From the IMG/VR virus record IMGVR_UViG_3300025872_000001: a DNA stretch of 64,000 nucleotides; one strand, given 5' to 3'. This document shows, piece after piece, positions 1 through 64,000 of the stretch. Origin of the DNA: a virus. Both the position numbers and the translations under genes were made by a program. Every line of letters begins with the position of its first letter. Position 1 is the stretch's first letter. Under the pieces are notes generated by a model. That model had not been told where the DNA came from. It made no database searches and worked only from the letters and a program-made list of their open reading frames with translations.

Positions 1-84
1 ATCGATTGGGAAGGCGTAGACAGGGACGCTGCTGAACAGAAATGGGAACAATATCAAACTGAATTACCTTTTAACACTGTATGA
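1..84 (+). CDS. 3' end of a hypothetical protein (truncated by window start)
   Basis: Open frame 1 (IDWEGVDRDAAEQKWEQYQTELPFNTV*); its TGA overlaps the next ATG (ATGA). Confidence 0.55.
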   Translation: MDWEGVDRDAAEQKWEQYQTELPFNTV

Positions 85-242
85 AAACATTCCGAGTACA
101 ATTCGTTGACGAAATCACTGCCAAGACAGAAGAAGATGCATACGAAGTTCTGCTTCGTTATCTCCGTGACTGTGCAGAGTATGGGGATGCTACCGCATTC
201 CAATTTGAGGAAGTTGAACACAAAGAATATCAGACACATTAA
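81..242 (+). CDS. hypothetical protein, 53 aa (MKTFRVQFVDEITAKTEEDAYEVLL...)
   Basis: Hand translation; ATGA coupling with the upstream gene; below the ORF-track size cut-off. Confidence 0.6.
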   Translation: MKTFRVQFVDEITAKTEEDAYEVLLRYLRDCAEYGDATAFQFEEVEHKEYQTH

Positions 243-246
243 AAAT

Positions 247-262
247 TGTTCCACGTAGAACA
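247..262. promoter_or_regulatory. parS-like site TGTTCCACGTAGAACA
   Basis: One mismatch from the palindrome TGTTCCACGTGGAACA, a form of the chromosomal ParB-binding parS. Confidence 0.5.
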
Positions 263-274
263 TTTGTTGCGAAA

Positions 275-302
275 CCTCCCTACTTGCTTATAAGTGGGGA
301 GG
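275..302. terminator. hairpin between convergent transcription units
   Basis: CCTCCCTACTT-gcttat-AAGTGGGGAGG, 11-bp stem; no clear U-tract. Confidence 0.35.
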
Positions 303-405
303 AAACGTAACATTAACGACTTAGTCTTAAATAAATAAAAGGTGAATCAATAACGAGTTAATAGTAAATAAATAACATATGGTAGGATTGGGGAAAATTC
401 CCCAG

Positions 406-420
406 CCGGGCCTGGCCCGG
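406..420. repeat. 15-bp palindrome CCGGGCCTGGCCCGG, copy 1
   Basis: Read directly; 7-1-7 inverted repeat. Confidence 0.95.
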
Positions 421-500
421 ATTCACGAACCCTTGGCACGCAATGAGTTACAAAACTCGACAACCCGGATTGGTGAAGCGCTGGTATTCAACGAGTTACA

Positions 501-515
501 CCGGGCCTGGCCCGG
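501..515. repeat. 15-bp palindrome, copy 2 (followed by TATATAG array 516-548)
   Basis: Read directly. Confidence 0.95.
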
Positions 516-564
516 CTCTATATAGCGCTATAGTCAGCACTATATAGGCGGGGGGTTAGTTATA

Positions 565-891
565 TCATCCCTCGTAGTGAGCGTATGTATATACAGTCGG
601 GAGACTGACCGCAAACTTTGCGGCGATCTCGTACAGGTGCAGGGCGCAATCCCTGCGGCGAGTGCGGCGGGGAAGCTTCTGAGCATAGAACGCAATCTTC
701 CAGCGCTCATCTTCATTCAGCCAGCCGTTGCGCCTGTATAGAGTCACGGCAGACTCACGCGCAAACATCTTCTCGGCTTCCTCCGGTGTCTTGTCGCTGT
801 ATTCTTCAAGATTCTTCAGAGCCTTTTCGATTCGCTTCTGTTGAATCTGATAACGGGTACGCATCCACTCCAACTTGGTTTTGGTATTCAT
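565..891 (-). CDS. putative DNA-binding protein with C-terminal HTH (108 aa)
   Basis: Start moved to MNTKTK (the longer ORF runs through a terminator); C-terminal LYEIAAKFAVSLPTVYTY resembles an HTH. Confidence 0.55.
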   Translation of the reverse strand: MNTKTKLEWMRTRYQIQQKRIEKALKNLEEYSDKTPEEAEKMFARESAVTLYRRNGWLNEDERWKIAFYAQKLPRRTRRRDCALHLYEIAAKFAVSLPTVYTYAHYEG

Positions 892-956
892 CGCAATTTT
901 TTTTTGAGCAAAACAAACAAAAGTATTAAGAAAAGCGCAATTTGATAAAGCAAGGG

Positions 957-985
957 AAAAAAGGGGGGCGCTGTCACCGCCCCCC
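957..985 (-). terminator. intrinsic terminator after the DUF932 gene
   Basis: Minus strand GGGGGGCG-gtgacag-CGCCCCCC-TTTTTT. Confidence 0.85.
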
Positions 986-991
986 GTTTGA

Positions 992-1756
992 TCAGACCGC
1001 AACCTCCGGTTTGATGTCAACCGTCAAGTTCAGACCCGCGAAGGGGTCGAGGATGCTGTGCAGGGCTTGGCTACGCTTGGGCAGCGCGATCAGGTTGCCC
1101 TTGTACACCTCGGTGAAGGCGTTGTGCAGGGACCAGAGGTTGCGCGGGGCAAACTCCTCATGCGCGGGCTTCTCCCATTGGTCGAGAACGTCGGCAATCA
1201 TCGTCTTGCCAACCGCGCCAGCGCGGTAGCCGCGCAGGATGAGGGTGCCAGCCTCGTCATCGGTGAGAGGGGTCGCCTCGTACTTGGCAACGCGAGCCTC
1301 CTGCTTGTTCCACATATCGGAGAGCGCGCCGATTCCACGCGAAACGATTTGCGGCAGATCGCGCAGGACGTTGGTCGTGTGCTTGCGGGCAAACACGATC
1401 TCGTTATGGAAAACGAGATTGGAGCAGACAAACGGCGCATTGCCAGCGCAGAAGCCAGCAGGGAAGCACTTGTCATGCGAGTTGCGCAGACCGACAACGG
1501 TGCCAGAGGAACCCTGCTTGCCCATGTCGATCTCGAAAAGACCGAAGTAACGCTGACCGAAACGGGCAGTCGTGTGCAGTTCCTGCTTGATCGCAAGACC
1601 CGCAACCTTCATCTGCTCGCGAAAGATCGAAACGAGGTTCGCGTGAGGGATCGGCTGATACGTCTCGGTGGCATTGGGTGTCGGAACCTTGGCGAGATCG
1701 GCAAGGCTGATTTGGGAATTGTCTGCGCCGCAGACATGGAGGTTTACGCTGTTCAT
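992..1756 (-). CDS. DUF932/DUF945-family protein
   Basis: Motifs TYQPIPH, GLRNSHDK, FVCSNL, RNLWSLHNAFTE. Confidence 0.8.
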   Translation of the reverse strand: MNSVNLHVCGADNSQISLADLAKVPTPNATETYQPIPHANLVSIFREQMKVAGLAIKQELHTTARFGQRYFGLFEIDMGKQGSSGTVVGLRNSHDKCFPAGFCAGNAPFVCSNLVFHNEIVFARKHTTNVLRDLPQIVSRGIGALSDMWNKQEARVAKYEATPLTDDEAGTLILRGYRAGAVGKTMIADVLDQWEKPAHEEFAPRNLWSLHNAFTEVYKGNLIALPKRSQALHSILDPFAGLNLTVDIKPEVAV

Positions 1757-1810
1757 TTTTTTATTTGGTTGAGGTTGACGAAAAGAAGTTTGGAGAGATT
1801 TGCGCAGAGT

Positions 1811-2002
1811 TCAAGAACTTTTTTGATTAATTTTCGCGGCGAATTCGGCGGCGTTGCGATCCGTTTCGTCGGCCCTTTCGTTGAGCCACTTCTGGAACGC
1901 TTGGTGGTCCTTGATCTCGACACCAGGAATCTTGTGATAGAAGGCGATGCTGGTGAGAGCGCCGCGCATCGAACCGTACATGATAGGATAATCGTTATTC
2001 AT
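1811..2002 (-). CDS. hypothetical protein (63 aa), leaderless first gene of a cassette
   Basis: ORF track; promoter -10 ends 7 nt before the ATG. Confidence 0.7.
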   Translation of the reverse strand: MNNDYPIMYGSMRGALTSIAFYHKIPGVEIKDHQAFQKWLNERADETDRNAAEFAAKINQKSS

Positions 2003-2009
2003 CGCGAGC

Positions 2010-2037
2010 AGTCTACAAGGTGCAGTTACACTTGCAA
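2010..2037 (-). promoter_or_regulatory. sigma70-like promoter TTGCAA-N16-TAGACT
   Basis: Same geometry as the other cassette promoters; A-tract upstream. Confidence 0.7.
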
Positions 2038-2075
2038 ACTTTTTTTTGCGTTAAATTGAATTTTTTTTCGCGGAG

Positions 2076-2105
2076 CGTGGAACATTTTTGGCGTCGTGGA
2101 ACATT
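2076..2105. repeat. two CGTGGAACATT half-parS-like repeats, 19 bp apart
   Basis: Read directly at 2076 and 2095. Confidence 0.85.
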
Positions 2106-2145
2106 TCATTTTGGAATGAACTCTCTTTTCGGCTTGACGGCCAGG

Positions 2146-2160
2146 CCGGGCCAGGCCCGG
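2146..2160. repeat. 15-bp palindrome CCGGGCCAGGCCCGG, copy 3
   Basis: Read directly; preceded by CTTGAC, followed by TATATA array. Confidence 0.95.
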
Positions 2161-2209
2161 TTTGATACAGCACCCTATATAGAGCGCTATATCAACCAGA
2201 CTTTATATA

Positions 2210-2542
2210 TTAAAATGAGCGTCGAGCAAGAAGATTATTCTCTACATAATCCTTTGCATCCTTGAGCGAAGTGTTGGGGACAAGAGTGCGGACCGCTTTG
2301 ATCAGAGCAATCTTGTTGGGGCAAATGCCCTTGCCAGCGCGATACTCTTCTTGAATGTTCATAGCTTCATCGTAAATCGATGCAATTGCATTGCGAACTT
2401 CGAAATCGAGAAGCGAATTGATCTTCGGGATCGAAGGGACAATAGGCTGTGACACAATGTCGATTTCGATCTGATGATGCTCCAGCCCAGTTTTGGCGGC
2501 GAAAGCATCGATGATGTCGGTTCTGTTGATGACGAGTTTCAT
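2210..2542 (-). CDS. protein with C-terminal ribosomal bL12 (L7/L12) CTD-like motif (110 aa)
   Basis: KIALIKAVRTLVPNTSLKDAKDYVE resembles bL12 KIxVIKxVRxxTGLGLKEAKDLVE; start moved to MKLVIN. Confidence 0.65.
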   Translation of the reverse strand: MKLVINRTDIIDAFAAKTGLEHHQIEIDIVSQPIVPSIPKINSLLDFEVRNAIASIYDEAMNIQEEYRAGKGICPNKIALIKAVRTLVPNTSLKDAKDYVENNLLARRSF

Positions 2543-2546
2543 AGTA

Positions 2547-2759
2547 TTATGATTTGAGGAAGCCGTGATGTTTGAGGAGATTTTCATACTCTGCAAGCAA
2601 TTTCTTTTTGTCGCGAGTGCGGGAACTGCACATTTTGCGAACATGGTTGGAAACAGAACCGCGTGAATTAGTCATGCCCAGAGTTTCAAGCTTAAGCGCG
2701 CTTCTGAAAGCGAGCAAGCGATATGCGAGAATAGCGGAGGGAGTGTCAGCAATGATCAT
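2547..2759 (-). CDS. hypothetical basic protein (70 aa)
   Basis: ORF track; packs 4 nt before the next gene. Confidence 0.7.
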   Translation of the reverse strand: MIIADTPSAILAYRLLAFRSALKLETLGMTNSRGSVSNHVRKMCSSRTRDKKKLLAEYENLLKHHGFLKS

Positions 2760-2850
2760 AGTAGTAAATTGGAGCCGCGCTGCTCATCTCCTATATGATG
2801 AGTGATTAGGGAGTCTTCACGGCTTTGGTTTCTCCCCGTCAGCAAGAGAG

Positions 2851-2878
2851 AGAATGACAGAGTGTGCGCGGTGTGCAA
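2851..2878 (-). promoter_or_regulatory. sigma70-like promoter TTGCAC-N16-CATTCT, followed by an 84-nt leader
   Basis: Same -10 and CTCTC discriminator as the promoters at 5743 and 6450. Confidence 0.7.
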
Positions 2879-2933
2879 CATTTATTTTGAATTTATTTTC
2901 AGTTGCGAGAGAGATTTTGCTTGACACGCACAG

Positions 2934-2948
2934 CCGGGCCAGGCCCGG
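2934..2948. repeat. 15-bp palindrome, copy 4
   Basis: Read directly; preceded by CTTGACA. Confidence 0.95.
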
Positions 2949-2994
2949 ATGCCAAGCCGCAACCAAAAAGTTACAGCAAGGCTCCGATTTTTTA

Positions 2995-3510
2995 TTAGCT
3001 TTCTTCCTCGACTTCCTCCTCCCAACTAAACTCGTCAATTGCAATCTTTTTCCATGCATCAGTTGAAGAGTCGTCTTCGTGTTCTCCGGTTTGATACTCG
3101 CCACCTTCCCAAATGCTGTAGCCAACAAAGCCCATTCCCTCTTCAAGATAAGCAAGCTTGAATTTTAATTCGGGGAACTTGGCTGACAATGCTTGAATCG
3201 CCATTTGAGGCGGCGACCATGCAGTTGTAAAGCACAGCACCATCAACGTCGGGTCGTACTGCTGGATGTCAACTTCATCAATGTCCCACTTGGTTCCCCA
3301 ATTCTGAACGCGCCAATCATACCAATCATACGCGCCATACTTCTCCTTGAATTCATTACGTTTGGCGTGCTTGTCGTTGAATGGTTCAGAGTCTTTCAAC
3401 TCTTCGGGCATTGGGAGAATTTTATTGAACGAGAAAACGTCACCCATCCACTCATTAAAGCGCGTGAAGTCACCGCTGACATACAGGTTATTGGCACACC
3501 AGTTAGGCAT
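2995..3510 (-). CDS. YubB/DUF1281-like ferredoxin-fold protein
   Basis: MPNWCxN start, WYDWRVQNWGTKWD, FTTAWSPP motifs. Confidence 0.75.
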   Translation of the reverse strand: MPNWCANNLYVSGDFTRFNEWMGDVFSFNKILPMPEELKDSEPFNDKHAKRNEFKEKYGAYDWYDWRVQNWGTKWDIDEVDIQQYDPTLMVLCFTTAWSPPQMAIQALSAKFPELKFKLAYLEEGMGFVGYSIWEGGEYQTGEHEDDSSTDAWKKIAIDEFSWEEEVEEES

Positions 3511-3515
3511 AGGAT

Positions 3516-3698
3516 TTAATCGTTTAGGTTATTATCGTCGCAATAGATTGTCATTCCCTTGTCGTAACCAGCCTTGTAATCGCTGCCAGCGTTGGGGCTG
3601 TTCATTTTTTTCACAGCCTCGTAATCGTATGAGCCTTTGTTGTAAGCATCAAGCACACCGCGCAGGTATGCGTAGGTAGGTTCAATCATTGGTTTCAT
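3516..3698 (-). CDS. hypothetical protein (60 aa)
   Basis: ATGA coupling with the upstream gene. Confidence 0.65.
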   Translation of the reverse strand: MKPMIEPTYAYLRGVLDAYNKGSYDYEAVKKMNSPNAGSDYKAGYDKGMTIYCDDNNLND

Positions 3699-4054
3699 AT
3701 TTGAGCAAAGATTCTTTTCCCGTAGATGGCAACGTAACGGGCATTTTTAATTGGCGACCCATCCTTTGCAAGCACAAAAGTGGAATACTTGTAGGGATTG
3801 TAAGTCACCTCCACAGAATTCTCGGGGATAACTTGGCTGATTGCTGTGCGGAGATAATTGTCCCAATCGCCGCGCACCCATGCGTGAACATTCTTGCGCT
3901 TGTTCTTCAGCACACGCTGCCGCCCCGCCTCACTAACGTGGAACGTGGGGTTGTCGAGGGTAATCGCAGGGGCGTGGGCAATCACTTTCCCATTGACACG
4001 AATCGACAGCATGTGTTTATGCAGGTTGAAGTAGACTTCCGTTTTGATTTTCAT
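3695..4054 (-). CDS. conserved phage hypothetical protein
   Basis: VYFNLHK, GRQRVLxxKRKNVHA, YNPYK motifs; ATGA coupling. Confidence 0.7.
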   Translation of the reverse strand: MKIKTEVYFNLHKHMLSIRVNGKVIAHAPAITLDNPTFHVSEAGRQRVLKNKRKNVHAWVRGDWDNYLRTAISQVIPENSVEVTYNPYKYSTFVLAKDGSPIKNARYVAIYGKRIFAQI

Positions 4055-4269
4055 GATTCTTGTTCAGCAAACATTTCTTCCCAGACATGGGGAGGAGTAC
4101 CAGTCATGATGAACTCGCGCTCATCAGCGGTCAAGAAAAAAAATGCTTCTTGAATCAGCGCGCCAAGATCGCATTTCATCAAAGCCGTGGCGTATTGCTC
4201 TTCAGTCATCGTGGGAAAATCCATCGTGTAGATTTGCCCGTTGAATTGGCATCGTTTGGTTAGTTGCAT
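4051..4269 (-). CDS. conserved phage hypothetical protein (72 aa), leaderless
   Basis: LIQEAFxxLTADEREFIMTG motif; promoter directly upstream. Confidence 0.7.
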   Translation of the reverse strand: MQLTKRCQFNGQIYTMDFPTMTEEQYATALMKCDLGALIQEAFFFLTADEREFIMTGTPPHVWEEMFAEQES

Positions 4270-4276
4270 GGTTAAG

Positions 4277-4304
4277 AGTGTGAATAAAAAATCCGTGAGT
4301 GCAA
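4277..4304 (-). promoter_or_regulatory. sigma70-like promoter TTGCAC-N16-CACACT
   Basis: 7 nt upstream of ATG 4269. Confidence 0.65.
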
Positions 4305-4358
4305 CAGCAAAAGAAGAAACAACAAATAAATAAATACGAAATAATGCTTGACAACCCG

Positions 4359-4452
4359 CCGGGCCTGGCCCGGAATCCTCACCTGGTGCACCTGGCGAAT
4401 AAAAAATCTGCGCTCTCGCGAAATTTTCGGTTTTCTGCCGGGCCTGGCCCGG
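4359..4452. repeat. palindrome copies 5 and 6 (4359-4373, 4438-4452) enclosing a 64-bp core
   Basis: Near-duplicate of 6607-6700. Confidence 0.95.
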
Positions 4453-4575
4453 ATTATATAGCGCCTATATAGCACTATACAATCACTATATAGTTTCGGT
4501 GGTGTTTAATGAAGGGCAACGAAACCTCCCCATGCCGCAAGCTCTCCTTGCGTACTATTCCACCGAAAAAATTAT

Positions 4576-4803
4576 TTAGTTAGCATAAGCCAAGCGGCCT
4601 TCTGTAGTCACTAGAGGGCGGCGACCTTCGGCTCCCTCTAGATACTCTATAACCTCCGCGCTAGTGGCGAGGCGCATATAAGAGTTAGGCCACCCCACAA
4701 GATCTTCCCGATGATAAGAGGTCGCGCATACACGCGGACCCGTTGCAATCACGCGCTCCACTCGGCGCGTCCTTGTATTATACCACAGTTGACCGTTTTT
4801 CAT
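4576..4803 (-). CDS. hypothetical protein (75 aa, MKNGQLWYN...)
   Basis: ATGA coupling to the hydrolase stop. Confidence 0.65.
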   Translation of the reverse strand: MKNGQLWYNTRTRRVERVIATGPRVCATSYHREDLVGWPNSYMRLATSAEVIEYLEGAEGRRPLVTTEGRLAYAN

Positions 4804-5306
4804 TTGTAGAAGATATGATGATTGATTTGAACCGTCTTGACAAGCTTTTTCGCCCAACTCGGGGAAACTTTTTCGGCGTGATAATGCGTCGCGCCGTTGG
4901 TGTAATTCGTTTTCTGATTAACTAAAGCGAGAGCCTGTGACCATTTCGGATGGCGCTTTGCTTTCGCGATTCCGTCCTCGACGTTTTTTCCATTCCAACA
5001 CGAAAATTGTTTCGGCGCGAGAATGACGGCAAGTTCCGTTTTATTCTTGGCGCGATTCGCGATCACCTCGCGAACCGCCGCCATTGCGCGGGGATCAGCC
5101 TCCCCACCCGCTTCCAAGATCAGAGTCGCCGCCACAATCTCCCCACGCGAGACGGTGACCGTGGTGGTCTGCCCCCGCAGCGATAAGACGGCCCCAAAAA
5201 GCAGCGTCAGCAGTAACAACCGAAAAACCGCGCAAAGCAAGATGCTTTTCAACAAGCTCGGTGTTCCATTCATATTTTTGCAGGAGGTATGCGAATTGTC
5301 TTTCAT
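4800..5306 (-). CDS. SleB/Hydrolase_2-family cell wall hydrolase with hydrophobic N-terminal segment (start uncertain)
   Basis: TLILEAGGE, VIANR, KQFSCWN, TNGATHYHA, PSWA, HHIFY motifs. Confidence 0.85.
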   Translation of the reverse strand: MKDNSHTSCKNMNGTPSLLKSILLCAVFRLLLLTLLFGAVLSLRGQTTTVTVSRGEIVAATLILEAGGEADPRAMAAVREVIANRAKNKTELAVILAPKQFSCWNGKNVEDGIAKAKRHPKWSQALALVNQKTNYTNGATHYHAEKVSPSWAKKLVKTVQINHHIFYK

Positions 5307-5319
5307 TTACTGATTTCAT
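5095..5319 (-). CDS. hypothetical protein overlapping the hydrolase 5' end
   Basis: ATGA coupling with the 5316 stop; long out-of-frame overlap. Confidence 0.4.
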   Translation of the reverse strand: MKSVNERQFAYLLQKYEWNTELVEKHLALRGFSVVTADAAFWGRLIAAGADHHGHRLAWGDCGGDSDLGSGWGG

Positions 5320-5504
5320 GAGGTGACCTTGGTGGCGTATTCTTCTGCGCGCTTTTCCATCTCAACAAGCTCGCGGTCAATCTTGGCGCGGAATTCCGCG
5401 ACAGCCTTGCGGCTCATATTCACGGGGAGGTAAAGGTCGATACTCTTGAGGAGGCTTTCCATGCCGCCCTTGAGGTAGATTTCTTTGAGTTCGTTTTTGT
5501 TCAT
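5316..5504 (-). CDS. hypothetical protein (62 aa), leaderless
   Basis: ORF track; promoter 7 nt upstream. Confidence 0.7.
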   Translation of the reverse strand: MNKNELKEIYLKGGMESLLKSIDLYLPVNMSRKAVAEFRAKIDRELVEMEKRAEEYATKVTS

Positions 5505-5511
5505 GAGAGAG

Positions 5512-5539
5512 AGTGTGGAGATTTTTTTTGTTTCGTCAA
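5512..5539 (-). promoter_or_regulatory. sigma70-like promoter TTGACG-N16-CACACT
   Basis: CTCTCTC then ATG 5504. Confidence 0.7.
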
Positions 5540-5549
5540 CAACTTTTTT

Positions 5550-5735
5550 TCACTTTTTGAACCAGCGGAAAACGGTGCGATTCGCGGAGGAAAATTCGAC
5601 GATGTACTCCGTGAAGGTAGCGGGGACAATTTGGAAAACGTCGTTTTTCATGGCGCGAGCTTGGCACGCTTTCCAAGCGAGTTCGCAACCCGAACCCTGC
5701 GCGATGATGATTGAAGACCAGCGGTAGTTTTTCAT
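5550..5735 (-). CDS. hypothetical protein (61 aa), paralogue of 6732-6926
   Basis: Start moved to MKNYRW; aligns with 6732-6926. Confidence 0.75.
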   Translation of the reverse strand: MKNYRWSSIIIAQGSGCELAWKACQARAMKNDVFQIVPATFTEYIVEFSSANRTVFRWFKK

Positions 5736-5742
5736 GAGAGAG

Positions 5743-5770
5743 AGAATGACGAAAAAATCCGTGAAGTCAA
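5743..5770 (-). promoter_or_regulatory. sigma70-like promoter TTGACT-N16-CATTCT
   Basis: CTCTCTC then ATG 5735. Confidence 0.75.
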
Positions 5771-5796
5771 ATTTTTTTTCAGATTTTTTTTTGGAG

Positions 5797-5883
5797 CGTG
5801 GAACATTCTGCGCGTCGTGGAACATTTCATTTTAAATTGAAAGTTCATTTTCGCTTGACGGCAGGGCGCCGGGCCTGGCCCGG
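5797..5883. repeat. intergenic module: 2x CGTGGAACA (5797, 5816), CTTGAC, palindrome copy 7 (5869-5883)
   Basis: Near-duplicate of 2076-2160. Confidence 0.9.
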
Positions 5884-5938
5884 ATTTATATAACACTATA
5901 TAAAGGGATGTAGAGTCCCTATATAGAGAGTCTATATA

Positions 5939-6208
5939 TCACTCGCCCATACTATAGTGGTCATCATAGGCGGACCCGTAGTCCTCGTCGGTGCCGAGGC
6001 CAGCAGACGCGAGGGCATCCGCATCCGCCTCCGCATCGGTGCGGAAGCCGTCAAACGGCTCCTCCTCGTTGGCGGCGTTATAGGACGCCTGTAGGGTGTC
6101 GATGACCGCATCAAGCTGCGGCGCGTTCATCGCGTCGGCGGCATCGCGCAGCGCGGCGAGAACGAGGGAGGCTTCGGTGAGGGTGAGGGCGAGGTTGATC
6201 TGGTTCAT
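5939..6208 (-). CDS. hypothetical acidic protein (89 aa), leaderless
   Basis: ORF track; D/E-rich C-terminus DAEADADALASAGLGTDEDYG. Confidence 0.75.
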   Translation of the reverse strand: MNQINLALTLTEASLVLAALRDAADAMNAPQLDAVIDTLQASYNAANEEEPFDGFRTDAEADADALASAGLGTDEDYGSAYDDHYSMGE

Positions 6209-6215
6209 GGGGATA

Positions 6216-6243
6216 AAAGTAAGAAAAAATTCGTGCAGGTAAA
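6216..6243 (-). promoter_or_regulatory. sigma70-like promoter TTTACC-N16-TACTTT
   Basis: 7 nt upstream of ATG 6208. Confidence 0.6.
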
Positions 6244-6256
6244 GAAAAAAGTGAAA

Positions 6257-6284
6257 GAAAAAAAGGGGCGCTCAGAGCGCCCCC
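6257..6284 (-). terminator. intrinsic terminator overlapping the stop of 6272-6442
   Basis: GGGGCGCTC-t-GAGCGCCCC inverted repeat followed by a T-run on the minus strand. Confidence 0.75.
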
Positions 6285-6442
6285 GAATCGACAAGGGCCG
6301 CGAGGCGATCCCAAGCGGCGTCAACTTCGTCGTTGATGGCGTTGACCATATCAAACCAAGCGTGCAGATCGGCGCGGTCAGCGTCGGTCAGATTGGCGTA
6401 CTCGGCGGCGGCGTTGCTGGGGAGGGAGTTGATGAGGTTCAT
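6272..6442 (-). CDS. hypothetical acidic protein (56 aa, MNLINSLPSNAAAEYANLTDADRADLHAWFD...)
   Basis: Hand translation; has its own promoter and terminator; absent from the ORF track. Confidence 0.75.
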   Translation of the reverse strand: MNLINSLPSNAAAEYANLTDADRADLHAWFDMVNAINDEVDAAWDRLAALVDSGAL

Positions 6443-6449
6443 GAGAGAG

Positions 6450-6477
6450 AGAATGAAACTTTTTTCGGTGCGGTCAA
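6450..6477 (-). promoter_or_regulatory. sigma70-like promoter TTGACC-N16-CATTCT
   Basis: CTCTCTC then ATG 6442; phased A-tracts upstream (6479-6510). Confidence 0.75.
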
Positions 6478-6514
6478 CTTTTTTTTCAGATTTTTTTCAG
6501 ATTTTTTTTCAGAG

Positions 6515-6575
6515 TGTGGAACATTTCGCGCATCGTGGAACATTTTCGTGGAACATTTTTTTCTGCGTGGAACAT
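6515..6575. repeat. four GTGGAACATT half-parS-like repeats
   Basis: At 6515, 6534, 6547, 6566. Confidence 0.85.
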
Positions 6576-6606
6576 TTTTTTTTCTTGACACGCGCCTGGC
6601 GCGGGG

Positions 6607-6700
6607 CCGGGCCTGGCCCGGAATCTTAGCCTGGTGCACCTGGCGAATAAAAAATTTACCGTCTCGCGAAATTTTGGGTTTTTCACCGGGCCTGGCCCGG
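6607..6700. repeat. palindrome copies 8 and 9 (6607-6621, 6686-6700) enclosing a 64-bp core
   Basis: Near-duplicate of 4359-4452. Confidence 0.95.
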
Positions 6701-6731
6701 ATTTATATAGCGCTATATAAACCCTTATATA

Positions 6732-6926
6732 TTATTTACGAAACCAGCGCACAATTGTTATATGGCCCTTCGGTATAACAACTATATATTCCTCGCCCAA
6801 CGCTTTAGCAATTTCGAAGTGGGTGCCACTCATTGCGTTTGCTTGCTGGGTAGCGAAGGCCGCAGCGCAATCCGCGCCGCGAGCAATTATCTGAGACGCC
6901 CAACCGTAGTGCATTTGTTTTTTCAT
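6732..6926 (-). CDS. hypothetical protein (64 aa), paralogue of 5550-5735
   Basis: Shared pattern YxWxSxIIAxGxxC..A...QAxAM....FxI....EYIV....RWFxK. Confidence 0.75.
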   Translation of the reverse strand: MKKQMHYGWASQIIARGADCAAAFATQQANAMSGTHFEIAKALGEEYIVVIPKGHITIVRWFRK

Positions 6927-6932
6927 GCTGCT

Positions 6933-6960
6933 ACCTTACCAGAAAAACGGCCCCGCGCAA
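6933..6960 (-). promoter_or_regulatory. sigma70-like promoter TTGCGC-N16-TAAGGT
   Basis: 6 nt upstream of ATG 6926; back-to-back with the 7004 promoter. Confidence 0.6.
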
Positions 6961-7003
6961 GTTTTTTTTCGCATTTTTTTCGATTTTTTTTCGCATTTTT
7001 TTC

Positions 7004-7031
7004 TTGCAAGTGTGCGCGCTGCGTGTATCTT
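7004..7031 (+). promoter_or_regulatory. sigma70-like promoter TTGCAA-N16-TATCTT
   Basis: 6 nt upstream of ATG 7038; same hexamers as 7822. Confidence 0.75.
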
Positions 7032-7037
7032 TCCCGC

Positions 7038-7736
7038 ATGAAACTCAATCTCCTGTCAGTAGGTGCAGATGCCAAGACAAGCAAGGGCGAGGCTTTCGGA
7101 TGGCTGACGGCTATTCTCTACCTTGCGCCAGCGCGCCAAGCTGGGCGCGGCGAAGTTTGCACGCATCGGTCAGCTGGATGCACGCTTGCGTGCCTCTACA
7201 CGGCGGGGCGTGGTAAGATGTCCAACGTGCAGCAAGCGCGCATTCGGCGCACTCAATTATTTTTCGATGACTTCGCGACCTTCAAGGCTCTTCTCTTCGC
7301 TGACATCCGCGCATTCGTTGCAAACTGTGAAAAGCAAGGGATGCGCGCTTGTGTTCGCTTGAACGGTACAAGCGACATTGCGTGGGAGCGGCTGGGCGTG
7401 TTCGCTGCGTTCCCTTCCGTGCAGTTCTATGACTATTCGAAGAGTCCGATTCGTGCCTTGCAATTTGCCAAGGGCGCAATGCCGAGCAATTACCATTTGA
7501 CTTTCTCGCGCAGCGAAAGCAACGAAGCGCAAGCAATCGACGTTCTCCGCGCAGGTGGCAACGTGGCGGTTGTGTTCGCGAACTACCTTCCCCCAACGTG
7601 GGAAGGGTTTCCCGTGGTGAACGGTGACGAAAGCGACTTGCGTTTCCTTGACAAGCGCAACGTGGTGGTTGGCCTCAAGGCGAAAGGCGCAGGCAAAAAA
7701 GATGCAACTGGGTTTGTCGTGACCGCAACGCTGTGA
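7038..7736 (+). CDS. GP88-like phage protein (Cys motif, radical-SAM-like)
   Basis: LYLAPA, Cx6Cx3C, RLNGTSD, FYDYSK, NYHLTFS, GDESDLRFLD motifs; start moved to MKLNLL. Confidence 0.8.
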   Translation: MKLNLLSVGADAKTSKGEAFGWLTAILYLAPARQAGRGEVCTHRSAGCTLACLYTAGRGKMSNVQQARIRRTQLFFDDFATFKALLFADIRAFVANCEKQGMRACVRLNGTSDIAWERLGVFAAFPSVQFYDYSKSPIRALQFAKGAMPSNYHLTFSRSESNEAQAIDVLRAGGNVAVVFANYLPPTWEGFPVVNGDESDLRFLDKRNVVVGLKAKGAGKKDATGFVVTATL

Positions 7737-7774
7737 ACGCCGAGCTTTTCCCTCTTGTTTTGTTCTTAGTCCTT

Positions 7775-7799
7775 GCCCTTGCGTTACTTACGCAAGGGC
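7775..7799. terminator. hairpin, possible terminator
   Basis: GCCCTTGCGT-tactt-ACGCAAGGGC. Confidence 0.5.
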
Positions 7800-7821
7800 G
7801 AAGAAAAAGATAAAAAATTCC

Positions 7822-7849
7822 TTGCAATGCGGGGCGCGTGTGCTATCTT
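7822..7849 (+). promoter_or_regulatory. sigma70-like promoter TTGCAA-N16-TATCTT
   Basis: 6 nt upstream of ATG 7856. Confidence 0.75.
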
Positions 7850-7855
7850 AGCAGC

Positions 7856-8038
7856 ATGAAAAACAAAATGATTATCAACGGTAAGGTGGTCGAAGATTAC
7901 AAGCTGCACGTCGAAGGTGATTGCGGTGATGGCTCTTGGATTGAGTGGGCGAAGTTCGAAGATGGAACAGAGCTAGAAGGTGAAGAGCTATTCGAATTCG
8001 AAAAAGTTTACTTGCCCGACTTGGTGTGGGGTAGGTGA
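7856..8038 (+). CDS. hypothetical acidic protein (60 aa), leaderless
   Basis: Start moved to MKNKMI. Confidence 0.7.
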   Translation: MKNKMIINGKVVEDYKLHVEGDCGDGSWIEWAKFEDGTELEGEELFEFEKVYLPDLVWGR

Positions 8039-8263
8039 CACCCTCCCCCATTAATTAAAAATCGCGACCCGCGTTTCCGTGGGGGCGCGGGGGGGGTGGT
8101 ATTTAGTCCGCTCTACCCCAATTTTAAATACCCTAAACTATCTCTTTATCTTCTTCTATATCTATCTTTATCCCTTTATATGTATACTATACTATGCATC
8201 TATGGGGGCTGTGGGGGCTTAATGTGTTATATACGATACGTTATTGGGGGTGTAAAAAGAAGT

Positions 8264-8473
8264 ATGAGAATCAATTCGGACATGGGTTTAGGAGCAGTAG
8301 CAAGAATGTATGAAAAGAACTCAACTTTAGGTTCAGTATCAAAGGCCGCTGATTGGTTTGGGGATGTGGAGAAGATAGATGAACTTAAAAAAGCATTAAT
8401 AATGGCAATTGATTGCGGCAATTTCGATAAAGCTTTGTTTATACTTAAACAGTTACAAACTCTTAAAGCGTAA
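8264..8473 (+). CDS. hypothetical protein (69 aa)
   Basis: Start MRINSD, 7 nt after GTGTAAA (8250). Confidence 0.6.
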   Translation: MRINSDMGLGAVARMYEKNSTLGSVSKAADWFGDVEKIDELKKALIMAIDCGNFDKALFILKQLQTLKA

Positions 8474-8566
8474 CTATTTCTTAACTATCGCAAGATAGCC
8501 TACTGTAAGCATCAATATAAGAACAATAATCAACCAATCTGTTTCTAGATCGTTGTTCTTCTTCAC
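8474..8566 (-). CDS. small membrane peptide (30 aa, GTG start)
   Basis: MKKNNDLETDWLIIVLILMLTVGYLAIVKK; GTGTAAA 7 nt upstream. Confidence 0.45.
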   Translation of the reverse strand: MKKNNDLETDWLIIVLILMLTVGYLAIVKK

Positions 8567-8662
8567 GGGGATATTTACACCCCACGCCCCCATTTATAGA
8601 AAATGGGGAAAATTCCCCAATTCTATTTGTTTAGGTGAACCGGGAAACCGGGGAGGGTCATT

Positions 8663-8764
8663 TTACCAATGATGAATAATATTAATTATAAGGGCAACAT
8701 CAGCGATGATTGCTAAAATCATTAAAACAAATTGAAAGCGCTCACTCTTAGTGTCGAATTTCAT
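8663..8764 (-). CDS. small membrane peptide (33 aa)
   Basis: MKFDTKSERFQFVLMILAIIADVALIINIIHHW; ATGA coupling to the glycosyltransferase. Confidence 0.5.
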   Translation of the reverse strand: MKFDTKSERFQFVLMILAIIADVALIINIIHHW

Positions 8765-9309
8765 TTTTTATTTATTATTTTTTTAAATCTTCTACTAGCT
8801 TGATTTTGCCCAATAACAATTTCATTAGTCTTGATATAGTCTATTTTACAATACGAAAGCGGAAGTTTATAGTAATTTATCTTCCAATTATTTACGATTT
8901 GCTGCAAAACTTTTTGATCCCATTTTTGGGGATTTTCATTATTTAGTTTTATCCACTCGTCTAATAATTTAAAATTATTTTCAGTGGGCTTAAAAAATAA
9001 TGTCCCAGACATTAACTCTTGGCGATAAAAACACAAACCAAGATCCTCATTGATTTGACAGAAAATGTCTGGAGATTTTTTTAAAACAGCATCTGCGTCA
9101 AGCCAAACCACCGGGGTATTTAACTGTTTAAGCTTTTCTTTTATTATATAGGCTTTATATTGACAGTTTTTTTCCCATGTGCCTTTATTTTCAAAAGGCA
9201 CTAAATGTTCATCAGTAAATCCAAACTGTTTTAAAGAAATTCTTAAATTATTTATTTCTTTTTCGTAAGGAGTGTTTTTTGTATATCCGCTTACTATTTT
9301 GTAGTTCAC
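8761..9309 (-). CDS. GT-A glycosyltransferase (nucleotide-diphospho-sugar transferase-like)
   Basis: VVWLDADAV (DxD), SGTLFF, WDQKVLQ, LPLSYC, NQASR. Confidence 0.8.
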   Translation of the reverse strand: MNYKIVSGYTKNTPYEKEINNLRISLKQFGFTDEHLVPFENKGTWEKNCQYKAYIIKEKLKQLNTPVVWLDADAVLKKSPDIFCQINEDLGLCFYRQELMSGTLFFKPTENNFKLLDEWIKLNNENPQKWDQKVLQQIVNNWKINYYKLPLSYCKIDYIKTNEIVIGQNQASRRFKKIINKK

Positions 9310-9338
9310 TATTTTTTTGATTCAGTAAATCTTCAACC

Positions 9339-9971
9339 TTAATCAGTTTCCCTTCGTGAAGTGTGTAATGTTCCTTCGGTATCCTCTGTAGTAATTGAGT
9401 TAGATCCATATAAAGTTTTAGTTAAACGGTCAATTTCTTCTTGGTCAAGGGGAAAGCGTTGGCCCCCGCGATATTCCTTAACTTGAATATAGCTTGGGAC
9501 TTTATTTATGGTTACGCAACGGAGAAACTCTACCTTGCGGCGATTCTCTCTAAGTGGCAAATTATCAAACAGATAAACAAACTCTGCTGGCTCCAAATTA
9601 ATTGATGGAGATTGGATATGCTCGCGAGCATAAATGTCATCCAGCGCGAAATTAAATTCAAAAAGCGCATTCATCACCTTTGCATACTCATAAGTAGCAA
9701 TAGTCAACATGCGAACCTCCCCGATCTCGCGCAGTTTAGCGAGAAACTCCTTTGCGCCGGGTCTCAGGGATGTTTTATACTCATTGTCTTCAACTGTCAC
9801 TGGCACCGCACACTTGCATGGTGTTTCATGATAATCATAAGTGTGAATTAACGTCTCGTCTAAATCAACGAATATGTATGGCTTCATGTCTTTATTCCTT
9901 AAATAAAAATGATAAATATTATATCCATCTCTCGGATCGATGTAGATGGTAGGATATTGTAACTGGGCCAT
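9339..9971 (-). CDS. HAD-superfamily NIF/FCP1-like phosphatase (alternative start 9887)
   Basis: FVDLDETLIHT, LRPGAKEFL, T.AT.EYA, LFDN. Confidence 0.8.
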   Translation of the reverse strand: MAQLQYPTIYIDPRDGYNIYHFYLRNKDMKPYIFVDLDETLIHTYDYHETPCKCAVPVTVEDNEYKTSLRPGAKEFLAKLREIGEVRMLTIATYEYAKVMNALFEFNFALDDIYAREHIQSPSINLEPAEFVYLFDNLPLRENRRKVEFLRCVTINKVPSYIQVKEYRGGQRFPLDQEEIDRLTKTLYGSNSITTEDTEGTLHTSRRETD

Positions 9972-9984
9972 CTACTAGTTTACA

Positions 9985-10170
9985 CTAGTAGCTTTCTATG
10001 CCGTTCCTTACAAATCTTAAAATTGAATATAGCGATTCTTTGTAATCTTTGCCAGCATTAGGATACAGGCAAGCTCCAAGTAAAAATACTACTGTCATTA
10101 TAGCGGCTAAAACTAGACCAATGCAAGCCCTTACTGGCATAAAAAGATATCTAATTATATGCTGGGTCAT
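9985..10170 (-). CDS. small membrane protein
   Basis: Hydrophobic segment; ATGA coupling. Confidence 0.6.
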   Translation of the reverse strand: MTQHIIRYLFMPVRACIGLVLAAIMTVVFLLGACLYPNAGKDYKESLYSILRFVRNGIESY

Positions 10171-10763
10171 GTCCAAAAATATTGTCTATACTTAGCTACC
10201 CATATGATCATTTCTTCATCAAGCTTTTCAATCTTTTTTATTTTTTTACTCCATGTGTCGCGCCTTTTCTCAAAAGGTAATTCGTAATTTTCGTTAAGCA
10301 GATCAGAAACTTCTTTCATCATTTCTTCTCTGGTTATGGTAACATAATGATAATATTTTTTTAAGTCTCTTTCGAATTGACCCCTCTTATTCCTTGCTTT
10401 AAGTTGAGATTCGAAATGCTCAAAATACTTTTCGCGCTCAACAAGCTCTTTTATAGTTTGGATATTAAAATTTATAATGATTTCTGGCAAGTCTTCGTAG
10501 CGAGAAGGAAACACAATGTTCCTCATCTCTGTTCTTGGGTTTTTGACATAATGTTTTAACTTCCACCAAAAATCATTGATTTTTGTTTTCAATACCCAAT
10601 ACTCCATAGCAATAAATTCTCTAAAGAAATATTGAACTGGGTAATTCTTTTTGATCTTATTATCAAACGTTTCCCAATCTTCCATAGAAAGAGCGAATGG
10701 TTTAATGTAAGTCTCAGTTGGCCAATACCAAACCCTTTTTGTTTCTATTTTTATATCTTTCAT
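10167..10763 (-). CDS. hypothetical protein
   Basis: Start moved to MKDIKI (ATGA overlap at 10760). Confidence 0.65.
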   Translation of the reverse strand: MKDIKIETKRVWYWPTETYIKPFALSMEDWETFDNKIKKNYPVQYFFREFIAMEYWVLKTKINDFWWKLKHYVKNPRTEMRNIVFPSRYEDLPEIIINFNIQTIKELVEREKYFEHFESQLKARNKRGQFERDLKKYYHYVTITREEMMKEVSDLLNENYELPFEKRRDTWSKKIKKIEKLDEEMIIWVAKYRQYFWT

Positions 10764-11341
10764 ATGTATAAGCACCTCATTTTGCTGGCGAATCTTTCGA
10801 CCATATCCCAAAAATTTATCCATATTTTATAATGCAAGAAACGATAGAATTTAGTATAAAAGAAATATTTATTGATCCAACGCTTTTGTTCTTTTTCTAT
10901 TTTTTCCTTCATTTCAGCATCGCGAGCTTTTCTTTCTGCATTGTCGGTCTTATCAAACTTAAACAGTTCAAGCTTTTGCAGTTTGCCGTCAGTGAATACC
11001 GCTTTAAATTCCACCCAGCAATCCCATTTATCTTGAACATTCATTAGAAATTCATAAAAATAAATCTCTCCGTGGAAATTTACTTTATCAAAATATGGAC
11101 CTTTTCTTTCCATGAAGCCAATTCTATCCATAATGCTTTTTGCAGTAGGATCTCCAGCAATCCATTCTTCTGTCTTGTATTTTTCCTCAAACAGTTCGCC
11201 ATTTTGAATGATGTAATGCGACATGGTGCAGTCCAAATCTTTTGTTTGGAATGACAAGTTGTTTTTATCAATACCAAGGTCGATCATTTCCTGTGAGAAA
11301 GGAAGATCACCCGAAACAGAGATAGTGTCGAACATGCCCAT
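10760..11341 (-). CDS. conserved phage hypothetical protein
   Basis: MGMFD...FQTKDL...F.A.F.DG pattern. Confidence 0.7.
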   Translation of the reverse strand: MGMFDTISVSGDLPFSQEMIDLGIDKNNLSFQTKDLDCTMSHYIIQNGELFEEKYKTEEWIAGDPTAKSIMDRIGFMERKGPYFDKVNFHGEIYFYEFLMNVQDKWDCWVEFKAVFTDGKLQKLELFKFDKTDNAERKARDAEMKEKIEKEQKRWINKYFFYTKFYRFLHYKIWINFWDMVERFASKMRCLYI

Positions 11342-11342
11342 A

Positions 11343-11576
11343 TTATTTTTTGGTTAATTTGAATGTCCCGTCAGATTGGTCGGTCCAAATGATTTCGTCG
11401 CCAACCTTCCAACCTAAACCATCCATCAAGACTTGAGGAATCTCAATGAATTGATCGCCGTTGTCAAGAGTTTTTACTGGAACAGTAGCTTTTTTAGCAA
11501 AAATTTCATCCCAGTTTTTTTGGAATTCCTCTTGAGAGACTGAGAATGGTCTGGGCTTAGATCCTTTACCGTTCAT
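11343..11576 (-). CDS. AbrB/MazE-like DNA-binding domain protein with GKGSKPRP N-terminal peptide
   Basis: GDQFIEIPxxLMDxLGWKVGDEI pattern. Confidence 0.65.
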   Translation of the reverse strand: MNGKGSKPRPFSVSQEEFQKNWDEIFAKKATVPVKTLDNGDQFIEIPQVLMDGLGWKVGDEIIWTDQSDGTFKLTKK

Positions 11577-11578
11577 GC

Positions 11579-11779
11579 TTAATTGTAATTCTTATAATCT
11601 GGAGAATCAAAAGATTTTTCTAGAAATTCCATCAAGCCATCGCTGAATTTATTGTCTGCCGTTACGGAATCAAACCAAATATCTCGTCTTTGCAGTTCTT
11701 CAAAGACTCTATTGTGGATCGCCTCAAGGTCTTCCATGTAAACTTCGCGGCTGACTTTTAATTTCTTTTTGGATTTCAT
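11579..11779 (-). CDS. hypothetical protein
   Basis: ORF track; ATGA coupling. Confidence 0.6.
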   Translation of the reverse strand: MKSKKKLKVSREVYMEDLEAIHNRVFEELQRRDIWFDSVTADNKFSDGLMEFLEKSFDSPDYKNYN

Positions 11780-12465
11780 GTTACGGTTACTATAGAGAAT
11801 TTTTTGTCTTTGTCAACATCAATTACCAAAGGTTTATTGGCTGGCATATACGATTCGTCGAGAAGAGAAGCATTTGCGTAAATTGTTTTTGGCATAACAA
11901 AACTACTTCCACCAGAAAAGTGGATATGTCCAAATACATGAAGTTTTGGTTGGACTCTTAAAGTAGCCTCAAATAAATCGACGCAGCCAACATGTTTATA
12001 GAAACCTTTTGCTTGAGGAGCGACATCGCACATTTTATGCGGTGGACCATGAGTGATAAGAACATCAGTTCCTTTAGGGATCATGTCCCAGTGCTTTTTA
12101 ATTGGTTCGCCACGATCACGATTAAAAGCCCAATTAAAAAAAGTGGGCTGCACAGGACTACCCCAAAACTTCAAACCCTCCAGTTCAATTCCAGAATCTT
12201 GAAGATAGTGAACTCCGTCAGGCATAGTCCTCAAAAAAGAATCTATGTCAGAAGGGTTGCCTTGTTCAAAATAAAGATCGTGATTACCAGCAATGAAAAT
12301 TTTATGCTTGTGCGGGTGCGTGCCAAACCAATTGACGAATTTTAATGCATCAATGTATTGGCCATGAGAACAGAAATCTCCGCAATGGATTAAAACATCT
12401 CCATCTGGAACTTGTACCCCAAGATGAGAGCCATGTGTGTCTGACATTACGACTAATCTAGTCAT
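11776..12465 (-). CDS. calcineurin-like metallophosphoesterase
   Basis: SDTH, GDF, GNHD, THGPP, FGHIH motifs. Confidence 0.9.
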   Translation of the reverse strand: MTRLVVMSDTHGSHLGVQVPDGDVLIHCGDFCSHGQYIDALKFVNWFGTHPHKHKIFIAGNHDLYFEQGNPSDIDSFLRTMPDGVHYLQDSGIELEGLKFWGSPVQPTFFNWAFNRDRGEPIKKHWDMIPKGTDVLITHGPPHKMCDVAPQAKGFYKHVGCVDLFEATLRVQPKLHVFGHIHFSGGSSFVMPKTIYANASLLDESYMPANKPLVIDVDKDKKFSIVTVT

Positions 12466-12472
12466 AAATATT

Positions 12473-12500
12473 ATTTTACTTAATTTTTTTCATTTGTCAA
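12473..12500 (-). promoter_or_regulatory. sigma70-like promoter TTGACA-N16-TAAAAT (leaderless)
   Basis: Near-consensus hexamers, 7 nt upstream of ATG 12465. Confidence 0.8.
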
Positions 12501-12530
12501 TAGGTTTTGAGAAAAGTGTAAAAGATTTAG

Positions 12531-12893
12531 ATGGAAAAAGAATTTAATGCATTCATTTCTGAGAACTCAGTGCTTCTTGTCGCTGGCGTAGCCTCTTTGC
12601 TTTTTAAAGAATTTATAATCAATATTGTCAAGAGTCTTATTTTTAGAATGACTTCTGGCTTAAAAGAGGATGATGTTCTTATCTTCTGGGACGGTTCTAA
12701 AAACCCAGCGAGAATTGTTCGGATTGGTTGGATGTCAACAACTTTGTTTCTTTACGATGTAAATGAGCAAGGTATAGTAACTGGCGGACACAGAATAACT
12801 ATGCAAAATGTTAAACTTGAGAATGTTAAGTTGTTGAAGAGATTGTCTATGATTGATGAAGCTGACTTGAAAATGTTTAAAAAGGACAAATAA
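12531..12893 (+). CDS. membrane protein with MscS-like beta-domain
   Basis: TM segment then FKEFIINI...LKEDDV...ARIVRIGWMST. Confidence 0.45.
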   Translation: MEKEFNAFISENSVLLVAGVASLLFKEFIINIVKSLIFRMTSGLKEDDVLIFWDGSKNPARIVRIGWMSTTLFLYDVNEQGIVTGGHRITMQNVKLENVKLLKRLSMIDEADLKMFKKDK

Positions 12894-12902
12894 TAATTTG
12901 TC

Positions 12903-13724
12903 ATGGCTTACGTTTCGTACAATAACATCAGGGCTTTTCTTTCTGCTGGCGATTCACAAAGTTTATCGACAGGATCATATGATATTTTGTATGCATTAAA
13001 TTTTAATGCCAGCAACACAACTCAATTAAAAAGGATTAAAAGAATTGGTCAAGAGCTTGATTATTATATTCAAACAGGTCCAAAAAGCGCATCAATTTCA
13101 ACTTCGGTTATACCCGTCACTGGCGCTGACTTTAATCAGTTTACTGGATTTTTAGCTTTAACTGGAGATTTTACAAGCGGTTCGTATATTCAAGTTCCTA
13201 ATTACAGATTTGATAAATGTTTCTTAAAATCATTTGGGTTTTCTATGGAGCCTTGGAAACCAATTGCGGTAGAAATGCAATTTGATTCTTATGGGTTAGC
13301 TACTGGAGACGGAATTAATTCTTATGCTGGACAAGACTTTCCAACTGGCGCTCAAACAGGAATTGTTTCTCCGTTAAGAGGAATGAGTGTTACTCTTTCT
13401 GCTCCAAATTTTACTCAAACAATAAATCAATACGAAAATTTAAATTTTAACGTTGAAGTTGATCGTGCTCCAAATTTTGAAATAGGTGGAACTTATCCTG
13501 CTAAAGTGAGTGTTTCTAAAATTACAAAATCATTGCAAATTAACGGTATATCCAACATTGATTGGCTTTCTGACTATCAACCTAACACTACTGTCTCTGT
13601 GACAGTAGGAATGCCAGACGGCAACTCGTTTTCAGTTGCTGGAGTACTGAGTTCACAAAGTTTCTCAGTAGATGGCAATGGCGTAGCAAAAGGAGGGCTA
13701 CAGATAGTCGAAGAGATGGTGTAA
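12903..13724 (+). CDS. tail-tube-like virion protein (paralogue of 47189, 58975, 60686)
   Basis: Two repeats of the ..N/SF.....R......G pattern shared with the paralogues. Confidence 0.5.
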   Translation: MAYVSYNNIRAFLSAGDSQSLSTGSYDILYALNFNASNTTQLKRIKRIGQELDYYIQTGPKSASISTSVIPVTGADFNQFTGFLALTGDFTSGSYIQVPNYRFDKCFLKSFGFSMEPWKPIAVEMQFDSYGLATGDGINSYAGQDFPTGAQTGIVSPLRGMSVTLSAPNFTQTINQYENLNFNVEVDRAPNFEIGGTYPAKVSVSKITKSLQINGISNIDWLSDYQPNTTVSVTVGMPDGNSFSVAGVLSSQSFSVDGNGVAKGGLQIVEEMV

Positions 13725-13728
13725 CTTT

Positions 13729-14499
13729 ATGGCAAAAAAGCCCAAGAAAACAAAATCGGCATCTACGGAAGTAATTATTCCGCAGATGAAAACAGAAATA
13801 AAATTCAAAGAACGCAAATTCAAATTCACTGAGAAACAACAACAACTATTAAAAATACTTTTAGGAGACGAGACCAAAATAGTCTTTATCGCTGGACCAG
13901 CGGGGACTTCAAAGACTTTTATGGCAGTCTATGCAGCCCTTAACCTTATCAACCACAATGAAAAAGATATTATCTATATTAGAACCATCGCTGAAAGCGG
14001 TGAAAAATCTCTTGGTTCGCTGCCAGGAACAGTTGGCGAAAAGTTTCAGCCATATCTGCTCCCTCTTGAAGACAAAATTCAAGAAATAATCGAACCAACT
14101 GATGTACATCGTTTAAAAGATGACGGAAGAATTTCTGCAACTCCCATTAACTTCTTAAGGGGCAGCACTTTAACAGATAAAATCGTAATCGCAGATGAAG
14201 TGCAAAATTTTACCTTCAAAGAAATCACAACCCTACTTACTAGAGTCGGGGATGGGAGTAAAATTTTCTTATGCGGAGACTTTATGCAGTCAGACATCAA
14301 AGGTAAAAATGGATTTATCGACTTTTACGATCTATTTTCAGACGAGGATTCCGCGCAACATGGCATCTTCTCGTTTGAGTTTACAGAAGAAGATATAAAA
14401 AGAAGCGAAATTCTAAAATTCATTGTAAAGAAGATTAGAAATATTAATAATCATGAAGAGACAAGAAGAAAAGCTGTCCCTTTTGAGCAGTTGGGCTAA
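13729..14499 (+). CDS. phoH: PhoH-family ATPase
   Basis: GPAGTSKT, LGSLPG, FLRGST, IADEVQN, LTRVG, GDFMQSD. Confidence 0.92.
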   Translation: MAKKPKKTKSASTEVIIPQMKTEIKFKERKFKFTEKQQQLLKILLGDETKIVFIAGPAGTSKTFMAVYAALNLINHNEKDIIYIRTIAESGEKSLGSLPGTVGEKFQPYLLPLEDKIQEIIEPTDVHRLKDDGRISATPINFLRGSTLTDKIVIADEVQNFTFKEITTLLTRVGDGSKIFLCGDFMQSDIKGKNGFIDFYDLFSDEDSAQHGIFSFEFTEEDIKRSEILKFIVKKIRNINNHEETRRKAVPFEQLG

Positions 14500-14797
14500 T
14501 TTAATTAAAATTATGGGCGGCATGGCTATTGCCGCCCTTTTATTTTATTTGAACGCGACCTATGTAAAAAGAGACGATTTCTTACCAGTAGCTAAAGAGA
14601 TTACTATTCAAGCAGAGCAGCTTTCTTATGTCAATGCAGAGGTTAAGAGCATATCGCGTCGCTTGTCAAAGATTGTAGATGACGAGGGCAAGCCAGTAAA
14701 TACTGATAAGATGGTTGAAATTCAAAGAGATATAGCTACAATATTGGTAAAGCTAGAAAATCTCAGCGATAAACTTAACAAATTAGAAAAAGAGTAA
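14453..14797 (+). CDS. membrane-anchored coiled-coil protein (possibly lysis-related)
   Basis: N-terminal TM then heptad pattern. Confidence 0.5.
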   Translation: MKRQEEKLSLLSSWANLIKIMGGMAIAALLFYLNATYVKRDDFLPVAKEITIQAEQLSYVNAEVKSISRRLSKIVDDEGKPVNTDKMVEIQRDIATILVKLENLSDKLNKLEKE

Positions 14798-14800
14798 TAT

Positions 14801-15172
14801 ATGGCAAGCGTTTTCTGTACAAATTGTGGAGGCAAGCATGAATATGTTGGATTTGCCCCAAACTTTTGTTCAAAATGTGGAAGTCCCATGAACGGGAAGG
14901 TTTCGACTCAATTACAGAAAAAGCCAGTTAGAACTGCAAGTTCTGAAGATATAGAGGATGAATCAGAAGACAACACAAGTGTCGACGAACTTCCCGATAT
15001 CGATAAGCTTGATGTAGAAATCGAAATGGAAGGGGGCTTTAGGGCTTTTAATTTAGAAGATTTATCGCGTAACCCTCAAGCTGGAGCAAGGAAATTCGCT
15101 CCAAAAAGAGTTGGTGGGATAGACAGCTTGTCCCCCACCAAATATGGAAGCACAAAGGCGCGAGAAGATTAA
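14801..15172 (+). CDS. zinc-ribbon protein
   Basis: FCTNCG...NFCSKCG. Confidence 0.7.
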   Translation: MASVFCTNCGGKHEYVGFAPNFCSKCGSPMNGKVSTQLQKKPVRTASSEDIEDESEDNTSVDELPDIDKLDVEIEMEGGFRAFNLEDLSRNPQAGARKFAPKRVGGIDSLSPTKYGSTKARED

Positions 15173-15854
15173 ATACGAAGACAAGCAAGAAGTTATCGAT
15201 AGGATTATAGAAAAGCACAGATATATCTGGCAGCTTAAAGCTATTGCTTGGATGGATTATGAGGATGTTGCTCAAATCATTCGTTTTCACATTTCAAAAA
15301 AATGGAAAATGTGGAAGCAAGATCGCCCACTTGAACCTTGGATTGCGCGTATTACCGTAAACCAGATCAAGAATCTTCTGCGCAATAATTACTCTAATTA
15401 TGTTCGCCCTTGTTTATCTTGTAAGTTCAGCATGGGCAACGAACCTCCAGCTTGTTCAATAACTCCAAGCGGAAAACAATGTGGCGAATGCCCCTTGTAT
15501 AGAAAATGGGAAAAGACAAAAAAGTGTGCATATGATGTGAAGCTTTCTGTCTCTATAGAAAATCATTCAGAGTCTGTACAGGGGATGAAAGATTTAAACT
15601 TTGATGTTTTATCAAGCGCACAGAGACTTCACGAAGAAATGAAACATCGTTTGGCGCCCAAACAATATAAAGTTTATTCAAGGCTTTATATCGATGGCGC
15701 AGATGAGGAAAAAGTTGCAATGGAAATGGGATACAAAACGAATGAAAAGGGTAAGAAAGCTGGCTATAAACAAATTAAAAATCTTAAAAAGTTATTTAAA
15801 CAGATAGCGACTAAAATCTTACAAGACGAGGATATTTTAGGTGGCCAACAATAA
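15144..15854 (+). CDS. RNA polymerase sigma-factor-like protein with Cys-rich insert
   Basis: Region-2-like YEDVAQ...LEPWIARITVNQIKNLLR; region-4-like LAPKQYKVY...EEKVAMEMG. Confidence 0.65.
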   Translation: MEAQRREKIKYEDKQEVIDRIIEKHRYIWQLKAIAWMDYEDVAQIIRFHISKKWKMWKQDRPLEPWIARITVNQIKNLLRNNYSNYVRPCLSCKFSMGNEPPACSITPSGKQCGECPLYRKWEKTKKCAYDVKLSVSIENHSESVQGMKDLNFDVLSSAQRLHEEMKHRLAPKQYKVYSRLYIDGADEEKVAMEMGYKTNEKGKKAGYKQIKNLKKLFKQIATKILQDEDILGGQQ

Positions 15855-16905
15855 AATAAGTTTCAGTGACGAAGACAAAAAGAGGATTATGGAAATCGCC
15901 AAGGAGTTTCCAGATCTAAATACTATTACGCGCAAATTTTTTAACGATGAAAATCTTGACGGCAGAACAAAGCAAGGAATTGCGATCAGATCTTTGCTTG
16001 CCTCTAATAAAATACAATACAAAACATCTAAGTACGAAAAAGTTGGCGAACTCCCTCTCACTCCAGAACAAGAACAGTTCATTGAGGATCAGGCTGCTAA
16101 CGGAATCTCGGCACTAAGAATTGCAGAGCTTCTTTATCCAGACCGCCCAATCTCTGCAATGGGATTGGAACACAGAACTGTTGCCGCTCATATCAGAAAT
16201 TCTGGTTGTGAAAATAATGCCGTATCTGATGATGCGATGTTTGTAAAATACCAAACACCCCGATCATTAGAGAGAGTAATTAATAGAATTAATGAAGCCA
16301 CGGGAGAGAAAATAGATAAAGATAGGCTCACCAGACACCATAAAGTATGCGCTGAGAAACTCGCCATCAATTTGTCTAACTCAAGATTTCAAAAAATTAT
16401 TAATTGTTATACATCACAAGATGATAGGAATATATTTGAGCAAGAATTTATCCGCATGACATGGGACAAGCCTGATTTGACCGCTGATGAGGTTAATTTG
16501 TACATGAACGTTTGCAAAGAAATCATTAATTTAGAAACCACTTCAAGGCATTTAGATAAGTTGAATAAAATGTTTGAGGAAACTCAAGAACAGAATGAAA
16601 TGAGCATTCGTTTGGCCGAAATCATCAAGGCTAAAAGCAGCGAGTATCACCAATGCGAAGGCAGAGTGGAAAGTTTAATTAAAAAATTGCAAGGCGATAG
16701 GCGCGAAAGAATTTCATCTAGGCAAAAAGAAAACGCCTCTATTCTTTCTATTGTCCAACTCTTTCAAGACGAAGAAGAGCGCGCTAATATGATTAAAATT
16801 GCAGAGATGCAAAAGTCACTTGTCACTGAAGAAGGTAAAAAAATGGAAACTATGGTGGAGTGGAAGGCTCGTATATTAGGAATATCATTAGAAGATGCAG
16901 TCTGA
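15841..16905 (+). CDS. hypothetical protein with HTH-like and coiled-coil segments (candidate packaging accessory/TerS)
   Basis: 354-aa ORF two genes upstream of TerL; function inferred from position only. Confidence 0.45.
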   Translation: MANNKISFSDEDKKRIMEIAKEFPDLNTITRKFFNDENLDGRTKQGIAIRSLLASNKIQYKTSKYEKVGELPLTPEQEQFIEDQAANGISALRIAELLYPDRPISAMGLEHRTVAAHIRNSGCENNAVSDDAMFVKYQTPRSLERVINRINEATGEKIDKDRLTRHHKVCAEKLAINLSNSRFQKIINCYTSQDDRNIFEQEFIRMTWDKPDLTADEVNLYMNVCKEIINLETTSRHLDKLNKMFEETQEQNEMSIRLAEIIKAKSSEYHQCEGRVESLIKKLQGDRRERISSRQKENASILSIVQLFQDEEERANMIKIAEMQKSLVTEEGKKMETMVEWKARILGISLEDAV

Positions 16906-17872
16906 CAATTCCAACTGTTGCAAAATATGCCACAGTTCCTTTCCTTCCGAAAGGAGCCTACATGCGCATTTAAAAAAGCACAAGATTGGTCTTGATGAGT
17001 ATTATCTTGCACATTATCCTAGAAAAAACCTGCTAACAGGCACTTATTTGCAATTTAAGGACAAGGAGTCTTATTTTGAAAAGGACTTTGAAAACAGAAA
17101 TCAGCTTTTGAGATGGTGTGAGATAGAATCGCCAGAAACTGTTAAAGCTCAAATTAAAAAAATGCTGGCTTATAGAATAAAAAGCAAAGATTTAAAATAT
17201 GCGCCATGTCATTTAGAGTTGGAAACTAGTGAAATGCCGACAGTTGATTTGTACAAGAAACATTTTGGGTCTTATTCTAATGTTTGTGCAGAAATAGGAA
17301 TTGAGCCTATGTTTAAAAAGAGTTTGCCCAAAAAGTTTTACGAAGATTATTCTAATATTAATATATTTGTTGATACCAGAGAACAGCAGCCTTTAAGCTT
17401 TAAAAGCGAAAAGAAAGTAAAGTTAGATTTTGGCGATTATACCGCTAGCGGTTCAAATTATACAAAAACATTCGTAGATAGAAAGTCAGAATCTGATTTT
17501 AAAGGTACATTAGTTGGTGAAAATCTGGATAGATTTAGGCGTGAACTGCAAAGATGCAAAGATATGGAATGTTATTTATTTATTGTGGTAGAATCTACTT
17601 TAGAACGTATAAGTAGTAACAACGACTTTACTCCTCATAAGGCGAATTTAAAATTTATATATCATAATATGAGATTATTGCAGCATGAGTTTGCAAAAAG
17701 CTGCCAATTTATATTTTCGGGTAACAGAACCAATAGTGAAATTATTATTCCAAAGCTAACTGCCATTGGTAGCGCACTTTGGGATGTAGACGTTCAATAT
17801 TTTATAGACAAGAACTCATCATGGCTTGGATCGAAGGAAACCAAAAAAGAAAAAGCTTATTCCGTAACGTAA
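16895..17872 (+). CDS. C2H2 zinc finger + ERCC4/XPF-type nuclease
   Basis: CKIC...LHAHLKKH; VDTREQ, GDY, VDRKSESD. Confidence 0.75.
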   Translation: MQSDNSNCCKICHSSFPSERSLHAHLKKHKIGLDEYYLAHYPRKNLLTGTYLQFKDKESYFEKDFENRNQLLRWCEIESPETVKAQIKKMLAYRIKSKDLKYAPCHLELETSEMPTVDLYKKHFGSYSNVCAEIGIEPMFKKSLPKKFYEDYSNINIFVDTREQQPLSFKSEKKVKLDFGDYTASGSNYTKTFVDRKSESDFKGTLVGENLDRFRRELQRCKDMECYLFIVVESTLERISSNNDFTPHKANLKFIYHNMRLLQHEFAKSCQFIFSGNRTNSEIIIPKLTAIGSALWDVDVQYFIDKNSSWLGSKETKKEKAYSVT

Positions 17873-19689
17873 ATCAAGAGATCCTTGAAAAGAAAGGATT
17901 CTTGGAAGAAAGAGAAGCTAAAATTCTTCTCTACAAATTCTTGCGTTCAAATATTTCATTTTCTTCGGAGATTATTTGTGGCGTTAAGTTGTTCCCATTT
18001 CAACATATGGCAATTAAAACCATGTTTGAAACGGATTATTCTATGATGGTGTGGAGTCGTGGACTCTCAAAGAGCTTTACCTGTGCAGTATTTGCGTCTC
18101 TCGACGCAATATTAAATCAGGGTGTGCATATCGGCATTGTTAGTAAAACATTCCGTCAGGCTAAAATGATTTTCCGTAAGATAGAAGAAATTGCAGAAAA
18201 GCCTAACGCTGTATTTTTGAAACAATGCATAACCAAAGTTTCCAAAAGCTCAGACGAATGGACAATGGAAATTGGGCGTAGTAAAATTACTTGTTTGCCA
18301 CTTGGAGACGGTGAAAAGCTGCGCGGTTTTCGTTTTCACCGCATGATGATCGATGAATTCTTGCTGATGCCTGATCGCATTTTTAATGAAGTTATTATTC
18401 CGTTCCTTTCCGTTGTGCAAAACCCAACCGAAAGAAAACAAGTTTACGATTTAGAGACTGAACTAATTAAGCGCGGAGAAATGAAAGAGGAAGATAGGTT
18501 TGCTTGGCCCAATAATAAGATTATTGTTCTATCCTCTGCATCTTATCAGTTTGAATACATGTATAAACTGTACAAACAGTACGAGGATTTGATTGTCACG
18601 CCAGAAAGAAACGCTAAAGGCGCAGCGACAAGAGCTATATTGCACTTTTCTTATGATATTGCGCCTCATGGCTTATATGATGAAAGTTTGTTGACGCAAG
18701 CTAAGGCAACGATGTCCGAATCACAATTTAAAAGAGAATTCGGCTCACAATTTGTTGACGACTCTTCTGGTTATTTCAAACTTAGTAAAATGCATGAATG
18801 TACAATTAAAGTTGGAGAGGGGCAGTCTATTGAATTGGCGGGAGAAAAGAATGCAGAATATATTTTAAGCTTTGACCCATCTTGGGCAGAAAACGAATCT
18901 TCTGACGATTTTGCAATGAACGTAATCAAACTGGATAAAACAACTCGTAAAGGAATTCTTGTACATAATTATGCGCTTTCTGGAACAAACTTAAAAAAGC
19001 ATATTGAGTATCTTCATTATTTGTTCACTCATTTTAATATTGTTGCAATGTGCGGTGACTATAACGGAGGCTTGCAGTTTATAAACGCTGCAAATGAAAG
19101 CGAACTTTTTAAAAACAATAAAATTGAAATTAAAATTTTTGAGGCAGACTTTGATACTCCAGAAACTTACCAAGATGAGTTAAGAAAAGCAAGAAATACA
19201 TATAATAAAAGCACTAATAAAATTTGCTACTTACGCATTCCAACTAGCGGTTGGATAAGATACGCTAATGAACTTCTTCAGTCTAACTTTGATCACAGAA
19301 AGATTCTTTTCGCAGCCGAAGCCGTAGATAATGATTTTACAACGCAAAAAAGCAAAAATATTCCAATTAAAGGACTTAAGTTTATCCGAGATCAAGAAGA
19401 TGGTCAAAGCGCTGAAGCAAAAATGGTTGATTTCGTTGATCATCAGGCCGATATGATTGAACTTGTTAAGGCAGAATGCTCTCTTATTATGCCCACAACA
19501 ACAGCTAATGGGCATCAAAGCTTTGATTTGCCGCCAGAATTAAGAAAACAGAGTGGAGCAGAAAAAACAAGAAAAGACTCCTATTCTTGTTTGGTCCTTG
19601 GTAATTGGATGACCAAGGTATATTTCGATATGATGGATGTAAAAGTTGAGAAAACAACTTCTACATTTGTGCCATTTTTCGCTAGGTAA
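17821..19689 (+). CDS. terL: terminase large subunit
   Basis: LFPFQ, SRGLSKS (Walker A), LRGFRFHRMMIDE (Walker B), SFDPSW...DDFA and RKDSYS nuclease motifs; start at MAWIEG. Confidence 0.9.
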   Translation: MAWIEGNQKRKSLFRNVNQEILEKKGFLEEREAKILLYKFLRSNISFSSEIICGVKLFPFQHMAIKTMFETDYSMMVWSRGLSKSFTCAVFASLDAILNQGVHIGIVSKTFRQAKMIFRKIEEIAEKPNAVFLKQCITKVSKSSDEWTMEIGRSKITCLPLGDGEKLRGFRFHRMMIDEFLLMPDRIFNEVIIPFLSVVQNPTERKQVYDLETELIKRGEMKEEDRFAWPNNKIIVLSSASYQFEYMYKLYKQYEDLIVTPERNAKGAATRAILHFSYDIAPHGLYDESLLTQAKATMSESQFKREFGSQFVDDSSGYFKLSKMHECTIKVGEGQSIELAGEKNAEYILSFDPSWAENESSDDFAMNVIKLDKTTRKGILVHNYALSGTNLKKHIEYLHYLFTHFNIVAMCGDYNGGLQFINAANESELFKNNKIEIKIFEADFDTPETYQDELRKARNTYNKSTNKICYLRIPTSGWIRYANELLQSNFDHRKILFAAEAVDNDFTTQKSKNIPIKGLKFIRDQEDGQSAEAKMVDFVDHQADMIELVKAECSLIMPTTTANGHQSFDLPPELRKQSGAEKTRKDSYSCLVLGNWMTKVYFDMMDVKVEKTTSTFVPFFAR

Positions 19690-19743
19690 AAGTTATTGAA
19701 AGTACTTTTGATACTTTTAGTGTAACTTTTAATATATAATAAA

Positions 19744-21666
19744 ATGGCACGCCAATATAATAAAAAGTCTGATTATTGGACCAGATTTAATAAAGTTCAA
19801 CCAGTTCAAGTTTCTCAGGCTTCCTATGAGCCAAAACTTCTTGGCGAACCGTTTTATAAAGAAGTTTCTCAAGCTTCTTATTCAAGATCAAAAGAAACTG
19901 GCGGTTCTACAAAAATAAAAATTCCAAGAAATGGAACTGACGTTAATGTAGGTAGATATTCTTTACTCAGCCAAGGGCTTCTACCTTATGAATATACAAA
20001 AGATGGCGTTGATGTACGCGATGCCATTATGCTTTGCCAAAAAGCTTATGCTAATGTAGCTATTGTTAGAAATACAATTGATATCGCCACAGAATTTGCA
20101 AATACAGATGTTTATCTTGAAGGCGGAACTGAGCGTAGTCGTGAGTTTTTTCAAAAATGGTTTGAAAAAATTAAACTTTGGAAACTTAAAGATCAATATT
20201 TCCGCGAATATTATCGCAGTGGTAATATTTTTCTTTATCGTATCGATGGGAAATTTAATGCAGAAGATTTTAAGCTTCTTTCTGGTTTAAGTGAGAATGG
20301 AATCAAAAATAATAAAGTTCCATTGCGTTATATTTTGATTAATCCCTATGAAATAGTGGCAAAAATTTCTAGTTCTTTTGCCGAAGCTGTTTATGAAAAA
20401 GTTCTTTCCGAATATGAGTTGGAGCGTTTGAAAAATCCAAAGGATGATGCCGACGTTGAACTTTTAAATGGTTTTGAGCCAGAAATCCAAAAGAAAATTA
20501 AAGATAAACAATATTTTAGAGACGGTTTGAACATGAAGCTTGATCCAAAATATTTGCTTTATTCTTTTTACAAAAAGCAAGATTACGAGCCATTCGCAGT
20601 TCCATTCGCCTATCCTGTTCTTGAAGACATTAATGCTAAAATTGAATTAAAACGCATTGATCAAGCTATTGCCCGTACTGTAGAGAATGTAATTCTTTTA
20701 ATTACAATGGGCGCAGAGCCAGATAAGGGTGGCATTAATCCTGCCAATATGGCTGCAATGCAAACTTTATTTTTAAATGAAAGTGTTGGTCGCGTATTAG
20801 TTTCTGATTATACTACAAAAGCTGATTTCGTTATTCCTGATTTAAAGAAAGTTGTTGGCAAGGAAAAATATGAAGTTTTGAATGAAGATATCAAAGAGGG
20901 TTTGATGAATGTTATGCTTGGAAATGAAAAGTATAATGGTCAAAGCGCTAAAATTAGTTTCTTTATGGAGCGCTTGAAAGAAGCTAGAAACGCATTCCTT
21001 AATGATGTTCTTCAGCCAGAAATTATTCGCATTTCAAAAGATTTAGGATTCCGCGCTTGGCCAACCGCCAAATTTACTGAGATTGATTTGAAAGATGAAA
21101 CTCAATATATGAGAACCATCAGCCGTTTGATGGAAATTGGAATTCTTACTCCAGAGCAAGGTATCGAATCTATTAATAATGGTAAATTACCTAATGTTGC
21201 TGATCTTTCTTCTGCGCAGGAGAAATTTGTTGCTGACCGAGAGAAAGGATATTATAATCCAATCGTTGGTGGTGTACCGATGGTGCAAGGAGCGACACCA
21301 ACTCCTACCGCAGCACCTAAACAATCTGGCGCTGGTAGACCTGTTGGCGCAACAGCATCAAGAAAAGATATTCAAACTACAATTTATGAAGTAGATGCTT
21401 TTATGAAAGCTGCTGAAGATTTTGCAGCAAAGAAATTTGCTGTAGCTTCTTTAAGCGATGAACAAAAATCAAATGTAGCGAATCTTTGCAAGAAAGTTAT
21501 TGCGTCAAGTTCAAGAGAAGATTGGGTCGCGAGTGTTCAGAAATGTATGGCTAATCTTGACGAAATCGAAAAGCTGCAACCAATGCAGTCTGTTCTTGAT
21601 ACAGCTGATGAATTTTTACTTGATGAATATTCTGCGGCCATTTTGCATCATTCTGCTGTAAAATAA
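19744..21666 (+). CDS. portal protein
   Basis: 640 aa directly after TerL; VRNTID...REYYRSGN pattern. Confidence 0.75.
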   Translation: MARQYNKKSDYWTRFNKVQPVQVSQASYEPKLLGEPFYKEVSQASYSRSKETGGSTKIKIPRNGTDVNVGRYSLLSQGLLPYEYTKDGVDVRDAIMLCQKAYANVAIVRNTIDIATEFANTDVYLEGGTERSREFFQKWFEKIKLWKLKDQYFREYYRSGNIFLYRIDGKFNAEDFKLLSGLSENGIKNNKVPLRYILINPYEIVAKISSSFAEAVYEKVLSEYELERLKNPKDDADVELLNGFEPEIQKKIKDKQYFRDGLNMKLDPKYLLYSFYKKQDYEPFAVPFAYPVLEDINAKIELKRIDQAIARTVENVILLITMGAEPDKGGINPANMAAMQTLFLNESVGRVLVSDYTTKADFVIPDLKKVVGKEKYEVLNEDIKEGLMNVMLGNEKYNGQSAKISFFMERLKEARNAFLNDVLQPEIIRISKDLGFRAWPTAKFTEIDLKDETQYMRTISRLMEIGILTPEQGIESINNGKLPNVADLSSAQEKFVADREKGYYNPIVGGVPMVQGATPTPTAAPKQSGAGRPVGATASRKDIQTTIYEVDAFMKAAEDFAAKKFAVASLSDEQKSNVANLCKKVIASSSREDWVASVQKCMANLDEIEKLQPMQSVLDTADEFLLDEYSAAILHHSAVK

Positions 21667-21669
21667 AAT

Positions 21670-23253
21670 ATGGCATTCAAGTATAGCACGATTTTGGACA
21701 ATGTTGCTGTCGCTTGTTATGGTATTTCGGATGAACGCTTCAAAGTATCCAAAGCCTCTTTGGACGAGCTTAAAAAGCTTTCTCCAAAAATAGATTTTGA
21801 AGATAATCCCGATCTTCTTGGAGTTTCTTTTAATCTTGCGGTTCCGAATATGATCAATAATAATGGAGACGGTATTTCTGGCGCTACCGCATCAAAAATT
21901 GCAAAGCGCTTTATGAATAAATATCTTAATATTGAGCACAACAAAGAACGTGTCGTTGGCCATATTACAAATTATTCTTTCAATAGAATTTCCGATAACA
22001 AATTTTTGACAGAAGAAGAAGTTGGTAAAAGTCTTGATCCTGTTTATTTATCAGTTGCTGGCGTTATTTACAAAACTGTTGATAAAAAATTTACATCGCT
22101 GATGTTGAGAAATTCTGACCCAAAAGATTCTTTTTATAATTCAATTTCTGCAAGCTGGGAAATTGGTTTCAGCAATTATTATTTAGCGGTTGGTAGTCAA
22201 TCTTTAAAAGAGGCTGATATTATTACTGATCCAAAGCAAATTGAAGAGTTTGCTCCATTTTTAAAAGCAAAAGGTGGCTCCGGTAAATTAAAAGATGGGA
22301 CTCCAGTTTATAGATTAATAGTTGGAGAAATTTATCCTTTAGGTGGTGGATTTACTACAAATCCAGCTGCGCAAGTCAATGGCGTTGTAGCATTTGAAGA
22401 TGCTCCGTCATTCTCATTACAAGAGGACGAAAACAAAAATGAAGAGGTGGAAGCGACTGAAAATTGCATCGAAGAAGTTCAAGCGTTTTTGTCGAATAAA
22501 AAATCAAATTCCATTTTAGAGAGAAAAAATGTAAAAACAATAAACCATATGGACTTAGAAAAACTTATCACAGAGTTAAAGTCTGCTCTTCTTGAGAAAA
22601 AGTTTGGTGAAGAGGCTGTCGCTTCAATGACCAGCCATTTCGCTGAAGCCATCAAACAAAAAGACGCAGAGTATCGCGACTCCATTGCAGCCGAGAAGGC
22701 CGCTAAGGACAAAGCCGAGAAGCTTTACAATGAGACAGTCGCTTCAGTAGAATCAATGAAGGCAGAACTTGCCAAAACACAAGAAGAGCTTAATAAGATT
22801 AAAGAAGCAAAAGCCCAAGAAGAGGCCGTTGCTCGTCTTAATGCTCGCGTTGGTGAACTTGATGCCGCTTATGATCTCAGCGACGAAGATCGCAAATTGA
22901 TCATTGGTGAGGTTCAAGCTCTTCAGACTACCGAAGAGGCATTTGCTTCTTATAAAGAGAAGTTCTCTGCCGTTTGGAAGCATAAGAACAAAGAGTTTAT
23001 CAAAGCTCAAGCCGCCGAGATTGAAAAGAAAATCTCCGAGCAGGTTGAAGCTCGTCTCAAAGAAGTCAGCAAAGCTTCTGCAACCCCCGAAGTAAAAGTC
23101 GAGGAACAGAAGGCTGACGTTGCTGCTGCGCTTGAAAACGCAACGGCTACCAACAAAGCTCCTGACAGCAAGGTTGCTGTTGAGCAGTCTTTCCGTGAGA
23201 AGTTCGCCAAAGCGTTCTCTCGCGAAAATATTAGCGTAAGCTATTCTAAATAA
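21670..23253 (+). CDS. prohead protease fused to coiled-coil scaffold
   Basis: NNNGD, NIEH, GHI, SASWE in the N-half; acidic coiled-coil C-half; lies between portal and capsid genes. Confidence 0.7.
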   Translation: MAFKYSTILDNVAVACYGISDERFKVSKASLDELKKLSPKIDFEDNPDLLGVSFNLAVPNMINNNGDGISGATASKIAKRFMNKYLNIEHNKERVVGHITNYSFNRISDNKFLTEEEVGKSLDPVYLSVAGVIYKTVDKKFTSLMLRNSDPKDSFYNSISASWEIGFSNYYLAVGSQSLKEADIITDPKQIEEFAPFLKAKGGSGKLKDGTPVYRLIVGEIYPLGGGFTTNPAAQVNGVVAFEDAPSFSLQEDENKNEEVEATENCIEEVQAFLSNKKSNSILERKNVKTINHMDLEKLITELKSALLEKKFGEEAVASMTSHFAEAIKQKDAEYRDSIAAEKAAKDKAEKLYNETVASVESMKAELAKTQEELNKIKEAKAQEEAVARLNARVGELDAAYDLSDEDRKLIIGEVQALQTTEEAFASYKEKFSAVWKHKNKEFIKAQAAEIEKKISEQVEARLKEVSKASATPEVKVEEQKADVAAALENATATNKAPDSKVAVEQSFREKFAKAFSRENISVSYSK

Positions 23254-23290
23254 TAATAATTAACTGTAAACAACTCAAAGGACAACTATT

Positions 23291-23911
23291 ATGGCTAATC
23301 GTCTCCTACCATTCCGTCAATATAACGAGAATGATGTGGTAAACATGTACGCTCTCGTTGACGAAGCTGTCAACGAAAACGTAACCGGCGTTGGAACTGG
23401 TGACGCAGGGGTATTTGTCAAAGTTTCCGCTGGCAACTTTGACCTTGACCCTGTTTCATACTCTTCCGACTCTTATCTCGGCAAGACCGACTTCCCCCAT
23501 GTCGGTGTTAACCAATATCCAAAGGTAAACCTCAAGATCACCCCTGCTGCCTCGGGTGACTTGACCAACTGCCTTGGTCTCACTCTCCGTCAGACTGCAA
23601 AGTACGACGAGAATGGTGAAAAACTTCTCTATTATCGCCAAAAAGCTGAAGAGCTGATGTGCGTACTGCCCGGCCAAGCCGTTCCAGTCGCTACTCGCGG
23701 CATCTTCACTCTTGGATCTGCGGCTATCGACGGTACTCTTACCGTTGGCTCAGGCTTCAAGCTTTCCGCCAATGGTGGTAAAGTTACCGGCTGCGCCCAC
23801 AGTGATGCTGGCAAACTCGGCATCGTTCTCGGCACAGGTTCACGCACCGCACTCACAAGCGTTTCTGACGCTTATGCGGGCAACTTCGCAGTAGTAGGTC
23901 TGCGCATGTAA
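23291..23911 (+). CDS. capsid decoration/cement protein
   Basis: Position before the MCP; GQAVPVATRG beta-tulip-like pattern. Confidence 0.6.
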   Translation: MANRLLPFRQYNENDVVNMYALVDEAVNENVTGVGTGDAGVFVKVSAGNFDLDPVSYSSDSYLGKTDFPHVGVNQYPKVNLKITPAASGDLTNCLGLTLRQTAKYDENGEKLLYYRQKAEELMCVLPGQAVPVATRGIFTLGSAAIDGTLTVGSGFKLSANGGKVTGCAHSDAGKLGIVLGTGSRTALTSVSDAYAGNFAVVGLRM

Positions 23912-23931
23912 TAAGAAAGGAAACAACTTAA

Positions 23932-25071
23932 ATGAAAATCACATTAAAGCGCACCCCAGAACAGATTGAGCTTATCAAAGCAATGGCTAGCCGCAATCGC
24001 ACTGTTGCTTATGATGCTCAAGTCGCACTCGCTGAGTTCATCGGACCCGTTCTCGCAGAGGTTATCAACAATGCTCCCACACTGAGCAACTTGTTCACAA
24101 GCCTCTCCTATAACGCTGATGATAATCCCAGCATTCCTCTTGACCTGTACTACGACGTAACTGACGAGGACTACATCACTGTATACTCGCAGTCCGTAGC
24201 TGGTGGTCTTCCCACCAATCAGGTTCTTCCCACAGTCTCAGAGATGAAGCTGACAACTTATTCGTTGGACAGCGCCCTCTCCTTTGACCGCCGTTACGCT
24301 GCCAAGCATCGTATGGATGTCGTCGCCAAAACCTTCACCCGTATGGCTCAGGAAATCCTGCTCAAGCAGGAGCGCACCTCTGCCACACTGGCAATGACTG
24401 CTCTGGCTAACGCCTCCACAAACGGTAAGAAACATATCCAGCGCTCAAATACCTCTGGACGTTTCCTTCTTGCCGATTTGAACGAACTGCTCACACTCGC
24501 AAAGCGCATTAACACATCATGGGCCAAAGGCACACCCGCTACTGGTTCGCGTGTTGGTGTAACTGATCTTCTGGTTTCTCCAGAGATTGTTGAGCAGATT
24601 CGCGCTATGGCTTATAACCCCATCAACACTGTTGCTGGAGTTACAGCTTCTGGCGGCACAGGCTCAACAGTTGGTATCACCGCTACTGATGAGATGCGCA
24701 GCGCCATTTATGGTGCCGCTGGCATTCCCAGCTTCTACGGTGTTTCCATCCTTGAGTTCAGCGAGCTTGGAAAAGGTCAGAAATTCAACACAATCTTCGG
24801 CACAGCCGCTGGCGCTACAGCTTACACAAAAGCTGATGGCACAGGCTCTAACGGTTTCACCGCCGCTTCTGAAGAAATCATCGTAGGTATTGATCGCACT
24901 CGCGATTCACTCCTCCGTGTTGTAGCAACTGATCCAGATTCCAATTCGGAATTCTCGCTGGTCGCTGATGATCAATACAGCATCCGTCAGAACAAGATTG
25001 GCTACTTCGGCTCCCTTGAGGAAGGTCGCGTAGTTCTTGATGTTCGCGCTCTGCTCGGCAAGATCGTCTAA
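23932..25071 (+). CDS. major capsid protein
   Basis: 379 aa, position, C-ending codon bias, strong terminator after it. Confidence 0.8.
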   Translation: MKITLKRTPEQIELIKAMASRNRTVAYDAQVALAEFIGPVLAEVINNAPTLSNLFTSLSYNADDNPSIPLDLYYDVTDEDYITVYSQSVAGGLPTNQVLPTVSEMKLTTYSLDSALSFDRRYAAKHRMDVVAKTFTRMAQEILLKQERTSATLAMTALANASTNGKKHIQRSNTSGRFLLADLNELLTLAKRINTSWAKGTPATGSRVGVTDLLVSPEIVEQIRAMAYNPINTVAGVTASGGTGSTVGITATDEMRSAIYGAAGIPSFYGVSILEFSELGKGQKFNTIFGTAAGATAYTKADGTGSNGFTAASEEIIVGIDRTRDSLLRVVATDPDSNSEFSLVADDQYSIRQNKIGYFGSLEEGRVVLDVRALLGKIV

Positions 25072-25087
25072 GGTTTAAAAACCTGTT

Positions 25088-25118
25088 AAAAACCCGCCTC
25101 GAAAGGGGCGGGTTTTTT
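25088..25118 (+). terminator. intrinsic terminator (possibly bidirectional)
   Basis: AAAAACCCGCCTC-GAAA-GGGGCGGGTTTTTT. Confidence 0.9.
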
Positions 25119-25166
25119 ATTTCATTTAAATCATTGAAATGTGTAAATGTTACGATAGTATTTAGT

Positions 25167-25562
25167 ATGGAAATCTCAACTGGACAGTCTACTGAAGTCA
25201 GCAAAGCTAGTCTGTTAGATCAGCTTAATTCTATCGCGGATAAAAATTCATCCGAATATCGCTCAAAAGTAAGAGAGTTAGAAGTAGTTCTTGGCATTAA
25301 AGAAGTTAATATTTTTGGCACAGCTAATCGTAAAATTTTTGAAGAAGATATTGATAATATGTCGCAGTTACAGTTGCAAGATTTTGCACGAAAACTCAAG
25401 ATAGATGGGTCAGGCACTATGGCCGCTATCAAAACCCGTCTTTTACGTCAATTTGATACTCAGAATGTGCAGTCCAGAGGATATTTCTCCCCTCAACCAC
25501 AACAAAAAGAGATGTTCTCAAAAGAGCAAAAAGAAAAGCTCACTAAAATTTTAAATGGCTAA
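25167..25562 (+). CDS. hypothetical protein with SAP/Rho-N-like motif
   Basis: MSQLQLQDFARKLKIDGSGTMAAIKTRL; start after GTGTAAA at 25141. Confidence 0.55.
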   Translation: MEISTGQSTEVSKASLLDQLNSIADKNSSEYRSKVRELEVVLGIKEVNIFGTANRKIFEEDIDNMSQLQLQDFARKLKIDGSGTMAAIKTRLLRQFDTQNVQSRGYFSPQPQQKEMFSKEQKEKLTKILNG

Positions 25563-26049
25563 TTTATTTCAAGTCGCAAGTGGCATTTTTTTCTACGAAT
25601 TTGACGCTGATACCTCAGAGGTAAATCTCAGTTCAATTTCTGGCTGGATGGAGGCTAATCTAGGAGAGTTAAATAATTTAATTTATACTGATCTTAGTGG
25701 CGCAGCGGCAGAATTGACTCAAGAGCAAGCGAATATTTATAAGCATTTATATTTAGGTCATTATTATAAGAAAAAGTCTAGAAATGCCATTAAAGCTGCG
25801 GCTGGTGGATCTGGCAGTGCTATTATTTCGATCCGAGATGAAGATAGTTCCGTAACATTCGTCAATAGCAACGAAATTAGCAAACAATTTCGTCAAATGT
25901 CCAAAGATAATTTTGATGAGCTTAATCGTCTTGTAGCATCTTATAATTCATATCAAGCTGCGCCATTACAGGTTGGTGCGAAAAATATGCTTAATGACGT
26001 ATTAACTTTGACTGGCACAGGATTTTATAATACTTATGTGAGAGGCTAA
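25555..26049 (+). CDS. putative head-tail adaptor
   Basis: Size and position after the MCP; helical; inference. Confidence 0.4.
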   Translation: MANLFQVASGIFFYEFDADTSEVNLSSISGWMEANLGELNNLIYTDLSGAAAELTQEQANIYKHLYLGHYYKKKSRNAIKAAAGGSGSAIISIRDEDSSVTFVNSNEISKQFRQMSKDNFDELNRLVASYNSYQAAPLQVGAKNMLNDVLTLTGTGFYNTYVRG

Positions 26050-26122
26050 AAGCCTAAAATAATTGTTTTTAAGAGCATCTTTACGGTGCGCTTTTTGTGT
26101 AAATTGATTAGTAGCCACCATC

Positions 26123-26464
26123 ATGTCCGCATCAACATATAATCTTTCTATTGAAAGAAATACGGATTTCTCAATAACATTAGTATTAAAAGACAGCAAC
26201 GGTAGTGTAATTGATGTCACTAATGCAACTATAGATGCTGAAATAAAGCAAGATTATTATTTTCCAACAATACAGACTTTTACTGTTACAAAAACTTCTC
26301 CCGCTTCTGGTCAAATTACTCTTTCTTTGACTGCCGCTCAAACTGCTGTTCTTCATCCTGGTCCTTTAAAATATGATGTGCTGGTTAAGTATCAAAATAA
26401 TACCTTTCAAAAAATTATGAAGGGTACGGTATATGTTGATACAAACATAACCACATTATCATAA
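26123..26464 (+). CDS. virion protein, LtfC/BppU-N-like fibre-attachment fold
   Basis: YNLSI...IDVT...GQITLSLTAAQT...YDV pattern. Confidence 0.5.
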   Translation: MSASTYNLSIERNTDFSITLVLKDSNGSVIDVTNATIDAEIKQDYYFPTIQTFTVTKTSPASGQITLSLTAAQTAVLHPGPLKYDVLVKYQNNTFQKIMKGTVYVDTNITTLS

Positions 26465-26465
26465 A

Positions 26466-27185
26466 ATGCCAGACGTAGTAGAAATTATAGTTTCGGGAAT
26501 TCAATCACCAACAGAAGTTATTGTTTCTGGTGCTGAAGGTCCAGTATCTTTAATTGAAACTGATCAATTATTGCATAATTCTTCGCCTGACTTACAAGGT
26601 GGAACGAGTGGAGAGTATTTCCATTTAACAAGTGGCCAATATTCATTTGTTACAGGCCTGTGGGAAGATAAAATTGACCCAAGCAATAATGTAATATTTG
26701 AAAAAAATCTAACTGTAAGCGGAACAGTTTTACAAGGCTCTGGATATAATAATTATCTTACTGGTTTGCGAGTAATGTCAGATGGAAATTTCTCTACTGA
26801 TGGAGACGCTCAAGTTTCAGAGTTTATTTTAAAAAGAGAAACCGCAAACGACTCGCTGCAAGAATTGCAGTTCGCAAATACTACTAAAAAATTGTCTTTG
26901 CCAGATAATTCTTCTTGGTATTTTAAATTAAGAGTTATAGCTAAGGACACTAACAACAATACAGCTATTTTTAATTCAGATGGAGGTATCAAAAAAGGCG
27001 CAAGCGCTGGCTTTACGCAAATAGTAGGAAACTTGCAAACTATCCGTTTTGCAGATGAGATTGGGTGCAGCGGCATAGCTATTTCAGCGGATACTTCCTA
27101 TGGCTACTTAAAAATACAAGTAGCAGGAAAAACCGACACAACTATACGTTGGGTCGGTTATTTAAATTTAACAGAAGTAAGATAA
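26466..27185 (+). CDS. virion structural protein
   Basis: C-terminal domain paralogous to that of 27219-28772 (..LKxQVxG....IxW). Confidence 0.55.
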   Translation: MPDVVEIIVSGIQSPTEVIVSGAEGPVSLIETDQLLHNSSPDLQGGTSGEYFHLTSGQYSFVTGLWEDKIDPSNNVIFEKNLTVSGTVLQGSGYNNYLTGLRVMSDGNFSTDGDAQVSEFILKRETANDSLQELQFANTTKKLSLPDNSSWYFKLRVIAKDTNNNTAIFNSDGGIKKGASAGFTQIVGNLQTIRFADEIGCSGIAISADTSYGYLKIQVAGKTDTTIRWVGYLNLTEVR

Positions 27186-27218
27186 ATCGTGTAAATTATA
27201 TAACCGGAGAAAAATAAA

Positions 27219-28772
27219 ATGGCAATTTATTATACAGGAATACAAATCGGCAATCAAATCAATTTCACTACTGGCGATGCGTCAGTAGTTGCCGCTGATG
27301 TTAAGCAGCACTTTATTGAACAAAGTGTTACTGGTAATACAACTGGAACTGTTCCAAGCAATAAAGCCGTTTTTGATTTTGGCACAGGTCTCTCTGGTTA
27401 TCTTTACGTTAACGCTGGTGGACTATATCAAATTTCAGCATTATCTACTGGAACCGATATTGCCGCAATTAATTTAACAGGTAGAGTAAGCGGCACTTCG
27501 TTCATTGATAGTGTAACAATTTCGGGTGGCGCGGCATTAGATCTTTCAGTTTCAAATGATGCGATTGTACTTTCGCACACTGATACATCAAGCGTTGCAG
27601 ATCTTACAGTAAATGCCCTTGCAGGTTCAGCGATCACAGGAATTGCTTTTACTTATGATACATACGGTCACGTTTTAACTGCTACTGGAACAACAGCCGT
27701 CATTGTTCGTGATCAAATTGCAAGCGGAGTAACAACTACTGCTCCTAGCGAAAATGCCGTTTACGGTCTCTCTGGAATGCTGAGACCTCTTATTGATCAA
27801 GCTCTTGGCAGAGATTTACAAAGCGTAACAAACAGTGGAAATAGCACTACAAATGGAATTAATATTGGCGGCGATCTGGTTGTAAGCGGTAATACAATTC
27901 TTGGTAGTGACGCATCTGATTCAGTAACAGTAAAATCTGGTCCAGTTATTTTGGAAGCAGCAACAAGTTCTGCTGATGCTCTTATTTTTGGTCTTAATGA
28001 TGCGAATAAAGTTTCAGTTTATAAATCAGACCCAACAGTTTTAAGAATTGATGGCGGACTCATTATCACTGGAAATCTTACTGTACAAGGCACAACAACA
28101 ACAATTGACAGTAATACAGTTTCGGTTGGTGATAGTATAGTTCTTCTCAATGGAGATTATACTGGATCTGCTCCTAGTGAAAATGCTGGCGTCGAAGTTG
28201 AGCGTGGAACACAGACTAATACAGCTTTACTATGGAACGAAGGAACTGATCGTTGGACATTTACTAACGACGGTACAGTTTATTATAATATTCCGGTAAC
28301 ATCAGAATTAACTCTTGATGCGACAACCACAAATGGAGCATCAACAGCAAACGACATTACGATTGGAGGATTGACTGTTTCTGGATCTGCTCAGGCAAAA
28401 AGTGATCATCTTGTAGTATATTGCACAACCACAGATAACACTACTACAGAAATGTTTTTAAATGGCACTAATGGTAGAATTACATTAGCTTCAAATTCTG
28501 CCGTATCTTTTAAGGGTCAAATAACAGCTTTTGATCTTGTAAATCAAAAAGCAGCTTCTTGGAATTATGATTGTTTGGTCGCTAATAAGGCTGGAAATTC
28601 TGCAATTGTTGGCTATGCGCATGTGACAAAAATTGGCGATGATTCTAATAATGTTTGGGAAGTTTATGTTGATGCCGATAATACTTTTGATTCCTTAAAA
28701 TTGCAAGTAAAAGGTCAAGCGTCAGCGACTATTAAATGGACAGCAAGTGTAATTAGCACTGTTGTAGTTTAA
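27219..28772 (+). CDS. fibre-like virion protein
   Basis: GNLTVQGTTTTIDS and LQSVTNSGNSTT repeats typical of phage fibres. Confidence 0.6.
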   Translation: MAIYYTGIQIGNQINFTTGDASVVAADVKQHFIEQSVTGNTTGTVPSNKAVFDFGTGLSGYLYVNAGGLYQISALSTGTDIAAINLTGRVSGTSFIDSVTISGGAALDLSVSNDAIVLSHTDTSSVADLTVNALAGSAITGIAFTYDTYGHVLTATGTTAVIVRDQIASGVTTTAPSENAVYGLSGMLRPLIDQALGRDLQSVTNSGNSTTNGINIGGDLVVSGNTILGSDASDSVTVKSGPVILEAATSSADALIFGLNDANKVSVYKSDPTVLRIDGGLIITGNLTVQGTTTTIDSNTVSVGDSIVLLNGDYTGSAPSENAGVEVERGTQTNTALLWNEGTDRWTFTNDGTVYYNIPVTSELTLDATTTNGASTANDITIGGLTVSGSAQAKSDHLVVYCTTTDNTTTEMFLNGTNGRITLASNSAVSFKGQITAFDLVNQKAASWNYDCLVANKAGNSAIVGYAHVTKIGDDSNNVWEVYVDADNTFDSLKLQVKGQASATIKWTASVISTVVV

Positions 28773-28812
28773 TGGTTGAATGACGGATTAAAAAATTTAA
28801 TATAAAAGGAAT

Positions 28813-31800
28813 ATGGGTAAGTATTATCTAGGCACAGGTAATCAACAGATTAATTTCCAAGTCGTTGACTCGACGGGAGTTATAAATGATTTAAATTTAA
28901 GCGGCCTGTATCTAAGTATCACTGGCAAAGCCACCGATGCTGATAAACTAGATAATTACGATAGTTCATTTTTTAGAAACGCGGCAAATTTAACTGGAAC
29001 ATACACAGGATCAGTTAGCGGTAAAGCTGCTGATTCTGAACTTCTTGATGGTCTTGATAGTTCTTATTTTTTAAATGGCGCGAATATTACTGGAACTGTT
29101 GCCTTAAGCGGAACGTTTACAGGTTATTATACTGGCGCATTCAGTGGTACTATCACCCATACTGATTCGATTACATTTCACTCTGGATTAGGAATTAATC
29201 CTGATCCTGCGGAATTAAGTTGGGAAGATGGGGTAGGCACAATGAATCTTGGCCTTAAAGGAGGCAATGTTGATTTGCGTGTTGGCTTACAAAATTATGA
29301 GTATGTAACAAATCGTACTGCATCTACAATTTCAAAAGGTTCAGTTATTTATGTTAGTGGCGCGCAAGGTAATCGCCCATCAATTTCTTTAGCTCTTGGA
29401 GCAGCAGATACTACTTCAGCAAATACATTTGGTTTGGCCGCTGAAGATATCGCTTCGATGGCAGACGGTTATGCTATCACAAATGGCTTGCTCACTAATC
29501 TTAATACAACTGGATTTGCAGAAGGCGCAGCCCTTTATCTTTCACCAACAGTTTCTGGCGCGATCACTTCAACTAAACCACAAGCTCCACAGCATAGTGT
29601 ATTAGTTGGTTTCTGTGTTCGTTCACACCAGAGCGCGGGTGAGATTCTCGTTAAAATTCAAAATGGTCTTGAGATTGATGAGCTTCACGATGTTAGAATA
29701 TTAAACAAGCAAAATAATGATATTATTAGGTATCATGCGCCTTCTGGCGTTTGGTATAATAGCGATACACTGGCGATTAATGGAACTGGCGCGAATTATA
29801 TTTCTGGAGATTTAGGAATTGGTATCGCTTCGCCAAGTGCAAAGCTTCATATTTTTGGCGCAGATAAAAGACAGATTATTACTTCGACAACAGACAATGC
29901 GGCGCTTGTTCTTGGTCAGTGGGACGGCACAACAAATCGCATTGAATCTTCTACAAGAAAACTTTTATTAACATCTTATGCTAATGGAATTTCATTAGGC
30001 ATCAATGGATCTGAAAATGTACACGTTAGCACAAGTGGATATTTAGGAATTGGAACAACAAGTCCATTAACAACATTAAATTTATCTATTTCTGGGGGAA
30101 ACGGTCCGGTATATCAAACATTCACTGATACTACAAACGCATATCATCACGGATATGTTGGGAAAAACGGTGGCGGACTAGTATTTGGATTTTCAAGTCA
30201 AAATGGAAGTTTTTCCACCGATGAAAAGATGCGGATTACAACATCGGGTAATGTTGGTATTGGAACAACCTCTCCTGGATATAAACTTGATATCCAAGGA
30301 GGATCAATTAGAGTTCTTGATGCCGCTGGCCCAGTTATTAATTTATCCGATAATTCAACTAGAAATTGGGACATTGGATTAAACGCTACAACTGACGCTT
30401 TCTATATTAGAGATGTTGTAGCAGCTGTCACCAGAATGACAATTAATACTTCTGGTAGCACGACGTTTGATGGCGAACTCACACTCATTGGTTCAAAATT
30501 GGCCTTTACCGATGACGGAACAAATATTAACGCAACGGTGACGAGTCGAAGACTTCAACTTGTTGCAACTGGAAGTTCTGTTGTAACTGGCTACAATACC
30601 GATTTCTATTTCTCAAATGAGACATCTGTTGCGAAATATAATGGCAATGTTGGTATTGGCATAACAAATCCCACTAACAAATTAGAAATTGCGACAGGAA
30701 ATTCTGCCACAACTGGTATTAGAGTTAGAGACTCTGCTAACGGTGTTTGGACAGATATATACAGAGCAACTATAAAATTTTTTGGTGGGGGAGGAGTTAT
30801 TGATACAAATGATACAACAGATGCAATAGATATAAGACAAGCTGGTAATAGCAGATTATTTATAGCGCAATCAAATTCAACATATAATGGAGTTTCAGTT
30901 GGAGGTTGGGTTGGTATAGGAACAAGCGCACCTTCGCAACGTTTAGAAGTTTTAGGCGATTTAGATATGGCTGGTCTCAAAGTAACGACGACGACTGGCA
31001 GAGGAAGAATAACCGTTGCTTCTCAAACTATATCATATAGTTCATATTTAGAATTAAATAGTGGCGAAAGTCAAATTGCTTTCTTGGATGGAAATTATAA
31101 TTCTAATCGTTTAAGAATCGCTACAAATCGCACTGGTGCATATATTGCATTTGAGACAGACGCGCAAAGTGAAAAAATGCGCATTACCAGTTCTGGCAAT
31201 GTTGGTATAGGAACAACAAGTCCTACATCAAAATTATATGTCAGTGGAGACATTGCTGCAAATGTAGATAATTCGCTTGGTGTTAAACTAAATAGAAGTG
31301 CCACAAATGTTTGGAATGGTATAGGATACTCCACGGCAAATTCAACCAAATGGTTCGTCGGATTGAGAGAAAGCGGGGATGACAATTTAAGATGGTACAA
31401 TTACACCAATACAAGTGAAAAAATGGTTTTAACGGAAGCTGGAAGTCTTGGTATTGGTACTACTACTCCAACTTATAAACTCCATGTTGTAGGAGATGCC
31501 AGAATTGGCACAAATGGACAACGCGTATATTTATTTGATGATGGTAATGCTCATATACATTCTGGTTCTGGGCCACTTTGGTTAAATGCTGAAGATGCAA
31601 GTGGTATATATATTAATAATCAAAACAACGGTAGCGTTTATTTGACTAATGGAACTGGAAGAGTAGGCATCGGAACCACATCAGTATCATATAATCTTGA
31701 AGTAGCTAAAGCGTCAGCTGGAGCAACATTTGCAGTTAATGCTGATATGTCTGCCGCTGGAGAAGCTTCAATTATAGCATTTACTTCAAAACAGTATAAT

Positions 31801-34800
31801 ACTTATTACAAAGCAGCAATCATTGCTTATGATCCACACGGAGGATCTTGGAATCGTCGTGGATTAGCATTTTGTGTTAATAATACAACCGATGGAACAA
31901 GTGCAACATACGCTAGTGATAAAGCTCTTTATATTGCTCCAGATAAAAGTTCAACTTTTTATGGTAATGTTACAATTGGCGGTGATCTAATCATCAACGG
32001 AACCACAACTACTGTAAATTCCACAGTAACCACAATTGATGATCCAATTATCACTTTAGGCGGCGATACCGCCCCAACAACAGATGATAATAAAGATCGT
32101 GGCGTAGAATTTAGATGGCATAATGGAACTGCTGCTAAAGTAGGATTCTTTGGATTTGATGATAGCACTGGATATTTTACTTTTATTCCAGACGCTACGA
32201 ATAGTAGTGAGGTATTTAGCGGAACTCAAGGCGATATTCAAGCCGTTAACTTCCGTGGAACATTAATTGGTTCTCTTAGTAATGCTTTGACAGCTGGATC
32301 TTATTTGACCGGAAGTCCTTCTTCAAGTTATAATGGATCAGTGGCGGTTACATTTGCGGTTGATGCAACATCCGCAAATACTGCAAGTAAAGTTGTAGCG
32401 CGTGATGCATCTGGCAACTTTAGCGCTGGAACAATTACAGCATCTAGCTTTACTGATGGATACAATACATTCACGTTGGCCCAGATTAATAGAAGTGGCG
32501 GCGCAGTAGAACTTCAATATAATAAAAGCGTGGCCGGTGAGAACGTTCATATCTTCGGAAATACTGCAAATCGATGGGTATGGCAAGCTGATACAGGTAA
32601 ATTAGTTCTAGGAACAAATGGCGATACAAATCTTTATAGAAGCGCCGCAGATACGTTAAAGACAGATGATAATTTTGTAACTGCGGGAAATATCGGTATA
32701 GGAACAACGCCATCTTATAAGCTTGATGTTGCTGGTGCAGGAAGTGATCAGATCGGCGTAAGACTCACGCCTGATTATGGAAGGGTAAGATTTAATGGTT
32801 ATGATTTGCTCGGATATGCCGGCTCAAATATTTGGGCAATTAGTAATGGAAGTTATAATCAATTTACTCTTGGAACAAGTTGGAATTGGGATACTTCCTG
32901 CGATTTTACTTATACTCCAGGAACAGTTGGTGCGGTGGGCGGATCTTTGATTATAGGTCAGACAAATAAAAACAGCGCAACGTTTACTCATGGATATACC
33001 GCATTATATACTAATGGTGCTGAAAAAGTAAGAATTAACGCCTCTGGTAATGTTGGTATTGGAACAACTACTCCAAACGCAAAACTTGAAGTTTACGACT
33101 CGACAAATGCCGTAGGTGGAATAAAGATAAATAATCCAAATTCTGGAACTGGTGCTCATTCTTCATTATCTTTTGCGAATAGCAATAGTTCAAATGGCGC
33201 TGGAGTAGTATTATTCGGTGGTAGTTGGACTACATCAAATCTTTATCGCCAAGACGGTATGTATATTTATACAAATCGTAATGGTGGAATGACTCTTGCC
33301 GTTGAAACTGCAAATCCAATATATTTTGCAACTAATAATACTGAAAGGGTGCGTATAGATAGCAGTGGCAACGTTGGTGTCGGAACAACGAGTCCATCTG
33401 TAAAATTACACGTCGTTGGCTCGTCTATATTAGCAAATAATACTTCTATAGATCCAGATGCATATGGAAATACTACTATTGCTGGTAATATTGCTGATGG
33501 AGGCGGATGGGGAGTTGGTGCGGCTATTGGCGGAAACAATGGAACTGGAAAATCTTGGGCTATTGGCGTAAGTGGAGATTTATATTTCGGATATCAGAAT
33601 GGATCTGCTAATGATACAATGCAGACATTTATGCAGGTTGGAACAAACAGAAATCTGTTTTTTGTTCCTGTAAGCGGAAATGTTGGCGTCGGAACTACAA
33701 CACCAACTGCGGCAAAATTACAAATTTCTTCTGGCGGTATTTCAACCCAAGACAGCACAAGAACATTTGCAAGCACAACGTTTAATTCAGCAATAGGCTC
33801 AAGCGATACAAGAACATTAGCATTCAATGGAACTGGCGGTTCATCTGTTTGGTGGTGCGATAGCGGAACTCCAAGTTTTGCAATAGATTCTGCTGGCGGA
33901 ACTACAGGATTTTGGAGATATTCTAGTGGTTGGGTTCAAAGAATGGCTCTTGATGCTAATGGATTTGGAATTAATACAACTTCCCCAGGTGTAAAACTTA
34001 CTACAAGAAGTGGCACAAATTCTCTTCCAGCAACAACTGGAACCGCGCAGGCTGGCGCTGGATTGCGTGTAGAGGGTGGAGATAATGCTGTAATTGACAT
34101 AGGAGCTAATAGCGTTGATACATGGATTCAAGCAACAGATAAATCAGCATTAGATAATTATTATAGATTATTATTAAATCCTCGCGGTGGTAACGTTGGA
34201 ATCGGAGTAACAACAAATCCAGCTTATAAACTTGAAGTTAACGGTTCATTTGCCGCGACTGGAATAACTGTAGCAAAGTCCTCTGGTATCTCGACTATCA
34301 CATTTCCAGCAGGATTTAATGATCCTGGTTATATTCAGCACGAAGAGTCAACAAATAATAACGGCAGAATGAGATTCAGCGTTGGTGATGACAATGACGA
34401 CAACGATTACTTCTCATTCGGTAATACTTCAAGCGGGTTTGTTGAAAGACTGAGAATATCGGCAAACGGAAGATTACTGTTGAACTATGGAATGTGGCAC
34501 CAAAGCTTGGATGGATACAACAGATTCAACTTTACTTCTAATGGCAGAACATACTTTGGCTCTGGAGATGGTTATGAATGGAGAAGTGCTGCCGACAGTG
34601 CGTTGATGGTATTGCTCAATGGTGGAAGTGTTGGTATTGGAACAACTTCTCCAGGAGAAAAACTTCATGTTTCGGGGACTGTTCGAATTGATGGAACAAC
34701 CGATGGATTGAGAATTTTCAAAGACGGTGGAGCATCGGTAACAAGTACTCTATATATTGCTAACGCGGCAAATACTCGGGCATATAATTGGCAGCTAAAT

Positions 34801-35280
34801 GCATCTGGCAATGGATTAGATTTCTTTACATACGACGGAAGCGCTTGGGCATATAAAATAACTTATCTGGCAAATGGTAATGTTGGTATTGGAACTCAAG
34901 CTCCAGCATACAAACTCGAAGTCAACGGATCATTCGCAGCCACAACAAAGAGCTTCGTAATCTCTCACCCCACTAAAGAAGGAAAGAAGTTGCGCTATGG
35001 CTCACTTGAAGGCCCAGAAAATGGCGTTTATATTCGTGGTAAAACAACATCAAAAGTAATTGAACTCCCGGATTACTGGACTAAACTTGTTGATCCAGAG
35101 TCTATTTCTGTTCAACTTACCCCAATTGGCTCCCACCAAAAACTTTACGTTGAGAAGATTGAAGATAATAAAGTATATATTGCCAACGAGAATCTGCTGG
35201 CGAAGAACATTAACTGCTTCTTCTATATCTTAGCTGAACGTGCAGATGTCGAGAAGCTCCAAGTTGAAATAGATGCATAA
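28813..35280 (+). CDS. giant tail fibre 1 (2155 aa)
   Basis: About 16 GNVGIGTTxP-type repeats; C-terminal KSFVIxHP...LEGPE...LPDYW domain. Confidence 0.85.
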   Translation: MGKYYLGTGNQQINFQVVDSTGVINDLNLSGLYLSITGKATDADKLDNYDSSFFRNAANLTGTYTGSVSGKAADSELLDGLDSSYFLNGANITGTVALSGTFTGYYTGAFSGTITHTDSITFHSGLGINPDPAELSWEDGVGTMNLGLKGGNVDLRVGLQNYEYVTNRTASTISKGSVIYVSGAQGNRPSISLALGAADTTSANTFGLAAEDIASMADGYAITNGLLTNLNTTGFAEGAALYLSPTVSGAITSTKPQAPQHSVLVGFCVRSHQSAGEILVKIQNGLEIDELHDVRILNKQNNDIIRYHAPSGVWYNSDTLAINGTGANYISGDLGIGIASPSAKLHIFGADKRQIITSTTDNAALVLGQWDGTTNRIESSTRKLLLTSYANGISLGINGSENVHVSTSGYLGIGTTSPLTTLNLSISGGNGPVYQTFTDTTNAYHHGYVGKNGGGLVFGFSSQNGSFSTDEKMRITTSGNVGIGTTSPGYKLDIQGGSIRVLDAAGPVINLSDNSTRNWDIGLNATTDAFYIRDVVAAVTRMTINTSGSTTFDGELTLIGSKLAFTDDGTNINATVTSRRLQLVATGSSVVTGYNTDFYFSNETSVAKYNGNVGIGITNPTNKLEIATGNSATTGIRVRDSANGVWTDIYRATIKFFGGGGVIDTNDTTDAIDIRQAGNSRLFIAQSNSTYNGVSVGGWVGIGTSAPSQRLEVLGDLDMAGLKVTTTTGRGRITVASQTISYSSYLELNSGESQIAFLDGNYNSNRLRIATNRTGAYIAFETDAQSEKMRITSSGNVGIGTTSPTSKLYVSGDIAANVDNSLGVKLNRSATNVWNGIGYSTANSTKWFVGLRESGDDNLRWYNYTNTSEKMVLTEAGSLGIGTTTPTYKLHVVGDARIGTNGQRVYLFDDGNAHIHSGSGPLWLNAEDASGIYINNQNNGSVYLTNGTGRVGIGTTSVSYNLEVAKASAGATFAVNADMSAAGEASIIAFTSKQYNTYYKAAIIAYDPHGGSWNRRGLAFCVNNTTDGTSATYASDKALYIAPDKSSTFYGNVTIGGDLIINGTTTTVNSTVTTIDDPIITLGGDTAPTTDDNKDRGVEFRWHNGTAAKVGFFGFDDSTGYFTFIPDATNSSEVFSGTQGDIQAVNFRGTLIGSLSNALTAGSYLTGSPSSSYNGSVAVTFAVDATSANTASKVVARDASGNFSAGTITASSFTDGYNTFTLAQINRSGGAVELQYNKSVAGENVHIFGNTANRWVWQADTGKLVLGTNGDTNLYRSAADTLKTDDNFVTAGNIGIGTTPSYKLDVAGAGSDQIGVRLTPDYGRVRFNGYDLLGYAGSNIWAISNGSYNQFTLGTSWNWDTSCDFTYTPGTVGAVGGSLIIGQTNKNSATFTHGYTALYTNGAEKVRINASGNVGIGTTTPNAKLEVYDSTNAVGGIKINNPNSGTGAHSSLSFANSNSSNGAGVVLFGGSWTTSNLYRQDGMYIYTNRNGGMTLAVETANPIYFATNNTERVRIDSSGNVGVGTTSPSVKLHVVGSSILANNTSIDPDAYGNTTIAGNIADGGGWGVGAAIGGNNGTGKSWAIGVSGDLYFGYQNGSANDTMQTFMQVGTNRNLFFVPVSGNVGVGTTTPTAAKLQISSGGISTQDSTRTFASTTFNSAIGSSDTRTLAFNGTGGSSVWWCDSGTPSFAIDSAGGTTGFWRYSSGWVQRMALDANGFGINTTSPGVKLTTRSGTNSLPATTGTAQAGAGLRVEGGDNAVIDIGANSVDTWIQATDKSALDNYYRLLLNPRGGNVGIGVTTNPAYKLEVNGSFAATGITVAKSSGISTITFPAGFNDPGYIQHEESTNNNGRMRFSVGDDNDDNDYFSFGNTSSGFVERLRISANGRLLLNYGMWHQSLDGYNRFNFTSNGRTYFGSGDGYEWRSAADSALMVLLNGGSVGIGTTSPGEKLHVSGTVRIDGTTDGLRIFKDGGASVTSTLYIANAANTRAYNWQLNASGNGLDFFTYDGSAWAYKITYLANGNVGIGTQAPAYKLEVNGSFAATTKSFVISHPTKEGKKLRYGSLEGPENGVYIRGKTTSKVIELPDYWTKLVDPESISVQLTPIGSHQKLYVEKIEDNKVYIANENLLAKNINCFFYILAERADVEKLQVEIDA

Positions 35281-35282
35281 CA

Positions 35283-36557
35283 ATGGCCACTTATTATTCA
35301 CCGAAAATTGTCACGGATGGGTTGGTCTTTTGCTTGGACGCTGCGAGTCGTAATGGAATATCCGCGCTTGGGTGCGGGGGATTTAATGGCGCTCCCCAGC
35401 TGGTCAAAAACATGGCTTCGCCATCTGACGTTATAACTGATGCGGGTGGAGTAAGACTAGGAAATTTAACTTATTATACAGCGTTTGCCATTGATTATCC
35501 AGAAGGAAATTATGGAGGAGATGCGGCAGGAAGACATGGCATTACTCCCGGATATAATGTAAGATCTGGAACTAAAACATATGATACAAGTAGAGCGCTT
35601 CATTTATACGCTTGGAATAATATAACAAATACTTGGATTGAAGGAGAGTTTAATGGTGCTCGTTTGTCTGGGCATTGTTATGATAATTATACCGGCGCAG
35701 AAACTGGATATGCAAATGAATTAGCAAAATTTGTTACCGATTACAACAATGTAAAAACAAAGTATCCAGACGTTACATTCATTGTGATTGGAAGTCACAG
35801 AGCAGATAGATATACTCAAGCCGTAAGAGATATTTTAACCGATCTTGGCAAGCCAGCCGGATATATTGATTCTGATTATATTGCTGCGCCAGAATGGATA
35901 CTAATAGGAAAGCCCGGATTGGGAGCGGGTAATTATTATGGTTGGGCGTATGAAAATTACACTACAAACCCATCTCAAGTTGCCCATTTAAATTTTGGTT
36001 TACCGCTTTTCGGTTCAAAAGATAATTATTTTTTATTTGATGGAGTAGATGATTATATTAGCGCAGGAAATTTGGGCGCTCAATTTTCAAATTATACTGT
36101 TGAGATTTGTTTTAAATCCGATAATGTAGCTAATTACAGAAATCCAATAGACTGTAATTGGCTAGTTTATAACGGATCTTATAGTAACATAGGACCAAGA
36201 CTTGAACAGAATAATTCTGGCAATCTAGTATGGGTAGTTGGTGATACATCTGGAAATTATGAGAGTAGAACAGTTATATCTTCTGGTATGAGCGCTACGC
36301 CAATTCATTGCGCCTCTATAACTAAATCTGGTAATCTTGTTACATCTTATTATAATGGAGCGCAAGTTCAATCTGCAAATCAGACGTATACACATTCTGG
36401 TTCTTTTGGCAACGTTCAGATAGGTAGAGGTTTTTCTACATCAGCTGAAAGATGGTTTAATGGAAGGGTTTATAGTGTTAAAATTTACAATAAAGCGCTT
36501 ACTACAGCTGAAATTCTTTCAAATTACAACGCGACGAAAGGACGCTTTGGATTATAA
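35283..36557 (+). CDS. LamG/ConA-like lectin with possible ILEI/GG-type lectin insert
   Basis: IVTDGLVFCLDAA start; FDGVDDY...VKIYNKALT..EI..NYNA end. Confidence 0.7.
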   Translation: MATYYSPKIVTDGLVFCLDAASRNGISALGCGGFNGAPQLVKNMASPSDVITDAGGVRLGNLTYYTAFAIDYPEGNYGGDAAGRHGITPGYNVRSGTKTYDTSRALHLYAWNNITNTWIEGEFNGARLSGHCYDNYTGAETGYANELAKFVTDYNNVKTKYPDVTFIVIGSHRADRYTQAVRDILTDLGKPAGYIDSDYIAAPEWILIGKPGLGAGNYYGWAYENYTTNPSQVAHLNFGLPLFGSKDNYFLFDGVDDYISAGNLGAQFSNYTVEICFKSDNVANYRNPIDCNWLVYNGSYSNIGPRLEQNNSGNLVWVVGDTSGNYESRTVISSGMSATPIHCASITKSGNLVTSYYNGAQVQSANQTYTHSGSFGNVQIGRGFSTSAERWFNGRVYSVKIYNKALTTAEILSNYNATKGRFGL

Positions 36558-37238
36558 ATGAGTTATCATAATGGGCCAAAAATAACCACAGATGGTTTGG
36601 TAATGTTGCTGGATGCGGCTAATCTTAATAGTTATCCAGGAAGTGGAACTGCTTGGACAGATTTAAGTGGTAGTGGAGCTAACGGAACATTAACAAATGG
36701 GCCAACATTTAATAGTGCTAACGGTGGCAGTATAGTTTTAGATGGCACAAATGATTATATACCAATATCTGTTCCTAGCAACATAATAAGATTGTATGAT
36801 TCCACAATATTTTTTGTAGTAAAACTACCTTTATATTCTGGAGGTCAGCGTTGTATATTTTCTTATAGAGGCGGAAGTGGTGGTAATTTATATGTAGGAA
36901 AAGGTTCTGGTGGTATATTTTGCTATTATAATGAACTGAATAATCCTGGATATACAGTTGGAAGTATCACTGACAATACAATAGCGATTGTAGCTATAGA
37001 ATTAAATTATTCTGGAAATAGTATAACAACTACAATTAATGGCTCTAAACAAACTTCTGCAACAAGAACCGGATGGGTATCGGCTTATAATACAGTTTTA
37101 AATTTAGGTTATGATGCTGGAGGAACTAACGAGTATATGCTGGGTAATTTTTATTGTTTTGCTCATTATAATAAAATTCTTTCTGATGGAGAAATTTTAC
37201 AAAATTACAACGCGCTAAGGGGGCGCTTTGGTTTATGA
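36558..37238 (+). CDS. LamG/ConA-like lectin
   Basis: TDGLVMLLDAA...SYPGSGTAWTDLSG...LDGTNDY...EILQNYNA. Confidence 0.75.
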   Translation: MSYHNGPKITTDGLVMLLDAANLNSYPGSGTAWTDLSGSGANGTLTNGPTFNSANGGSIVLDGTNDYIPISVPSNIIRLYDSTIFFVVKLPLYSGGQRCIFSYRGGSGGNLYVGKGSGGIFCYYNELNNPGYTVGSITDNTIAIVAIELNYSGNSITTTINGSKQTSATRTGWVSAYNTVLNLGYDAGGTNEYMLGNFYCFAHYNKILSDGEILQNYNALRGRFGL

Positions 37239-38503
37239 TAGAAGGTCCAATTCAAACTAATAATAATGGACTTGTATTTTATTTTGATACAAAAGAGCCA
37301 AAAAGTTATGTGGGTGAGCCAACGACAAATCGCAATCAGCAAATTTCAAATTATACTGGGACTAATTATGCAGATGGTTCACATGGCGGAGAATGGACAT
37401 CTAATCCCACAAGATTTACAAAAACATACAATGGCTCAATAATTACTCCAATAGGATTTGGCGCGACATTATGCTCTGAAAGTGGAACGGCTGGATTTCA
37501 TCATTTAAGCTCAATGGGAGGAGGAGAAGAATCAGGAGCGCATTCTATATCTTGTTATGTTAAACCTTTAAATTCTATAACTGATTTTACAATTGGTATG
37601 TTAGGTGATGGCAGCAATCAAGTTTCTTTTAATCTTTCCACTAAAGCTATTACATATGGCGGAGGCATTAGTAATAGAAATGCATTTTGTGTTGAAGTCA
37701 GTGGCTTTCCTGGTTGGTTGTATGTTGGCGCAAATATAGAAGGCAGAGCTGGAGGTTGGGTTGGATGTGTAGGCATAAGTACACATTCAAGCTACACTCC
37801 AACAACGCCATATAAAACATTTTATATTACTGGACTTCAATATGAATATAAAGTTGCACCAACAAAATTTACAGTTGGAACTAGATCTAACACTCAAGGT
37901 TTACTTGATTTAACTGGTAATTCTACTTTAAATTTATCCACAATGACCACTTACACCAATACTTCTGGTTTAAATTGGTCTGGTAATAATTACATAACAA
38001 CAGCAAATAATTGCAACTTAACTAGTGATCAAACTTTAACTGCTTGGATAAAACCAACAAAATCAGGTGCAAATACTGGGCCGCACAATACCGTAATCTG
38101 TACTGATCCTGGTTATCAATACGGTATAAAATTAATGAATTATAAAAATAATAGCCGTTATGGTTTATGGCTTGGTTTTGGCTCTAGTAATTATGAAGCT
38201 TTATATGCTGGTAATATAAATGATGGTGTCAATAAAATGTTTACTGGAACATGGACCCAATCTACTGGAGTTGTGAAAATTTATATAAATGCTCAATTAG
38301 TGTCTACCATTAATACAGGTGTTACAAGTGCAATTTCTTTGAATACTGGTCAAATATATGTTGGAACAGGGTATGAATTGGCTTGGGGAAATGGCAATAT
38401 GTTTGAAGGTGATATATATGCAGCAGCAATTTATAATAGAGCGCTTTCGGACACTGAAATTCTTAAGAACTTTAACTCCCAGAGAAGCCGTTATTCCGTG
38501 TAA
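37235..38503 (+). CDS. LamG/ConA-like lectin with inserted carbohydrate-binding-like domain
   Basis: GLVFYFD start; TAWIKP...IYNRALSDTEI end. Confidence 0.7.
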   Translation: MIEGPIQTNNNGLVFYFDTKEPKSYVGEPTTNRNQQISNYTGTNYADGSHGGEWTSNPTRFTKTYNGSIITPIGFGATLCSESGTAGFHHLSSMGGGEESGAHSISCYVKPLNSITDFTIGMLGDGSNQVSFNLSTKAITYGGGISNRNAFCVEVSGFPGWLYVGANIEGRAGGWVGCVGISTHSSYTPTTPYKTFYITGLQYEYKVAPTKFTVGTRSNTQGLLDLTGNSTLNLSTMTTYTNTSGLNWSGNNYITTANNCNLTSDQTLTAWIKPTKSGANTGPHNTVICTDPGYQYGIKLMNYKNNSRYGLWLGFGSSNYEALYAGNINDGVNKMFTGTWTQSTGVVKIYINAQLVSTINTGVTSAISLNTGQIYVGTGYELAWGNGNMFEGDIYAAAIYNRALSDTEILKNFNSQRSRYSV

Positions 38504-38523
38504 ATATATAAAGAATTTAAATT

Positions 38524-41500
38524 ATGCCAGACATCGTCATAACTCCAAATAGGGGTACAAGTAATAACCCAAAGATCGATTTTACAGGCACTTCCGCAGG
38601 TACAATTAAACTGGAAGTATTGGCTGATGGTTCAATCGCTTGGAATGGAGCCAACGGCTCCCTTTTTAGCATCGCTGATAGTTTAAGCGGTAGCTTAATG
38701 TCGGTAAATGACATATCTGGTTTACCGGCTTTTGAAGTATTTTCTGATAATAGGGTTGTAGTTGGACAGTTTGGGGCGAATTTACTTTTAGGTAAAACTA
38801 CCAGTTCAAGTAATGGTAGGTTGCAATTGGCAAATCATACAACTGTGGCTGGAGGTATTGGAATTGGAACAGATATAAATTTATATCGTAGCGCAGCTGG
38901 ATCTTTATCGATTGCGTCCTCCGCAAATCCAACTCAACTTAAAGTTTCAACAACGACAGCAGGTGGATATTCTCAAATATATCTATCAAATCCAACCAGA
39001 GATTTTATATTAACAAATAACGCGGGAGATAGTCTTTTGTCGTTCAACTATAGTGGAGCAAATAGGCTACAATTTGACACTTCAAATCAATGGTTTAATA
39101 GTGGTAATGTTGGTATTGGTACGACAAATCCTGGTGAAAAATTGACTGTTGTTGGAAATGCAGCAATATCAAATGGAATTGTTTCAAATTCCGCAAACGA
39201 TGCTGATAATATGACTGGTGGTGTTTCAATGTGGAGTAGCCCAAGCGCTACCACTTCATTGTCACTTTTTAAGAGTTGGAATTCTATTTTTGGTAGAACA
39301 AATACTTTGATGACCAATGGATACGCCACGTATTATATAATGGATACTAGTGGTCGCGGTTGGGTTTGGAGATATGCAACGGGAGGGTCAGCTGGTACAA
39401 ACGTCGCATCACTAAGAAATGATACTGGGCAAATGTCGCTTGGTACAGCTTGGGATTGGTCTGGCGGTTATCATGCTCAATTAAACATTGCAGCTGGACA
39501 AGGCTCTGCTACAACTTATCGTGACATTGATTTGCATGGTGGCTGGAGTCCTGGCGAAGGTCATGCTATCACCGCAACACATGCTAGCGGCGCAAGTAAT
39601 ATTGTTGGTCAAATTGTGTTTCAATATGATGGCGGACCATCAAGAATACGATTCGGTAAAATACACCACAATGGAGATCAAAGTGGATATCCATTAGAAC
39701 TTATTTCAACCGGAGCAAATGTTGCGAATTTGATATTAAATAATGGAAATATTAATGTTGCGGCTGGAAATGTAAGTATAGGAACGACAAATTTTGATAC
39801 AGGAAATGGTAATATTGGTGCTACACTTAAACTTGGAAGTAATAACAATAATCTAATTGTAGCTGAAACAACCACAACAAACAGATATCTCTTGCTTGAA
39901 TCAAGAAGAACAAGCAGAACTGGTGGAGCAAGAAATGCGCAAATTAGCATCGGCGGTGACGCAAGTGACAATGGAGAAATGATATTCTATACAGCCCCAT
40001 CTGGCGCTGATGTATCCGAAAGAATGCGCATCATAAGCAATGGTAATGTTGGTATAAGCACAACAAGCCCTTCTACAAAACTTCACGTATACAACGGATC
40101 GATTGGTATCACAGGAGCATCAACGGGATCAAGTAGTATAACATCGTCGCTGGATGCACTTATAATAGGACCATACCCTCAAAGAAATCCAACGATTGGT
40201 TCGTATTTTCCAGGATTGGCGTTCAATCATTTGTTCAATTATTCTGGAACAACGTATGATGCTTCGGCTCACGGATGGATTGGTCTTCGTCTAACATCAA
40301 TTGCGGGTGCGGAATTGTCTGCCTTGGTATTTGCCACAAAACCAACAACAGGTACTGCTGATCGTCCAATTGAAAGAATGGCAATTACTCCAGACGGTAA
40401 TGTTGGTATTGGAACTACAACTCCTTCACAAAAACTTCATGTTTACGGAAGTGCAGATGCGGCTGGCATTCTAGTTGGAACTTCAAGTGGAAGAGCAAGA
40501 GTAACTATCGACTCAGCAACCTCGGCACTTTCATCATATTTGGAATTGAATAGTGGTGGAAATCAAATTGCATTCCTTGATGGTAATTACGGAAACGATT
40601 GGCTGAGAATTGCCACCAATAAATCAACCGCATATATTTCTTTTGAGACTGGGAATCAGAGTGAAAAAATGCGTATTACTGCCAATGGAAGTGTTGGTAT
40701 TGGAACAACAAGTCCTGGTTACAAACTTCAAGTTCAAGGAACTGCTTATGTAGATAGTACTTTATTTGTAAACGGCGCTACAACTATAGAAGATACACTT
40801 ACAGTAAAAACTCAAAGCGGTTCACATAATGTAGCTATAATTGATTATAGTGGTGTAGCTGGAGGAAGAATTAAAGTTCTTGTTGACGGAGTTGTTCGTT
40901 CTCAAATTGGAACTTATAGTGGCGACAATACATTTTTTAATGCTGGATACGGTGGAAATGTTGGTATTGGAACCTCAACACCTAGTTATCTTCTTCATGC
41001 TGTTGGCGACATATACGCTAATGGCGGATGGTTTAGAGTAAGCGGAAATCAAGGATATTATTTTGAAACGCATGGTGGCGGTTGGTATATGACCGATAGC
41101 ACCTGGCTTCGTGCATATAATGACAAAGCAATCATCACCAACAATGAAATTCGCGCAACAATATTTAAAGATGCAAATGATACCGCGTATTATGCTGATC
41201 CCGCATCAACAAGTGTATTGTCAAAATTGTCGGTAGGAAATGCTCCGTATGTCGCATCAATTCAAGCTGGCGCTTTAGAATTAGGTAGAACAGATACAAA
41301 TTACCAATACACTAGTGGTTGGACTGGAACAATGCAGGGCGGTATTCTTGCAAATTGCGCCGATAATTGGGAATTTGTAATTCACGATTCTGGACATCGT
41401 CTAGCTTCTGCGTTTGAATTTAGAGGATCAGGAACAAACGTAATACGTTTAGGTAGAGATCTTGGCTGGGGCGTTACTCCAATTGAAACCCCAGGTAATC

Positions 41501-44500
41501 TAACTGTTATAGGAAATGCTTATGCTCCAGTATTTTACGACTATAATGATACTAATTTTCGTTTAGATCCTGCATCAACAACAACTTCATTACAAATCGC
41601 GGGAGCGATTGAGCAGGGAAATAATTTCGCTCATCCGAATGTTGAATGGGCGCAAAGCGGATCAGCCACTGGAATGGTTATTATTAAGTTCCCAGGAAAT
41701 ACTGGTAACTATGGAATGATTCACGCTGTAGTTGATATTTATGAATACAGCAGCAATAGCGCATGTACAGTTACGGTTGCTGGTCATAATTGGAACGGCG
41801 CTTGGTATAATATTAGTTCAGAAGTTATAGGCTATACTGATAAACAAGTTCGCGTTGGAGTAAAAGATAGTCAATATTGCATTGTAATAGGAACATCAGG
41901 TTCAAGTTGGAGTTATGGCCAGGTTCGTCTGAGAAAAATTCAAAATGGTTCATATTACAATGATCAAATGGATCTTGGCGGAACTTACAGCGCCTCAATC
42001 ACAACTACTGAATCGTTCTCTAATATTTCTGGTGATTTAAGAAATTTAAGGACTCCAAATAATATTAGTGTTGGTGGAGGTATATATGGCCAAATTTTCT
42101 ATGATAGTAATGATACAAATTATTATGTTGATCCAGCAAATGGTGGATTTGTTCTGCGCGGTGGTACAAGTAATCGCGTAACATTTTCTACAACTGACAG
42201 TGGAATTTTTGTTGCCAACGCTGAAGGAGGTGGGACTACTGTTCGTTTAGGTGCCGCGTGGGGTTGTCCCGGCATATACAATAACACATCTCTGACGCTT
42301 GGTGCAGAAAGTAACATTGAATTTAGAATTGCAAATGCGCAAAAAGGTTATATAGATTCAAGCAGTAATCTTTTTGCTTTTGGTTCGATGCGTTCACCAA
42401 TCTTTTATGATTACAATGATACAAATTATTACGTTGATCCTGCTAGCACATCAAGGGTAAATACCGTAAGTTTTGTCAGTGGAGCTTCATTTGGTCCATA
42501 TCTTCAATTTAACAATCAATCCAATTTACGTCTTCAAGCTGGACAGCAATCTGGGGCTATTGGCATAAGTGGTTATGATTTTAATGGAAATTGGAAATTT
42601 CAATTATACGGAGATAGCAGCGGTTATGGATTTTTGAACGGAAACTGGGCAGGATGGGATCTGCTGAAAAGTGTAAGCGGTAACCTATATCTAAATAATC
42701 AAAGCACATATTACATTGGCACCAACGAGATATATTACAACCGTGTTTATGGTATAGCGGATATTAGATCTCCGATCTTTTACGATAATAATAATACTGG
42801 ATATTATATTGATGGTAATAGCACATCATATCTGAATAGTTTATATTTGTATGGAGGACTTACCACAACAGGAAATACTCGTCTTGGACAAAGCAGCGGC
42901 ACGACAACACGCATTGATGATATTCTGCAAGTAGGAGCTTCTGACAGCGGTGATAGCCATTTGTACTTTGGAGAAGATACCAGTAACTGGTATGGAGCAC
43001 ACTGGTATTGGGATTCAGGATATACGCACTATTGGTATTCACGCAATGGTGGAACCGATAGCACGCTGATGCAGTATGCCACGAATGATACCACTAAAAT
43101 CACATTCGGCAGAAATATTGAATTTAATAATTACGGAAAAGGAATCATTGGAACATACGCATCCACTCGCTATCAGGGGGTATTTGCGATGGGAGAATCC
43201 TATAAACTTCCAGATGATGGAAACGGCGTAGGAACTCTTTACGGTATTGCGTGGTCTCATCCAAACGCAGGTGGTGCGGCAGGAAATCTTGCATCTCACG
43301 GTATGCTCATCCTTGAGAATGGAACATTCAAGGGAGCTTGGGGCGGTGGAAGACTTGTAACGACTTCTGATATACGTGGTACAGTCTTTTATGATTATGA
43401 TAATACTGGATATTATGTAGATCCAACTGGCAACGCCAATATTGCTAACTCTGTATATGTTGGAGGCTGGTTTAGAAACTATGGAAACCAAGGATTATAT
43501 AATGAAACTCATGGCAATCACTGGTACGCAACGGGCAATGATTTTTGGAATTTAGCAGGAAATAACGCGAGCAATATTGGAATTATTTTAAGATCTGGCG
43601 GACACCAAGGAACTATACGCGGATACGTTTATGCCGATAGTAATAATCATATTGGATTTCTAAATGATGGCGGAGCTTGGAGATTAAGAGTGGTCAGTGG
43701 AGATTACACTCTTGCCGATGGCTCTTCTATTCGAGGCCAACTATTTTATGATAGTAATGATACCAATTATTATATAGACCCAGCAAGCACTGGAACCTCC
43801 GCGAATTTTGCTGGAAATATAATTGTAGCAAATGGACGCACAGACGCCTATATCTACATGGGCGATACAGACGAAGGCCAAAGAGTTATTCACAACAATT
43901 CAAATAGAATTGGATTTTTGAATCAGTCTAGCGGATGGGGAGCTTGGTGCGATGATTCTGGCTATTGGCAATCCGATACAAGCATCAGAGGACCGCTTTT
44001 CTATGATAGTAACGATACCAATTATTATGTAGATCCTGCCAGCACATCAAATCTTAACCGTCTTTTAATTCAGCCTCGCAACGACAATTATTATGTTGGA
44101 ACGGTGAGTTATGTAAATTCAGTGTCGGATTGGCAAAGTTTGACGAATACCACAGGCCAATTCACAGTGACCCAAATGAATAATTTTGCTGCAGGTGGGT
44201 TTAGCAATTATCCAAGCAGCGTTTATACATATGGATCAGTATTAAGTTGGAGAACAGAATACCATTCTTTCCAACTATACGCCGCACATACAGGAGATAT
44301 TACGTACAAAACTCAATGGGCTAATGACAACTATTCTGGATGGTTGTATCCAATGGTGTATGGAAGAGTAAATGGCGGCGGAGGATCTATTTATGGCACA
44401 ATTTTTTACGATCAAAATGATAGTGGCTATTATGTAGATCCAAATAGCACAAGTAAACTAAATAATTTACAGGTTGCAGGAGGAATATCAGATCCTAGTA

Positions 44501-45147
44501 CTAATGGTAGAATATATCTTTATGGAAATCTTCATATTGATGCGTTCAACGGATATGATATCTATGCCAATTATTATAGCGGTAGAAGATTCAGAACATT
44601 TTATGGTGCACAAAATGAGTCTTTTAGATGCGATACTGATGGAATTGTATATGCATATAACCACATCCGCACTCCTTATATTTACGATTATAACAATACT
44701 GCATATTATTTTGATGGAAATAATACTTCCGTGATGAATCTGGTGACGGTGAATTCTCTTGGAGTAGGAACATCCGTATCTGGAACAACAGGTGAAATTC
44801 GCGCCACAAATAATATCACAGCTTACTATTCCGATGAACGCTTAAAAACTAGACTCGGAAAAATTGAAGATCCAATTGCCAAAGTAAAGTCACTTTCTGG
44901 TTTCTATTTTGAAGCTAATGAAACGGCAGTTGCTTTGGGCTACGATAAAAAACGCGAAGTTGGCGTATCAGCCCAAGAGGTCCAAGCTGTATTACCCGAA
45001 ATTATAGCCCCTGCCCCAATTAGCGATAAATACATGACAGTAAGATATGAAAAGCTTATTCCTCTTCTTATTGAGGCCATTAAAGAGCAGCAAACTCAAA
45101 TCGAACAACTTTCTAATGAATTGAAATCATTAAAAAATAAATTATAA
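38524..45147 (+). CDS. giant tail fibre 2 (2207 aa) with C-terminal S74 intramolecular chaperone
   Basis: GNVGIGT repeats, about 10 FYDxNDTxYYxDP repeats, YYSDERLK...GVSAQEV...YEKLIPLLIEAIKE. Confidence 0.88.
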   Translation: MPDIVITPNRGTSNNPKIDFTGTSAGTIKLEVLADGSIAWNGANGSLFSIADSLSGSLMSVNDISGLPAFEVFSDNRVVVGQFGANLLLGKTTSSSNGRLQLANHTTVAGGIGIGTDINLYRSAAGSLSIASSANPTQLKVSTTTAGGYSQIYLSNPTRDFILTNNAGDSLLSFNYSGANRLQFDTSNQWFNSGNVGIGTTNPGEKLTVVGNAAISNGIVSNSANDADNMTGGVSMWSSPSATTSLSLFKSWNSIFGRTNTLMTNGYATYYIMDTSGRGWVWRYATGGSAGTNVASLRNDTGQMSLGTAWDWSGGYHAQLNIAAGQGSATTYRDIDLHGGWSPGEGHAITATHASGASNIVGQIVFQYDGGPSRIRFGKIHHNGDQSGYPLELISTGANVANLILNNGNINVAAGNVSIGTTNFDTGNGNIGATLKLGSNNNNLIVAETTTTNRYLLLESRRTSRTGGARNAQISIGGDASDNGEMIFYTAPSGADVSERMRIISNGNVGISTTSPSTKLHVYNGSIGITGASTGSSSITSSLDALIIGPYPQRNPTIGSYFPGLAFNHLFNYSGTTYDASAHGWIGLRLTSIAGAELSALVFATKPTTGTADRPIERMAITPDGNVGIGTTTPSQKLHVYGSADAAGILVGTSSGRARVTIDSATSALSSYLELNSGGNQIAFLDGNYGNDWLRIATNKSTAYISFETGNQSEKMRITANGSVGIGTTSPGYKLQVQGTAYVDSTLFVNGATTIEDTLTVKTQSGSHNVAIIDYSGVAGGRIKVLVDGVVRSQIGTYSGDNTFFNAGYGGNVGIGTSTPSYLLHAVGDIYANGGWFRVSGNQGYYFETHGGGWYMTDSTWLRAYNDKAIITNNEIRATIFKDANDTAYYADPASTSVLSKLSVGNAPYVASIQAGALELGRTDTNYQYTSGWTGTMQGGILANCADNWEFVIHDSGHRLASAFEFRGSGTNVIRLGRDLGWGVTPIETPGNLTVIGNAYAPVFYDYNDTNFRLDPASTTTSLQIAGAIEQGNNFAHPNVEWAQSGSATGMVIIKFPGNTGNYGMIHAVVDIYEYSSNSACTVTVAGHNWNGAWYNISSEVIGYTDKQVRVGVKDSQYCIVIGTSGSSWSYGQVRLRKIQNGSYYNDQMDLGGTYSASITTTESFSNISGDLRNLRTPNNISVGGGIYGQIFYDSNDTNYYVDPANGGFVLRGGTSNRVTFSTTDSGIFVANAEGGGTTVRLGAAWGCPGIYNNTSLTLGAESNIEFRIANAQKGYIDSSSNLFAFGSMRSPIFYDYNDTNYYVDPASTSRVNTVSFVSGASFGPYLQFNNQSNLRLQAGQQSGAIGISGYDFNGNWKFQLYGDSSGYGFLNGNWAGWDLLKSVSGNLYLNNQSTYYIGTNEIYYNRVYGIADIRSPIFYDNNNTGYYIDGNSTSYLNSLYLYGGLTTTGNTRLGQSSGTTTRIDDILQVGASDSGDSHLYFGEDTSNWYGAHWYWDSGYTHYWYSRNGGTDSTLMQYATNDTTKITFGRNIEFNNYGKGIIGTYASTRYQGVFAMGESYKLPDDGNGVGTLYGIAWSHPNAGGAAGNLASHGMLILENGTFKGAWGGGRLVTTSDIRGTVFYDYDNTGYYVDPTGNANIANSVYVGGWFRNYGNQGLYNETHGNHWYATGNDFWNLAGNNASNIGIILRSGGHQGTIRGYVYADSNNHIGFLNDGGAWRLRVVSGDYTLADGSSIRGQLFYDSNDTNYYIDPASTGTSANFAGNIIVANGRTDAYIYMGDTDEGQRVIHNNSNRIGFLNQSSGWGAWCDDSGYWQSDTSIRGPLFYDSNDTNYYVDPASTSNLNRLLIQPRNDNYYVGTVSYVNSVSDWQSLTNTTGQFTVTQMNNFAAGGFSNYPSSVYTYGSVLSWRTEYHSFQLYAAHTGDITYKTQWANDNYSGWLYPMVYGRVNGGGGSIYGTIFYDQNDSGYYVDPNSTSKLNNLQVAGGISDPSTNGRIYLYGNLHIDAFNGYDIYANYYSGRRFRTFYGAQNESFRCDTDGIVYAYNHIRTPYIYDYNNTAYYFDGNNTSVMNLVTVNSLGVGTSVSGTTGEIRATNNITAYYSDERLKTRLGKIEDPIAKVKSLSGFYFEANETAVALGYDKKREVGVSAQEVQAVLPEIIAPAPISDKYMTVRYEKLIPLLIEAIKEQQTQIEQLSNELKSLKNKL

Positions 45148-45160
45148 TCCTATTAAGTCT

Positions 45161-45535
45161 ATGATCACCTACACATGGAAATTAACATCCCTAAAAAAAC
45201 GCAACGTCGGTAATTTAAACGATGTTGTTTTTCAAACCCACTGGCAAAAAATTGGAACAGATGAGAGTGGCAACACTGGAATTTTCTCTGGCGCTACCCC
45301 ATTTGATCCAGCTAAATTAGATCCTTCTTCATTTGTTTCTTTTGAGCAGCTGACAGAAGCCGCAGTCCTAGAATGGATTAAGGCGGTTGTTGTTGGCTCT
45401 TACGAGCAGCATGTAAACGAGCAAATTGCTCGTCAAATCGACGAGAAGAAAAATGTCGCTTCTGAAGTTAATGCTGGCGCATTCCCCTGGGATCCTCCTC
45501 CCTCTGGCGCGCCAACATCCGGTATAGCTCCCTAA
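45161..45535 (+). CDS. fibre-associated protein
   Basis: TYTWK...HW...FEQLTE..V..W pattern common downstream of fibres. Confidence 0.55.
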   Translation: MITYTWKLTSLKKRNVGNLNDVVFQTHWQKIGTDESGNTGIFSGATPFDPAKLDPSSFVSFEQLTEAAVLEWIKAVVVGSYEQHVNEQIARQIDEKKNVASEVNAGAFPWDPPPSGAPTSGIAP

Positions 45536-45559
45536 TACTACAATAAATAAGTAATTGTC

Positions 45560-46558
45560 GTGGCCTTACCCTCATCAGGCGCTATTTCAATGAATAACGT
45601 CAACCAAGAGTTGGGTAAGGCTTCGCCATATACTCAAACCGTCTCATTGAATGATTCGGATGTAAGATCGCTTTTCCAAAAAACAACAGCAGGAAGTGCG
45701 ATTTCAATGAGTGATGGTTGGGGTAAAAGTAATGCTGCTCCAGCTAGCCAAGTAGAATGGACAACGCCTAACACTTATAGTTGGACGGTTCCTGCTGGAG
45801 TAACATCTATATGCGCAGTAGCAGTTAATGGCGGTGGTGGTGGTCCCCGTGGAGGCTGCGATTTTGGAGGACAGGGTGGACTAGGAGGTTATTTTTTTTA
45901 TAGAAATAATATTTCAGTTACACCTGGAGAAACTTTGACAATTGTTGTTGGTGCTGGTGGTTCTGGAGGAACAATAAATGGTGTTGGAACAAATGGTGGC
46001 GCATCATCGATTGCCAGATCTGGAACAGGATTATTATCAACAAGCGTTTTTGATTATTTATCTAATGGAGCATATGGTGATGCCTGTGGTGCTGGAGGTG
46101 GCGCTGGTGGTTATTCTGCTTCGGGACAAACTTCTACAGGAGGTGTTGGTGGAGGACAAGAGAATCAAGGAGGAAATGGAACCTATGGCGCATCTGGAGG
46201 CGGCGGCGGCGGTTATGACGATGGATGCTGGAATCGTTATCAATCTGGTAATGGCGGCAGCACTTATCTTTATGGCAGAGGAGATAATGGTGTAGGAGGA
46301 GCAGGTGGAGATCCAAATTCACATTATGAAGGCTATAATGGAGGCGATGGCTCCGCAACAAATATAGCTGGATCTGGAACAAGAGGGAACGCAAAAGGAG
46401 GAGGCGGCGGTGCGATTGGCGGTTATAATTCAGATGATTGTGGAGGCACAGTATCTACAAATTTTGGTTACGCTGGAGCAGCTGGTGCAGTTAGAATAAT
46501 TTGGGGAGACACTAGCATCAGCAGATCTTTCCCCGCAACAAACACAAAAAATGTATAA
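45560..46558 (+). CDS. glycine-rich adhesin-like protein (gp38-like)
   Basis: MALPSSGAISM...GWGKS N-terminus; SWTVPAGVTSI and poly-Gly tracts. Confidence 0.65.
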   Translation: MALPSSGAISMNNVNQELGKASPYTQTVSLNDSDVRSLFQKTTAGSAISMSDGWGKSNAAPASQVEWTTPNTYSWTVPAGVTSICAVAVNGGGGGPRGGCDFGGQGGLGGYFFYRNNISVTPGETLTIVVGAGGSGGTINGVGTNGGASSIARSGTGLLSTSVFDYLSNGAYGDACGAGGGAGGYSASGQTSTGGVGGGQENQGGNGTYGASGGGGGGYDDGCWNRYQSGNGGSTYLYGRGDNGVGGAGGDPNSHYEGYNGGDGSATNIAGSGTRGNAKGGGGGAIGGYNSDDCGGTVSTNFGYAGAAGAVRIIWGDTSISRSFPATNTKNV

Positions 46559-46561
46559 TTT

Positions 46562-46906
46562 ATGAAAGTTAAAATTCAACCTTGGATATACAACGATAAA
46601 ACAGCAGTTAATATTGAAGTGCCAACTATTTTCATAATGGGCGGTAAAAAAGCCGTTATTAATTGCGCTTTAACAGACGAAAATAGCATTCCTGTTTATG
46701 CTTCTAGAATCGATATGCCAAAAGAAGATTATGATCAATGGGGAAGCGATGATTTGTATATTGTAAATTATTGCGCAAATGTATTTAATCCTCCAGCGAT
46801 TATTGATGGACCTTTGTCTGGATATTCGGAATTATATACTACTATAATTAATCAAAAGCCACCTCCTAGTGGCTCTGCTCCGACACCTAGCGGATCTGCT
46901 CCATGA
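46562..46906 (+). CDS. fibre-associated hypothetical protein
   Basis: YDQWGSDDxYI motif; Pro/Ser/Gly tail like that of 45161. Confidence 0.55.
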   Translation: MKVKIQPWIYNDKTAVNIEVPTIFIMGGKKAVINCALTDENSIPVYASRIDMPKEDYDQWGSDDLYIVNYCANVFNPPAIIDGPLSGYSELYTTIINQKPPPSGSAPTPSGSAP

Positions 46907-47136
46907 ACCCATTAGAGGTCGTCAAAGAAGCCTCTAAAACAGCTTTTAATGTAGCTGAACATGCTGTAAGAACAGCTTCTTTTTTTGCAACAGATAAAAA
47001 GAAAAACGAAAGAATAAACATTTGCCAAACTTGCTCAGAGTATATATTAGAAAAAGATAAATGCTCTAAATGCGGATGCGTTATGCAAAGAAAAGCTTCC
47101 TTAGAAGCTGCAAGGTGTCCAATAGATAAATGGTAA
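46903..47136 (+). CDS. DUF6171-like Cys-rich small protein
   Basis: R..IC..C...CxxCGC...K.....CPxxKW. Confidence 0.7.
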   Translation: MNPLEVVKEASKTAFNVAEHAVRTASFFATDKKKNERINICQTCSEYILEKDKCSKCGCVMQRKASLEAARCPIDKW

Positions 47137-47137
47137 T

Positions 47138-47166
47138 AAAAAACCCCCGATTTCTCGGGGGTTTTT
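47138..47166. terminator. bidirectional intrinsic terminator between convergent operons
   Basis: AAAAAACCCCCGA-tttc-TCGGGGGTTTTT. Confidence 0.9.
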
Positions 47167-47188
47167 AGTTTATTTTATTTGTGTATTG

Positions 47189-48310
47189 TTATACAGTTGT
47201 AGCTACGAATACGCCATTAGTAGTATCCTGTGGCGCACCGATCTGAGTCGTGAAGACCAGATCAACACTCTTGTTGTCACCGATTGAGCTTGAGAAGTTT
47301 TCACTTACAAGCTTGCAGCCTTTGACCTGATAGCAGATCTTATCGCTTCCAGAAGGATCTTTGAACTTGAAGAGCAGGGTCTTTGTAGTGTCAGCATTTA
47401 CAAGATCAATCAAATTACCAGCTTGTCTAAGGTCAGCGAGAGTAGCGGAAACGTTTACAGTTACTTCGATTGGGAAGTCGATAACCTTTGCGAAACCGAA
47501 GCGAGTGCCGAGGCGTTGCAGAGTTGTACGGCCAATTGGAACCTCAATTGAGAAGGACTGAATGTGAGCCGCAGTATTGCCAGTATCAATGCCTGTGGGC
47601 ATGTCTGTCAGTACTGGATCAGCAAGTTCCATTACAATGTCACCGGGGCGGAGAGCAGAAATTCCGATATCACCGCTAGAAGGTGTTGGAAGAGTAAATC
47701 CATTACTTGTCGCAGTGCTGGTTTCTACAGTTAATGAGGGAAGAACTCCTGTGCTGCCTTCAACAACATTAATATTCAGACCTTCTACTGAAACTGAAAC
47801 TGTTGGAAGGTTACCTACAGAAGCTTCAAGTGAATAGTTTGTAACGAATCCGTTGCCGATTGTGATTGTGCTAGCTTGATCGCCTGTAAAGGCTACACCA
47901 GCAGCATTATTGGCGTCGTTACCTTCTGGGGCAGTAAAGATATGGAAGTTACGGCCAGAAAGGGTCGAAGTGTCAGCCGTTTGAGTAGCGTCAATCAGAC
48001 CCGAAATGAAAGAGCGTGTGGTTCCGAGACCAGTGCCTACGCTGAAACCAAGTGCTGTTTCATTATTACCTGAGTGCAGGTAATATGTGAAGTCCAGATT
48101 AACTGTGGGAGGTTCAAGAATGATAGCGTCAATACGGGCAAGATTGCCGAATTGATTAACGTCTTGGCGAGCTACGGAGAAACCGTAATTAGCCGATTGT
48201 ACACGGTGAAGCTGCTTAATTTTATTTGCGGCGTGAACTGCTGTTGGAATAAGCGTGCCGTCGCTAACAAAGAGAGCCTCCGATTGGTAAATTACTCTAT
48301 TGCGTGACAT
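47189..48310 (-). CDS. major tail tube protein (internally duplicated)
   Basis: Repeats RVQSANYGFSVARQDVNQFG and HIQSFSIEVPIGRTTLQRLG; highly-expressed-type codon bias like the MCP. Confidence 0.65.
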   Translation of the reverse strand: MSRNRVIYQSEALFVSDGTLIPTAVHAANKIKQLHRVQSANYGFSVARQDVNQFGNLARIDAIILEPPTVNLDFTYYLHSGNNETALGFSVGTGLGTTRSFISGLIDATQTADTSTLSGRNFHIFTAPEGNDANNAAGVAFTGDQASTITIGNGFVTNYSLEASVGNLPTVSVSVEGLNINVVEGSTGVLPSLTVETSTATSNGFTLPTPSSGDIGISALRPGDIVMELADPVLTDMPTGIDTGNTAAHIQSFSIEVPIGRTTLQRLGTRFGFAKVIDFPIEVTVNVSATLADLRQAGNLIDLVNADTTKTLLFKFKDPSGSDKICYQVKGCKLVSENFSSSIGDNKSVDLVFTTQIGAPQDTTNGVFVATTV

Positions 48311-48362
48311 AGTTTAAGAAGGTTTGAAGTACTTTACATTTTTTTACCTATAAATGGAATAT

Positions 48363-49217
48363 TTAAGCCCTTGGGTATCTATATTTAATAATCTCAAAAT
48401 CAGCAAATCCAACGAATGATTTAGGGTTCTGAGTTCTTGATCTAGAGTCTTTAAGTTTTGATACTACAACATGATCAATAAACATTTGTTCTTGAGGCGT
48501 TGGATTGTCATAATAATCATCATAAATATATGGAGAAGTTTTAACATCTCCAAATTCATTTATAGGATAAGTTGAAAAATCTTTTAATTTAAAAGCTTTT
48601 TGCATAGTATCGGCAAAAATTGATAAGACTCCATCTAAGCTATATGGAGAGTCTGCAAAAATTACTGATTTAAAATGAGAGCGGCTTTCGTCTTCTCCTC
48701 CTAATGCAAATGGCGTATTATGAAAGCCTTCTGTAATTAGATAGATAGCGGGAATGGCTTGGTCGTAAGGTTGAACATATTTACCCGTCCAAGGAAACTT
48801 TTCATTTGCCGCCAAATTATTATTTTCGATGATTAAGTCTTCTTCGTTTTCGTTAGTTAAATAGATATTATAATCTTTAACTGCAAAACTGCCAGTTACT
48901 GTTGCTCCTGTTGGAATTCCATTGCCAGTAGCTAAAACTCTACCATTTAAGTAATCAATGACTAAACCATCGCCTCTTCCTTTAAAAGATCCATTTACAT
49001 AAACTCCACTAGGCACTGTTGCGCCAGTTATACTTGAATCAAATACCCATTGTTTATATAAACTACCAAATGCTTTGTACGAGCTTGGTAATCTAGTATC
49101 AGAATAGTAACTTAAAACGCCAGTTTGATTTTGATATGCTTCACCTTTTTTAAGCAAGTGGTGATCAAGCCACATTGCAAATGAGGTTGTTACATTATGT
49201 TGATATTGATGTTTCAT
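48363..49217 (-). CDS. putative tail terminator/completion protein
   Basis: Directly upstream of the tube gene; IPAIYL motif; inference from synteny. Confidence 0.4.
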   Translation of the reverse strand: MKHQYQHNVTTSFAMWLDHHLLKKGEAYQNQTGVLSYYSDTRLPSSYKAFGSLYKQWVFDSSITGATVPSGVYVNGSFKGRGDGLVIDYLNGRVLATGNGIPTGATVTGSFAVKDYNIYLTNENEEDLIIENNNLAANEKFPWTGKYVQPYDQAIPAIYLITEGFHNTPFALGGEDESRSHFKSVIFADSPYSLDGVLSIFADTMQKAFKLKDFSTYPINEFGDVKTSPYIYDDYYDNPTPQEQMFIDHVVVSKLKDSRSRTQNPKSFVGFADFEIIKYRYPRA

Positions 49218-49800
49218 TTAATTGTGATATTTTTTTCTCATATTTGCCGAGTATATCACTTATATATTTTACATTTTTAAATCTAGGTTTTCCAATTCTA
49301 GTTGATGTTTGTATAGCTGTTCCAGATCTAGAATTTTTTAATTTTTCTCTTTGTGTATATAAATAATATCCTACGCCAGAAATGCCTGTTTCTATACCTT
49401 TGGCCCAACTTCTACCAATAGCCCAAGGCATAGGAGAAGCTGCCCAAATATCTTCTTTATCGGGAAGATAAATATTCCAAACTGCACCTCCTTCTACTAA
49501 TCTAGAAAAAACTATTGTGCTTTTTTTAAATTCTTCTAAAACTGGTTCAATTGGATCATCGCCATCATAAAATCCAATATAGGAAAATAGATTGCCATAT
49601 CCATTTAATGTACCACTGATATTTTGTGCGTTTGCACCTTTTTTTATTTCTTCAGTAACTGGATGATTCAAAAACTCCTTAATCATTTCTGCCTTAATTT
49701 TTTCAAATTGCGATAAAAGAGATTTTTCAACAGATTTTCTAATTATATCAGCAGCATCTCTATTTATTTTACTAGAAGTATCTCTTGGAATGTTTAACAT
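49195..49800 (-). CDS. putative neck/tail completion protein
   Basis: Synteny only. Confidence 0.35.
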   Translation of the reverse strand: MLNIPRDTSSKINRDAADIIRKSVEKSLLSQFEKIKAEMIKEFLNHPVTEEIKKGANAQNISGTLNGYGNLFSYIGFYDGDDPIEPVLEEFKKSTIVFSRLVEGGAVWNIYLPDKEDIWAASPMPWAIGRSWAKGIETGISGVGYYLYTQREKLKNSRSGTAIQTSTRIGKPRFKNVKYISDILGKYEKKISQLNETSIST

Positions 49801-49802
49801 AA

Positions 49803-50258
49803 TTATTCATCAATTGGAGATAAAATAAAAGAATAATATCTTGGTCCAAAAATACCAAATGGTTGGTAATCTGAAACGATTGAATATCTTCTTCCATCAA
49901 ATTCTATTCTTCTTGCTTCTTTAAGATATGGGAATGCATCGCCACCAACTTTGATTTTTACAGATCCAACTGGATACACGATTCTTTGTTGAGCTTCTGC
50001 ACCAGGAAATATACTTTGTTCTTGAGATAAGTAATGTATTTTTGCTTTAAATTTATAAGATTTTACAGTATAAGAAGGTTTATTGGCTGCATTTGCAACA
50101 TCAGAACTATATAAATAATTAAATGTTGGAGATGTTGTCATTACCGTCATCTCTGGATTCATGTAAATAGTTATTTCACGGGCAAAGGTTTCGAAAACAT
50201 TATCAAAAATTGTATTAATGTATTCTTTTTGAGAAGCCGAAATATAGGAAGTCGCCAT
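49803..50258 (-). CDS. putative head-closure protein
   Basis: RIEFDGRRYSIVS beta pattern; synteny. Confidence 0.45.
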   Translation of the reverse strand: MATSYISASQKEYINTIFDNVFETFAREITIYMNPEMTVMTTSPTFNYLYSSDVANAANKPSYTVKSYKFKAKIHYLSQEQSIFPGAEAQQRIVYPVGSVKIKVGGDAFPYLKEARRIEFDGRRYSIVSDYQPFGIFGPRYYSFILSPIDE

Positions 50259-50310
50259 ATTTTACTTTACACTTTCTATACTTAAACTATTATATAGTAA
50301 GGTAAAAGGT

Positions 50311-50607
50311 ATGACAGGCAAGGAATATTTTAACGATAGGGTAAAAGTGAACACCTCTGACTTGTTCAAGAGGATGCTTATTATTTTAGAAGATATTAAG
50401 CATGAGCATGATAGGCAATTTGCTCTATTGTACTCTTCTGCCCCTGATTCATTCAAGCCAGTTGTCAAACAGGCCAATTACCTAGATGAAGAGAAAATGA
50501 CGCTTTATAGAAAGCGCGTTTTAGACATGGGAAATGAAGCTATCCGAAAGATTATTTCTGAGATGGATAGCACTAGAGTAGAATTTCACCACACCTTTAA
50601 ACAATGA
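50311..50607 (+). CDS. hypothetical protein
   Basis: ORF track; TTTACA-N16-TATTAT upstream. Confidence 0.65.
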   Translation: MTGKEYFNDRVKVNTSDLFKRMLIILEDIKHEHDRQFALLYSSAPDSFKPVVKQANYLDEEKMTLYRKRVLDMGNEAIRKIISEMDSTRVEFHHTFKQ

Positions 50608-51347
50608 AAGAGCTATTTAGTTACATCGTAAAAATCAACAAAGAAGTTGAAAAGACCGAAACAAAAGAAGAGAACGGTCAAAAAATTACTGTTACACAAA
50701 AAATTAAGGAAGAGGTCCCGGTCAAAATTATCATCAAACAGCCTTCCCGTAGAAATCTTGAGGATGCAGAACTGCAATTTAGCATTGAAATGTCAAACTG
50801 TATTAAGAAGGGCATTTTGACAAAAGGAATGCTAACTAAAAAATACTCTGATACGGGAGGAATGTTATCGGAGGAAGATGCTAAGGAGCTTGTTTTTCTC
50901 TATAATAAGATTACTGAATATCAAAATGATCTTTTGAGATTAACGTCAAAGGCTGATTACGACAAAGAGGCAGAAGCGGCGGTTATCAATAAAATTACAA
51001 CTACAAGACTTAGAATGGTTCAAGTTGAATCTAGCTATCGAACACTATTTGAAAATACGGCAGACAATATCGCTCAAAATAATGTGATTCGTTGGTTCTG
51101 TTTACATATGGCGCATACACAAATTATGCCCGATGGAAATATTGAGCCATTTTTTAAAGGTTCTACTACAGAGCAAAAACTTGAAGCTCTGCATGAAATG
51201 GATGAGGATGCAGATGAACTTTATACAAAAGCTTATCGCAAACTCGCAACATTTATGTCTTTTTGGTTCTTCAGTAAGAATGCAAAACGTGAAGATTTTG
51301 AAAAATTAGACAATGACATCGAAACGGGAAAGTTTGACGAACAGTAA
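50604..51347 (+). CDS. putative tail assembly chaperone
   Basis: Position two genes before the tape measure gene. Confidence 0.45.
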   Translation: MKELFSYIVKINKEVEKTETKEENGQKITVTQKIKEEVPVKIIIKQPSRRNLEDAELQFSIEMSNCIKKGILTKGMLTKKYSDTGGMLSEEDAKELVFLYNKITEYQNDLLRLTSKADYDKEAEAAVINKITTTRLRMVQVESSYRTLFENTADNIAQNNVIRWFCLHMAHTQIMPDGNIEPFFKGSTTEQKLEALHEMDEDADELYTKAYRKLATFMSFWFFSKNAKREDFEKLDNDIETGKFDEQ

Positions 51348-52314
51348 ACTGTTTCTTATTTTCGACGAAATTGTTAGAGGTTTTTCTAAAAGAAAATTTA
51401 AAGATAGTTATATTTTTATAAAACATTTGGGGATAGCTGAAAAAGCTTTCTTCGATTTTCGTTTTCAAGAGTTTCACGATTATGCTTTAACTTCTGGTAT
51501 TCCATCAGAAGATGATGCATTAAAGAATGTAATACAAGAAGGATTTTGGTCAGAAAAAGAAGAAGAAGAAATTGATACATCAAAAAAATATATAGACAGA
51601 TTAATTTTAACAAAAAAGAATCTTATTAGAAAATTAGAAATAGACGCCATTTCCAAACAGATTGATGAAGAGCGCCAAAAGCTTGCTAAAAAAATATCGC
51701 AACGAAAAGAGGTTTTAGGTAAAACCGCAGAAGAGTATGCCAGCAATAGATCTAATGATTACGTTCTATACGAATCTTTATTTAAAGACGAAGGGTTGAA
51801 ACAAAAGCTTTTTAGCGAAAAGGATTTTGAAGAAATGACTTACGAAGATCTTGTTGAATATATTTTATTTTTTAATGAATACATGGATGAATTCAAAGAG
51901 CTTAATTTACAAAAAATTGCGTTATTAGATTTCTTTCATCCCTATTACATGGTATTAGATCAGCCAATGCAACTTTGGGGCAAGCCTATGGTTCAACTTA
52001 CTGACTTTCAAGTTAGAACAACTATATACGGTAAGATATTTAAAAATATATTTGAGACTAATGAATATATACCTGACAGCATAAGACAAGATCCAGAAAA
52101 GCTTTTCGAGTATACCGACAAGTCAAAAGCCAAAAAGAACTACGAATCTAAAGAAAAAAATAAAGAAAAAGCTAGTGCAGAAGCTATTTTTGGCGCAACT
52201 AAAGAAGAAATAGAAGAAATAAAAGGATCTGGCGCAAAATCTCTTTCTCAAGTCATGAAAGGCAAGAAGGTTATGAATATGGAAGAGCTTATGAAATTGC
52301 ACGGTGAAGCTTAA
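51313..52314 (+). CDS. putative second tail assembly chaperone (start uncertain)
   Basis: Directly before the tape measure gene; WGKPMVQLTDFQ...IPDSIRQDPE. Confidence 0.45.
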   Translation: MTSKRESLTNSKLFLIFDEIVRGFSKRKFKDSYIFIKHLGIAEKAFFDFRFQEFHDYALTSGIPSEDDALKNVIQEGFWSEKEEEEIDTSKKYIDRLILTKKNLIRKLEIDAISKQIDEERQKLAKKISQRKEVLGKTAEEYASNRSNDYVLYESLFKDEGLKQKLFSEKDFEEMTYEDLVEYILFFNEYMDEFKELNLQKIALLDFFHPYYMVLDQPMQLWGKPMVQLTDFQVRTTIYGKIFKNIFETNEYIPDSIRQDPEKLFEYTDKSKAKKNYESKEKNKEKASAEAIFGATKEEIEEIKGSGAKSLSQVMKGKKVMNMEELMKLHGEA

Positions 52315-52348
52315 CTTTTTGGGTGTAAATATCTCAAAAGGTTAAAGG

Positions 52349-55300
52349 ATGGCTAAAGGTATATCACTTCCAGTAGTTCAATCTGGTTTAGAAGCTTCTA
52401 TTCAACAAGGAGTTAAAAGTGTTGGCACGATTAAAATTCCAGCCAATATTGACCCGTCTGCATTTAAAAATTTAGCCCAGCCCCTTGGGCGCGTAAGTGG
52501 ATTAGCAACTGAGTTTGAGAAGTCGATTGCAGCATCAAATGCCCGTGTTTTGGCATTCGGAGCTTCAGTTGGCATTATCAATGGAGTGCAAAATGCATTT
52601 TCTGATTTGTTAAAAACAGGTATAGAAGTTCAAAAAACACTGGCAGATATATCGGCAATAAGTGGAAGGAGCGGACAAGAATTATCAAAATTTGGAGATG
52701 AGCTTTTTAATATTGGAAAGCTTACTGGTCAAAGTTTTAAAACAGCCGCTCAAGCTGCGCTTGAGTTTTCTCGTCAAGGTTTAAGTGTCGAAGATACGCT
52801 TAAAAGAACAACTGATGCCCTTACTTTAACAAGATTCACTTCCTTAAATGCGGCTGAAGCTGTTGATGTACTAACTGCTGCGGCAAATTCATTTGGCGAA
52901 ACTGGAATCACAACCGCACAGATTATTAACAAGCTTGTTGCGGTTGATACTAAATTTGCTGTTTCTGCTGAAGACTTGGCAAACGGCCTTGCGCGTGCAG
53001 GATCAATTGCGCAGGAGGTTGGAGTTAATTTTGATGAATTAAATGCTGCAATTACAGTAGCACAAGAAAGAACTGCCCGTGGTGGCGCAGTCATTGGTAA
53101 TGCGCTTAAAACAATTTTTACAAGAATAAGAAGCGATGAAACAGTTCAAGCGCTAAGAGATATTGGAATCGAGTCTCTCAATGCTCAAGGACAATTAAAA
53201 GGCGCGGTTCCACTTTTACAAGAACTTGCCCAAAAACTTCAAGGATTAGCTGGTGGAGAAAGAATTCAAATTTTAGAAGCTGTTGCTAGTAAATACAACA
53301 TTAACATTCTTTCTGCTCTTCTTGATGATTTGAATAATGCTAATAGTAAATTTACACAGGCCGTTGCAATTTCTGCTGGAGCCAGCAACCAAGCTTACGA
53401 AAGACAGATAGAATTAAATAAAACTTTAGCCGCAGAAATCAATCGCGCTTCTGTTTCTGTAACTCAACTTTTCAATAAACTTTCAGAAATTGGAGTTACT
53501 GATAATTTAGCTACTTTATTAAAGTTTGTTAGCGACCTTATTAATGGGTTTAACAAGCTTGTAGATTCAGAAGGTCTTGGGGGGAACATAGCTAAAGGTT
53601 TGGTTAAGGGTATTTCTGATGTATTTTTTACTATTGGATTGCCAATTATTGGAGCTATATTTATCAAACTGACTAGAGATATTGCTAAGTTTGGCGTTGA
53701 TTCTTTAAAAACAATTTTAGGAATAAATCAGCAACTTAAAGAACGTCAGGCTCTTGAACAGGCTGTAGTTAATACTCTTATAAGAGATCAGCAAATAATG
53801 GCGACCATTCTTTCTTTGAGTGGTGATCGCAGAAAGCAAGAGGAGTATTTACTCAACGTATATAATCGTCAATTAACTGCCTTGCAGCAAGTTCAAAATA
53901 TTGCAAAGTCAGTGGCCCCAGCATTATTAGCTGGTGGTTTAAGTGCTACAAGCGGAAGAATTCAAAAGCGTGGAGCAAGTGGTTATTTACCTGCTCAAGA
54001 AGCTGCTGATGTTCGTCGCGGCGTTGGAGGAGCAAGTTCTTCTTCTAAAGTAGTTTCAATTCCTAATTTTGCATTTGGTGGTGGCAAAAAAGGAACAATG
54101 ATTGCAAATACAAGCGAATATATTGTTCCTAATTTTGCAAATGGTGGATCTGCTATTTTTAACCAAGACATGGTTAGAAAATATGGTTTGCCTAGTGGCG
54201 CGAAAAAGATTTCTGCCTCTGGTGGATTTATACCTAACTTTGCTCGTTATGTTTATGACGCTGACAGAATATCAGCTGACGGCAATGCTATACTTAAATC
54301 AATTTTATCATCTAAAGTTAAAAAGAATTTAATCGTTGGTCCGTCAGGTGCTGGCAAATCAACTTATGGCTCTGGGTTAGGAAGCTTCATCACTAGTGCC
54401 GCAGACGTAAGCAAGGCTTCAGAAATTGATATTTTATCAGGCGCAGCTAGAACAAAAACCGGCGGAATGTCAAAAAATCTTCAACAGATTTTAGATGCCG
54501 TTAATGTATCTGGAGGAAAAGTATCTTATCTTTATACTCCGAATATGAACGTTCTTTCCAGAAGAACAGAAAGAATTGGCGCAAATCCAATGGAGGGAGA
54601 CTTAAGAACATCTAAGCAAATTTCTGGAACGATGTTCGCGCCATTAAATCAATTTGATTTTATTTCAAAGATAAAAGGTACATCAAGAAACTTTGAAATG
54701 ATGCGCGGTGCTAGTGGGTATATTCCTAATTTTGCCACAAACTATAATTTGGGTTATGTTTGGAAAGGACAAGGCGCTCCAAATATAGGAGGAAAAATAG
54801 TTGATACATCTAATAAAACTGAATCTGGAGAGACCTTGCTTGTAGGAAATCAATTAAGAATGTTTAAAAAGGATGGAAGGGATCTAACCCCAGAAGAAAT
54901 AATAAAACTTGGGTGGCGACAAGCAAAAGATGAAGAATTAAAATATTTTAATACACAAAAAGCAAGTAGAAAAAAAGCTAGTTCTATTGGTAGAGCTGCA
55001 ATGCTTATTCCATCTGGAGTAGATGAACCATCTGCATTTGCTGAACCTCAAATTCCAGAAAATAAAGAATATTCTTCAGTGTCTTTCCCGGTATACAATT
55101 TAAAAGAAAGCAAATTAAAATCATTAAAAGGTCAGACAGCAAGTATTCCTGGTTATATAGATGAGCTTCAAAAAAATACAGAAAATATTGGTAAAATTCT
55201 TACTGCAAAATTAATAGGTTCAACAAATATTGATGATAATGTTTATAAACAAGCTTGGAAAGCTAGTTATGGCGCACAAAGCGCAGTAAATTCATTATCG

Positions 55301-58300
55301 GGGGGTTTATTTGAAGCTGGAGTTAGGTATTTGACACATCCAGAAGGCACAATGGCTAAAGATAATTCTAATAGTCTAGATTTCCCGAACTTATCTAGCC
55401 CATCTGGAAAAATAGTTAGAGATCTTTTTTCTATTAATAAAGAATATGCTGCTGATTTAAAAGGATCTGACTCTGGGTCTATTCGCAGAAAATTTGCAAG
55501 TCAAGTTTTAAAAAATGGCCTTGCAGCCGCAAGAGGTTATGTTCCAAACTTTGTTGACGATATGGCTTTGGGCGATGCTATAGACAGAGAATTATCTGCT
55601 GGCTTAAGGCCAAGTCAAATCCGTGTTACTCAGGATACAAAATTAAGAAATGCTCAAAATCCAAATGGTCTTGCAGTTATCAACACAAGAGACGAACCCA
55701 ATGGAAAGATTCCTTCTGATGCAAAAATACCAAATTTTGCAAAAACTAGAAAAAAAACTAAAAAGGTTCTAGATAAAGGTGAAAATGAATTTGAAGTTTC
55801 TTCTGGCAAATTAGGAGCAGCGTTTGCCGCATTGATTTTAGCATCTAATACTTTACAATCATCTTTTAGAAATGCTGATGGAACAATTAGTAAATTTGGG
55901 GAAGTTTTGACCACTGTTTCTAGAGTAGGAACTGGAGCTTCTGGTGGAGCATTATTAGGCAGCTTAGGAAAAGATACATTTGGACCACTATTAGGAAAAT
56001 TAGGAAGAGTTGGAGCGGGTTTTGCCAAAGGATTACCTTTTGCTGGCGCTGTTGCTGGAGGAATTCTTGAATATGTTCAAATGAGAAATGAAGAAAAAGC
56101 CGCAGCAGAACAAACCAGACAATCAGAAATTCAAAAATCAGTACAGAATAAAATAAATGTAATTCAATCTAAAAGTTTGAATACTACTGAAGCTGCACAA
56201 GAAATTAATAAAGAAAGAGAAGAGACAGATAAAAAAAGAGCGGATACGGAACAAAAAATTTTATTAGCTCAAAAAAGATTGAGACAATTTAGTCAAAAAA
56301 TAAATCCTATAACTGGCAAGTTGTCCGAAGAGGATCAGCAAGAAGAGGAAAGGATTTCAGAATCTCTTAATGGATTGCTAGAATATAGAAATCGTTTAAT
56401 AGATGAATCAAAATTTTTAGTAGAGGGATACATATCCACAATGAACGAAGGATTGCTAATTTCTAATAGAGAATCATTAAACGCTAGAACTCAAAATGCA
56501 GAATTAGAAAAAAGAATACCTTTAGAAAAGGCAGCCGCTGATATAATTTTTAAGTCATTGCAGGCAGAAAGCGCTGCTAGTATAAAATTCAAAAAGATTT
56601 CAGCAGAAAAAATTTTTAATGCATCATTGTTAAGCGAAGAAGAACAAAAACAAGTAGAATATGGAATAAAAAAAGAAGATATTGAAAATCAAATTAAAAA
56701 TTTACAATCAGAAGGTTTTAGATCTATCGTTTCTCAAGTTAAAAATAATAATAAGTTGGCTTCTTTAGATGAGGATAAATTAAAATCCTTAATGGAAAGA
56801 CTTGATGCGGGAAAGCAGATCGAAGATACTGATAAGGCTCTTAAAGAATTAGGTTTTGATACTTTGGCCGCGTTTAAATCAATGGTAGCCCCTATAATGG
56901 AGCAAAATAGAGAGAAAAAATTAGGGCTTGAGACTTCCGCTTCAGAATTAGAAATATCAGAACGTTTAGAATCTAAATTAAGATTACAGGTCTCGATTAT
57001 AAAATTAAGAACTGAGGCCCTTCAATCTTCTCTGCAAATAGAAGAAGAAATTGCTGACTTGATTGAAAGAAATGCTCAAAATTTAGAAGATACAAAAAGT
57101 AGAACAGCTTTAACCGATATTGAAAGAAAGATAGCAAGACAACCATTTGCGACAAGAGAAGATGAATACAATTTAGGTTTAGTAAATGCTCAACTCGAAA
57201 GAACAAATCAACAACTTCAAGTTCAAAGAACTTTAACTCAAACTTCAAAGGGAGCGTTTAGAGACTTAAGAAAATCTTTTGAGGGAGAAGTTGGTAAAAT
57301 AGGAGCTTTAGGAGAAGGCTTCACTAATCCAATATTACAAAATGTTTTAAATACAAAAGACGCAGAAGATGCCACAGAAAATTATAAAAATTTTTCAAAT
57401 ATTTTAGATGAATTAAAGAAAAAAAGAAATGCTTTGTCAGAACAAAGAGATCAGTTAGAAATAGATCAAAATTTTGGATTAGGTGATCCTAAAAAATTAA
57501 GTATTTTTGATAATCAAATTTTAGATATAGATTCTAGAATAAAAAATCTACAAGAAAATCTAGCTAAATTTAATATCTCTCTTCAAGATGCTAATCTTTT
57601 AGCCGAAGAACAAAAGAAACAATTTAGAGACATTTATACTTATCAATTACAGTTATTAAAATTAAGAAAAGAAAGTCCATTTAAAGCTGGTATTTTAGAA
57701 GCCACAAACGAAATAAAGCAAGAGGTTGAATTCTTCAATCAAAAATTAGGTAAAGATATTACTCTTGGATTTAGAGATGGAATAGTTGGAGCTTTAGATG
57801 CTGCCATATCAGGAACAGAAAATTTAAACACCGCTTTACAAGATGTTGCTAGAAACTTTTTAAGATCAATGCAAAGCGCGTTTATTCAAAATGCAGCTAA
57901 TAATGCAATGGTTGGTTTAAGCAGCGCTTTCCCATCTATCTTTCCTAAGATAGCAACTGGTGCAAAAGGTGGTCTTGTAAGTGGCGGTAGTGGATATCGC
58001 GATGATGTACCAGCCCTTCTTATGGATGGCGAATTCGTCATGAGGAAATCCGCTGTTGAAAAATATGGCATAGAAAATTTAAGAAAAATGAATGCTGGAG
58101 GAATCTTTCTTCCTGGTGTTCGTGGCGGCGGTAATATAACTGGTTATGACCAATTAAGAGCTTTCGCTAATCAAACAACTACTAGCGGTGCAACCGATGT
58201 ATTAAGAGGCAGTGGTTCAAGCGCATTTATTAATCTCGAAGATCAAAGCGCAAGACTTTCTAGATTTGGTTTATTAAATGAAGATACTATTAACCAAGAA

Positions 58301-58975
58301 ATTCGCTCTGCGCAAGAGCAAGGATTAAATATTATTGCAGAGAGGGAAAAGTATAGAACAGAGCAAAGAAAAGCGTTTCAACAACAATTAGTCGGAACAA
58401 TAGCGTCGGCGGCGTTAAGTTATGGAACAAGTAAATTTCTCTCTCCGAAAATTCCATCCAGCTATGGACCGAGATCAGATTTAAATCTTGGTTTATATAA
58501 AAATACTGCAAATATAACTAGTGGTCCAATGGCATTTGGACCATTTACTGGTTCAATGACAAGAGTCCCATTCAAGGCTTACGGTGGTCTTATGCGCCGT
58601 TATGCAGCTGGTGGTCCAACTGATGATATTCCTGCATTGTTAATGAGCGGTGAATACATAATGAATCGCGGGGCAACGTCAAAGTATGGCAAAAGGATGC
58701 TTGAAGCTATGAATCAAGGTCGTATGTCGAGATTTGCGGATGGCGGCGAGGTTGGCTCTGTTTCCGAAAATACATCAACTGATAATGGCGCAAAGATGAT
58801 GGGCGACGTTAATATTAGCATTAACGTAACTGGCCAAGGAACGCAGACAGAGGCTCAGGGCAATACAAACCAAGGCGGTATAGATTATAAGAAAATGTCT
58901 GAAAGGATCAAGGCTGTAGTGCTAGAAACCATAAACGAAGAAAAGCGTTTAGGAGGAGCACTCAGAAGTAGATAA
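52349..58975 (+). CDS. tape measure protein (TP901-type core) with inserted domains, 2208 aa
   Basis: EFSRQG, LANGLARAG, GNALKTIFTRI core; coiled coils; two DDxPALLMxGExxM and FADGG C-terminal motifs. Confidence 0.9.
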   Translation: MAKGISLPVVQSGLEASIQQGVKSVGTIKIPANIDPSAFKNLAQPLGRVSGLATEFEKSIAASNARVLAFGASVGIINGVQNAFSDLLKTGIEVQKTLADISAISGRSGQELSKFGDELFNIGKLTGQSFKTAAQAALEFSRQGLSVEDTLKRTTDALTLTRFTSLNAAEAVDVLTAAANSFGETGITTAQIINKLVAVDTKFAVSAEDLANGLARAGSIAQEVGVNFDELNAAITVAQERTARGGAVIGNALKTIFTRIRSDETVQALRDIGIESLNAQGQLKGAVPLLQELAQKLQGLAGGERIQILEAVASKYNINILSALLDDLNNANSKFTQAVAISAGASNQAYERQIELNKTLAAEINRASVSVTQLFNKLSEIGVTDNLATLLKFVSDLINGFNKLVDSEGLGGNIAKGLVKGISDVFFTIGLPIIGAIFIKLTRDIAKFGVDSLKTILGINQQLKERQALEQAVVNTLIRDQQIMATILSLSGDRRKQEEYLLNVYNRQLTALQQVQNIAKSVAPALLAGGLSATSGRIQKRGASGYLPAQEAADVRRGVGGASSSSKVVSIPNFAFGGGKKGTMIANTSEYIVPNFANGGSAIFNQDMVRKYGLPSGAKKISASGGFIPNFARYVYDADRISADGNAILKSILSSKVKKNLIVGPSGAGKSTYGSGLGSFITSAADVSKASEIDILSGAARTKTGGMSKNLQQILDAVNVSGGKVSYLYTPNMNVLSRRTERIGANPMEGDLRTSKQISGTMFAPLNQFDFISKIKGTSRNFEMMRGASGYIPNFATNYNLGYVWKGQGAPNIGGKIVDTSNKTESGETLLVGNQLRMFKKDGRDLTPEEIIKLGWRQAKDEELKYFNTQKASRKKASSIGRAAMLIPSGVDEPSAFAEPQIPENKEYSSVSFPVYNLKESKLKSLKGQTASIPGYIDELQKNTENIGKILTAKLIGSTNIDDNVYKQAWKASYGAQSAVNSLSGGLFEAGVRYLTHPEGTMAKDNSNSLDFPNLSSPSGKIVRDLFSINKEYAADLKGSDSGSIRRKFASQVLKNGLAAARGYVPNFVDDMALGDAIDRELSAGLRPSQIRVTQDTKLRNAQNPNGLAVINTRDEPNGKIPSDAKIPNFAKTRKKTKKVLDKGENEFEVSSGKLGAAFAALILASNTLQSSFRNADGTISKFGEVLTTVSRVGTGASGGALLGSLGKDTFGPLLGKLGRVGAGFAKGLPFAGAVAGGILEYVQMRNEEKAAAEQTRQSEIQKSVQNKINVIQSKSLNTTEAAQEINKEREETDKKRADTEQKILLAQKRLRQFSQKINPITGKLSEEDQQEEERISESLNGLLEYRNRLIDESKFLVEGYISTMNEGLLISNRESLNARTQNAELEKRIPLEKAAADIIFKSLQAESAASIKFKKISAEKIFNASLLSEEEQKQVEYGIKKEDIENQIKNLQSEGFRSIVSQVKNNNKLASLDEDKLKSLMERLDAGKQIEDTDKALKELGFDTLAAFKSMVAPIMEQNREKKLGLETSASELEISERLESKLRLQVSIIKLRTEALQSSLQIEEEIADLIERNAQNLEDTKSRTALTDIERKIARQPFATREDEYNLGLVNAQLERTNQQLQVQRTLTQTSKGAFRDLRKSFEGEVGKIGALGEGFTNPILQNVLNTKDAEDATENYKNFSNILDELKKKRNALSEQRDQLEIDQNFGLGDPKKLSIFDNQILDIDSRIKNLQENLAKFNISLQDANLLAEEQKKQFRDIYTYQLQLLKLRKESPFKAGILEATNEIKQEVEFFNQKLGKDITLGFRDGIVGALDAAISGTENLNTALQDVARNFLRSMQSAFIQNAANNAMVGLSSAFPSIFPKIATGAKGGLVSGGSGYRDDVPALLMDGEFVMRKSAVEKYGIENLRKMNAGGIFLPGVRGGGNITGYDQLRAFANQTTTSGATDVLRGSGSSAFINLEDQSARLSRFGLLNEDTINQEIRSAQEQGLNIIAEREKYRTEQRKAFQQQLVGTIASAALSYGTSKFLSPKIPSSYGPRSDLNLGLYKNTANITSGPMAFGPFTGSMTRVPFKAYGGLMRRYAAGGPTDDIPALLMSGEYIMNRGATSKYGKRMLEAMNQGRMSRFADGGEVGSVSENTSTDNGAKMMGDVNISINVTGQGTQTEAQGNTNQGGIDYKKMSERIKAVVLETINEEKRLGGALRSR

Positions 58976-59754
58976 TGGCAAAGTTATCAACAGCAAATTA
59001 TGATGCAGAGGTTTACCTCAGTGGCTATAAAGTATTTGGAGTCACTGATGTAAATTTTGGATATTCTTTACCAATAGAACATCTTAATGTTTTGGGGTAT
59101 AACAAGTTTAGAACATTTACTTCTGGCCCACCGCAATCTTCATTTAGTATTCAAAAGTATTTATCTCCAAATGATTTCATTCTTGGTTTTACTGGCACAA
59201 CTGCAATAAGCGGCGGTTTGCTTTATGATTCGGCAAGTAAAAGTTTTGGTTTCACTTCTGGTTATTTAAATTCATATTCTGTTTCATGTGCAGTTGGCAA
59301 CTTTCCAAGTTTAAGCGCAGATTTTTCAGTATACGGAAATATTGGCAATGGTTTAATATCTTCTTCGGCTAGTCAAACAGGATCACTAACGGTTGTCAGG
59401 CCCAAGGATATTTTAATTCAATGCGATGGTAGTGGGACAAATAGAATAGAGTCTTTTACATATAACGTCGAATGTTCAAGACAAGCGCTTTATCATCCGA
59501 CAGGAAGTTCTCCAACGGAAGTTATAACGTTTAGGCCATATAGAGTAACAGCGCAGTTTTCTTTGGCGGTAGATGACTATCAGTCAAAAAAGCTTTTTGA
59601 TTATATTATTGATTCAAATAAAAGAAATATTAGTATAACAATAGGCTCTTTAGCTGCATTCACAATGTCAAACATGGAACTTATAGGAGAAACTATAAAT
59701 TCATCAGCAACTGATGACGCTATGATAACCCTTAATTATCAAGGATTTTTATAA
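58975..59754 (+). CDS. tail-tube-like minor tail protein
   Basis: Shares YSVSCAVGNFPSLS with YSLEASVGNLPTVS of 47189. Confidence 0.6.
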   Translation: MAKLSTANYDAEVYLSGYKVFGVTDVNFGYSLPIEHLNVLGYNKFRTFTSGPPQSSFSIQKYLSPNDFILGFTGTTAISGGLLYDSASKSFGFTSGYLNSYSVSCAVGNFPSLSADFSVYGNIGNGLISSSASQTGSLTVVRPKDILIQCDGSGTNRIESFTYNVECSRQALYHPTGSSPTEVITFRPYRVTAQFSLAVDDYQSKKLFDYIIDSNKRNISITIGSLAAFTMSNMELIGETINSSATDDAMITLNYQGFL

Positions 59755-60686
59755 TGTCATTCTTTTACGACAGAGACCAAAATGTCACAGGAACGATTTC
59801 ATCGTCGTTCACATTTACTCCTTCGTATGGGATGCAGGTTTCATTTACTTCTGAATTAGCAGACTATGGAACAATAGATAATTATATTCATACTATGCCA
59901 AAAGGCTTGAACCATTTACAAATGCAAATTTCAATGCCGTTTGAAAATCGCAAGGAAGAACAAGCGAGACAAATCATAAGTTTTTTTGAAGGTCTTCACG
60001 GCACAGGTCATTTTGAATACACTGATGCCGCACAAATATATAAACCAATTAGATTGTTTGTTAATTCAATAGATGATTCGTTTAACGAAAATGATCTTCA
60101 TAATATTAATGTAACTTTAAGCACAGATCAAACTTCAACTTTATTAAATTGGAACAATGCCTATATAACTGGTAGTAACATAAAAGGAGATTGGGCAGCA
60201 AATACTAGTTATTCTAAATACGATGTCGTAAGAAATGTTGCTGGGAATAGTGCTAATTTATATGATTCTTTTTATTATTGCACAGGAGATCATGCTGGGG
60301 TAGCTGCAATTGGAAATGGGAAGTGGACAAGAGAACTTGATTTCCAGCCAACGTATTCTTCGCAGGTTGCAAAAGAAACATCTGTAATCAAAACTGAATT
60401 ACCGTATTCATTTACAAAACGAACAGACTTCGGATTACACTCTAATACCATTAAACAATTCAAACTTGATTATAGAGGCGTCAGTGATGCTGAAGCTAGG
60501 TGTATTTTACATTTCTTAATAGGAAGACAAGGGTACAGAAAGTTTCAATATAAAATACCAAAGATATATAATCAGAATAAATACTTTTTTGCCCCACAAT
60601 GGGAACACACATTTGTTTACAAAAATGTAAATGATATTTCAGTAACTCTAGTTGAAGACCCATTGGGCGCAAGGAGGATCTACTAA
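59754..60686 (+). CDS. distal tail protein with two lambda gpM-like domains and a CBM-like linker
   Basis: FTPSYG...GLN...ARQIISFF..G and FQPTYS...GLH...ARCILHFL..QG; WAANTSYSKYDVV. Confidence 0.6.
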   Translation: MSFFYDRDQNVTGTISSSFTFTPSYGMQVSFTSELADYGTIDNYIHTMPKGLNHLQMQISMPFENRKEEQARQIISFFEGLHGTGHFEYTDAAQIYKPIRLFVNSIDDSFNENDLHNINVTLSTDQTSTLLNWNNAYITGSNIKGDWAANTSYSKYDVVRNVAGNSANLYDSFYYCTGDHAGVAAIGNGKWTRELDFQPTYSSQVAKETSVIKTELPYSFTKRTDFGLHSNTIKQFKLDYRGVSDAEARCILHFLIGRQGYRKFQYKIPKIYNQNKYFFAPQWEHTFVYKNVNDISVTLVEDPLGARRIY

Positions 60687-61849
60687 TGCCTAGAAAATGG
60701 ATATCATACGAAATGCTTTCGATGTTTGTCGGAAGCGGAGACGCTTTCAGCGAAGTTAAGAATACGGGGTCTTATATTTCAAGATTGGACTTTATACAAA
60801 ACTATGCCTTTTCGTTTGATGTTCAGCGCCAAGCCTTAAAGCAAATCGGATCTTTTGATTTTGCTTCAAACTCAACTCAGCTTGCGCCAGATGTTAATTT
60901 GCGCCTTTCTTATTATTTAAATGATGGTTGGAACGAAGACTTTTTAGGCTTTAATATAAATTCGGGATCATATAGCAATTTTATTGGTTCGGAAATTTTT
61001 GACGCCACAAATGATAGGAATTTTTATGTAGCAATAGCTAATGATCAATACTCTGACGCTTCTGCCGCCACATCATTAAATAATTTTAATATTCTTGGGA
61101 TTGGTAATACCTATATAAATTCATATAACATATCTGTTTCAGTAGGGCAGCTTGCTACTGTATCTTGTGATTTTGTTGGCGCTAATGCGACTATATCTAC
61201 CTATTCCGCTAATAATTACATGCCATCTGTTGATACAGATAATACTGGTCAAACTGCATCTGGTGCAAATAAAAAATATGGGATAGAAATTTTAGATTCG
61301 TCAAGGGCTGATAGGTATATGACTGGATTTAAAAATCAATTTAATGGAGGCTGTCCATTTGGTAAGGTTTCGGTAACAACCTCAGAAGTTTACGGATCAG
61401 ATTCTATAAAGTTTGGTGAGTTATTTAATAATATCCAATCTTTAAATTTTAATTTAAATTTTGAAAGAAAAGCTTTGTATGGCTTTGGCAATAACCATCC
61501 ATTTGCTAGAAAATTACAAAGACCAATAGGTGGCTCTATATCCTTTGAAACTATTGTGGATAGTCTTGAGGCAGAGAATCTAGCTGAAACTTTTGCCAAA
61601 GAAGACGTTTCAATAAGTGGACTTAATTTTAATATTATATTTAAAAATCAATCTGATGTTGAGAAATTTGGTCTAGGAATTTCTGGAGCAAGATTAGATT
61701 CTTATGAGATAGGCGCTCAAATTGGTGGCCAGTCTGCGATATCAACAAATTGGTCTTTTTATGTAAAAGATGGCTCTGAAGTTAGGGTCTCTGGTTCCCG
61801 CCCAAATAAGTCATTTAGCGCGGTTTATGTGAATGAATCTATAACTTAA
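60686..61849 (+). CDS. tail-tube-like minor tail protein
   Basis: Aligns along its length with 47189 (IQNYAFSFDVQRQ, RNFYV, IGNTYINSYNISVSVG). Confidence 0.65.
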   Translation: MPRKWISYEMLSMFVGSGDAFSEVKNTGSYISRLDFIQNYAFSFDVQRQALKQIGSFDFASNSTQLAPDVNLRLSYYLNDGWNEDFLGFNINSGSYSNFIGSEIFDATNDRNFYVAIANDQYSDASAATSLNNFNILGIGNTYINSYNISVSVGQLATVSCDFVGANATISTYSANNYMPSVDTDNTGQTASGANKKYGIEILDSSRADRYMTGFKNQFNGGCPFGKVSVTTSEVYGSDSIKFGELFNNIQSLNFNLNFERKALYGFGNNHPFARKLQRPIGGSISFETIVDSLEAENLAETFAKEDVSISGLNFNIIFKNQSDVEKFGLGISGARLDSYEIGAQIGGQSAISTNWSFYVKDGSEVRVSGSRPNKSFSAVYVNESIT

Positions 61850-61863
61850 CTGTAAATATTTAT

Positions 61864-63747
61864 ATGGCAACAAGAGCAGGAAGCAATACAGTTGGTGATC
61901 TAGAAGAGGCAAAATTATTACAGGCAGAAGATCAATTTGTATTTTTACAAAATACAACAAAGAAACCCAAAAGAATTTCAAGAAAGAATTTCTTTAATAC
62001 TCCTGGCTTAATTGTAAAAGGTAAAATTTTAGATCCAGAAGGTAATGATGTTGGTTTGGCTGCTGCGGCAGCTGCAAATGATGCCGCTACTGCTTTAGTC
62101 ACAGCGCAGGGCGCTCAAGATACTGCTGACGGTAAAAATAGAATTTTTTATTCAGATGATCCTCCATCAAATCCAACTGGGACTTATAATTTAAAGGAAA
62201 ATGATATTTGGTATGACACCAATAATGGTTATAAAATGTCCAAATGGACAGGATCGGCATGGCAAGCATATCAATTAGATGATCCAGCTTTAGCTGGATT
62301 AAATGTTGGAAAATTAACCGCAGGATTTATAAGTTCTCAGGTTATTTCTATCTTAGGAAATACCCCAAACAGTACACAGCCCGCACAATGTTCTGGGTTT
62401 ATAGAATCAAGTAACTTTGTTCCAACTTGGGTTTCTGGTGTGATGACAGTAAGGGCTTACAATGCAAGCGCTCCGTATGGTTGGCTGGGTAAAGAAAGTG
62501 CAAGTGACGTTGTTCAAGTAAAAGTTCTTCAGTCAGATGGAAGTTATAAATTATTTAGGTCCAAAACAAATCAAGGAGCAAACGCAACAGGCGCGCCACC
62601 AAGTTCTGGTAGTAACACTTATTGGGACGAAATAACTGGAAATGATATACCAACAATTGAATTAAAAATAAGCGATTCAATAACTAAAACTGTTCAAAAT
62701 TTTGGTTTTAGAATTGTTGCTAATGGTTACGGAGAATTTGGAGGAGCTTTATTTAGAGGAGCAATTATAGCAAATGAAGGTTATTTTGGAGATAAAGTAA
62801 ATGCAGTAAGAGTTGACGACGACGGTTTGACAATGGGAAATTACGGCAGAATAAAATCTGCTGGTATAGGATACAATGGCACTGATTTTACAAGTTCAAG
62901 TGCATCTGGAGGATTTTTTCTAGGTAATACTCAGGCAGAAAATCAAGAAGAATTATATCAATTTTTTATTGGGGCGCCGTCTGGAAACTTTTTAAGATGG
63001 AATGGAACTGATTTAATTATTAACGGTAAAGTAGGAATACCAAGTACAGGAAATGTAGATACAGATGCTGGATTAGAAATTACTAGTGGATTTGGTATAA
63101 GAAGAACGAGCAAAGATAAAGTACTAACAATAACTGGTGGCAATGGTAATGGTATTACATATGGTGCGCAAATAGATTTATGCGGAACAGAATTTATGGG
63201 TGCAAGTGGATTAGCAGAGGGACAATTAATTTTATCCGCTGGATATGATAGTACTCTTGCTTCTCCAGATCCATCTAGGGATGGATGCATTATATTTAGA
63301 ACATCCAGAGAATCTAATGCTAATATCGGCGTCCAAAGATTAAGAATTGATCTAGATGGAACTGTAAGAGTTGTTGACGCTGGTAACGCAAATGCAGGTG
63401 CGCCTGATGATGGCGCTGGTAATTTAGTAGTTGATAATAGTGTTACCGCTGGAACTTACACATCAACTTCTTCAAGGCGTTTTAAGAAAAAGATAAGAAA
63501 CTTTAAAAACGGTTTAGAAACCATTTCTAAACTCAGGCCAGTCATCTTTGATTGGAAGAATAAAGAAATTAAAAATGATATTGGTTTAATCGCTGAAGAA
63601 GTTAATGAAGTTATTCCTAACCTTGTTGGATTAAATAATAAAGGTGAAGTTGTTGGAATTGATTATGGAAAATTAACCCCAATCTTAATTCAAGCTGTAA
63701 AGGAGTTATCGCTTGAAGTTGAGAGATTAAAAAATAAAATAAAATAA
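61864..63747 (+). CDS. tail fibre/spike with S74 chaperone
   Basis: ADGKNRIFY...DIWYDT; SSRRFKKKI...GLIAEEV...DYGKLTPILIQAVKEL. Confidence 0.8.
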   Translation: MATRAGSNTVGDLEEAKLLQAEDQFVFLQNTTKKPKRISRKNFFNTPGLIVKGKILDPEGNDVGLAAAAAANDAATALVTAQGAQDTADGKNRIFYSDDPPSNPTGTYNLKENDIWYDTNNGYKMSKWTGSAWQAYQLDDPALAGLNVGKLTAGFISSQVISILGNTPNSTQPAQCSGFIESSNFVPTWVSGVMTVRAYNASAPYGWLGKESASDVVQVKVLQSDGSYKLFRSKTNQGANATGAPPSSGSNTYWDEITGNDIPTIELKISDSITKTVQNFGFRIVANGYGEFGGALFRGAIIANEGYFGDKVNAVRVDDDGLTMGNYGRIKSAGIGYNGTDFTSSSASGGFFLGNTQAENQEELYQFFIGAPSGNFLRWNGTDLIINGKVGIPSTGNVDTDAGLEITSGFGIRRTSKDKVLTITGGNGNGITYGAQIDLCGTEFMGASGLAEGQLILSAGYDSTLASPDPSRDGCIIFRTSRESNANIGVQRLRIDLDGTVRVVDAGNANAGAPDDGAGNLVVDNSVTAGTYTSTSSRRFKKKIRNFKNGLETISKLRPVIFDWKNKEIKNDIGLIAEEVNEVIPNLVGLNNKGEVVGIDYGKLTPILIQAVKELSLEVERLKNKIK

Positions 63748-63751
63748 TATA

Positions 63752-64000
63752 ATGCCACACCCGATTACAAATATTTTAGTTAATGGCCCAGGTGGCAAAG
63801 ACGTAGAGGGTAATTCGTTTACTGGGCCAACAGATTTAGGCGATATATTTGTTGCTATAGGAGATACAAGTTTTACTGGTTATACGGGATACACTGGTTA
63901 TACGGGATACACTGGTTATACGGGATACACTGGTTATACGGGATACACTGGTTATACGGGATACACTGGTTATACGGGATACACTGGTTATACGGGATAC
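63752..64000 (+). CDS. collagen-like (TGY)n protein, truncated by window end
   Basis: Hand translation MPHPITNILVNGPGGKD...SFTGYTGYTGY. Confidence 0.7.
   Translation, partial: MPHPITNILVNGPGGKDVEGNSFTGPTDLGDIFVAIGDTSFTGYTGYTGYTGYTGYTGYTGYTGYTGYTGYTGYTGYTGYTGY
63875..64000 (+). repeat. perfect 18-bp tandem repeat ACTGGTTATACGGGATAC x7
   Basis: Read directly; runs off the window. Confidence 0.97.

Follow-up and report, generated by a model that had tools for sequence, protein, structure and literature searches.

What does a composite DNA element do when it recurs, its parts in constant order, between the small gene groups of a phage genome? The element belongs to an uncultivated large freshwater tailed phage (IMGVR_UViG_3300025872_000001), of which we analyzed a stretch of 64,000 nt, referred to below as the window. 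It lies in an island of ∼50% GC, against ∼36% GC for the surrounding phage genome, and its genes between 565 and 6926 all read on the minus strand. The contig that contains it is 112 kb or longer, and the genome is roughly 145 kb in size. No cultured phage has a TerL protein more than 26% identical to that of this phage, the nearest being those of Bacillus phages, and no DNA match was found in the phage collection. The abrupt GC shift at ∼8000 might be taken for an assembly chimera or a foreign 50%-GC insert in a 36%-GC phage. That explanation is refuted and retains essentially no probability, because at least 10 assemblies, independent of one another and made from different samples, contain the island with the same low-GC flanking genes. 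In the relatives, the island spans 7–12 kb within contigs of 33–51 kb. Its GP88-family border gene gave an AF2 model with a pLDDT of 88, for which the fold matches, TIM-barrel and radical-SAM-like, were weak only.

One component of the element is a 15-base palindrome, CCGGGCCWGGCCCGG, which we call PAL. Nine exact copies occur, all within 406–6700, where the expectation is 0; 100 shuffles produced 0 copies, and the window holds none elsewhere. Across 63 distinct sites, the consensus is R-CCGGGCC-N-GGCCCGG-Y, which reads identically on both strands. The arms carry 1.6–2.0 bits and the flanks <0.5 bits, while the center base varies freely (A20/T22/C11/G10). Indeed, the arms remain exact across lineages whose flanks are just 75–80% identical, and PAL is restricted to the island in each relative's contig. 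Invariant arms around a free center suggest a putative sequence-specific binder; we found no candidate protein for this role. An unrelated phage group of ∼30% GC also carries PAL+TATATA in identical form, and the bacterial genomes scanned for PAL gave only two single matches, at chance level. Around PAL lie helically phased YTATATAR boxes; 18 of 29 CTATATA matches fall within 518–6788, with ∼9 expected for the whole window. Another motif, GTGGAACAT, has eight exact plus-strand copies at 2077–6575.

These motifs are arranged in modules (Table 1). On the plus strand, the full order, found at 2040–2210, 5770–5940 and 6480–6735, is T-tracts, two to four copies of GTGGAACA, CTTGAC, a single or paired PAL, TATA boxes and a stop codon. 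At 390–560 and 4310–4495, a AAATAAATAAATA stretch replaces the GTGGAACA repeats, and the module at 2880–2950 is without TATA boxes. The modules are mosaics of sub-elements, among them PAL-spacer-PAL doublets of 94–110 bp. In sister lineages, the repeat position is filled by GTGCCAAC-N20-TTGGCAT or by 12-bp CCAAGTGTGGAA tandems. A sequence-only reading of this DNA had reported such a recurring multi-part module between minus-strand gene groups, with near-duplicate subtypes and no copies in the other ∼56 kb. The module is borne out, with nine PAL copies and ordered motifs at six junctions, as are the subtypes, which are 80% (2063–2146 versus 5784–5867) and 89% (4358–4455 versus 6606–6703) identical. 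One stray GTGGAACAT lies at 32255.

Table 1. Features of the island and its right-hand border (positions in the window)
Feature	Positions	Strand	Components
Near-palindrome TGTTCCACGTAGAACA, 16 bp	246–261		Island left edge; half-site is the GTGGAACA repeat
Module A (terminal, no promoter after it)	390–547		GGGGAAAATTCCCC hairpin 390–403; PAL 406–420; 80-nt spacer; PAL 501–515; three phased TATA boxes 518–547
Cassette 1	565–2002	−	Genes 565–891 (108 aa), 992–1756 (DUF932), 1811–2002 (63 aa)
Module B	2032–2210	−	−35 TTGCAA 2037–2032; T-tracts 2040–2071; GTGGAACA at 2077 and 2096; CTTGAC 2133–2138; PAL 2146–2160; TATA boxes 2175–2210
Cassette 2	2210–2759	−	Genes 2210–2542 (110 aa), 2547–2759 (70 aa)
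Module C (partial)	2830–2994	−	Predicted promoter with ATTCTC-tctctc; ∼70-nt leader; CTTGAC 2920–2925; PAL 2934–2948; no TATA boxes
Cassette 3	2995–4269	−	Genes 2995–3510 (DUF1281_C-like), 3516–3698, 3695–4054 (L5 gp82 family), 4051–4269
Module D	4270–4493	−	−35 TTGCAC 4304–4299; AAATAAATAAATA stretch; CTTGAC 4347–4352; PAL 4359–4373; 64-nt promoter-like spacer; PAL 4438–4452; four phased TATA boxes 4454–4493
Structured RNA candidate	4492–4568	−	9-bp closing stem enclosing two hairpins; between stop of gene 4576–4803 and TATA boxes
Cassette 4	4576–5735	−	Genes 4576–4803, 4800–5306 (cell-wall hydrolase, Hydrolase_2), 5316–5504, 5550–5735
Module E	5736–5938	−	−35 TTGACT 5770–5765; T-tracts; GTGGAACA at 5798 and 5817; CTTGAC 5854–5859; PAL 5869–5883; TATA boxes 5886–5938
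Cassette 5	5939–6442	−	Genes 5939–6208, 6272–6442; canonical terminator 6284–6264 between them
Module F	6443–6731	−	−35 TTGACC 6477–6472; three phased CTGAAAAAAAA tracts; GTGGAACA ×4 (6516–6574); CTTGAC 6584–6589; PAL 6607–6621; 64-nt spacer; PAL 6686–6700; TATA boxes 6703–6731
Last cassette and divergent promoter region	6732–7037		Gene 6732–6926 (−); region 6927–7037 with T/A-tracts
Right-hand border gene (Pfam GP88 family)	7038–7736	+	Adjoins the island in every relative

The cargo between the modules consists of small cassettes. The 108-aa protein of Cassette 1 can be read as having a putative C-terminal helix-turn-helix. The gene pair of Cassette 2 stays together in all clades and is inverted as a pair in relative L113. 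In L091 and L092, an additional 63-aa gene is inserted at 2766, and an unrelated 61-aa gene stands in place of gene 2995–3510. The structured RNA candidate next to Cassette 4 shows compensatory changes in 7 of 22 pairs, is present as a single copy per genome in eight sources, and had no match in Rfam.

Promoter geometry in the island is fixed. TTGMM precedes the ATGs at 2002, 4269, 5504, 5735 and 6442 by exactly 35 nt; at the right end, TTGCGC stands 34 nt before the minus-strand ATG at 6926 and TTGCAA 34 nt before the plus-strand ATG at 7038. Given this spacing between −35 box and ATG, the mRNAs are predicted to be leaderless; within Cassette 4, promoters of this type are predicted for the ATGs at 5504 and 5735. 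Owing to poor −10 hexamers, a generic sigma-70 scan returned no more promoters than expected by chance; our promoter calls are based solely on the −35 box together with its constant distance to the ATG. Late genes instead have GTGTAAA near their starts, the box used in the rest of the genome. Canonical intrinsic terminators with a U-run occur in the island at 985–963 and 6284–6264. By contrast, PAL lacks a U-run when read on the minus (sense) strand and scores as an intrinsic terminator on the plus strand only, at 5869 and 6686. Because the sense-strand U-run is absent and true terminators lie elsewhere in the island, any role for PAL at 3′ ends is putative.

The sequence-only reading had also proposed a cassette-exchange system, with a recombinase to be sought elsewhere in the genome and related contigs to be compared. 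The comparison found what it had anticipated: relatives retain the modules while their cargo is swapped, reordered, inverted, gained and lost. Cassette order is changed in L103, and L113 carries inversions with PAL at their junctions. Rearrangements are concentrated at PAL junctions, gene adjacencies being conserved in 6 of 35 cases with PAL between the genes versus 22 of 50 without it (Fisher p = 0.011), in clades that are few and not fully independent. This difference may reflect selection for intact units rather than a recombination hotspot, since PAL junctions are also transcription-unit borders and selection could yield the same pattern. The island is, moreover, far more plastic than the adjacent structural genes, with at least six indel or replacement events in 7 kb versus one gap-free 20-kb match in the same pair. 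Two spacer-plus-PAL units are clean, PAL-bounded presence/absence differences between relatives; the 80-nt-plus-PAL unit of Module A differs in this way from L092, L094 and L095. At the Module D position, L092 and L095 have a single degenerate PAL and the GGGGAAAATTCCCC hairpin. The proposal is partly supported. Against a dedicated system, Phage_integrase (PF00589), Resolvase and Y1_Tnp (PF01797) had no match in five relatives' contigs (∼290 kb, fragmentary). Of the four indels that separate L094 from L095, which are 99% identical, three have their breakpoints at plain gene borders or in AT-rich promoter DNA, away from PAL.

We consider it reasonably probable, at about 60%, that the locus is a hyperplastic early-gene island of ∼10 short autonomous transcription units, with the recurring module serving as the regulatory border between one unit and the next. 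In the minus-strand direction, a module begins with the upstream unit's stop codon, followed by three to four YTATATAR boxes 10–12 bp apart, PAL as a single copy or doublet, a TTGAC-like box, lineage-specific factor-site repeats (here GTGGAACATTT direct repeats) and helically phased A-tracts. It ends in a predicted promoter, in which 17 bp separate a TTGAC/TTGCA −35 box from a weak −10, and the ATG follows after another 6 nt. TATA boxes and PAL would form the 3′ part of the module, and the factor-site repeats, phased A-tracts and −35 box its 5′ part. Most units would be transcribed, presumably early, into leaderless mRNAs by a sigma-70-type holoenzyme aided by UP-like A-tracts. Bound by a sequence-specific protein dimer, PAL and the TATA boxes would mark the border of a unit or insulate it. 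We favor a protein target over an RNA hairpin alone because the arms are invariant, the center base is free, and PAL occurs at tandem, convergent and divergent junctions alike, as it does in L113. Since modules of 15–200 bp recur across the island and PAL is identical on both strands, general homologous recombination at the modules may delete, duplicate, reorder and invert cassettes. Counting against this explanation, L109–L112 keep several of the same island genes with PAL wholly absent.

PAL could instead be the crossover site of dedicated site-specific exchange, integron- or invertase-like, with a recombinase whose gene lies in another part of the genome or in the host, and a site whose symmetry permits excision, integration and inversion. 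Invariant arms with a free, crossover-like core, PAL at the L113 inversion junctions, spacer-plus-PAL units that resemble integrations at a PAL, and the identical PAL+TATATA of the ∼30% GC phages would all fit. We nevertheless rate it as improbable, given no match to the recombinase families in the five relatives' contigs, close-range indels that mostly break away from PAL, spacers between paired PALs that were found to flank no gene elsewhere, and cassettes with their own promoters, unlike those of integrons. A putative PAL-binding protein might also do both, serving as an orientation-independent boundary for early units and, by way of a symmetric crossover site, catalyzing or directing the excision, integration and inversion of cassettes, a combination that we hold to be unlikely. 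If it were true, the island would be a phage-borne, promoter-carrying counterpart of the integron, and PAL+TATATA in the unrelated low-GC group would be a sign of inter-phage exchange.

Two further explanations give the modules little part in transcription. PAL and its doublets may be selfish REP/REPIN- or MITE-like elements colonizing the island's intergenic DNA with little regulatory role, as the near-identical doublets (89%) at two module positions, the BIME-like mosaicism, the presence/absence differences at orthologous sites and the sister lineages without PAL could indicate. Yet the copies are confined to one island per contig, PAL always takes the same place in the module order, and no RAYT/Y1 transposase was found in the five relatives' contigs. 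Exact arms within diverged flanks point to selection, and the scanned bacterial genomes hold nothing beyond chance; we therefore regard this origin as improbable. Similarly doubtful is a nucleoprotein scaffold, not mainly transcriptional, in which the GTGGAACA half-sites and the near-parS site recruit host ParB or a similar protein while PAL and the TATA boxes recruit others that organize, anchor or protect DNA, for example the first-injected DNA. In its favor, TGTTCCACGTAGAACA matches the parS consensus, TGTTNCACGTGAAACA, at 14 of 16 positions and shares its half-site with the GTGGAACA repeats, the TATA boxes, like the A-tracts, are phased with the DNA helix, and each module holds at least four distinct binding-site-like motifs. 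However, parS is an inverted palindrome, whereas the other eight repeat copies, unlike the single 16-bp site, are direct half-sites at 13–19-bp spacing, always 40–100 bp ahead of a −35 box, where activator sites usually lie. TGTTCCACGTAGAACA is kept in L091 and L092 and missing in L094 and L095, both of which are also without GTGGAACA repeats. The change of repeat sequence in sister lineages fits a fast-evolving phage factor better than a conserved host ParB, and no ParB_N domain was found in five relatives' contigs, one of them 88% complete.

Regulatory junctions between early units, our preferred explanation, would have broader relevance. Mechanistic accounts of how phages acquire and shuffle host-takeover or accessory genes exist for few systems, the PeSLs of T4-type phages foremost. 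This freshwater family may show PeSL logic in a richer form, with an exact palindrome at every unit border, lineage-specific factor sites, predicted leaderless promoters, inversions and reordering. The island also offers a defined set of short motifs for testing binding proteins, transcript ends and recombination junctions. PAL should be good bait for its binder because its invariant arms contrast sharply with its free center base.

It is useful to set the island beside known systems. Mycobacteriophage L5 stoperators are repressor sites present in many copies between transcription units. They resemble PAL as short, exact intergenic sites with a possible roadblock or boundary role; they are asymmetric, orientation-dependent and genome-wide, with a known repressor, whereas PAL is symmetric and island-restricted and its binder is putative. 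In the SPO1 host-takeover module and T5 pre-early region, numerous small early genes are clustered in DNA rich in repeats, where strong promoters and terminators delimit short units. The island shares this clustering and repeat richness, with no sequence relationship to either. REP, BIME and REPIN elements are likewise extragenic palindromes, single or in doublets, in mosaic modules with short motifs at gene ends; PAL differs as a perfect 15-mer confined to one phage island rather than genome-wide, with no RAYT (PF01797) found. Integrons share the array of small gene cassettes with palindromic sites between them and cargo that varies among relatives. Their attC sites are imperfect and variable, whereas PAL is perfect and invariant; their cassettes are promoterless and co-oriented, whereas the island units have their own predicted promoters and are inverted in L113, and no IntI-type integrase (PF00589) was found in five relatives' fragmentary contigs.

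The analogy with PeSLs, already drawn from the sequence, is apt. These promoter-early stem-loop cassettes of T4-type phages (Arbiol 2010; Comeau 2014, PMC4122927) are a precedent for terminator/promoter cassettes that drive gene shuffling (PMC4122927). Both are repeated composite intergenic elements. In a PeSL, a stem-loop ends one unit and a sigma-70-type early promoter starts the next, a pairing that the island modules may share. Both kinds of element cluster where small genes of unknown function make the genome hyperplastic, and both are associated with indels and replacements that distinguish close relatives. In the island, the stem-loop-then-promoter order is found at five junctions, with 90–190 bp between the two and weak −10 boxes; TATA boxes, a TTGAC box, factor-site repeats and phased A-tracts lie between PAL and promoter. 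PAL is an exact, invariant 15-bp sequence, whereas the PeSL hairpin is loosely conserved, and predicted leaderless promoters and inversions set the island further apart. With a TerL at most 26% identical to those of cultured phages, the host phage is not a T4-like myovirus, and its family is, as judged from sequence, unrelated to the T4-type phages. Overall, the island fits best as an analogue of the terminator/promoter cassettes known as PeSLs in T4-type phages, more elaborate than these and carried by a phage family unrelated to them.

Our preferred reading of the array in the window's first ~7 kb is a hyperplastic island of early genes, in which small genes form cassettes separated by recurring modules. 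The phage itself is large and tailed, with a terminase large subunit (TerL), a 2208-aa tape measure protein, and two ~2200-aa tail-fibre proteins; CheckV estimates for relatives' contigs imply a genome of ~145 kb. Its TerL shares at most 26% identity with that of any cultured phage, a DNA search among cultured phages gave no match to the window, and no cultured relative was close when these were searched for host identity. GC content is ~0.50 in positions 1-8000 versus ~0.36 in the remainder of the window, an offset kept in every relative examined. The GC-rich island and the low-GC sequence on either side of it recur together in many independent viral contigs, so the island is not a chimera. 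Copies of PAL, the 15-base palindrome CCGGGCCWGGCCCGG found in the modules, are island-restricted in each relative. Two loci, L111 and L112, in which the gene bordering the island on the right (GP88) is 77% identical, have a GC content of 0.51-0.60, in L111 over all 20 kb examined. Three independent contigs (L099, L100, and L104) stop in the T-tract promoter region, 51-67 nt before GP88 begins, and several more terminate within the island. Such ends may reflect assemblies broken at repeats, heterogeneity among strains, or genuine termini of the genome.

The sequence-only reading had described the module motifs as ordered and had seen no modules in the other ~56 kb. Copy counts bear this out, with one stray GTGGAACAT; PAL is absent from the remainder of the 64 kb and from 100 shuffles, and the order of module parts holds. 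Repeat finding likewise recovers the two near-duplicate subtypes described there, together with the module that joins them. Each TATA box is an 8-bp self-complementary YTATATAR unit, and successive boxes follow at intervals of 10-12 bp; the same holds for relatives' orthologous sites.

Positions of island features and related elements (window coordinates unless a locus is named; P, exact PAL; p, copy with at most two mismatches)
Feature	Position	Remark
PAL	406-6700	9 exact copies
GTGGAACAT	2077-6575; 32255	8 exact copies on + strand; 1 stray
CTATATA	518-6788	18 of 29 matches; ~9 expected over entire window
Module A	390-547	AAATAAATAAATA stretch replaces GTGGAACA repeats
Module C	2880-2950	without TATA boxes
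Module D	4310-4493	AAATAAATAAATA stretch replaces GTGGAACA repeats
Near-duplicate 1	2063-2146; 5784-5867	80%
Near-duplicate 2	4358-4455; 6606-6703	89%
Joint module	6480-6735	both subtypes combined
ATG with box 35 nt upstream	2002, 4269, 5504, 5735, 6442	unit starts
ATG with box 34 nt upstream	6926; 7038	7038 divergent, + strand
Terminators with U-runs	985-963; 6284-6264	canonical
GTGTAAA boxes	8250-61856	e.g. 23264, 38498, 52323
Near-palindrome TGTTCCACGTAGAACA	246-261
Small-gene paralogues	1811-2002/5316-5504; 5550-5735/6732-6926
RNA candidate	4492-4568	minus strand, after gene 4576-4803
GP88-family gene	7038-7736	+ strand
Candidate sigma-like gene	15144-15854	weak Sigma70_r2 match, just under cut-off
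TerL gene	17779-19689
Inverted repeats	L094: 6712-6750, 12596-12630, 13488-13525	GTGCCAAC-N20-TTGGCAT
CCAAGTGTGGAA arrays	L110: 1067-1650	12-bp tandem
Insertion	L095: 8280-9641	1362 bp, relative to L094
DUF7227 gene	L001: 5141-5821	minus strand
Window map		PP / 2 3 4 / P / 5 70aa / P / 7 8 9 10 / PP / 11 12 4 13 / P / 14 15 / PP / 13 / GP88>
L113 map		P / 10> 8> / p / <5 <70aa / p / 3> 2> / P / GP88> / P / <12 <74 <7 / P / <14

PAL lies 32-56 nt past stop codons, or 124 nt past in module D; the TATA boxes fall within this interval. It lacks a U-run on the sense strand, and the hairpin it would form as RNA is modest (-11 kcal/mol). A logo was built from 63 distinct PAL-like sites, drawn from the window and nine relatives' loci (ten island sequences in all). 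The 7-bp arms hardly vary (1.6-2.0 bits per position), any base is tolerated at the centre (A 20, T 22, C 11, G 10), and information immediately outside the 15-mer stays below 0.5 bits except for an R at position -1. Variant copies are rare, and their changes are uncompensated. In the relative L113, PAL occurs between tandem, convergent, and divergent units. An ordinary terminator would not need an exact sequence; what is seen here agrees with a symmetric site that a putative dimeric protein would recognise. An N4-type hairpin promoter would match the 6-bp stem and 3-nt loop of PAL, yet we rejected it because the three giant ORFs encode tail fibres and a tape measure rather than a virion RNA polymerase, and because transcription from PAL would mean long leaders. 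An origin of PAL as a host repeat was also rejected: a bacterial genome scan gave two single hits, at chance level.

All 16 genes at 565-6926 lie on the minus strand, and their unit starts share a geometry of -35 box (TTGAC/TTGCA), 17 bp, poor -10 (ATTCTC, ACACTC, or TAGACT), 6 nt, and ATG, which implies that the mRNAs would be leaderless. The box falls exactly 35 nt upstream of five starts and 34 nt upstream of two others; it is preceded by A-tracts, with a period of 11-12 nt in module F. A generic sigma-70 scan misses these sites on account of their weak -10 boxes, so that the promoter call is drawn from the conserved spacing. Outside the island, many start codons are preceded at 8-25 nt by a GTGTAAA box without a -35 box, a putative second promoter class. 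Three other readings were rejected: the pairing of CTTGAC with TATATA as a sigma-70 promoter on the + strand, given their variable spacing (26-100 nt); a sigma-54 or ECF reading of GTGGAACA, whose distances to candidate -12/-10 elements are inconsistent between copies; and a replication origin with iterons, as the repeats occur at three modules, each time upstream of a promoter.

Further short elements of the island differ between lineages. The GTGGAACA repeats and the near-palindrome TGTTCCACGTAGAACA are common to the close clade; L094 and L095 lack both and carry inverted repeats at the GTGGAACA position of the module. L110 and L109 have 12-bp tandems of their own (CCAAGTGGGGGA in L109), and in L113 a palindrome, TACGTAGWWCTACGTA, adjoins PAL. 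Even at orthologous junctions, module make-up differs (GTGGAACA x2 versus x4, PAL x1 versus x2). One explanation takes GTGGAACA as a parS half-site, and the near-palindrome agrees at 14 of 16 positions with the parS consensus. However, no ParB_N domain was found in five relatives' contigs, and the motif turns over fast between lineages. A co-evolving phage factor that would read GTGGAACA upstream of promoters fits better than ParB.

Directly after one stop codon lies a structured RNA candidate of ~78 nt, with two hairpins enclosed by a 9-bp closing stem and compensatory changes in 7 of 22 pairs (six sequences). It is present as a single copy per genome in eight sources, including L109, which lacks PAL and in which another gene precedes the candidate. 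Rfam gave no family match in positions 1-9000, this candidate included.

Mapping of gene families across 12 islands (that of the window and those of 11 relatives) reveals cargo that is reordered, inverted, and gained or lost between PAL modules, as the comparison of related contigs suggested by the sequence-only reading was meant to probe. In L113, cassettes are reordered and inverted with PAL at the inversion junctions; in L103, the block 11-12-4 is relocated beside 3. Two [spacer + PAL] units show clean presence/absence differences with PAL as the boundary. Between the window and contig G001, the 7-kb island contains at least six indel or replacement events, and the following 20 kb form one gap-free match at 91.5%. 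Of 35 gene adjacencies with an intervening PAL-like site, 6 are kept in another clade, versus 22 of 50 without one (Fisher p = 0.011). PAL is absent from L109-L112; L109 and L110 nonetheless retain several of the same genes. Families of small paralogues (61-75 aa) occur in 2-3 copies per island, in L091-L095 as well, which suggests cassette duplication.

The cassette exchange proposed earlier is thus upheld as to reordering, inversion, and less conserved PAL adjacencies, and not as to a dedicated system. Site-specific exchange of that kind is a minority possibility: three of four gene-sized indels between L094 and L095 (99% identical) have their breakpoints at normal gene borders or within AT-rich promoter sequence, and the recombinase sought as a check did not appear, with no integrase, resolvase, or Y1 transposase in ~290 kb of relatives' contigs. 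Spacers of PAL doublets were not found beside genes elsewhere; they are confined to the closest relatives, and we rejected the idea that they are remnants of cassettes intact elsewhere. Two further minority possibilities are that the palindromes are selfish elements and that the array serves as a nucleoprotein scaffold.

The GP88-family gene adjoins the island in every relative, and the L095 insertion, which directly follows a PAL, places another, diverged GP88-like gene within the island, on the + strand. The PAL+TATATA composite was found in ten viral contigs, four of them from an unrelated group of phages (~30% GC) and with a single copy each. There, an identical PAL+ATATATA lies ~45 nt past a DUF7227 gene similar in size to GP88. 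Because of these two neighbourhoods, GP88 was considered as a PAL-acting enzyme. Its AF2 model (pLDDT 88) has weak TIM-barrel and radical-SAM-like matches, none of them nuclease- or recombinase-like, and this role was rejected. Cys41, Cys48, and Cys52 are invariant.

Within the early-gene island, the junction modules would join an element that ends or bounds one unit to a sigma-70-type promoter of leaderless design with its upstream factor sites. Being repeated and partly symmetric, the modules may also serve as recombination substrates through which cassettes are shuffled. They would operate much like the promoter-early stem-loop (PeSL) cassettes of T4-type phages (PMC4122927), although they occur outside that family and are more elaborate.

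Follow-up and report, generated by a model that had tools for sequence, protein, structure and literature searches.

The DNA analyzed here, a 64-kb stretch that we refer to as the window, comes from a lineage of uncultivated, ~134-kb aquatic phages. It carries a GC-rich island of small genes, with ~50% GC as opposed to ~36% GC for the phage. Most cassettes in the island have their own predicted leaderless, host-type promoter, consisting of TTGNNN, 16 nt, a YAYNCT-like element, ~7 nt, and ATG. Homologues of L5 gp82 and gp88 are encoded in the island, a RuvB homologue adjoins it, and an endonuclease VII gene is close by; the phage also encodes an 86-aa AT-hook protein. The spacers between cassettes contain copies of a 15-bp palindrome, arranged with other features as follows:

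243..7040, minus strand: GC-rich island, ~6.5 kb, ~16 small genes
406..420: palindrome copy 1, center T; convergent junction between the plus-strand genes on the left and the island
501..515: palindrome copy 2, center T; 95 bp from copy 1
565..891, minus strand: gene for a 108-aa protein with a C-terminal helix-turn-helix-like helix pair
963..985, minus strand: canonical intrinsic terminator, 8-bp GC stem and T6, after the DUF932 gene
2076..2112, plus strand: CGTGGAACATT repeat pair, an example of the arrays found between palindrome and promoter
2146..2160: palindrome copy 3, center A; flanked by the stop of 2210-2542 and the 1811-2002 promoter region
2934..2948: palindrome copy 4, center A (T at the orthologous site in the relative L039)
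4359..4373: palindrome copy 5, center T; the pair member on the promoter side
4374..4437: 64-nt insert between paired copies 5 and 6
4438..4452: palindrome copy 6, center T; adjoins a CTATATAG array and the stop of 4576-4803
5869..5883: palindrome copy 7, center T
6264..6284, minus strand: canonical intrinsic terminator, after gene 6272-6442
6607..6621: palindrome copy 8, center T
6686..6700: palindrome copy 9, center T; the stop of 6732-6926 lies 31 nt before it

Nine copies of the palindrome

The palindrome, CCGGGCCWGGCCCGG (CCGGGCC-W-GGCCCGG), has exactly nine matches in the window, at the positions listed above and as the original prediction reported. All nine are inside the island, with zero further matches in the remainder of the 64 kb. 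The number expected by chance is none, with 0 matches in 100 dinucleotide-preserving shuffles. All nine copies are intergenic with respect to accepted genes, again as predicted. Two database ORF calls on the plus strand, 379-525 and 6233-6778, do overlap palindrome copies, but neither is likely to be a real gene: a 95-bp indel in the relative L087 interrupts the first, while the second, in antisense, crosses T-runs as well as modules that are replaced in L039.

The spacers that hold the palindrome are composite. A TGGGGAAAATTCCCCA palindrome (389-404) abuts copy 1, and after copy 2 come a CTATATAG-type array and the stop of gene 565-891, in that order. Besides the CGTGGAACATT pair, there are further arrays between palindrome and next promoter at 5797-5833 and 6515-6583. 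The distance from palindrome to next promoter ranges from ~25 to 130 nt, so there is no fixed operator geometry. The insert between copies 5 and 6 behaves like a palindrome-bounded mini-cassette; it is 89% identical to its counterpart at 6622-6685 (over a 98-nt repeat that includes both copies). An Rfam scan of positions 1-9000 returned nothing of note.

Conservation among related phages

In place of a complete genome, we examined the fragments of the window's own record (L126-L129) and the records of five relatives (27-70 kb). Each phage has 6-9 copies, found only within the equivalent island of related viral contigs whose DUF932 protein is ≥69% identical. At this level of identity, 12 of 12 viral loci have the palindrome; at ≤50% identity, 0 of 33 do. 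In the five relatives' records, all copies fall together in a ~7-kb portion of a GC-rich island. The original prediction had proposed counting exact matches across the genome and its relatives; made over the window and the relatives' fragments, this count shows the copies to be island-confined and not randomly spread. A nucleotide search against known phages gave no match, no paper carrying the 15-mer was found in the literature, and a protein look-up of the gene calls from the lineage that we term group 2 gave nothing. Separately, one contig from an Opitutales MAG carries a 52% identical DUF932 relative; this is the sole lead to the host, and a weak one.

The arms of the palindrome are much better conserved than their surroundings. 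Among 99 copies on 17 contigs, the arms are perfect in 86 and carry a single mismatch in 13; two mismatches never occur, so no change is compensated. Nine of the 13 variants share a single dyad-breaking change that is kept at orthologous sites. Arms are identical in three lineages despite unrelated flanks, and the flanks diverge from the first base outside the 15-mer; in the lineage that we term group 1, information content falls from 2 bits within the 15-mer to ≤0.5 bits at its edges, i.e., to background. The invariance amid diverged flanks described in the original prediction holds in the relatives as well, with near-invariant arms and unrelated flanks. The restriction of the center to A or T, by contrast, applies in the window (A in copies 3 and 4, T in the rest) but not in the relatives, where any base can occur (T17, A15, G9, and C7 in group 1) and the center flips at orthologous sites between the window and L039. 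In sister clades, the equivalent position in the module has variable G4-7C4-7 palindromes, or none.

A restriction-modification or methylation role, which the original prediction had raised as an alternative, would make the copies a decoy, a sensor, or a cluster of protected targets. CCGG is depleted outside the palindrome (observed/expected 0.41 for 8001-64000, and 0.23 for the island with the palindrome masked), and as a result 18 of the 50 CCGG sites in the window sit in the nine copies. However, GC-only palindromes carry such tetramers nearly unavoidably, no C5 methyltransferase was found in the five partial relatives, and cutting at the palindrome sites would destroy the phage. We therefore consider this role very improbable.

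Terminator, hairpin, or protein-binding site

The palindrome can fold into a GC-rich hairpin with a 6-bp stem and a 3-nt loop (−10.3 kcal/mol). Not one of the copies in the window is followed by an uninterrupted T-run, nor does any carry a U-tract on the minus strand, which is the gene strand; on the plus strand, ATTTATATA follows the copies at 5869 and 6686 and is terminator-like by a loose scan. True terminators of the same island have T6-7, and the two junctions in the window that have a canonical terminator (963..985 and 6264..6284) are without a palindrome. Similarly, across group 1, palindrome and canonical terminators are found at different junctions. In group 2, about half of the copies lie ~20 nt past a canonical terminator hairpin and ~100 nt ahead of the next promoter, and so are probably not transcribed; T-runs are upstream and A-runs downstream of the palindrome, the reverse of the order in a terminator. 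Two further candidates were rejected. An extended group 2 hairpin was dropped because its outer arms, which can be missing on one side, show conservation of sequence but no covariation. An “orphan” TTGAC box that would form a plus-strand promoter with the palindrome has a spacing of 5-16 nt and no −10 element after it. Together, the near-invariant arms amid unrelated flanks, the free center, the absence of compensation, and the separate canonical terminators, located just upstream in group 2, support the proposal in the original prediction that the palindrome is not a terminator. Most likely, it is read as a DNA sequence.

Among known systems, the closest analogues are the PeSL cassettes of T4-type phages and the stoperators of mycobacteriophages. 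PeSL stands for promoter-early stem-loop (PMC2839356, PMC4122927). PeSLs, like the island spacers, are conserved composite elements that separate the small ORFan cassettes of a hyperplastic region; they join AT-rich DNA to a host-type promoter and a GC-rich dyad, and genes are shuffled by exchange between copies. The PeSL stem-loop has been shown to terminate transcription, and conservation extends over ~100 bp (PMC2839356, PMC4122927). In contrast, the island element has only 15 invariant bp and no U-tract, its neighborhood has separate canonical terminators and leaderless promoters, and it belongs to an unrelated phage lineage.

The palindrome could nonetheless be the structural dyad of a PeSL-type module, acting as a hairpin or cruciform (an attenuator, a 3′-end stabilizer, or a duplex clamp), with frequent module exchange accounting for the identity of the copies. 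The match to PeSL architecture (AT-rich upstream region, host-type promoter, GC stem-loop, and ORFan cassettes; PMC2839356), the GnCn palindromes at the same place in sister clades, the folding energy of the hairpin, and the use of different junctions by palindrome and terminators in group 1 are all consistent with such a dyad, but the missing U-tract, the T-runs before and A-runs after the palindrome in group 2, the real terminator just upstream there, the lack of compensated changes alongside the retention of a recurrent dyad-breaking variant, and the divergence of flanks from the first base beyond the 15-mer are not. On balance, we regard a structural dyad as possible, if somewhat unlikely.

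A hairpin can also serve as a promoter. N4-type hairpin promoters depend on specific loop bases on the template strand and on a virion RNA polymerase. The shape of the palindrome, with a 6-bp stem and a 3-nt loop upstream of early-looking genes, fits a promoter of this type for an injected phage RNA polymerase. This is extremely improbable, since the base in the loop is free to vary and flips while gene direction stays the same, copies also occur at convergent junctions, a host-type promoter is already present in each cassette, and the giant ORF at 28813-35280 resembles fiber adhesins and not a polymerase.

Our leading reading, which we hold tentatively, is that the palindrome is a symmetric, putative protein-binding site that marks cassette boundaries in composite terminator/promoter spacers, and that becomes a recombination joint as a by-product. 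CCGGGCC-N-GGCCCGG would be a double-stranded DNA site read by its sequence, and the likeliest reader would be a dimeric protein whose contacts fall on both 7-bp half-sites and not on the central pair. The module runs in the order (i) cassette end, i.e., a terminator or CTATATAG array; (ii) palindrome; (iii) repeat arrays and A-tracts; and (iv) leaderless promoter. A bound protein may mark or insulate the boundaries of cassettes, for example by acting as a bidirectional roadblock or by giving the island a shared regulatory handle. The uniform sequence of the site also makes it a joint for the loss, gain, or flipping of cassettes. While the anatomy of the spacers, the pattern of conservation, the confinement to the island, and the footprints of recombination are observed directly, we infer protein binding and its effect. 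Some points run counter to this reading: the GC palindromes of sister clades hint that GC-rich dyad symmetry as such may matter, the variable distance to the next promoter leaves no fixed operator geometry, the hairpin is stable standing alone, and repeated exchange at the palindrome could keep the copies alike.

Stoperators offer a precedent for a repeated, sequence-read site. In cluster A mycobacteriophages such as L5, one protein binds these sites and blocks transcription elongation (PMC9283540). Stoperators and the palindrome alike occur as numerous short, nearly identical sites in the narrow gaps between early-type genes. However, they are asymmetric, orientation-dependent 13-mers, bound by a monomeric immunity repressor and distributed genome-wide in temperate phages (PMC9283540). 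The palindrome is symmetric, its sole asymmetric base flips between orthologues, and it is limited to one island; no repressor or integrase was found in the partial records of relatives.

Two non-phage systems have related features. The OB operators of IncP plasmids, recognized by the ParB-family protein KorB, are odd-length perfect palindromes with one free central base, present in about a dozen copies upstream of mobile-element operons as a global control site. The phage palindrome is likewise odd-length, repeated, and free at its center, but the sequences are unrelated, and ParB_N (PF02195) had no match in three partial relatives. The parS-like sites are a motif distinct from the palindrome. 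The REP/BIME elements of enterobacteria resemble the island spacers in that palindromes and further short motifs make up a mosaic, but REPs are longer, imperfect, chromosomal, and spread by a dedicated transposase, whereas the palindrome is short, perfect, and located in a phage island.

The candidate binder named in the original prediction, the helix-turn-helix-like protein encoded at 565-891, is not supported by our results. It is the only nearby gene of this kind, and no homologue was found in five of the 12 palindrome-bearing loci or in their whole records, which are fragmentary; the results thus do not favor it as an obligatory partner. Pfam and PHROGs returned nothing for this protein, and it has only 19 close homologues. 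A profile search against the PDB reached E 0.56, and Foldseek gave no significant PDB match for its AlphaFold model (pLDDT 86).

Recombination footprints at the palindrome

Recombination at the site, also raised in the original prediction, is supported by two traces. Where the window has the 406/501 pair, L087 has one copy between the same two outer flanks, which amounts to a clean palindrome-to-palindrome indel. In the L137 lineage, the DUF932 cassette is inverted, with palindrome copies at its bounds. Two other observations were discounted. Alignments end at the palindrome more often than expected (51 observed versus 18 expected), but they naturally do so at a conserved word amid diverged flanks, and a presumed recombinant joint in L132 is mosaic, not clean.

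These traces raise the question of whether the palindrome could be a crossover site dedicated to shuffling cassettes, as in integrons or shufflons, at which a recombination activity excises, inserts, and inverts cassettes, with symmetry permitting either orientation. Tyrosine and serine recombinase core sites have inverted binding arms around a crossover spacer of 6-8 bp or 2 bp, respectively, and come with a recombinase gene. The 1-bp center of the palindrome is unlike these, and five partial records, which between them cover most of the genome, yielded no recombinase of the serine or tyrosine type (no match to PF00589 or PF00239). In addition, many breakpoints lie away from the palindrome, several joints are mosaic, and a role in evolvability alone would not hold ~87% of copies perfect. 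The clean indel, the copy-bounded inversion, the gene order that varies by lineage, the center flips at orthologous sites, and the neighboring RuvB homologue and endonuclease VII gene all fit a crossover site, which we nevertheless consider distinctly unlikely. A wider reading, unlikely as well if a little less so, joins both functions: one candidate protein that recognizes the 15-mer would insulate cassettes, as a two-way “stoperator,” and target recombination. Entire promoter-gene-terminator units could then be excised, inserted, or flipped with no integrase of a known family, and the RuvB homologue and endonuclease VII that the phage encodes might do this work.

Phages keep their fast-changing genes, often ones for counter-defense, in accessory-gene islands, and the wiring and reshuffling of these islands have been worked out in detail in only a handful of model phages. 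Throughout the uncultivated lineage described here, one exact 15-bp word punctuates the cassettes, where sister lineages have loose GnCn palindromes. If a protein reads the 15-mer, the site would be a handle toward a new regulator or boundary factor, as well as a sequence tag with which to locate such islands in metagenomes. If the palindrome is instead a recombination joint, it would point to a form of cassette shuffling that does not need an integrase.

The palindrome and its island

The window comes from a tailed phage and encodes a large terminase (17779–19689), a tape measure protein of 2208 aa and a fibre bearing an S74 chaperone domain; a search for tRNA genes in it gave none. Its GC content is ~50% in positions 1–8000 and ~36% everywhere else. 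A ~50% GC island within a 36–40% GC phage is kept in every relative examined (also the related contigs L121–L125, L056 and L074), so this stable contrast reflects neither a recent import nor an assembly chimera. Positions 565–6926 contain about 16 small genes, every one of them on the minus strand. They include the following:

Within 565–6926, minus strand: DUF932 protein
Within 565–6926, minus strand: homologues of mycobacteriophage L5 gp82 and gp88
Within 565–6926, minus strand: DUF1281_C protein
Within 565–6926, minus strand: secreted cell-wall hydrolase

Most island cassettes have a host-type promoter positioned to yield leaderless mRNA; the promoter upstream of 5550–5735 reads TTGACT, 16 nt, CATTCT, 7 nt, ATG. 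The ~100-nt leader upstream of gene 2547–2759 (2760–2850, minus strand; L123 10130–10246) has ~76% identity between lineages. Since the promoter before it is of the leaderless type, with a TTG start, this stretch could hold a small upstream ORF or form a structured leader.

The 15-mer under study has two 7-bp arms around one centre base. Exact matching with CCGGGCCWGGCCCGG recovered all nine copies that had been predicted (406, 501, 2146, 2934, 4359, 4438, 5869, 6607 and 6686), with no further match in the rest of the 64 kb and none in 100 dinucleotide-preserving shuffles. Paired copies form three pairs, spaced by 95, 79 and 79 bp, and both 79-bp pairs flank 64-nt inserts that are related to each other. 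Palindromes lie at five co-directional junctions and at a convergent one at the left edge; the divergent promoter region (6927–7037) and the two junctions with textbook terminators (963–985 and 6264–6284) have none.

Distribution and conservation

Scanning IMG/VR for the 15-mer gave about 108 single matches, taken here to be chance, in contigs of high GC (median 66%), and about ten moderate-GC loci with 2–8 copies each. In five moderate-GC records (27–70 kb), every copy falls within one ~7-kb stretch, always a ~50% GC island in a genome of 36–40% GC. When the DUF932 protein was used as a probe, 45 loci were obtained; the palindrome is present in 12/12 loci with ≥69% DUF932 identity and in 0/33 with ≤50%. 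Three palindrome-bearing lineages, g1 (that of the window), g2 and g3, have the arms in common, but not the flanks:

g1: palindrome flanked by CTATATAG arrays on one side and by GTCAAG on the opposite side
g2: palindrome embedded between T-rich (TTTTACA-type) and A-rich (TGTAAAA-type) elements
g3: palindrome within arrays of TGTTCCACG repeats

The observation holds, and the palindrome is a conserved hallmark of one phage lineage. Across 17 non-redundant contigs, the copies were counted by mismatch:

Perfect arms: 86 copies
One mismatch: 13 copies
Two mismatches: 0 copies

Pairing-restoring double changes are absent from these contigs. One recurrent variant (C to G at position 13, or the mirror change at position 3) accounts for 9/13 one-mismatch copies; it creates three tandem CCGGG units and breaks the dyad. 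Three g2 phages keep it at their orthologous site, and in g3 it is common. The original prediction limited the centre to A or T. This holds for the window (A in the 2146 and 2934 copies, T in the remaining seven), but among relatives all four letters occur, and the centre differs at orthologous sites between the window and L039, a close relative (406, T versus A; 2934, A versus T). In g1, information content is 2 bits over both arms, and in the flanks, starting with the very first base, it is ≤0.5 bits. This pattern looks like the signature of a sequence-read word with an uncontacted centre, and not like that of a pairing-maintained structure. The reading that we favor, tentatively, is a predicted symmetric protein-binding boundary site, set in composite spacers like the promoter-early stem-loop (PeSL) cassettes of T4-type phages, with recombination there as a consequence.

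The main rival is that the palindrome is a structural GC dyad, which we consider possible but less probable. It owes this standing to GC-rich dyads elsewhere: some sister-clade relatives without the 15-mer have variable-length G4-7C4-7 palindromes, as many as nine at one locus, at the equivalent module position (other palindrome-less relatives do not), and these resemble PeSL stem-loops, which are often poly-G then poly-C (PMC2839356). Because of both, a GC-rich dyad is suggested to be ancestral in such spacers, with this clade having fixed one exact word. The hairpin is also stable (−10.3 kcal/mol), but the lack of compensated changes among the 86 + 13 copies and the retention of the dyad-breaking variant argue against structure.

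As originally argued, the copies do not resemble terminators. On the gene strand, a U-tract accompanies none of the nine window copies, and g2 copies have T-runs upstream and A-runs downstream, the reverse of a terminator. About half of the g2 copies lie ~20 nt past a separate canonical GC hairpin and T-run and ~100 nt before the next promoter; given this position, the word there probably lies outside any transcript. The g2 outer inverted repeat shows sequence conservation, is often one-sided, and has no covariation. On these grounds together, we place the predicted function on DNA. An N4-type hairpin promoter is highly unlikely, because the loop base is free, convergent junctions have copies too, and the giant ORF at 28813–35280 resembles Bdellovibrio fibre adhesins, not a polymerase. 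Segments of the 2155-aa product of this ORF are similar to Bdellovibrio mosaic adhesive trimer fibres (8ond, 8ojn), and a long fibre or adhesin is its probable identity.

A restriction- or methylation-related element, also proposed originally, is improbable. Outside the palindrome, CCGG is scarcer than expected, both in 8001–64000 (O/E 0.41; 28 observed versus 68 expected) and in the palindrome-masked island (O/E 0.23; 4 versus 17), with the nine palindromes holding 18/50 CCGG sites of the window; GGCC is mildly depleted. However, any GC-only palindrome necessarily contains such tetramers, cutting at palindromes would destroy the phage, and no C5 methyltransferase was found in five partial records that together span most of the genome.

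The spacer module and neighboring repeats

In the gene direction, the window module runs from the gene stop through 2–4 CTATATAG-type palindromes, the 15-mer, 5–16 nt, GTCAAG, 2–4 AATGTTCCACG repeats, A-tracts and the promoter to the ATG. In g1 and g3, CTATATAG / TATAGCGCTATA palindrome arrays always lie between the gene stop and the GC palindrome (window 518–549, 2175–2210, 4455–4495, 5886–5940 and 6703–6730), and junctions bearing them have no canonical terminator. CTTGAC boxes (window 2134–6621, plus strand) lie 5–16 nt before the palindrome, oriented against the genes; since the adjoining TTGAAAGTT...CTTGAC stretch is similar to the upstream half of a genuine promoter in L150, a distant relative, they may be relics of inverted promoter halves.

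Other repeats accompany the module. The island edge carries TGTTCCACGTAGAACA (248–263), a parS-like palindrome that is near-perfect, and many direct TGTTCCACG half-site repeats precede promoters (2076–2112, 5797–5833 and 6515–6583; L138/L139 arrays), with as many as 11 at a single g3 locus. The asymmetric variant seen here recurs in g2, and three partial relatives yielded no ParB_N gene. A second palindrome, TGGGGAAAATTCCCCA, adjoins some GC-palindrome copies (window 389–404; L039 8236–8252 and 8975–8990), and its presence varies between close relatives. Lastly, TCAACGAGTTA and variants are repeated by the convergent junction (311–375 and 440–500); this motif predates the GC palindrome, since it also occurs 5–6 times in distant palindrome-less relatives (L142, L143 and L162).

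Recombination and candidate readers

The proposal of a recombination site stands in part. The 406/501 pair corresponds to a single copy in the relative L087, with both outer flanks intact, a clean indel between two palindrome copies; the L137 lineage alone carries the DUF932 cassette in inverted orientation, bounded there by palindrome copies; and gene order varies between lineages. A dedicated crossover site is nonetheless doubtful: many breakpoints sit away from the palindrome, the one joint examined base by base is a mosaic, and five partial records, together spanning most of the genome, contain no serine or tyrosine recombinase. The enrichment of alignment ends at the palindrome (51 versus 18 expected) was discounted, because any conserved word in diverged flanks would give it.

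The helix-turn-helix (HTH) protein encoded at 565–891 had been put forward as the binder. Its 108-aa product has a C-terminal HTH-like motif with invariant S, T, V and Y, and a confident model without a significant structural match. It does not appear to be an obligatory partner, since no homologue was detected in 5/12 palindrome-bearing loci or in the records of those loci, which are fragments. Beside the island, every lineage whose contig reaches there encodes a RuvB homologue (E 1e-15 to RuvB structures) together with an 86-aa AT-hook protein:

L039 654–890 and 904–1838, just left of the window; L126 11847–13054: 86-aa AT-hook protein, then full-length RuvB homologue

An endonuclease VII gene lies ~8 kb beyond the RuvB homologue. 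The RuvB homologue and the AT-hook protein are missing near DUF932 in the palindrome-less clade; because many other genes are missing there too, they are only a lead. The reader may possibly be a host factor; the sole hint of a host is one Opitutales MAG contig. As phage intergenic punctuation, the palindrome is a variation on known kinds.
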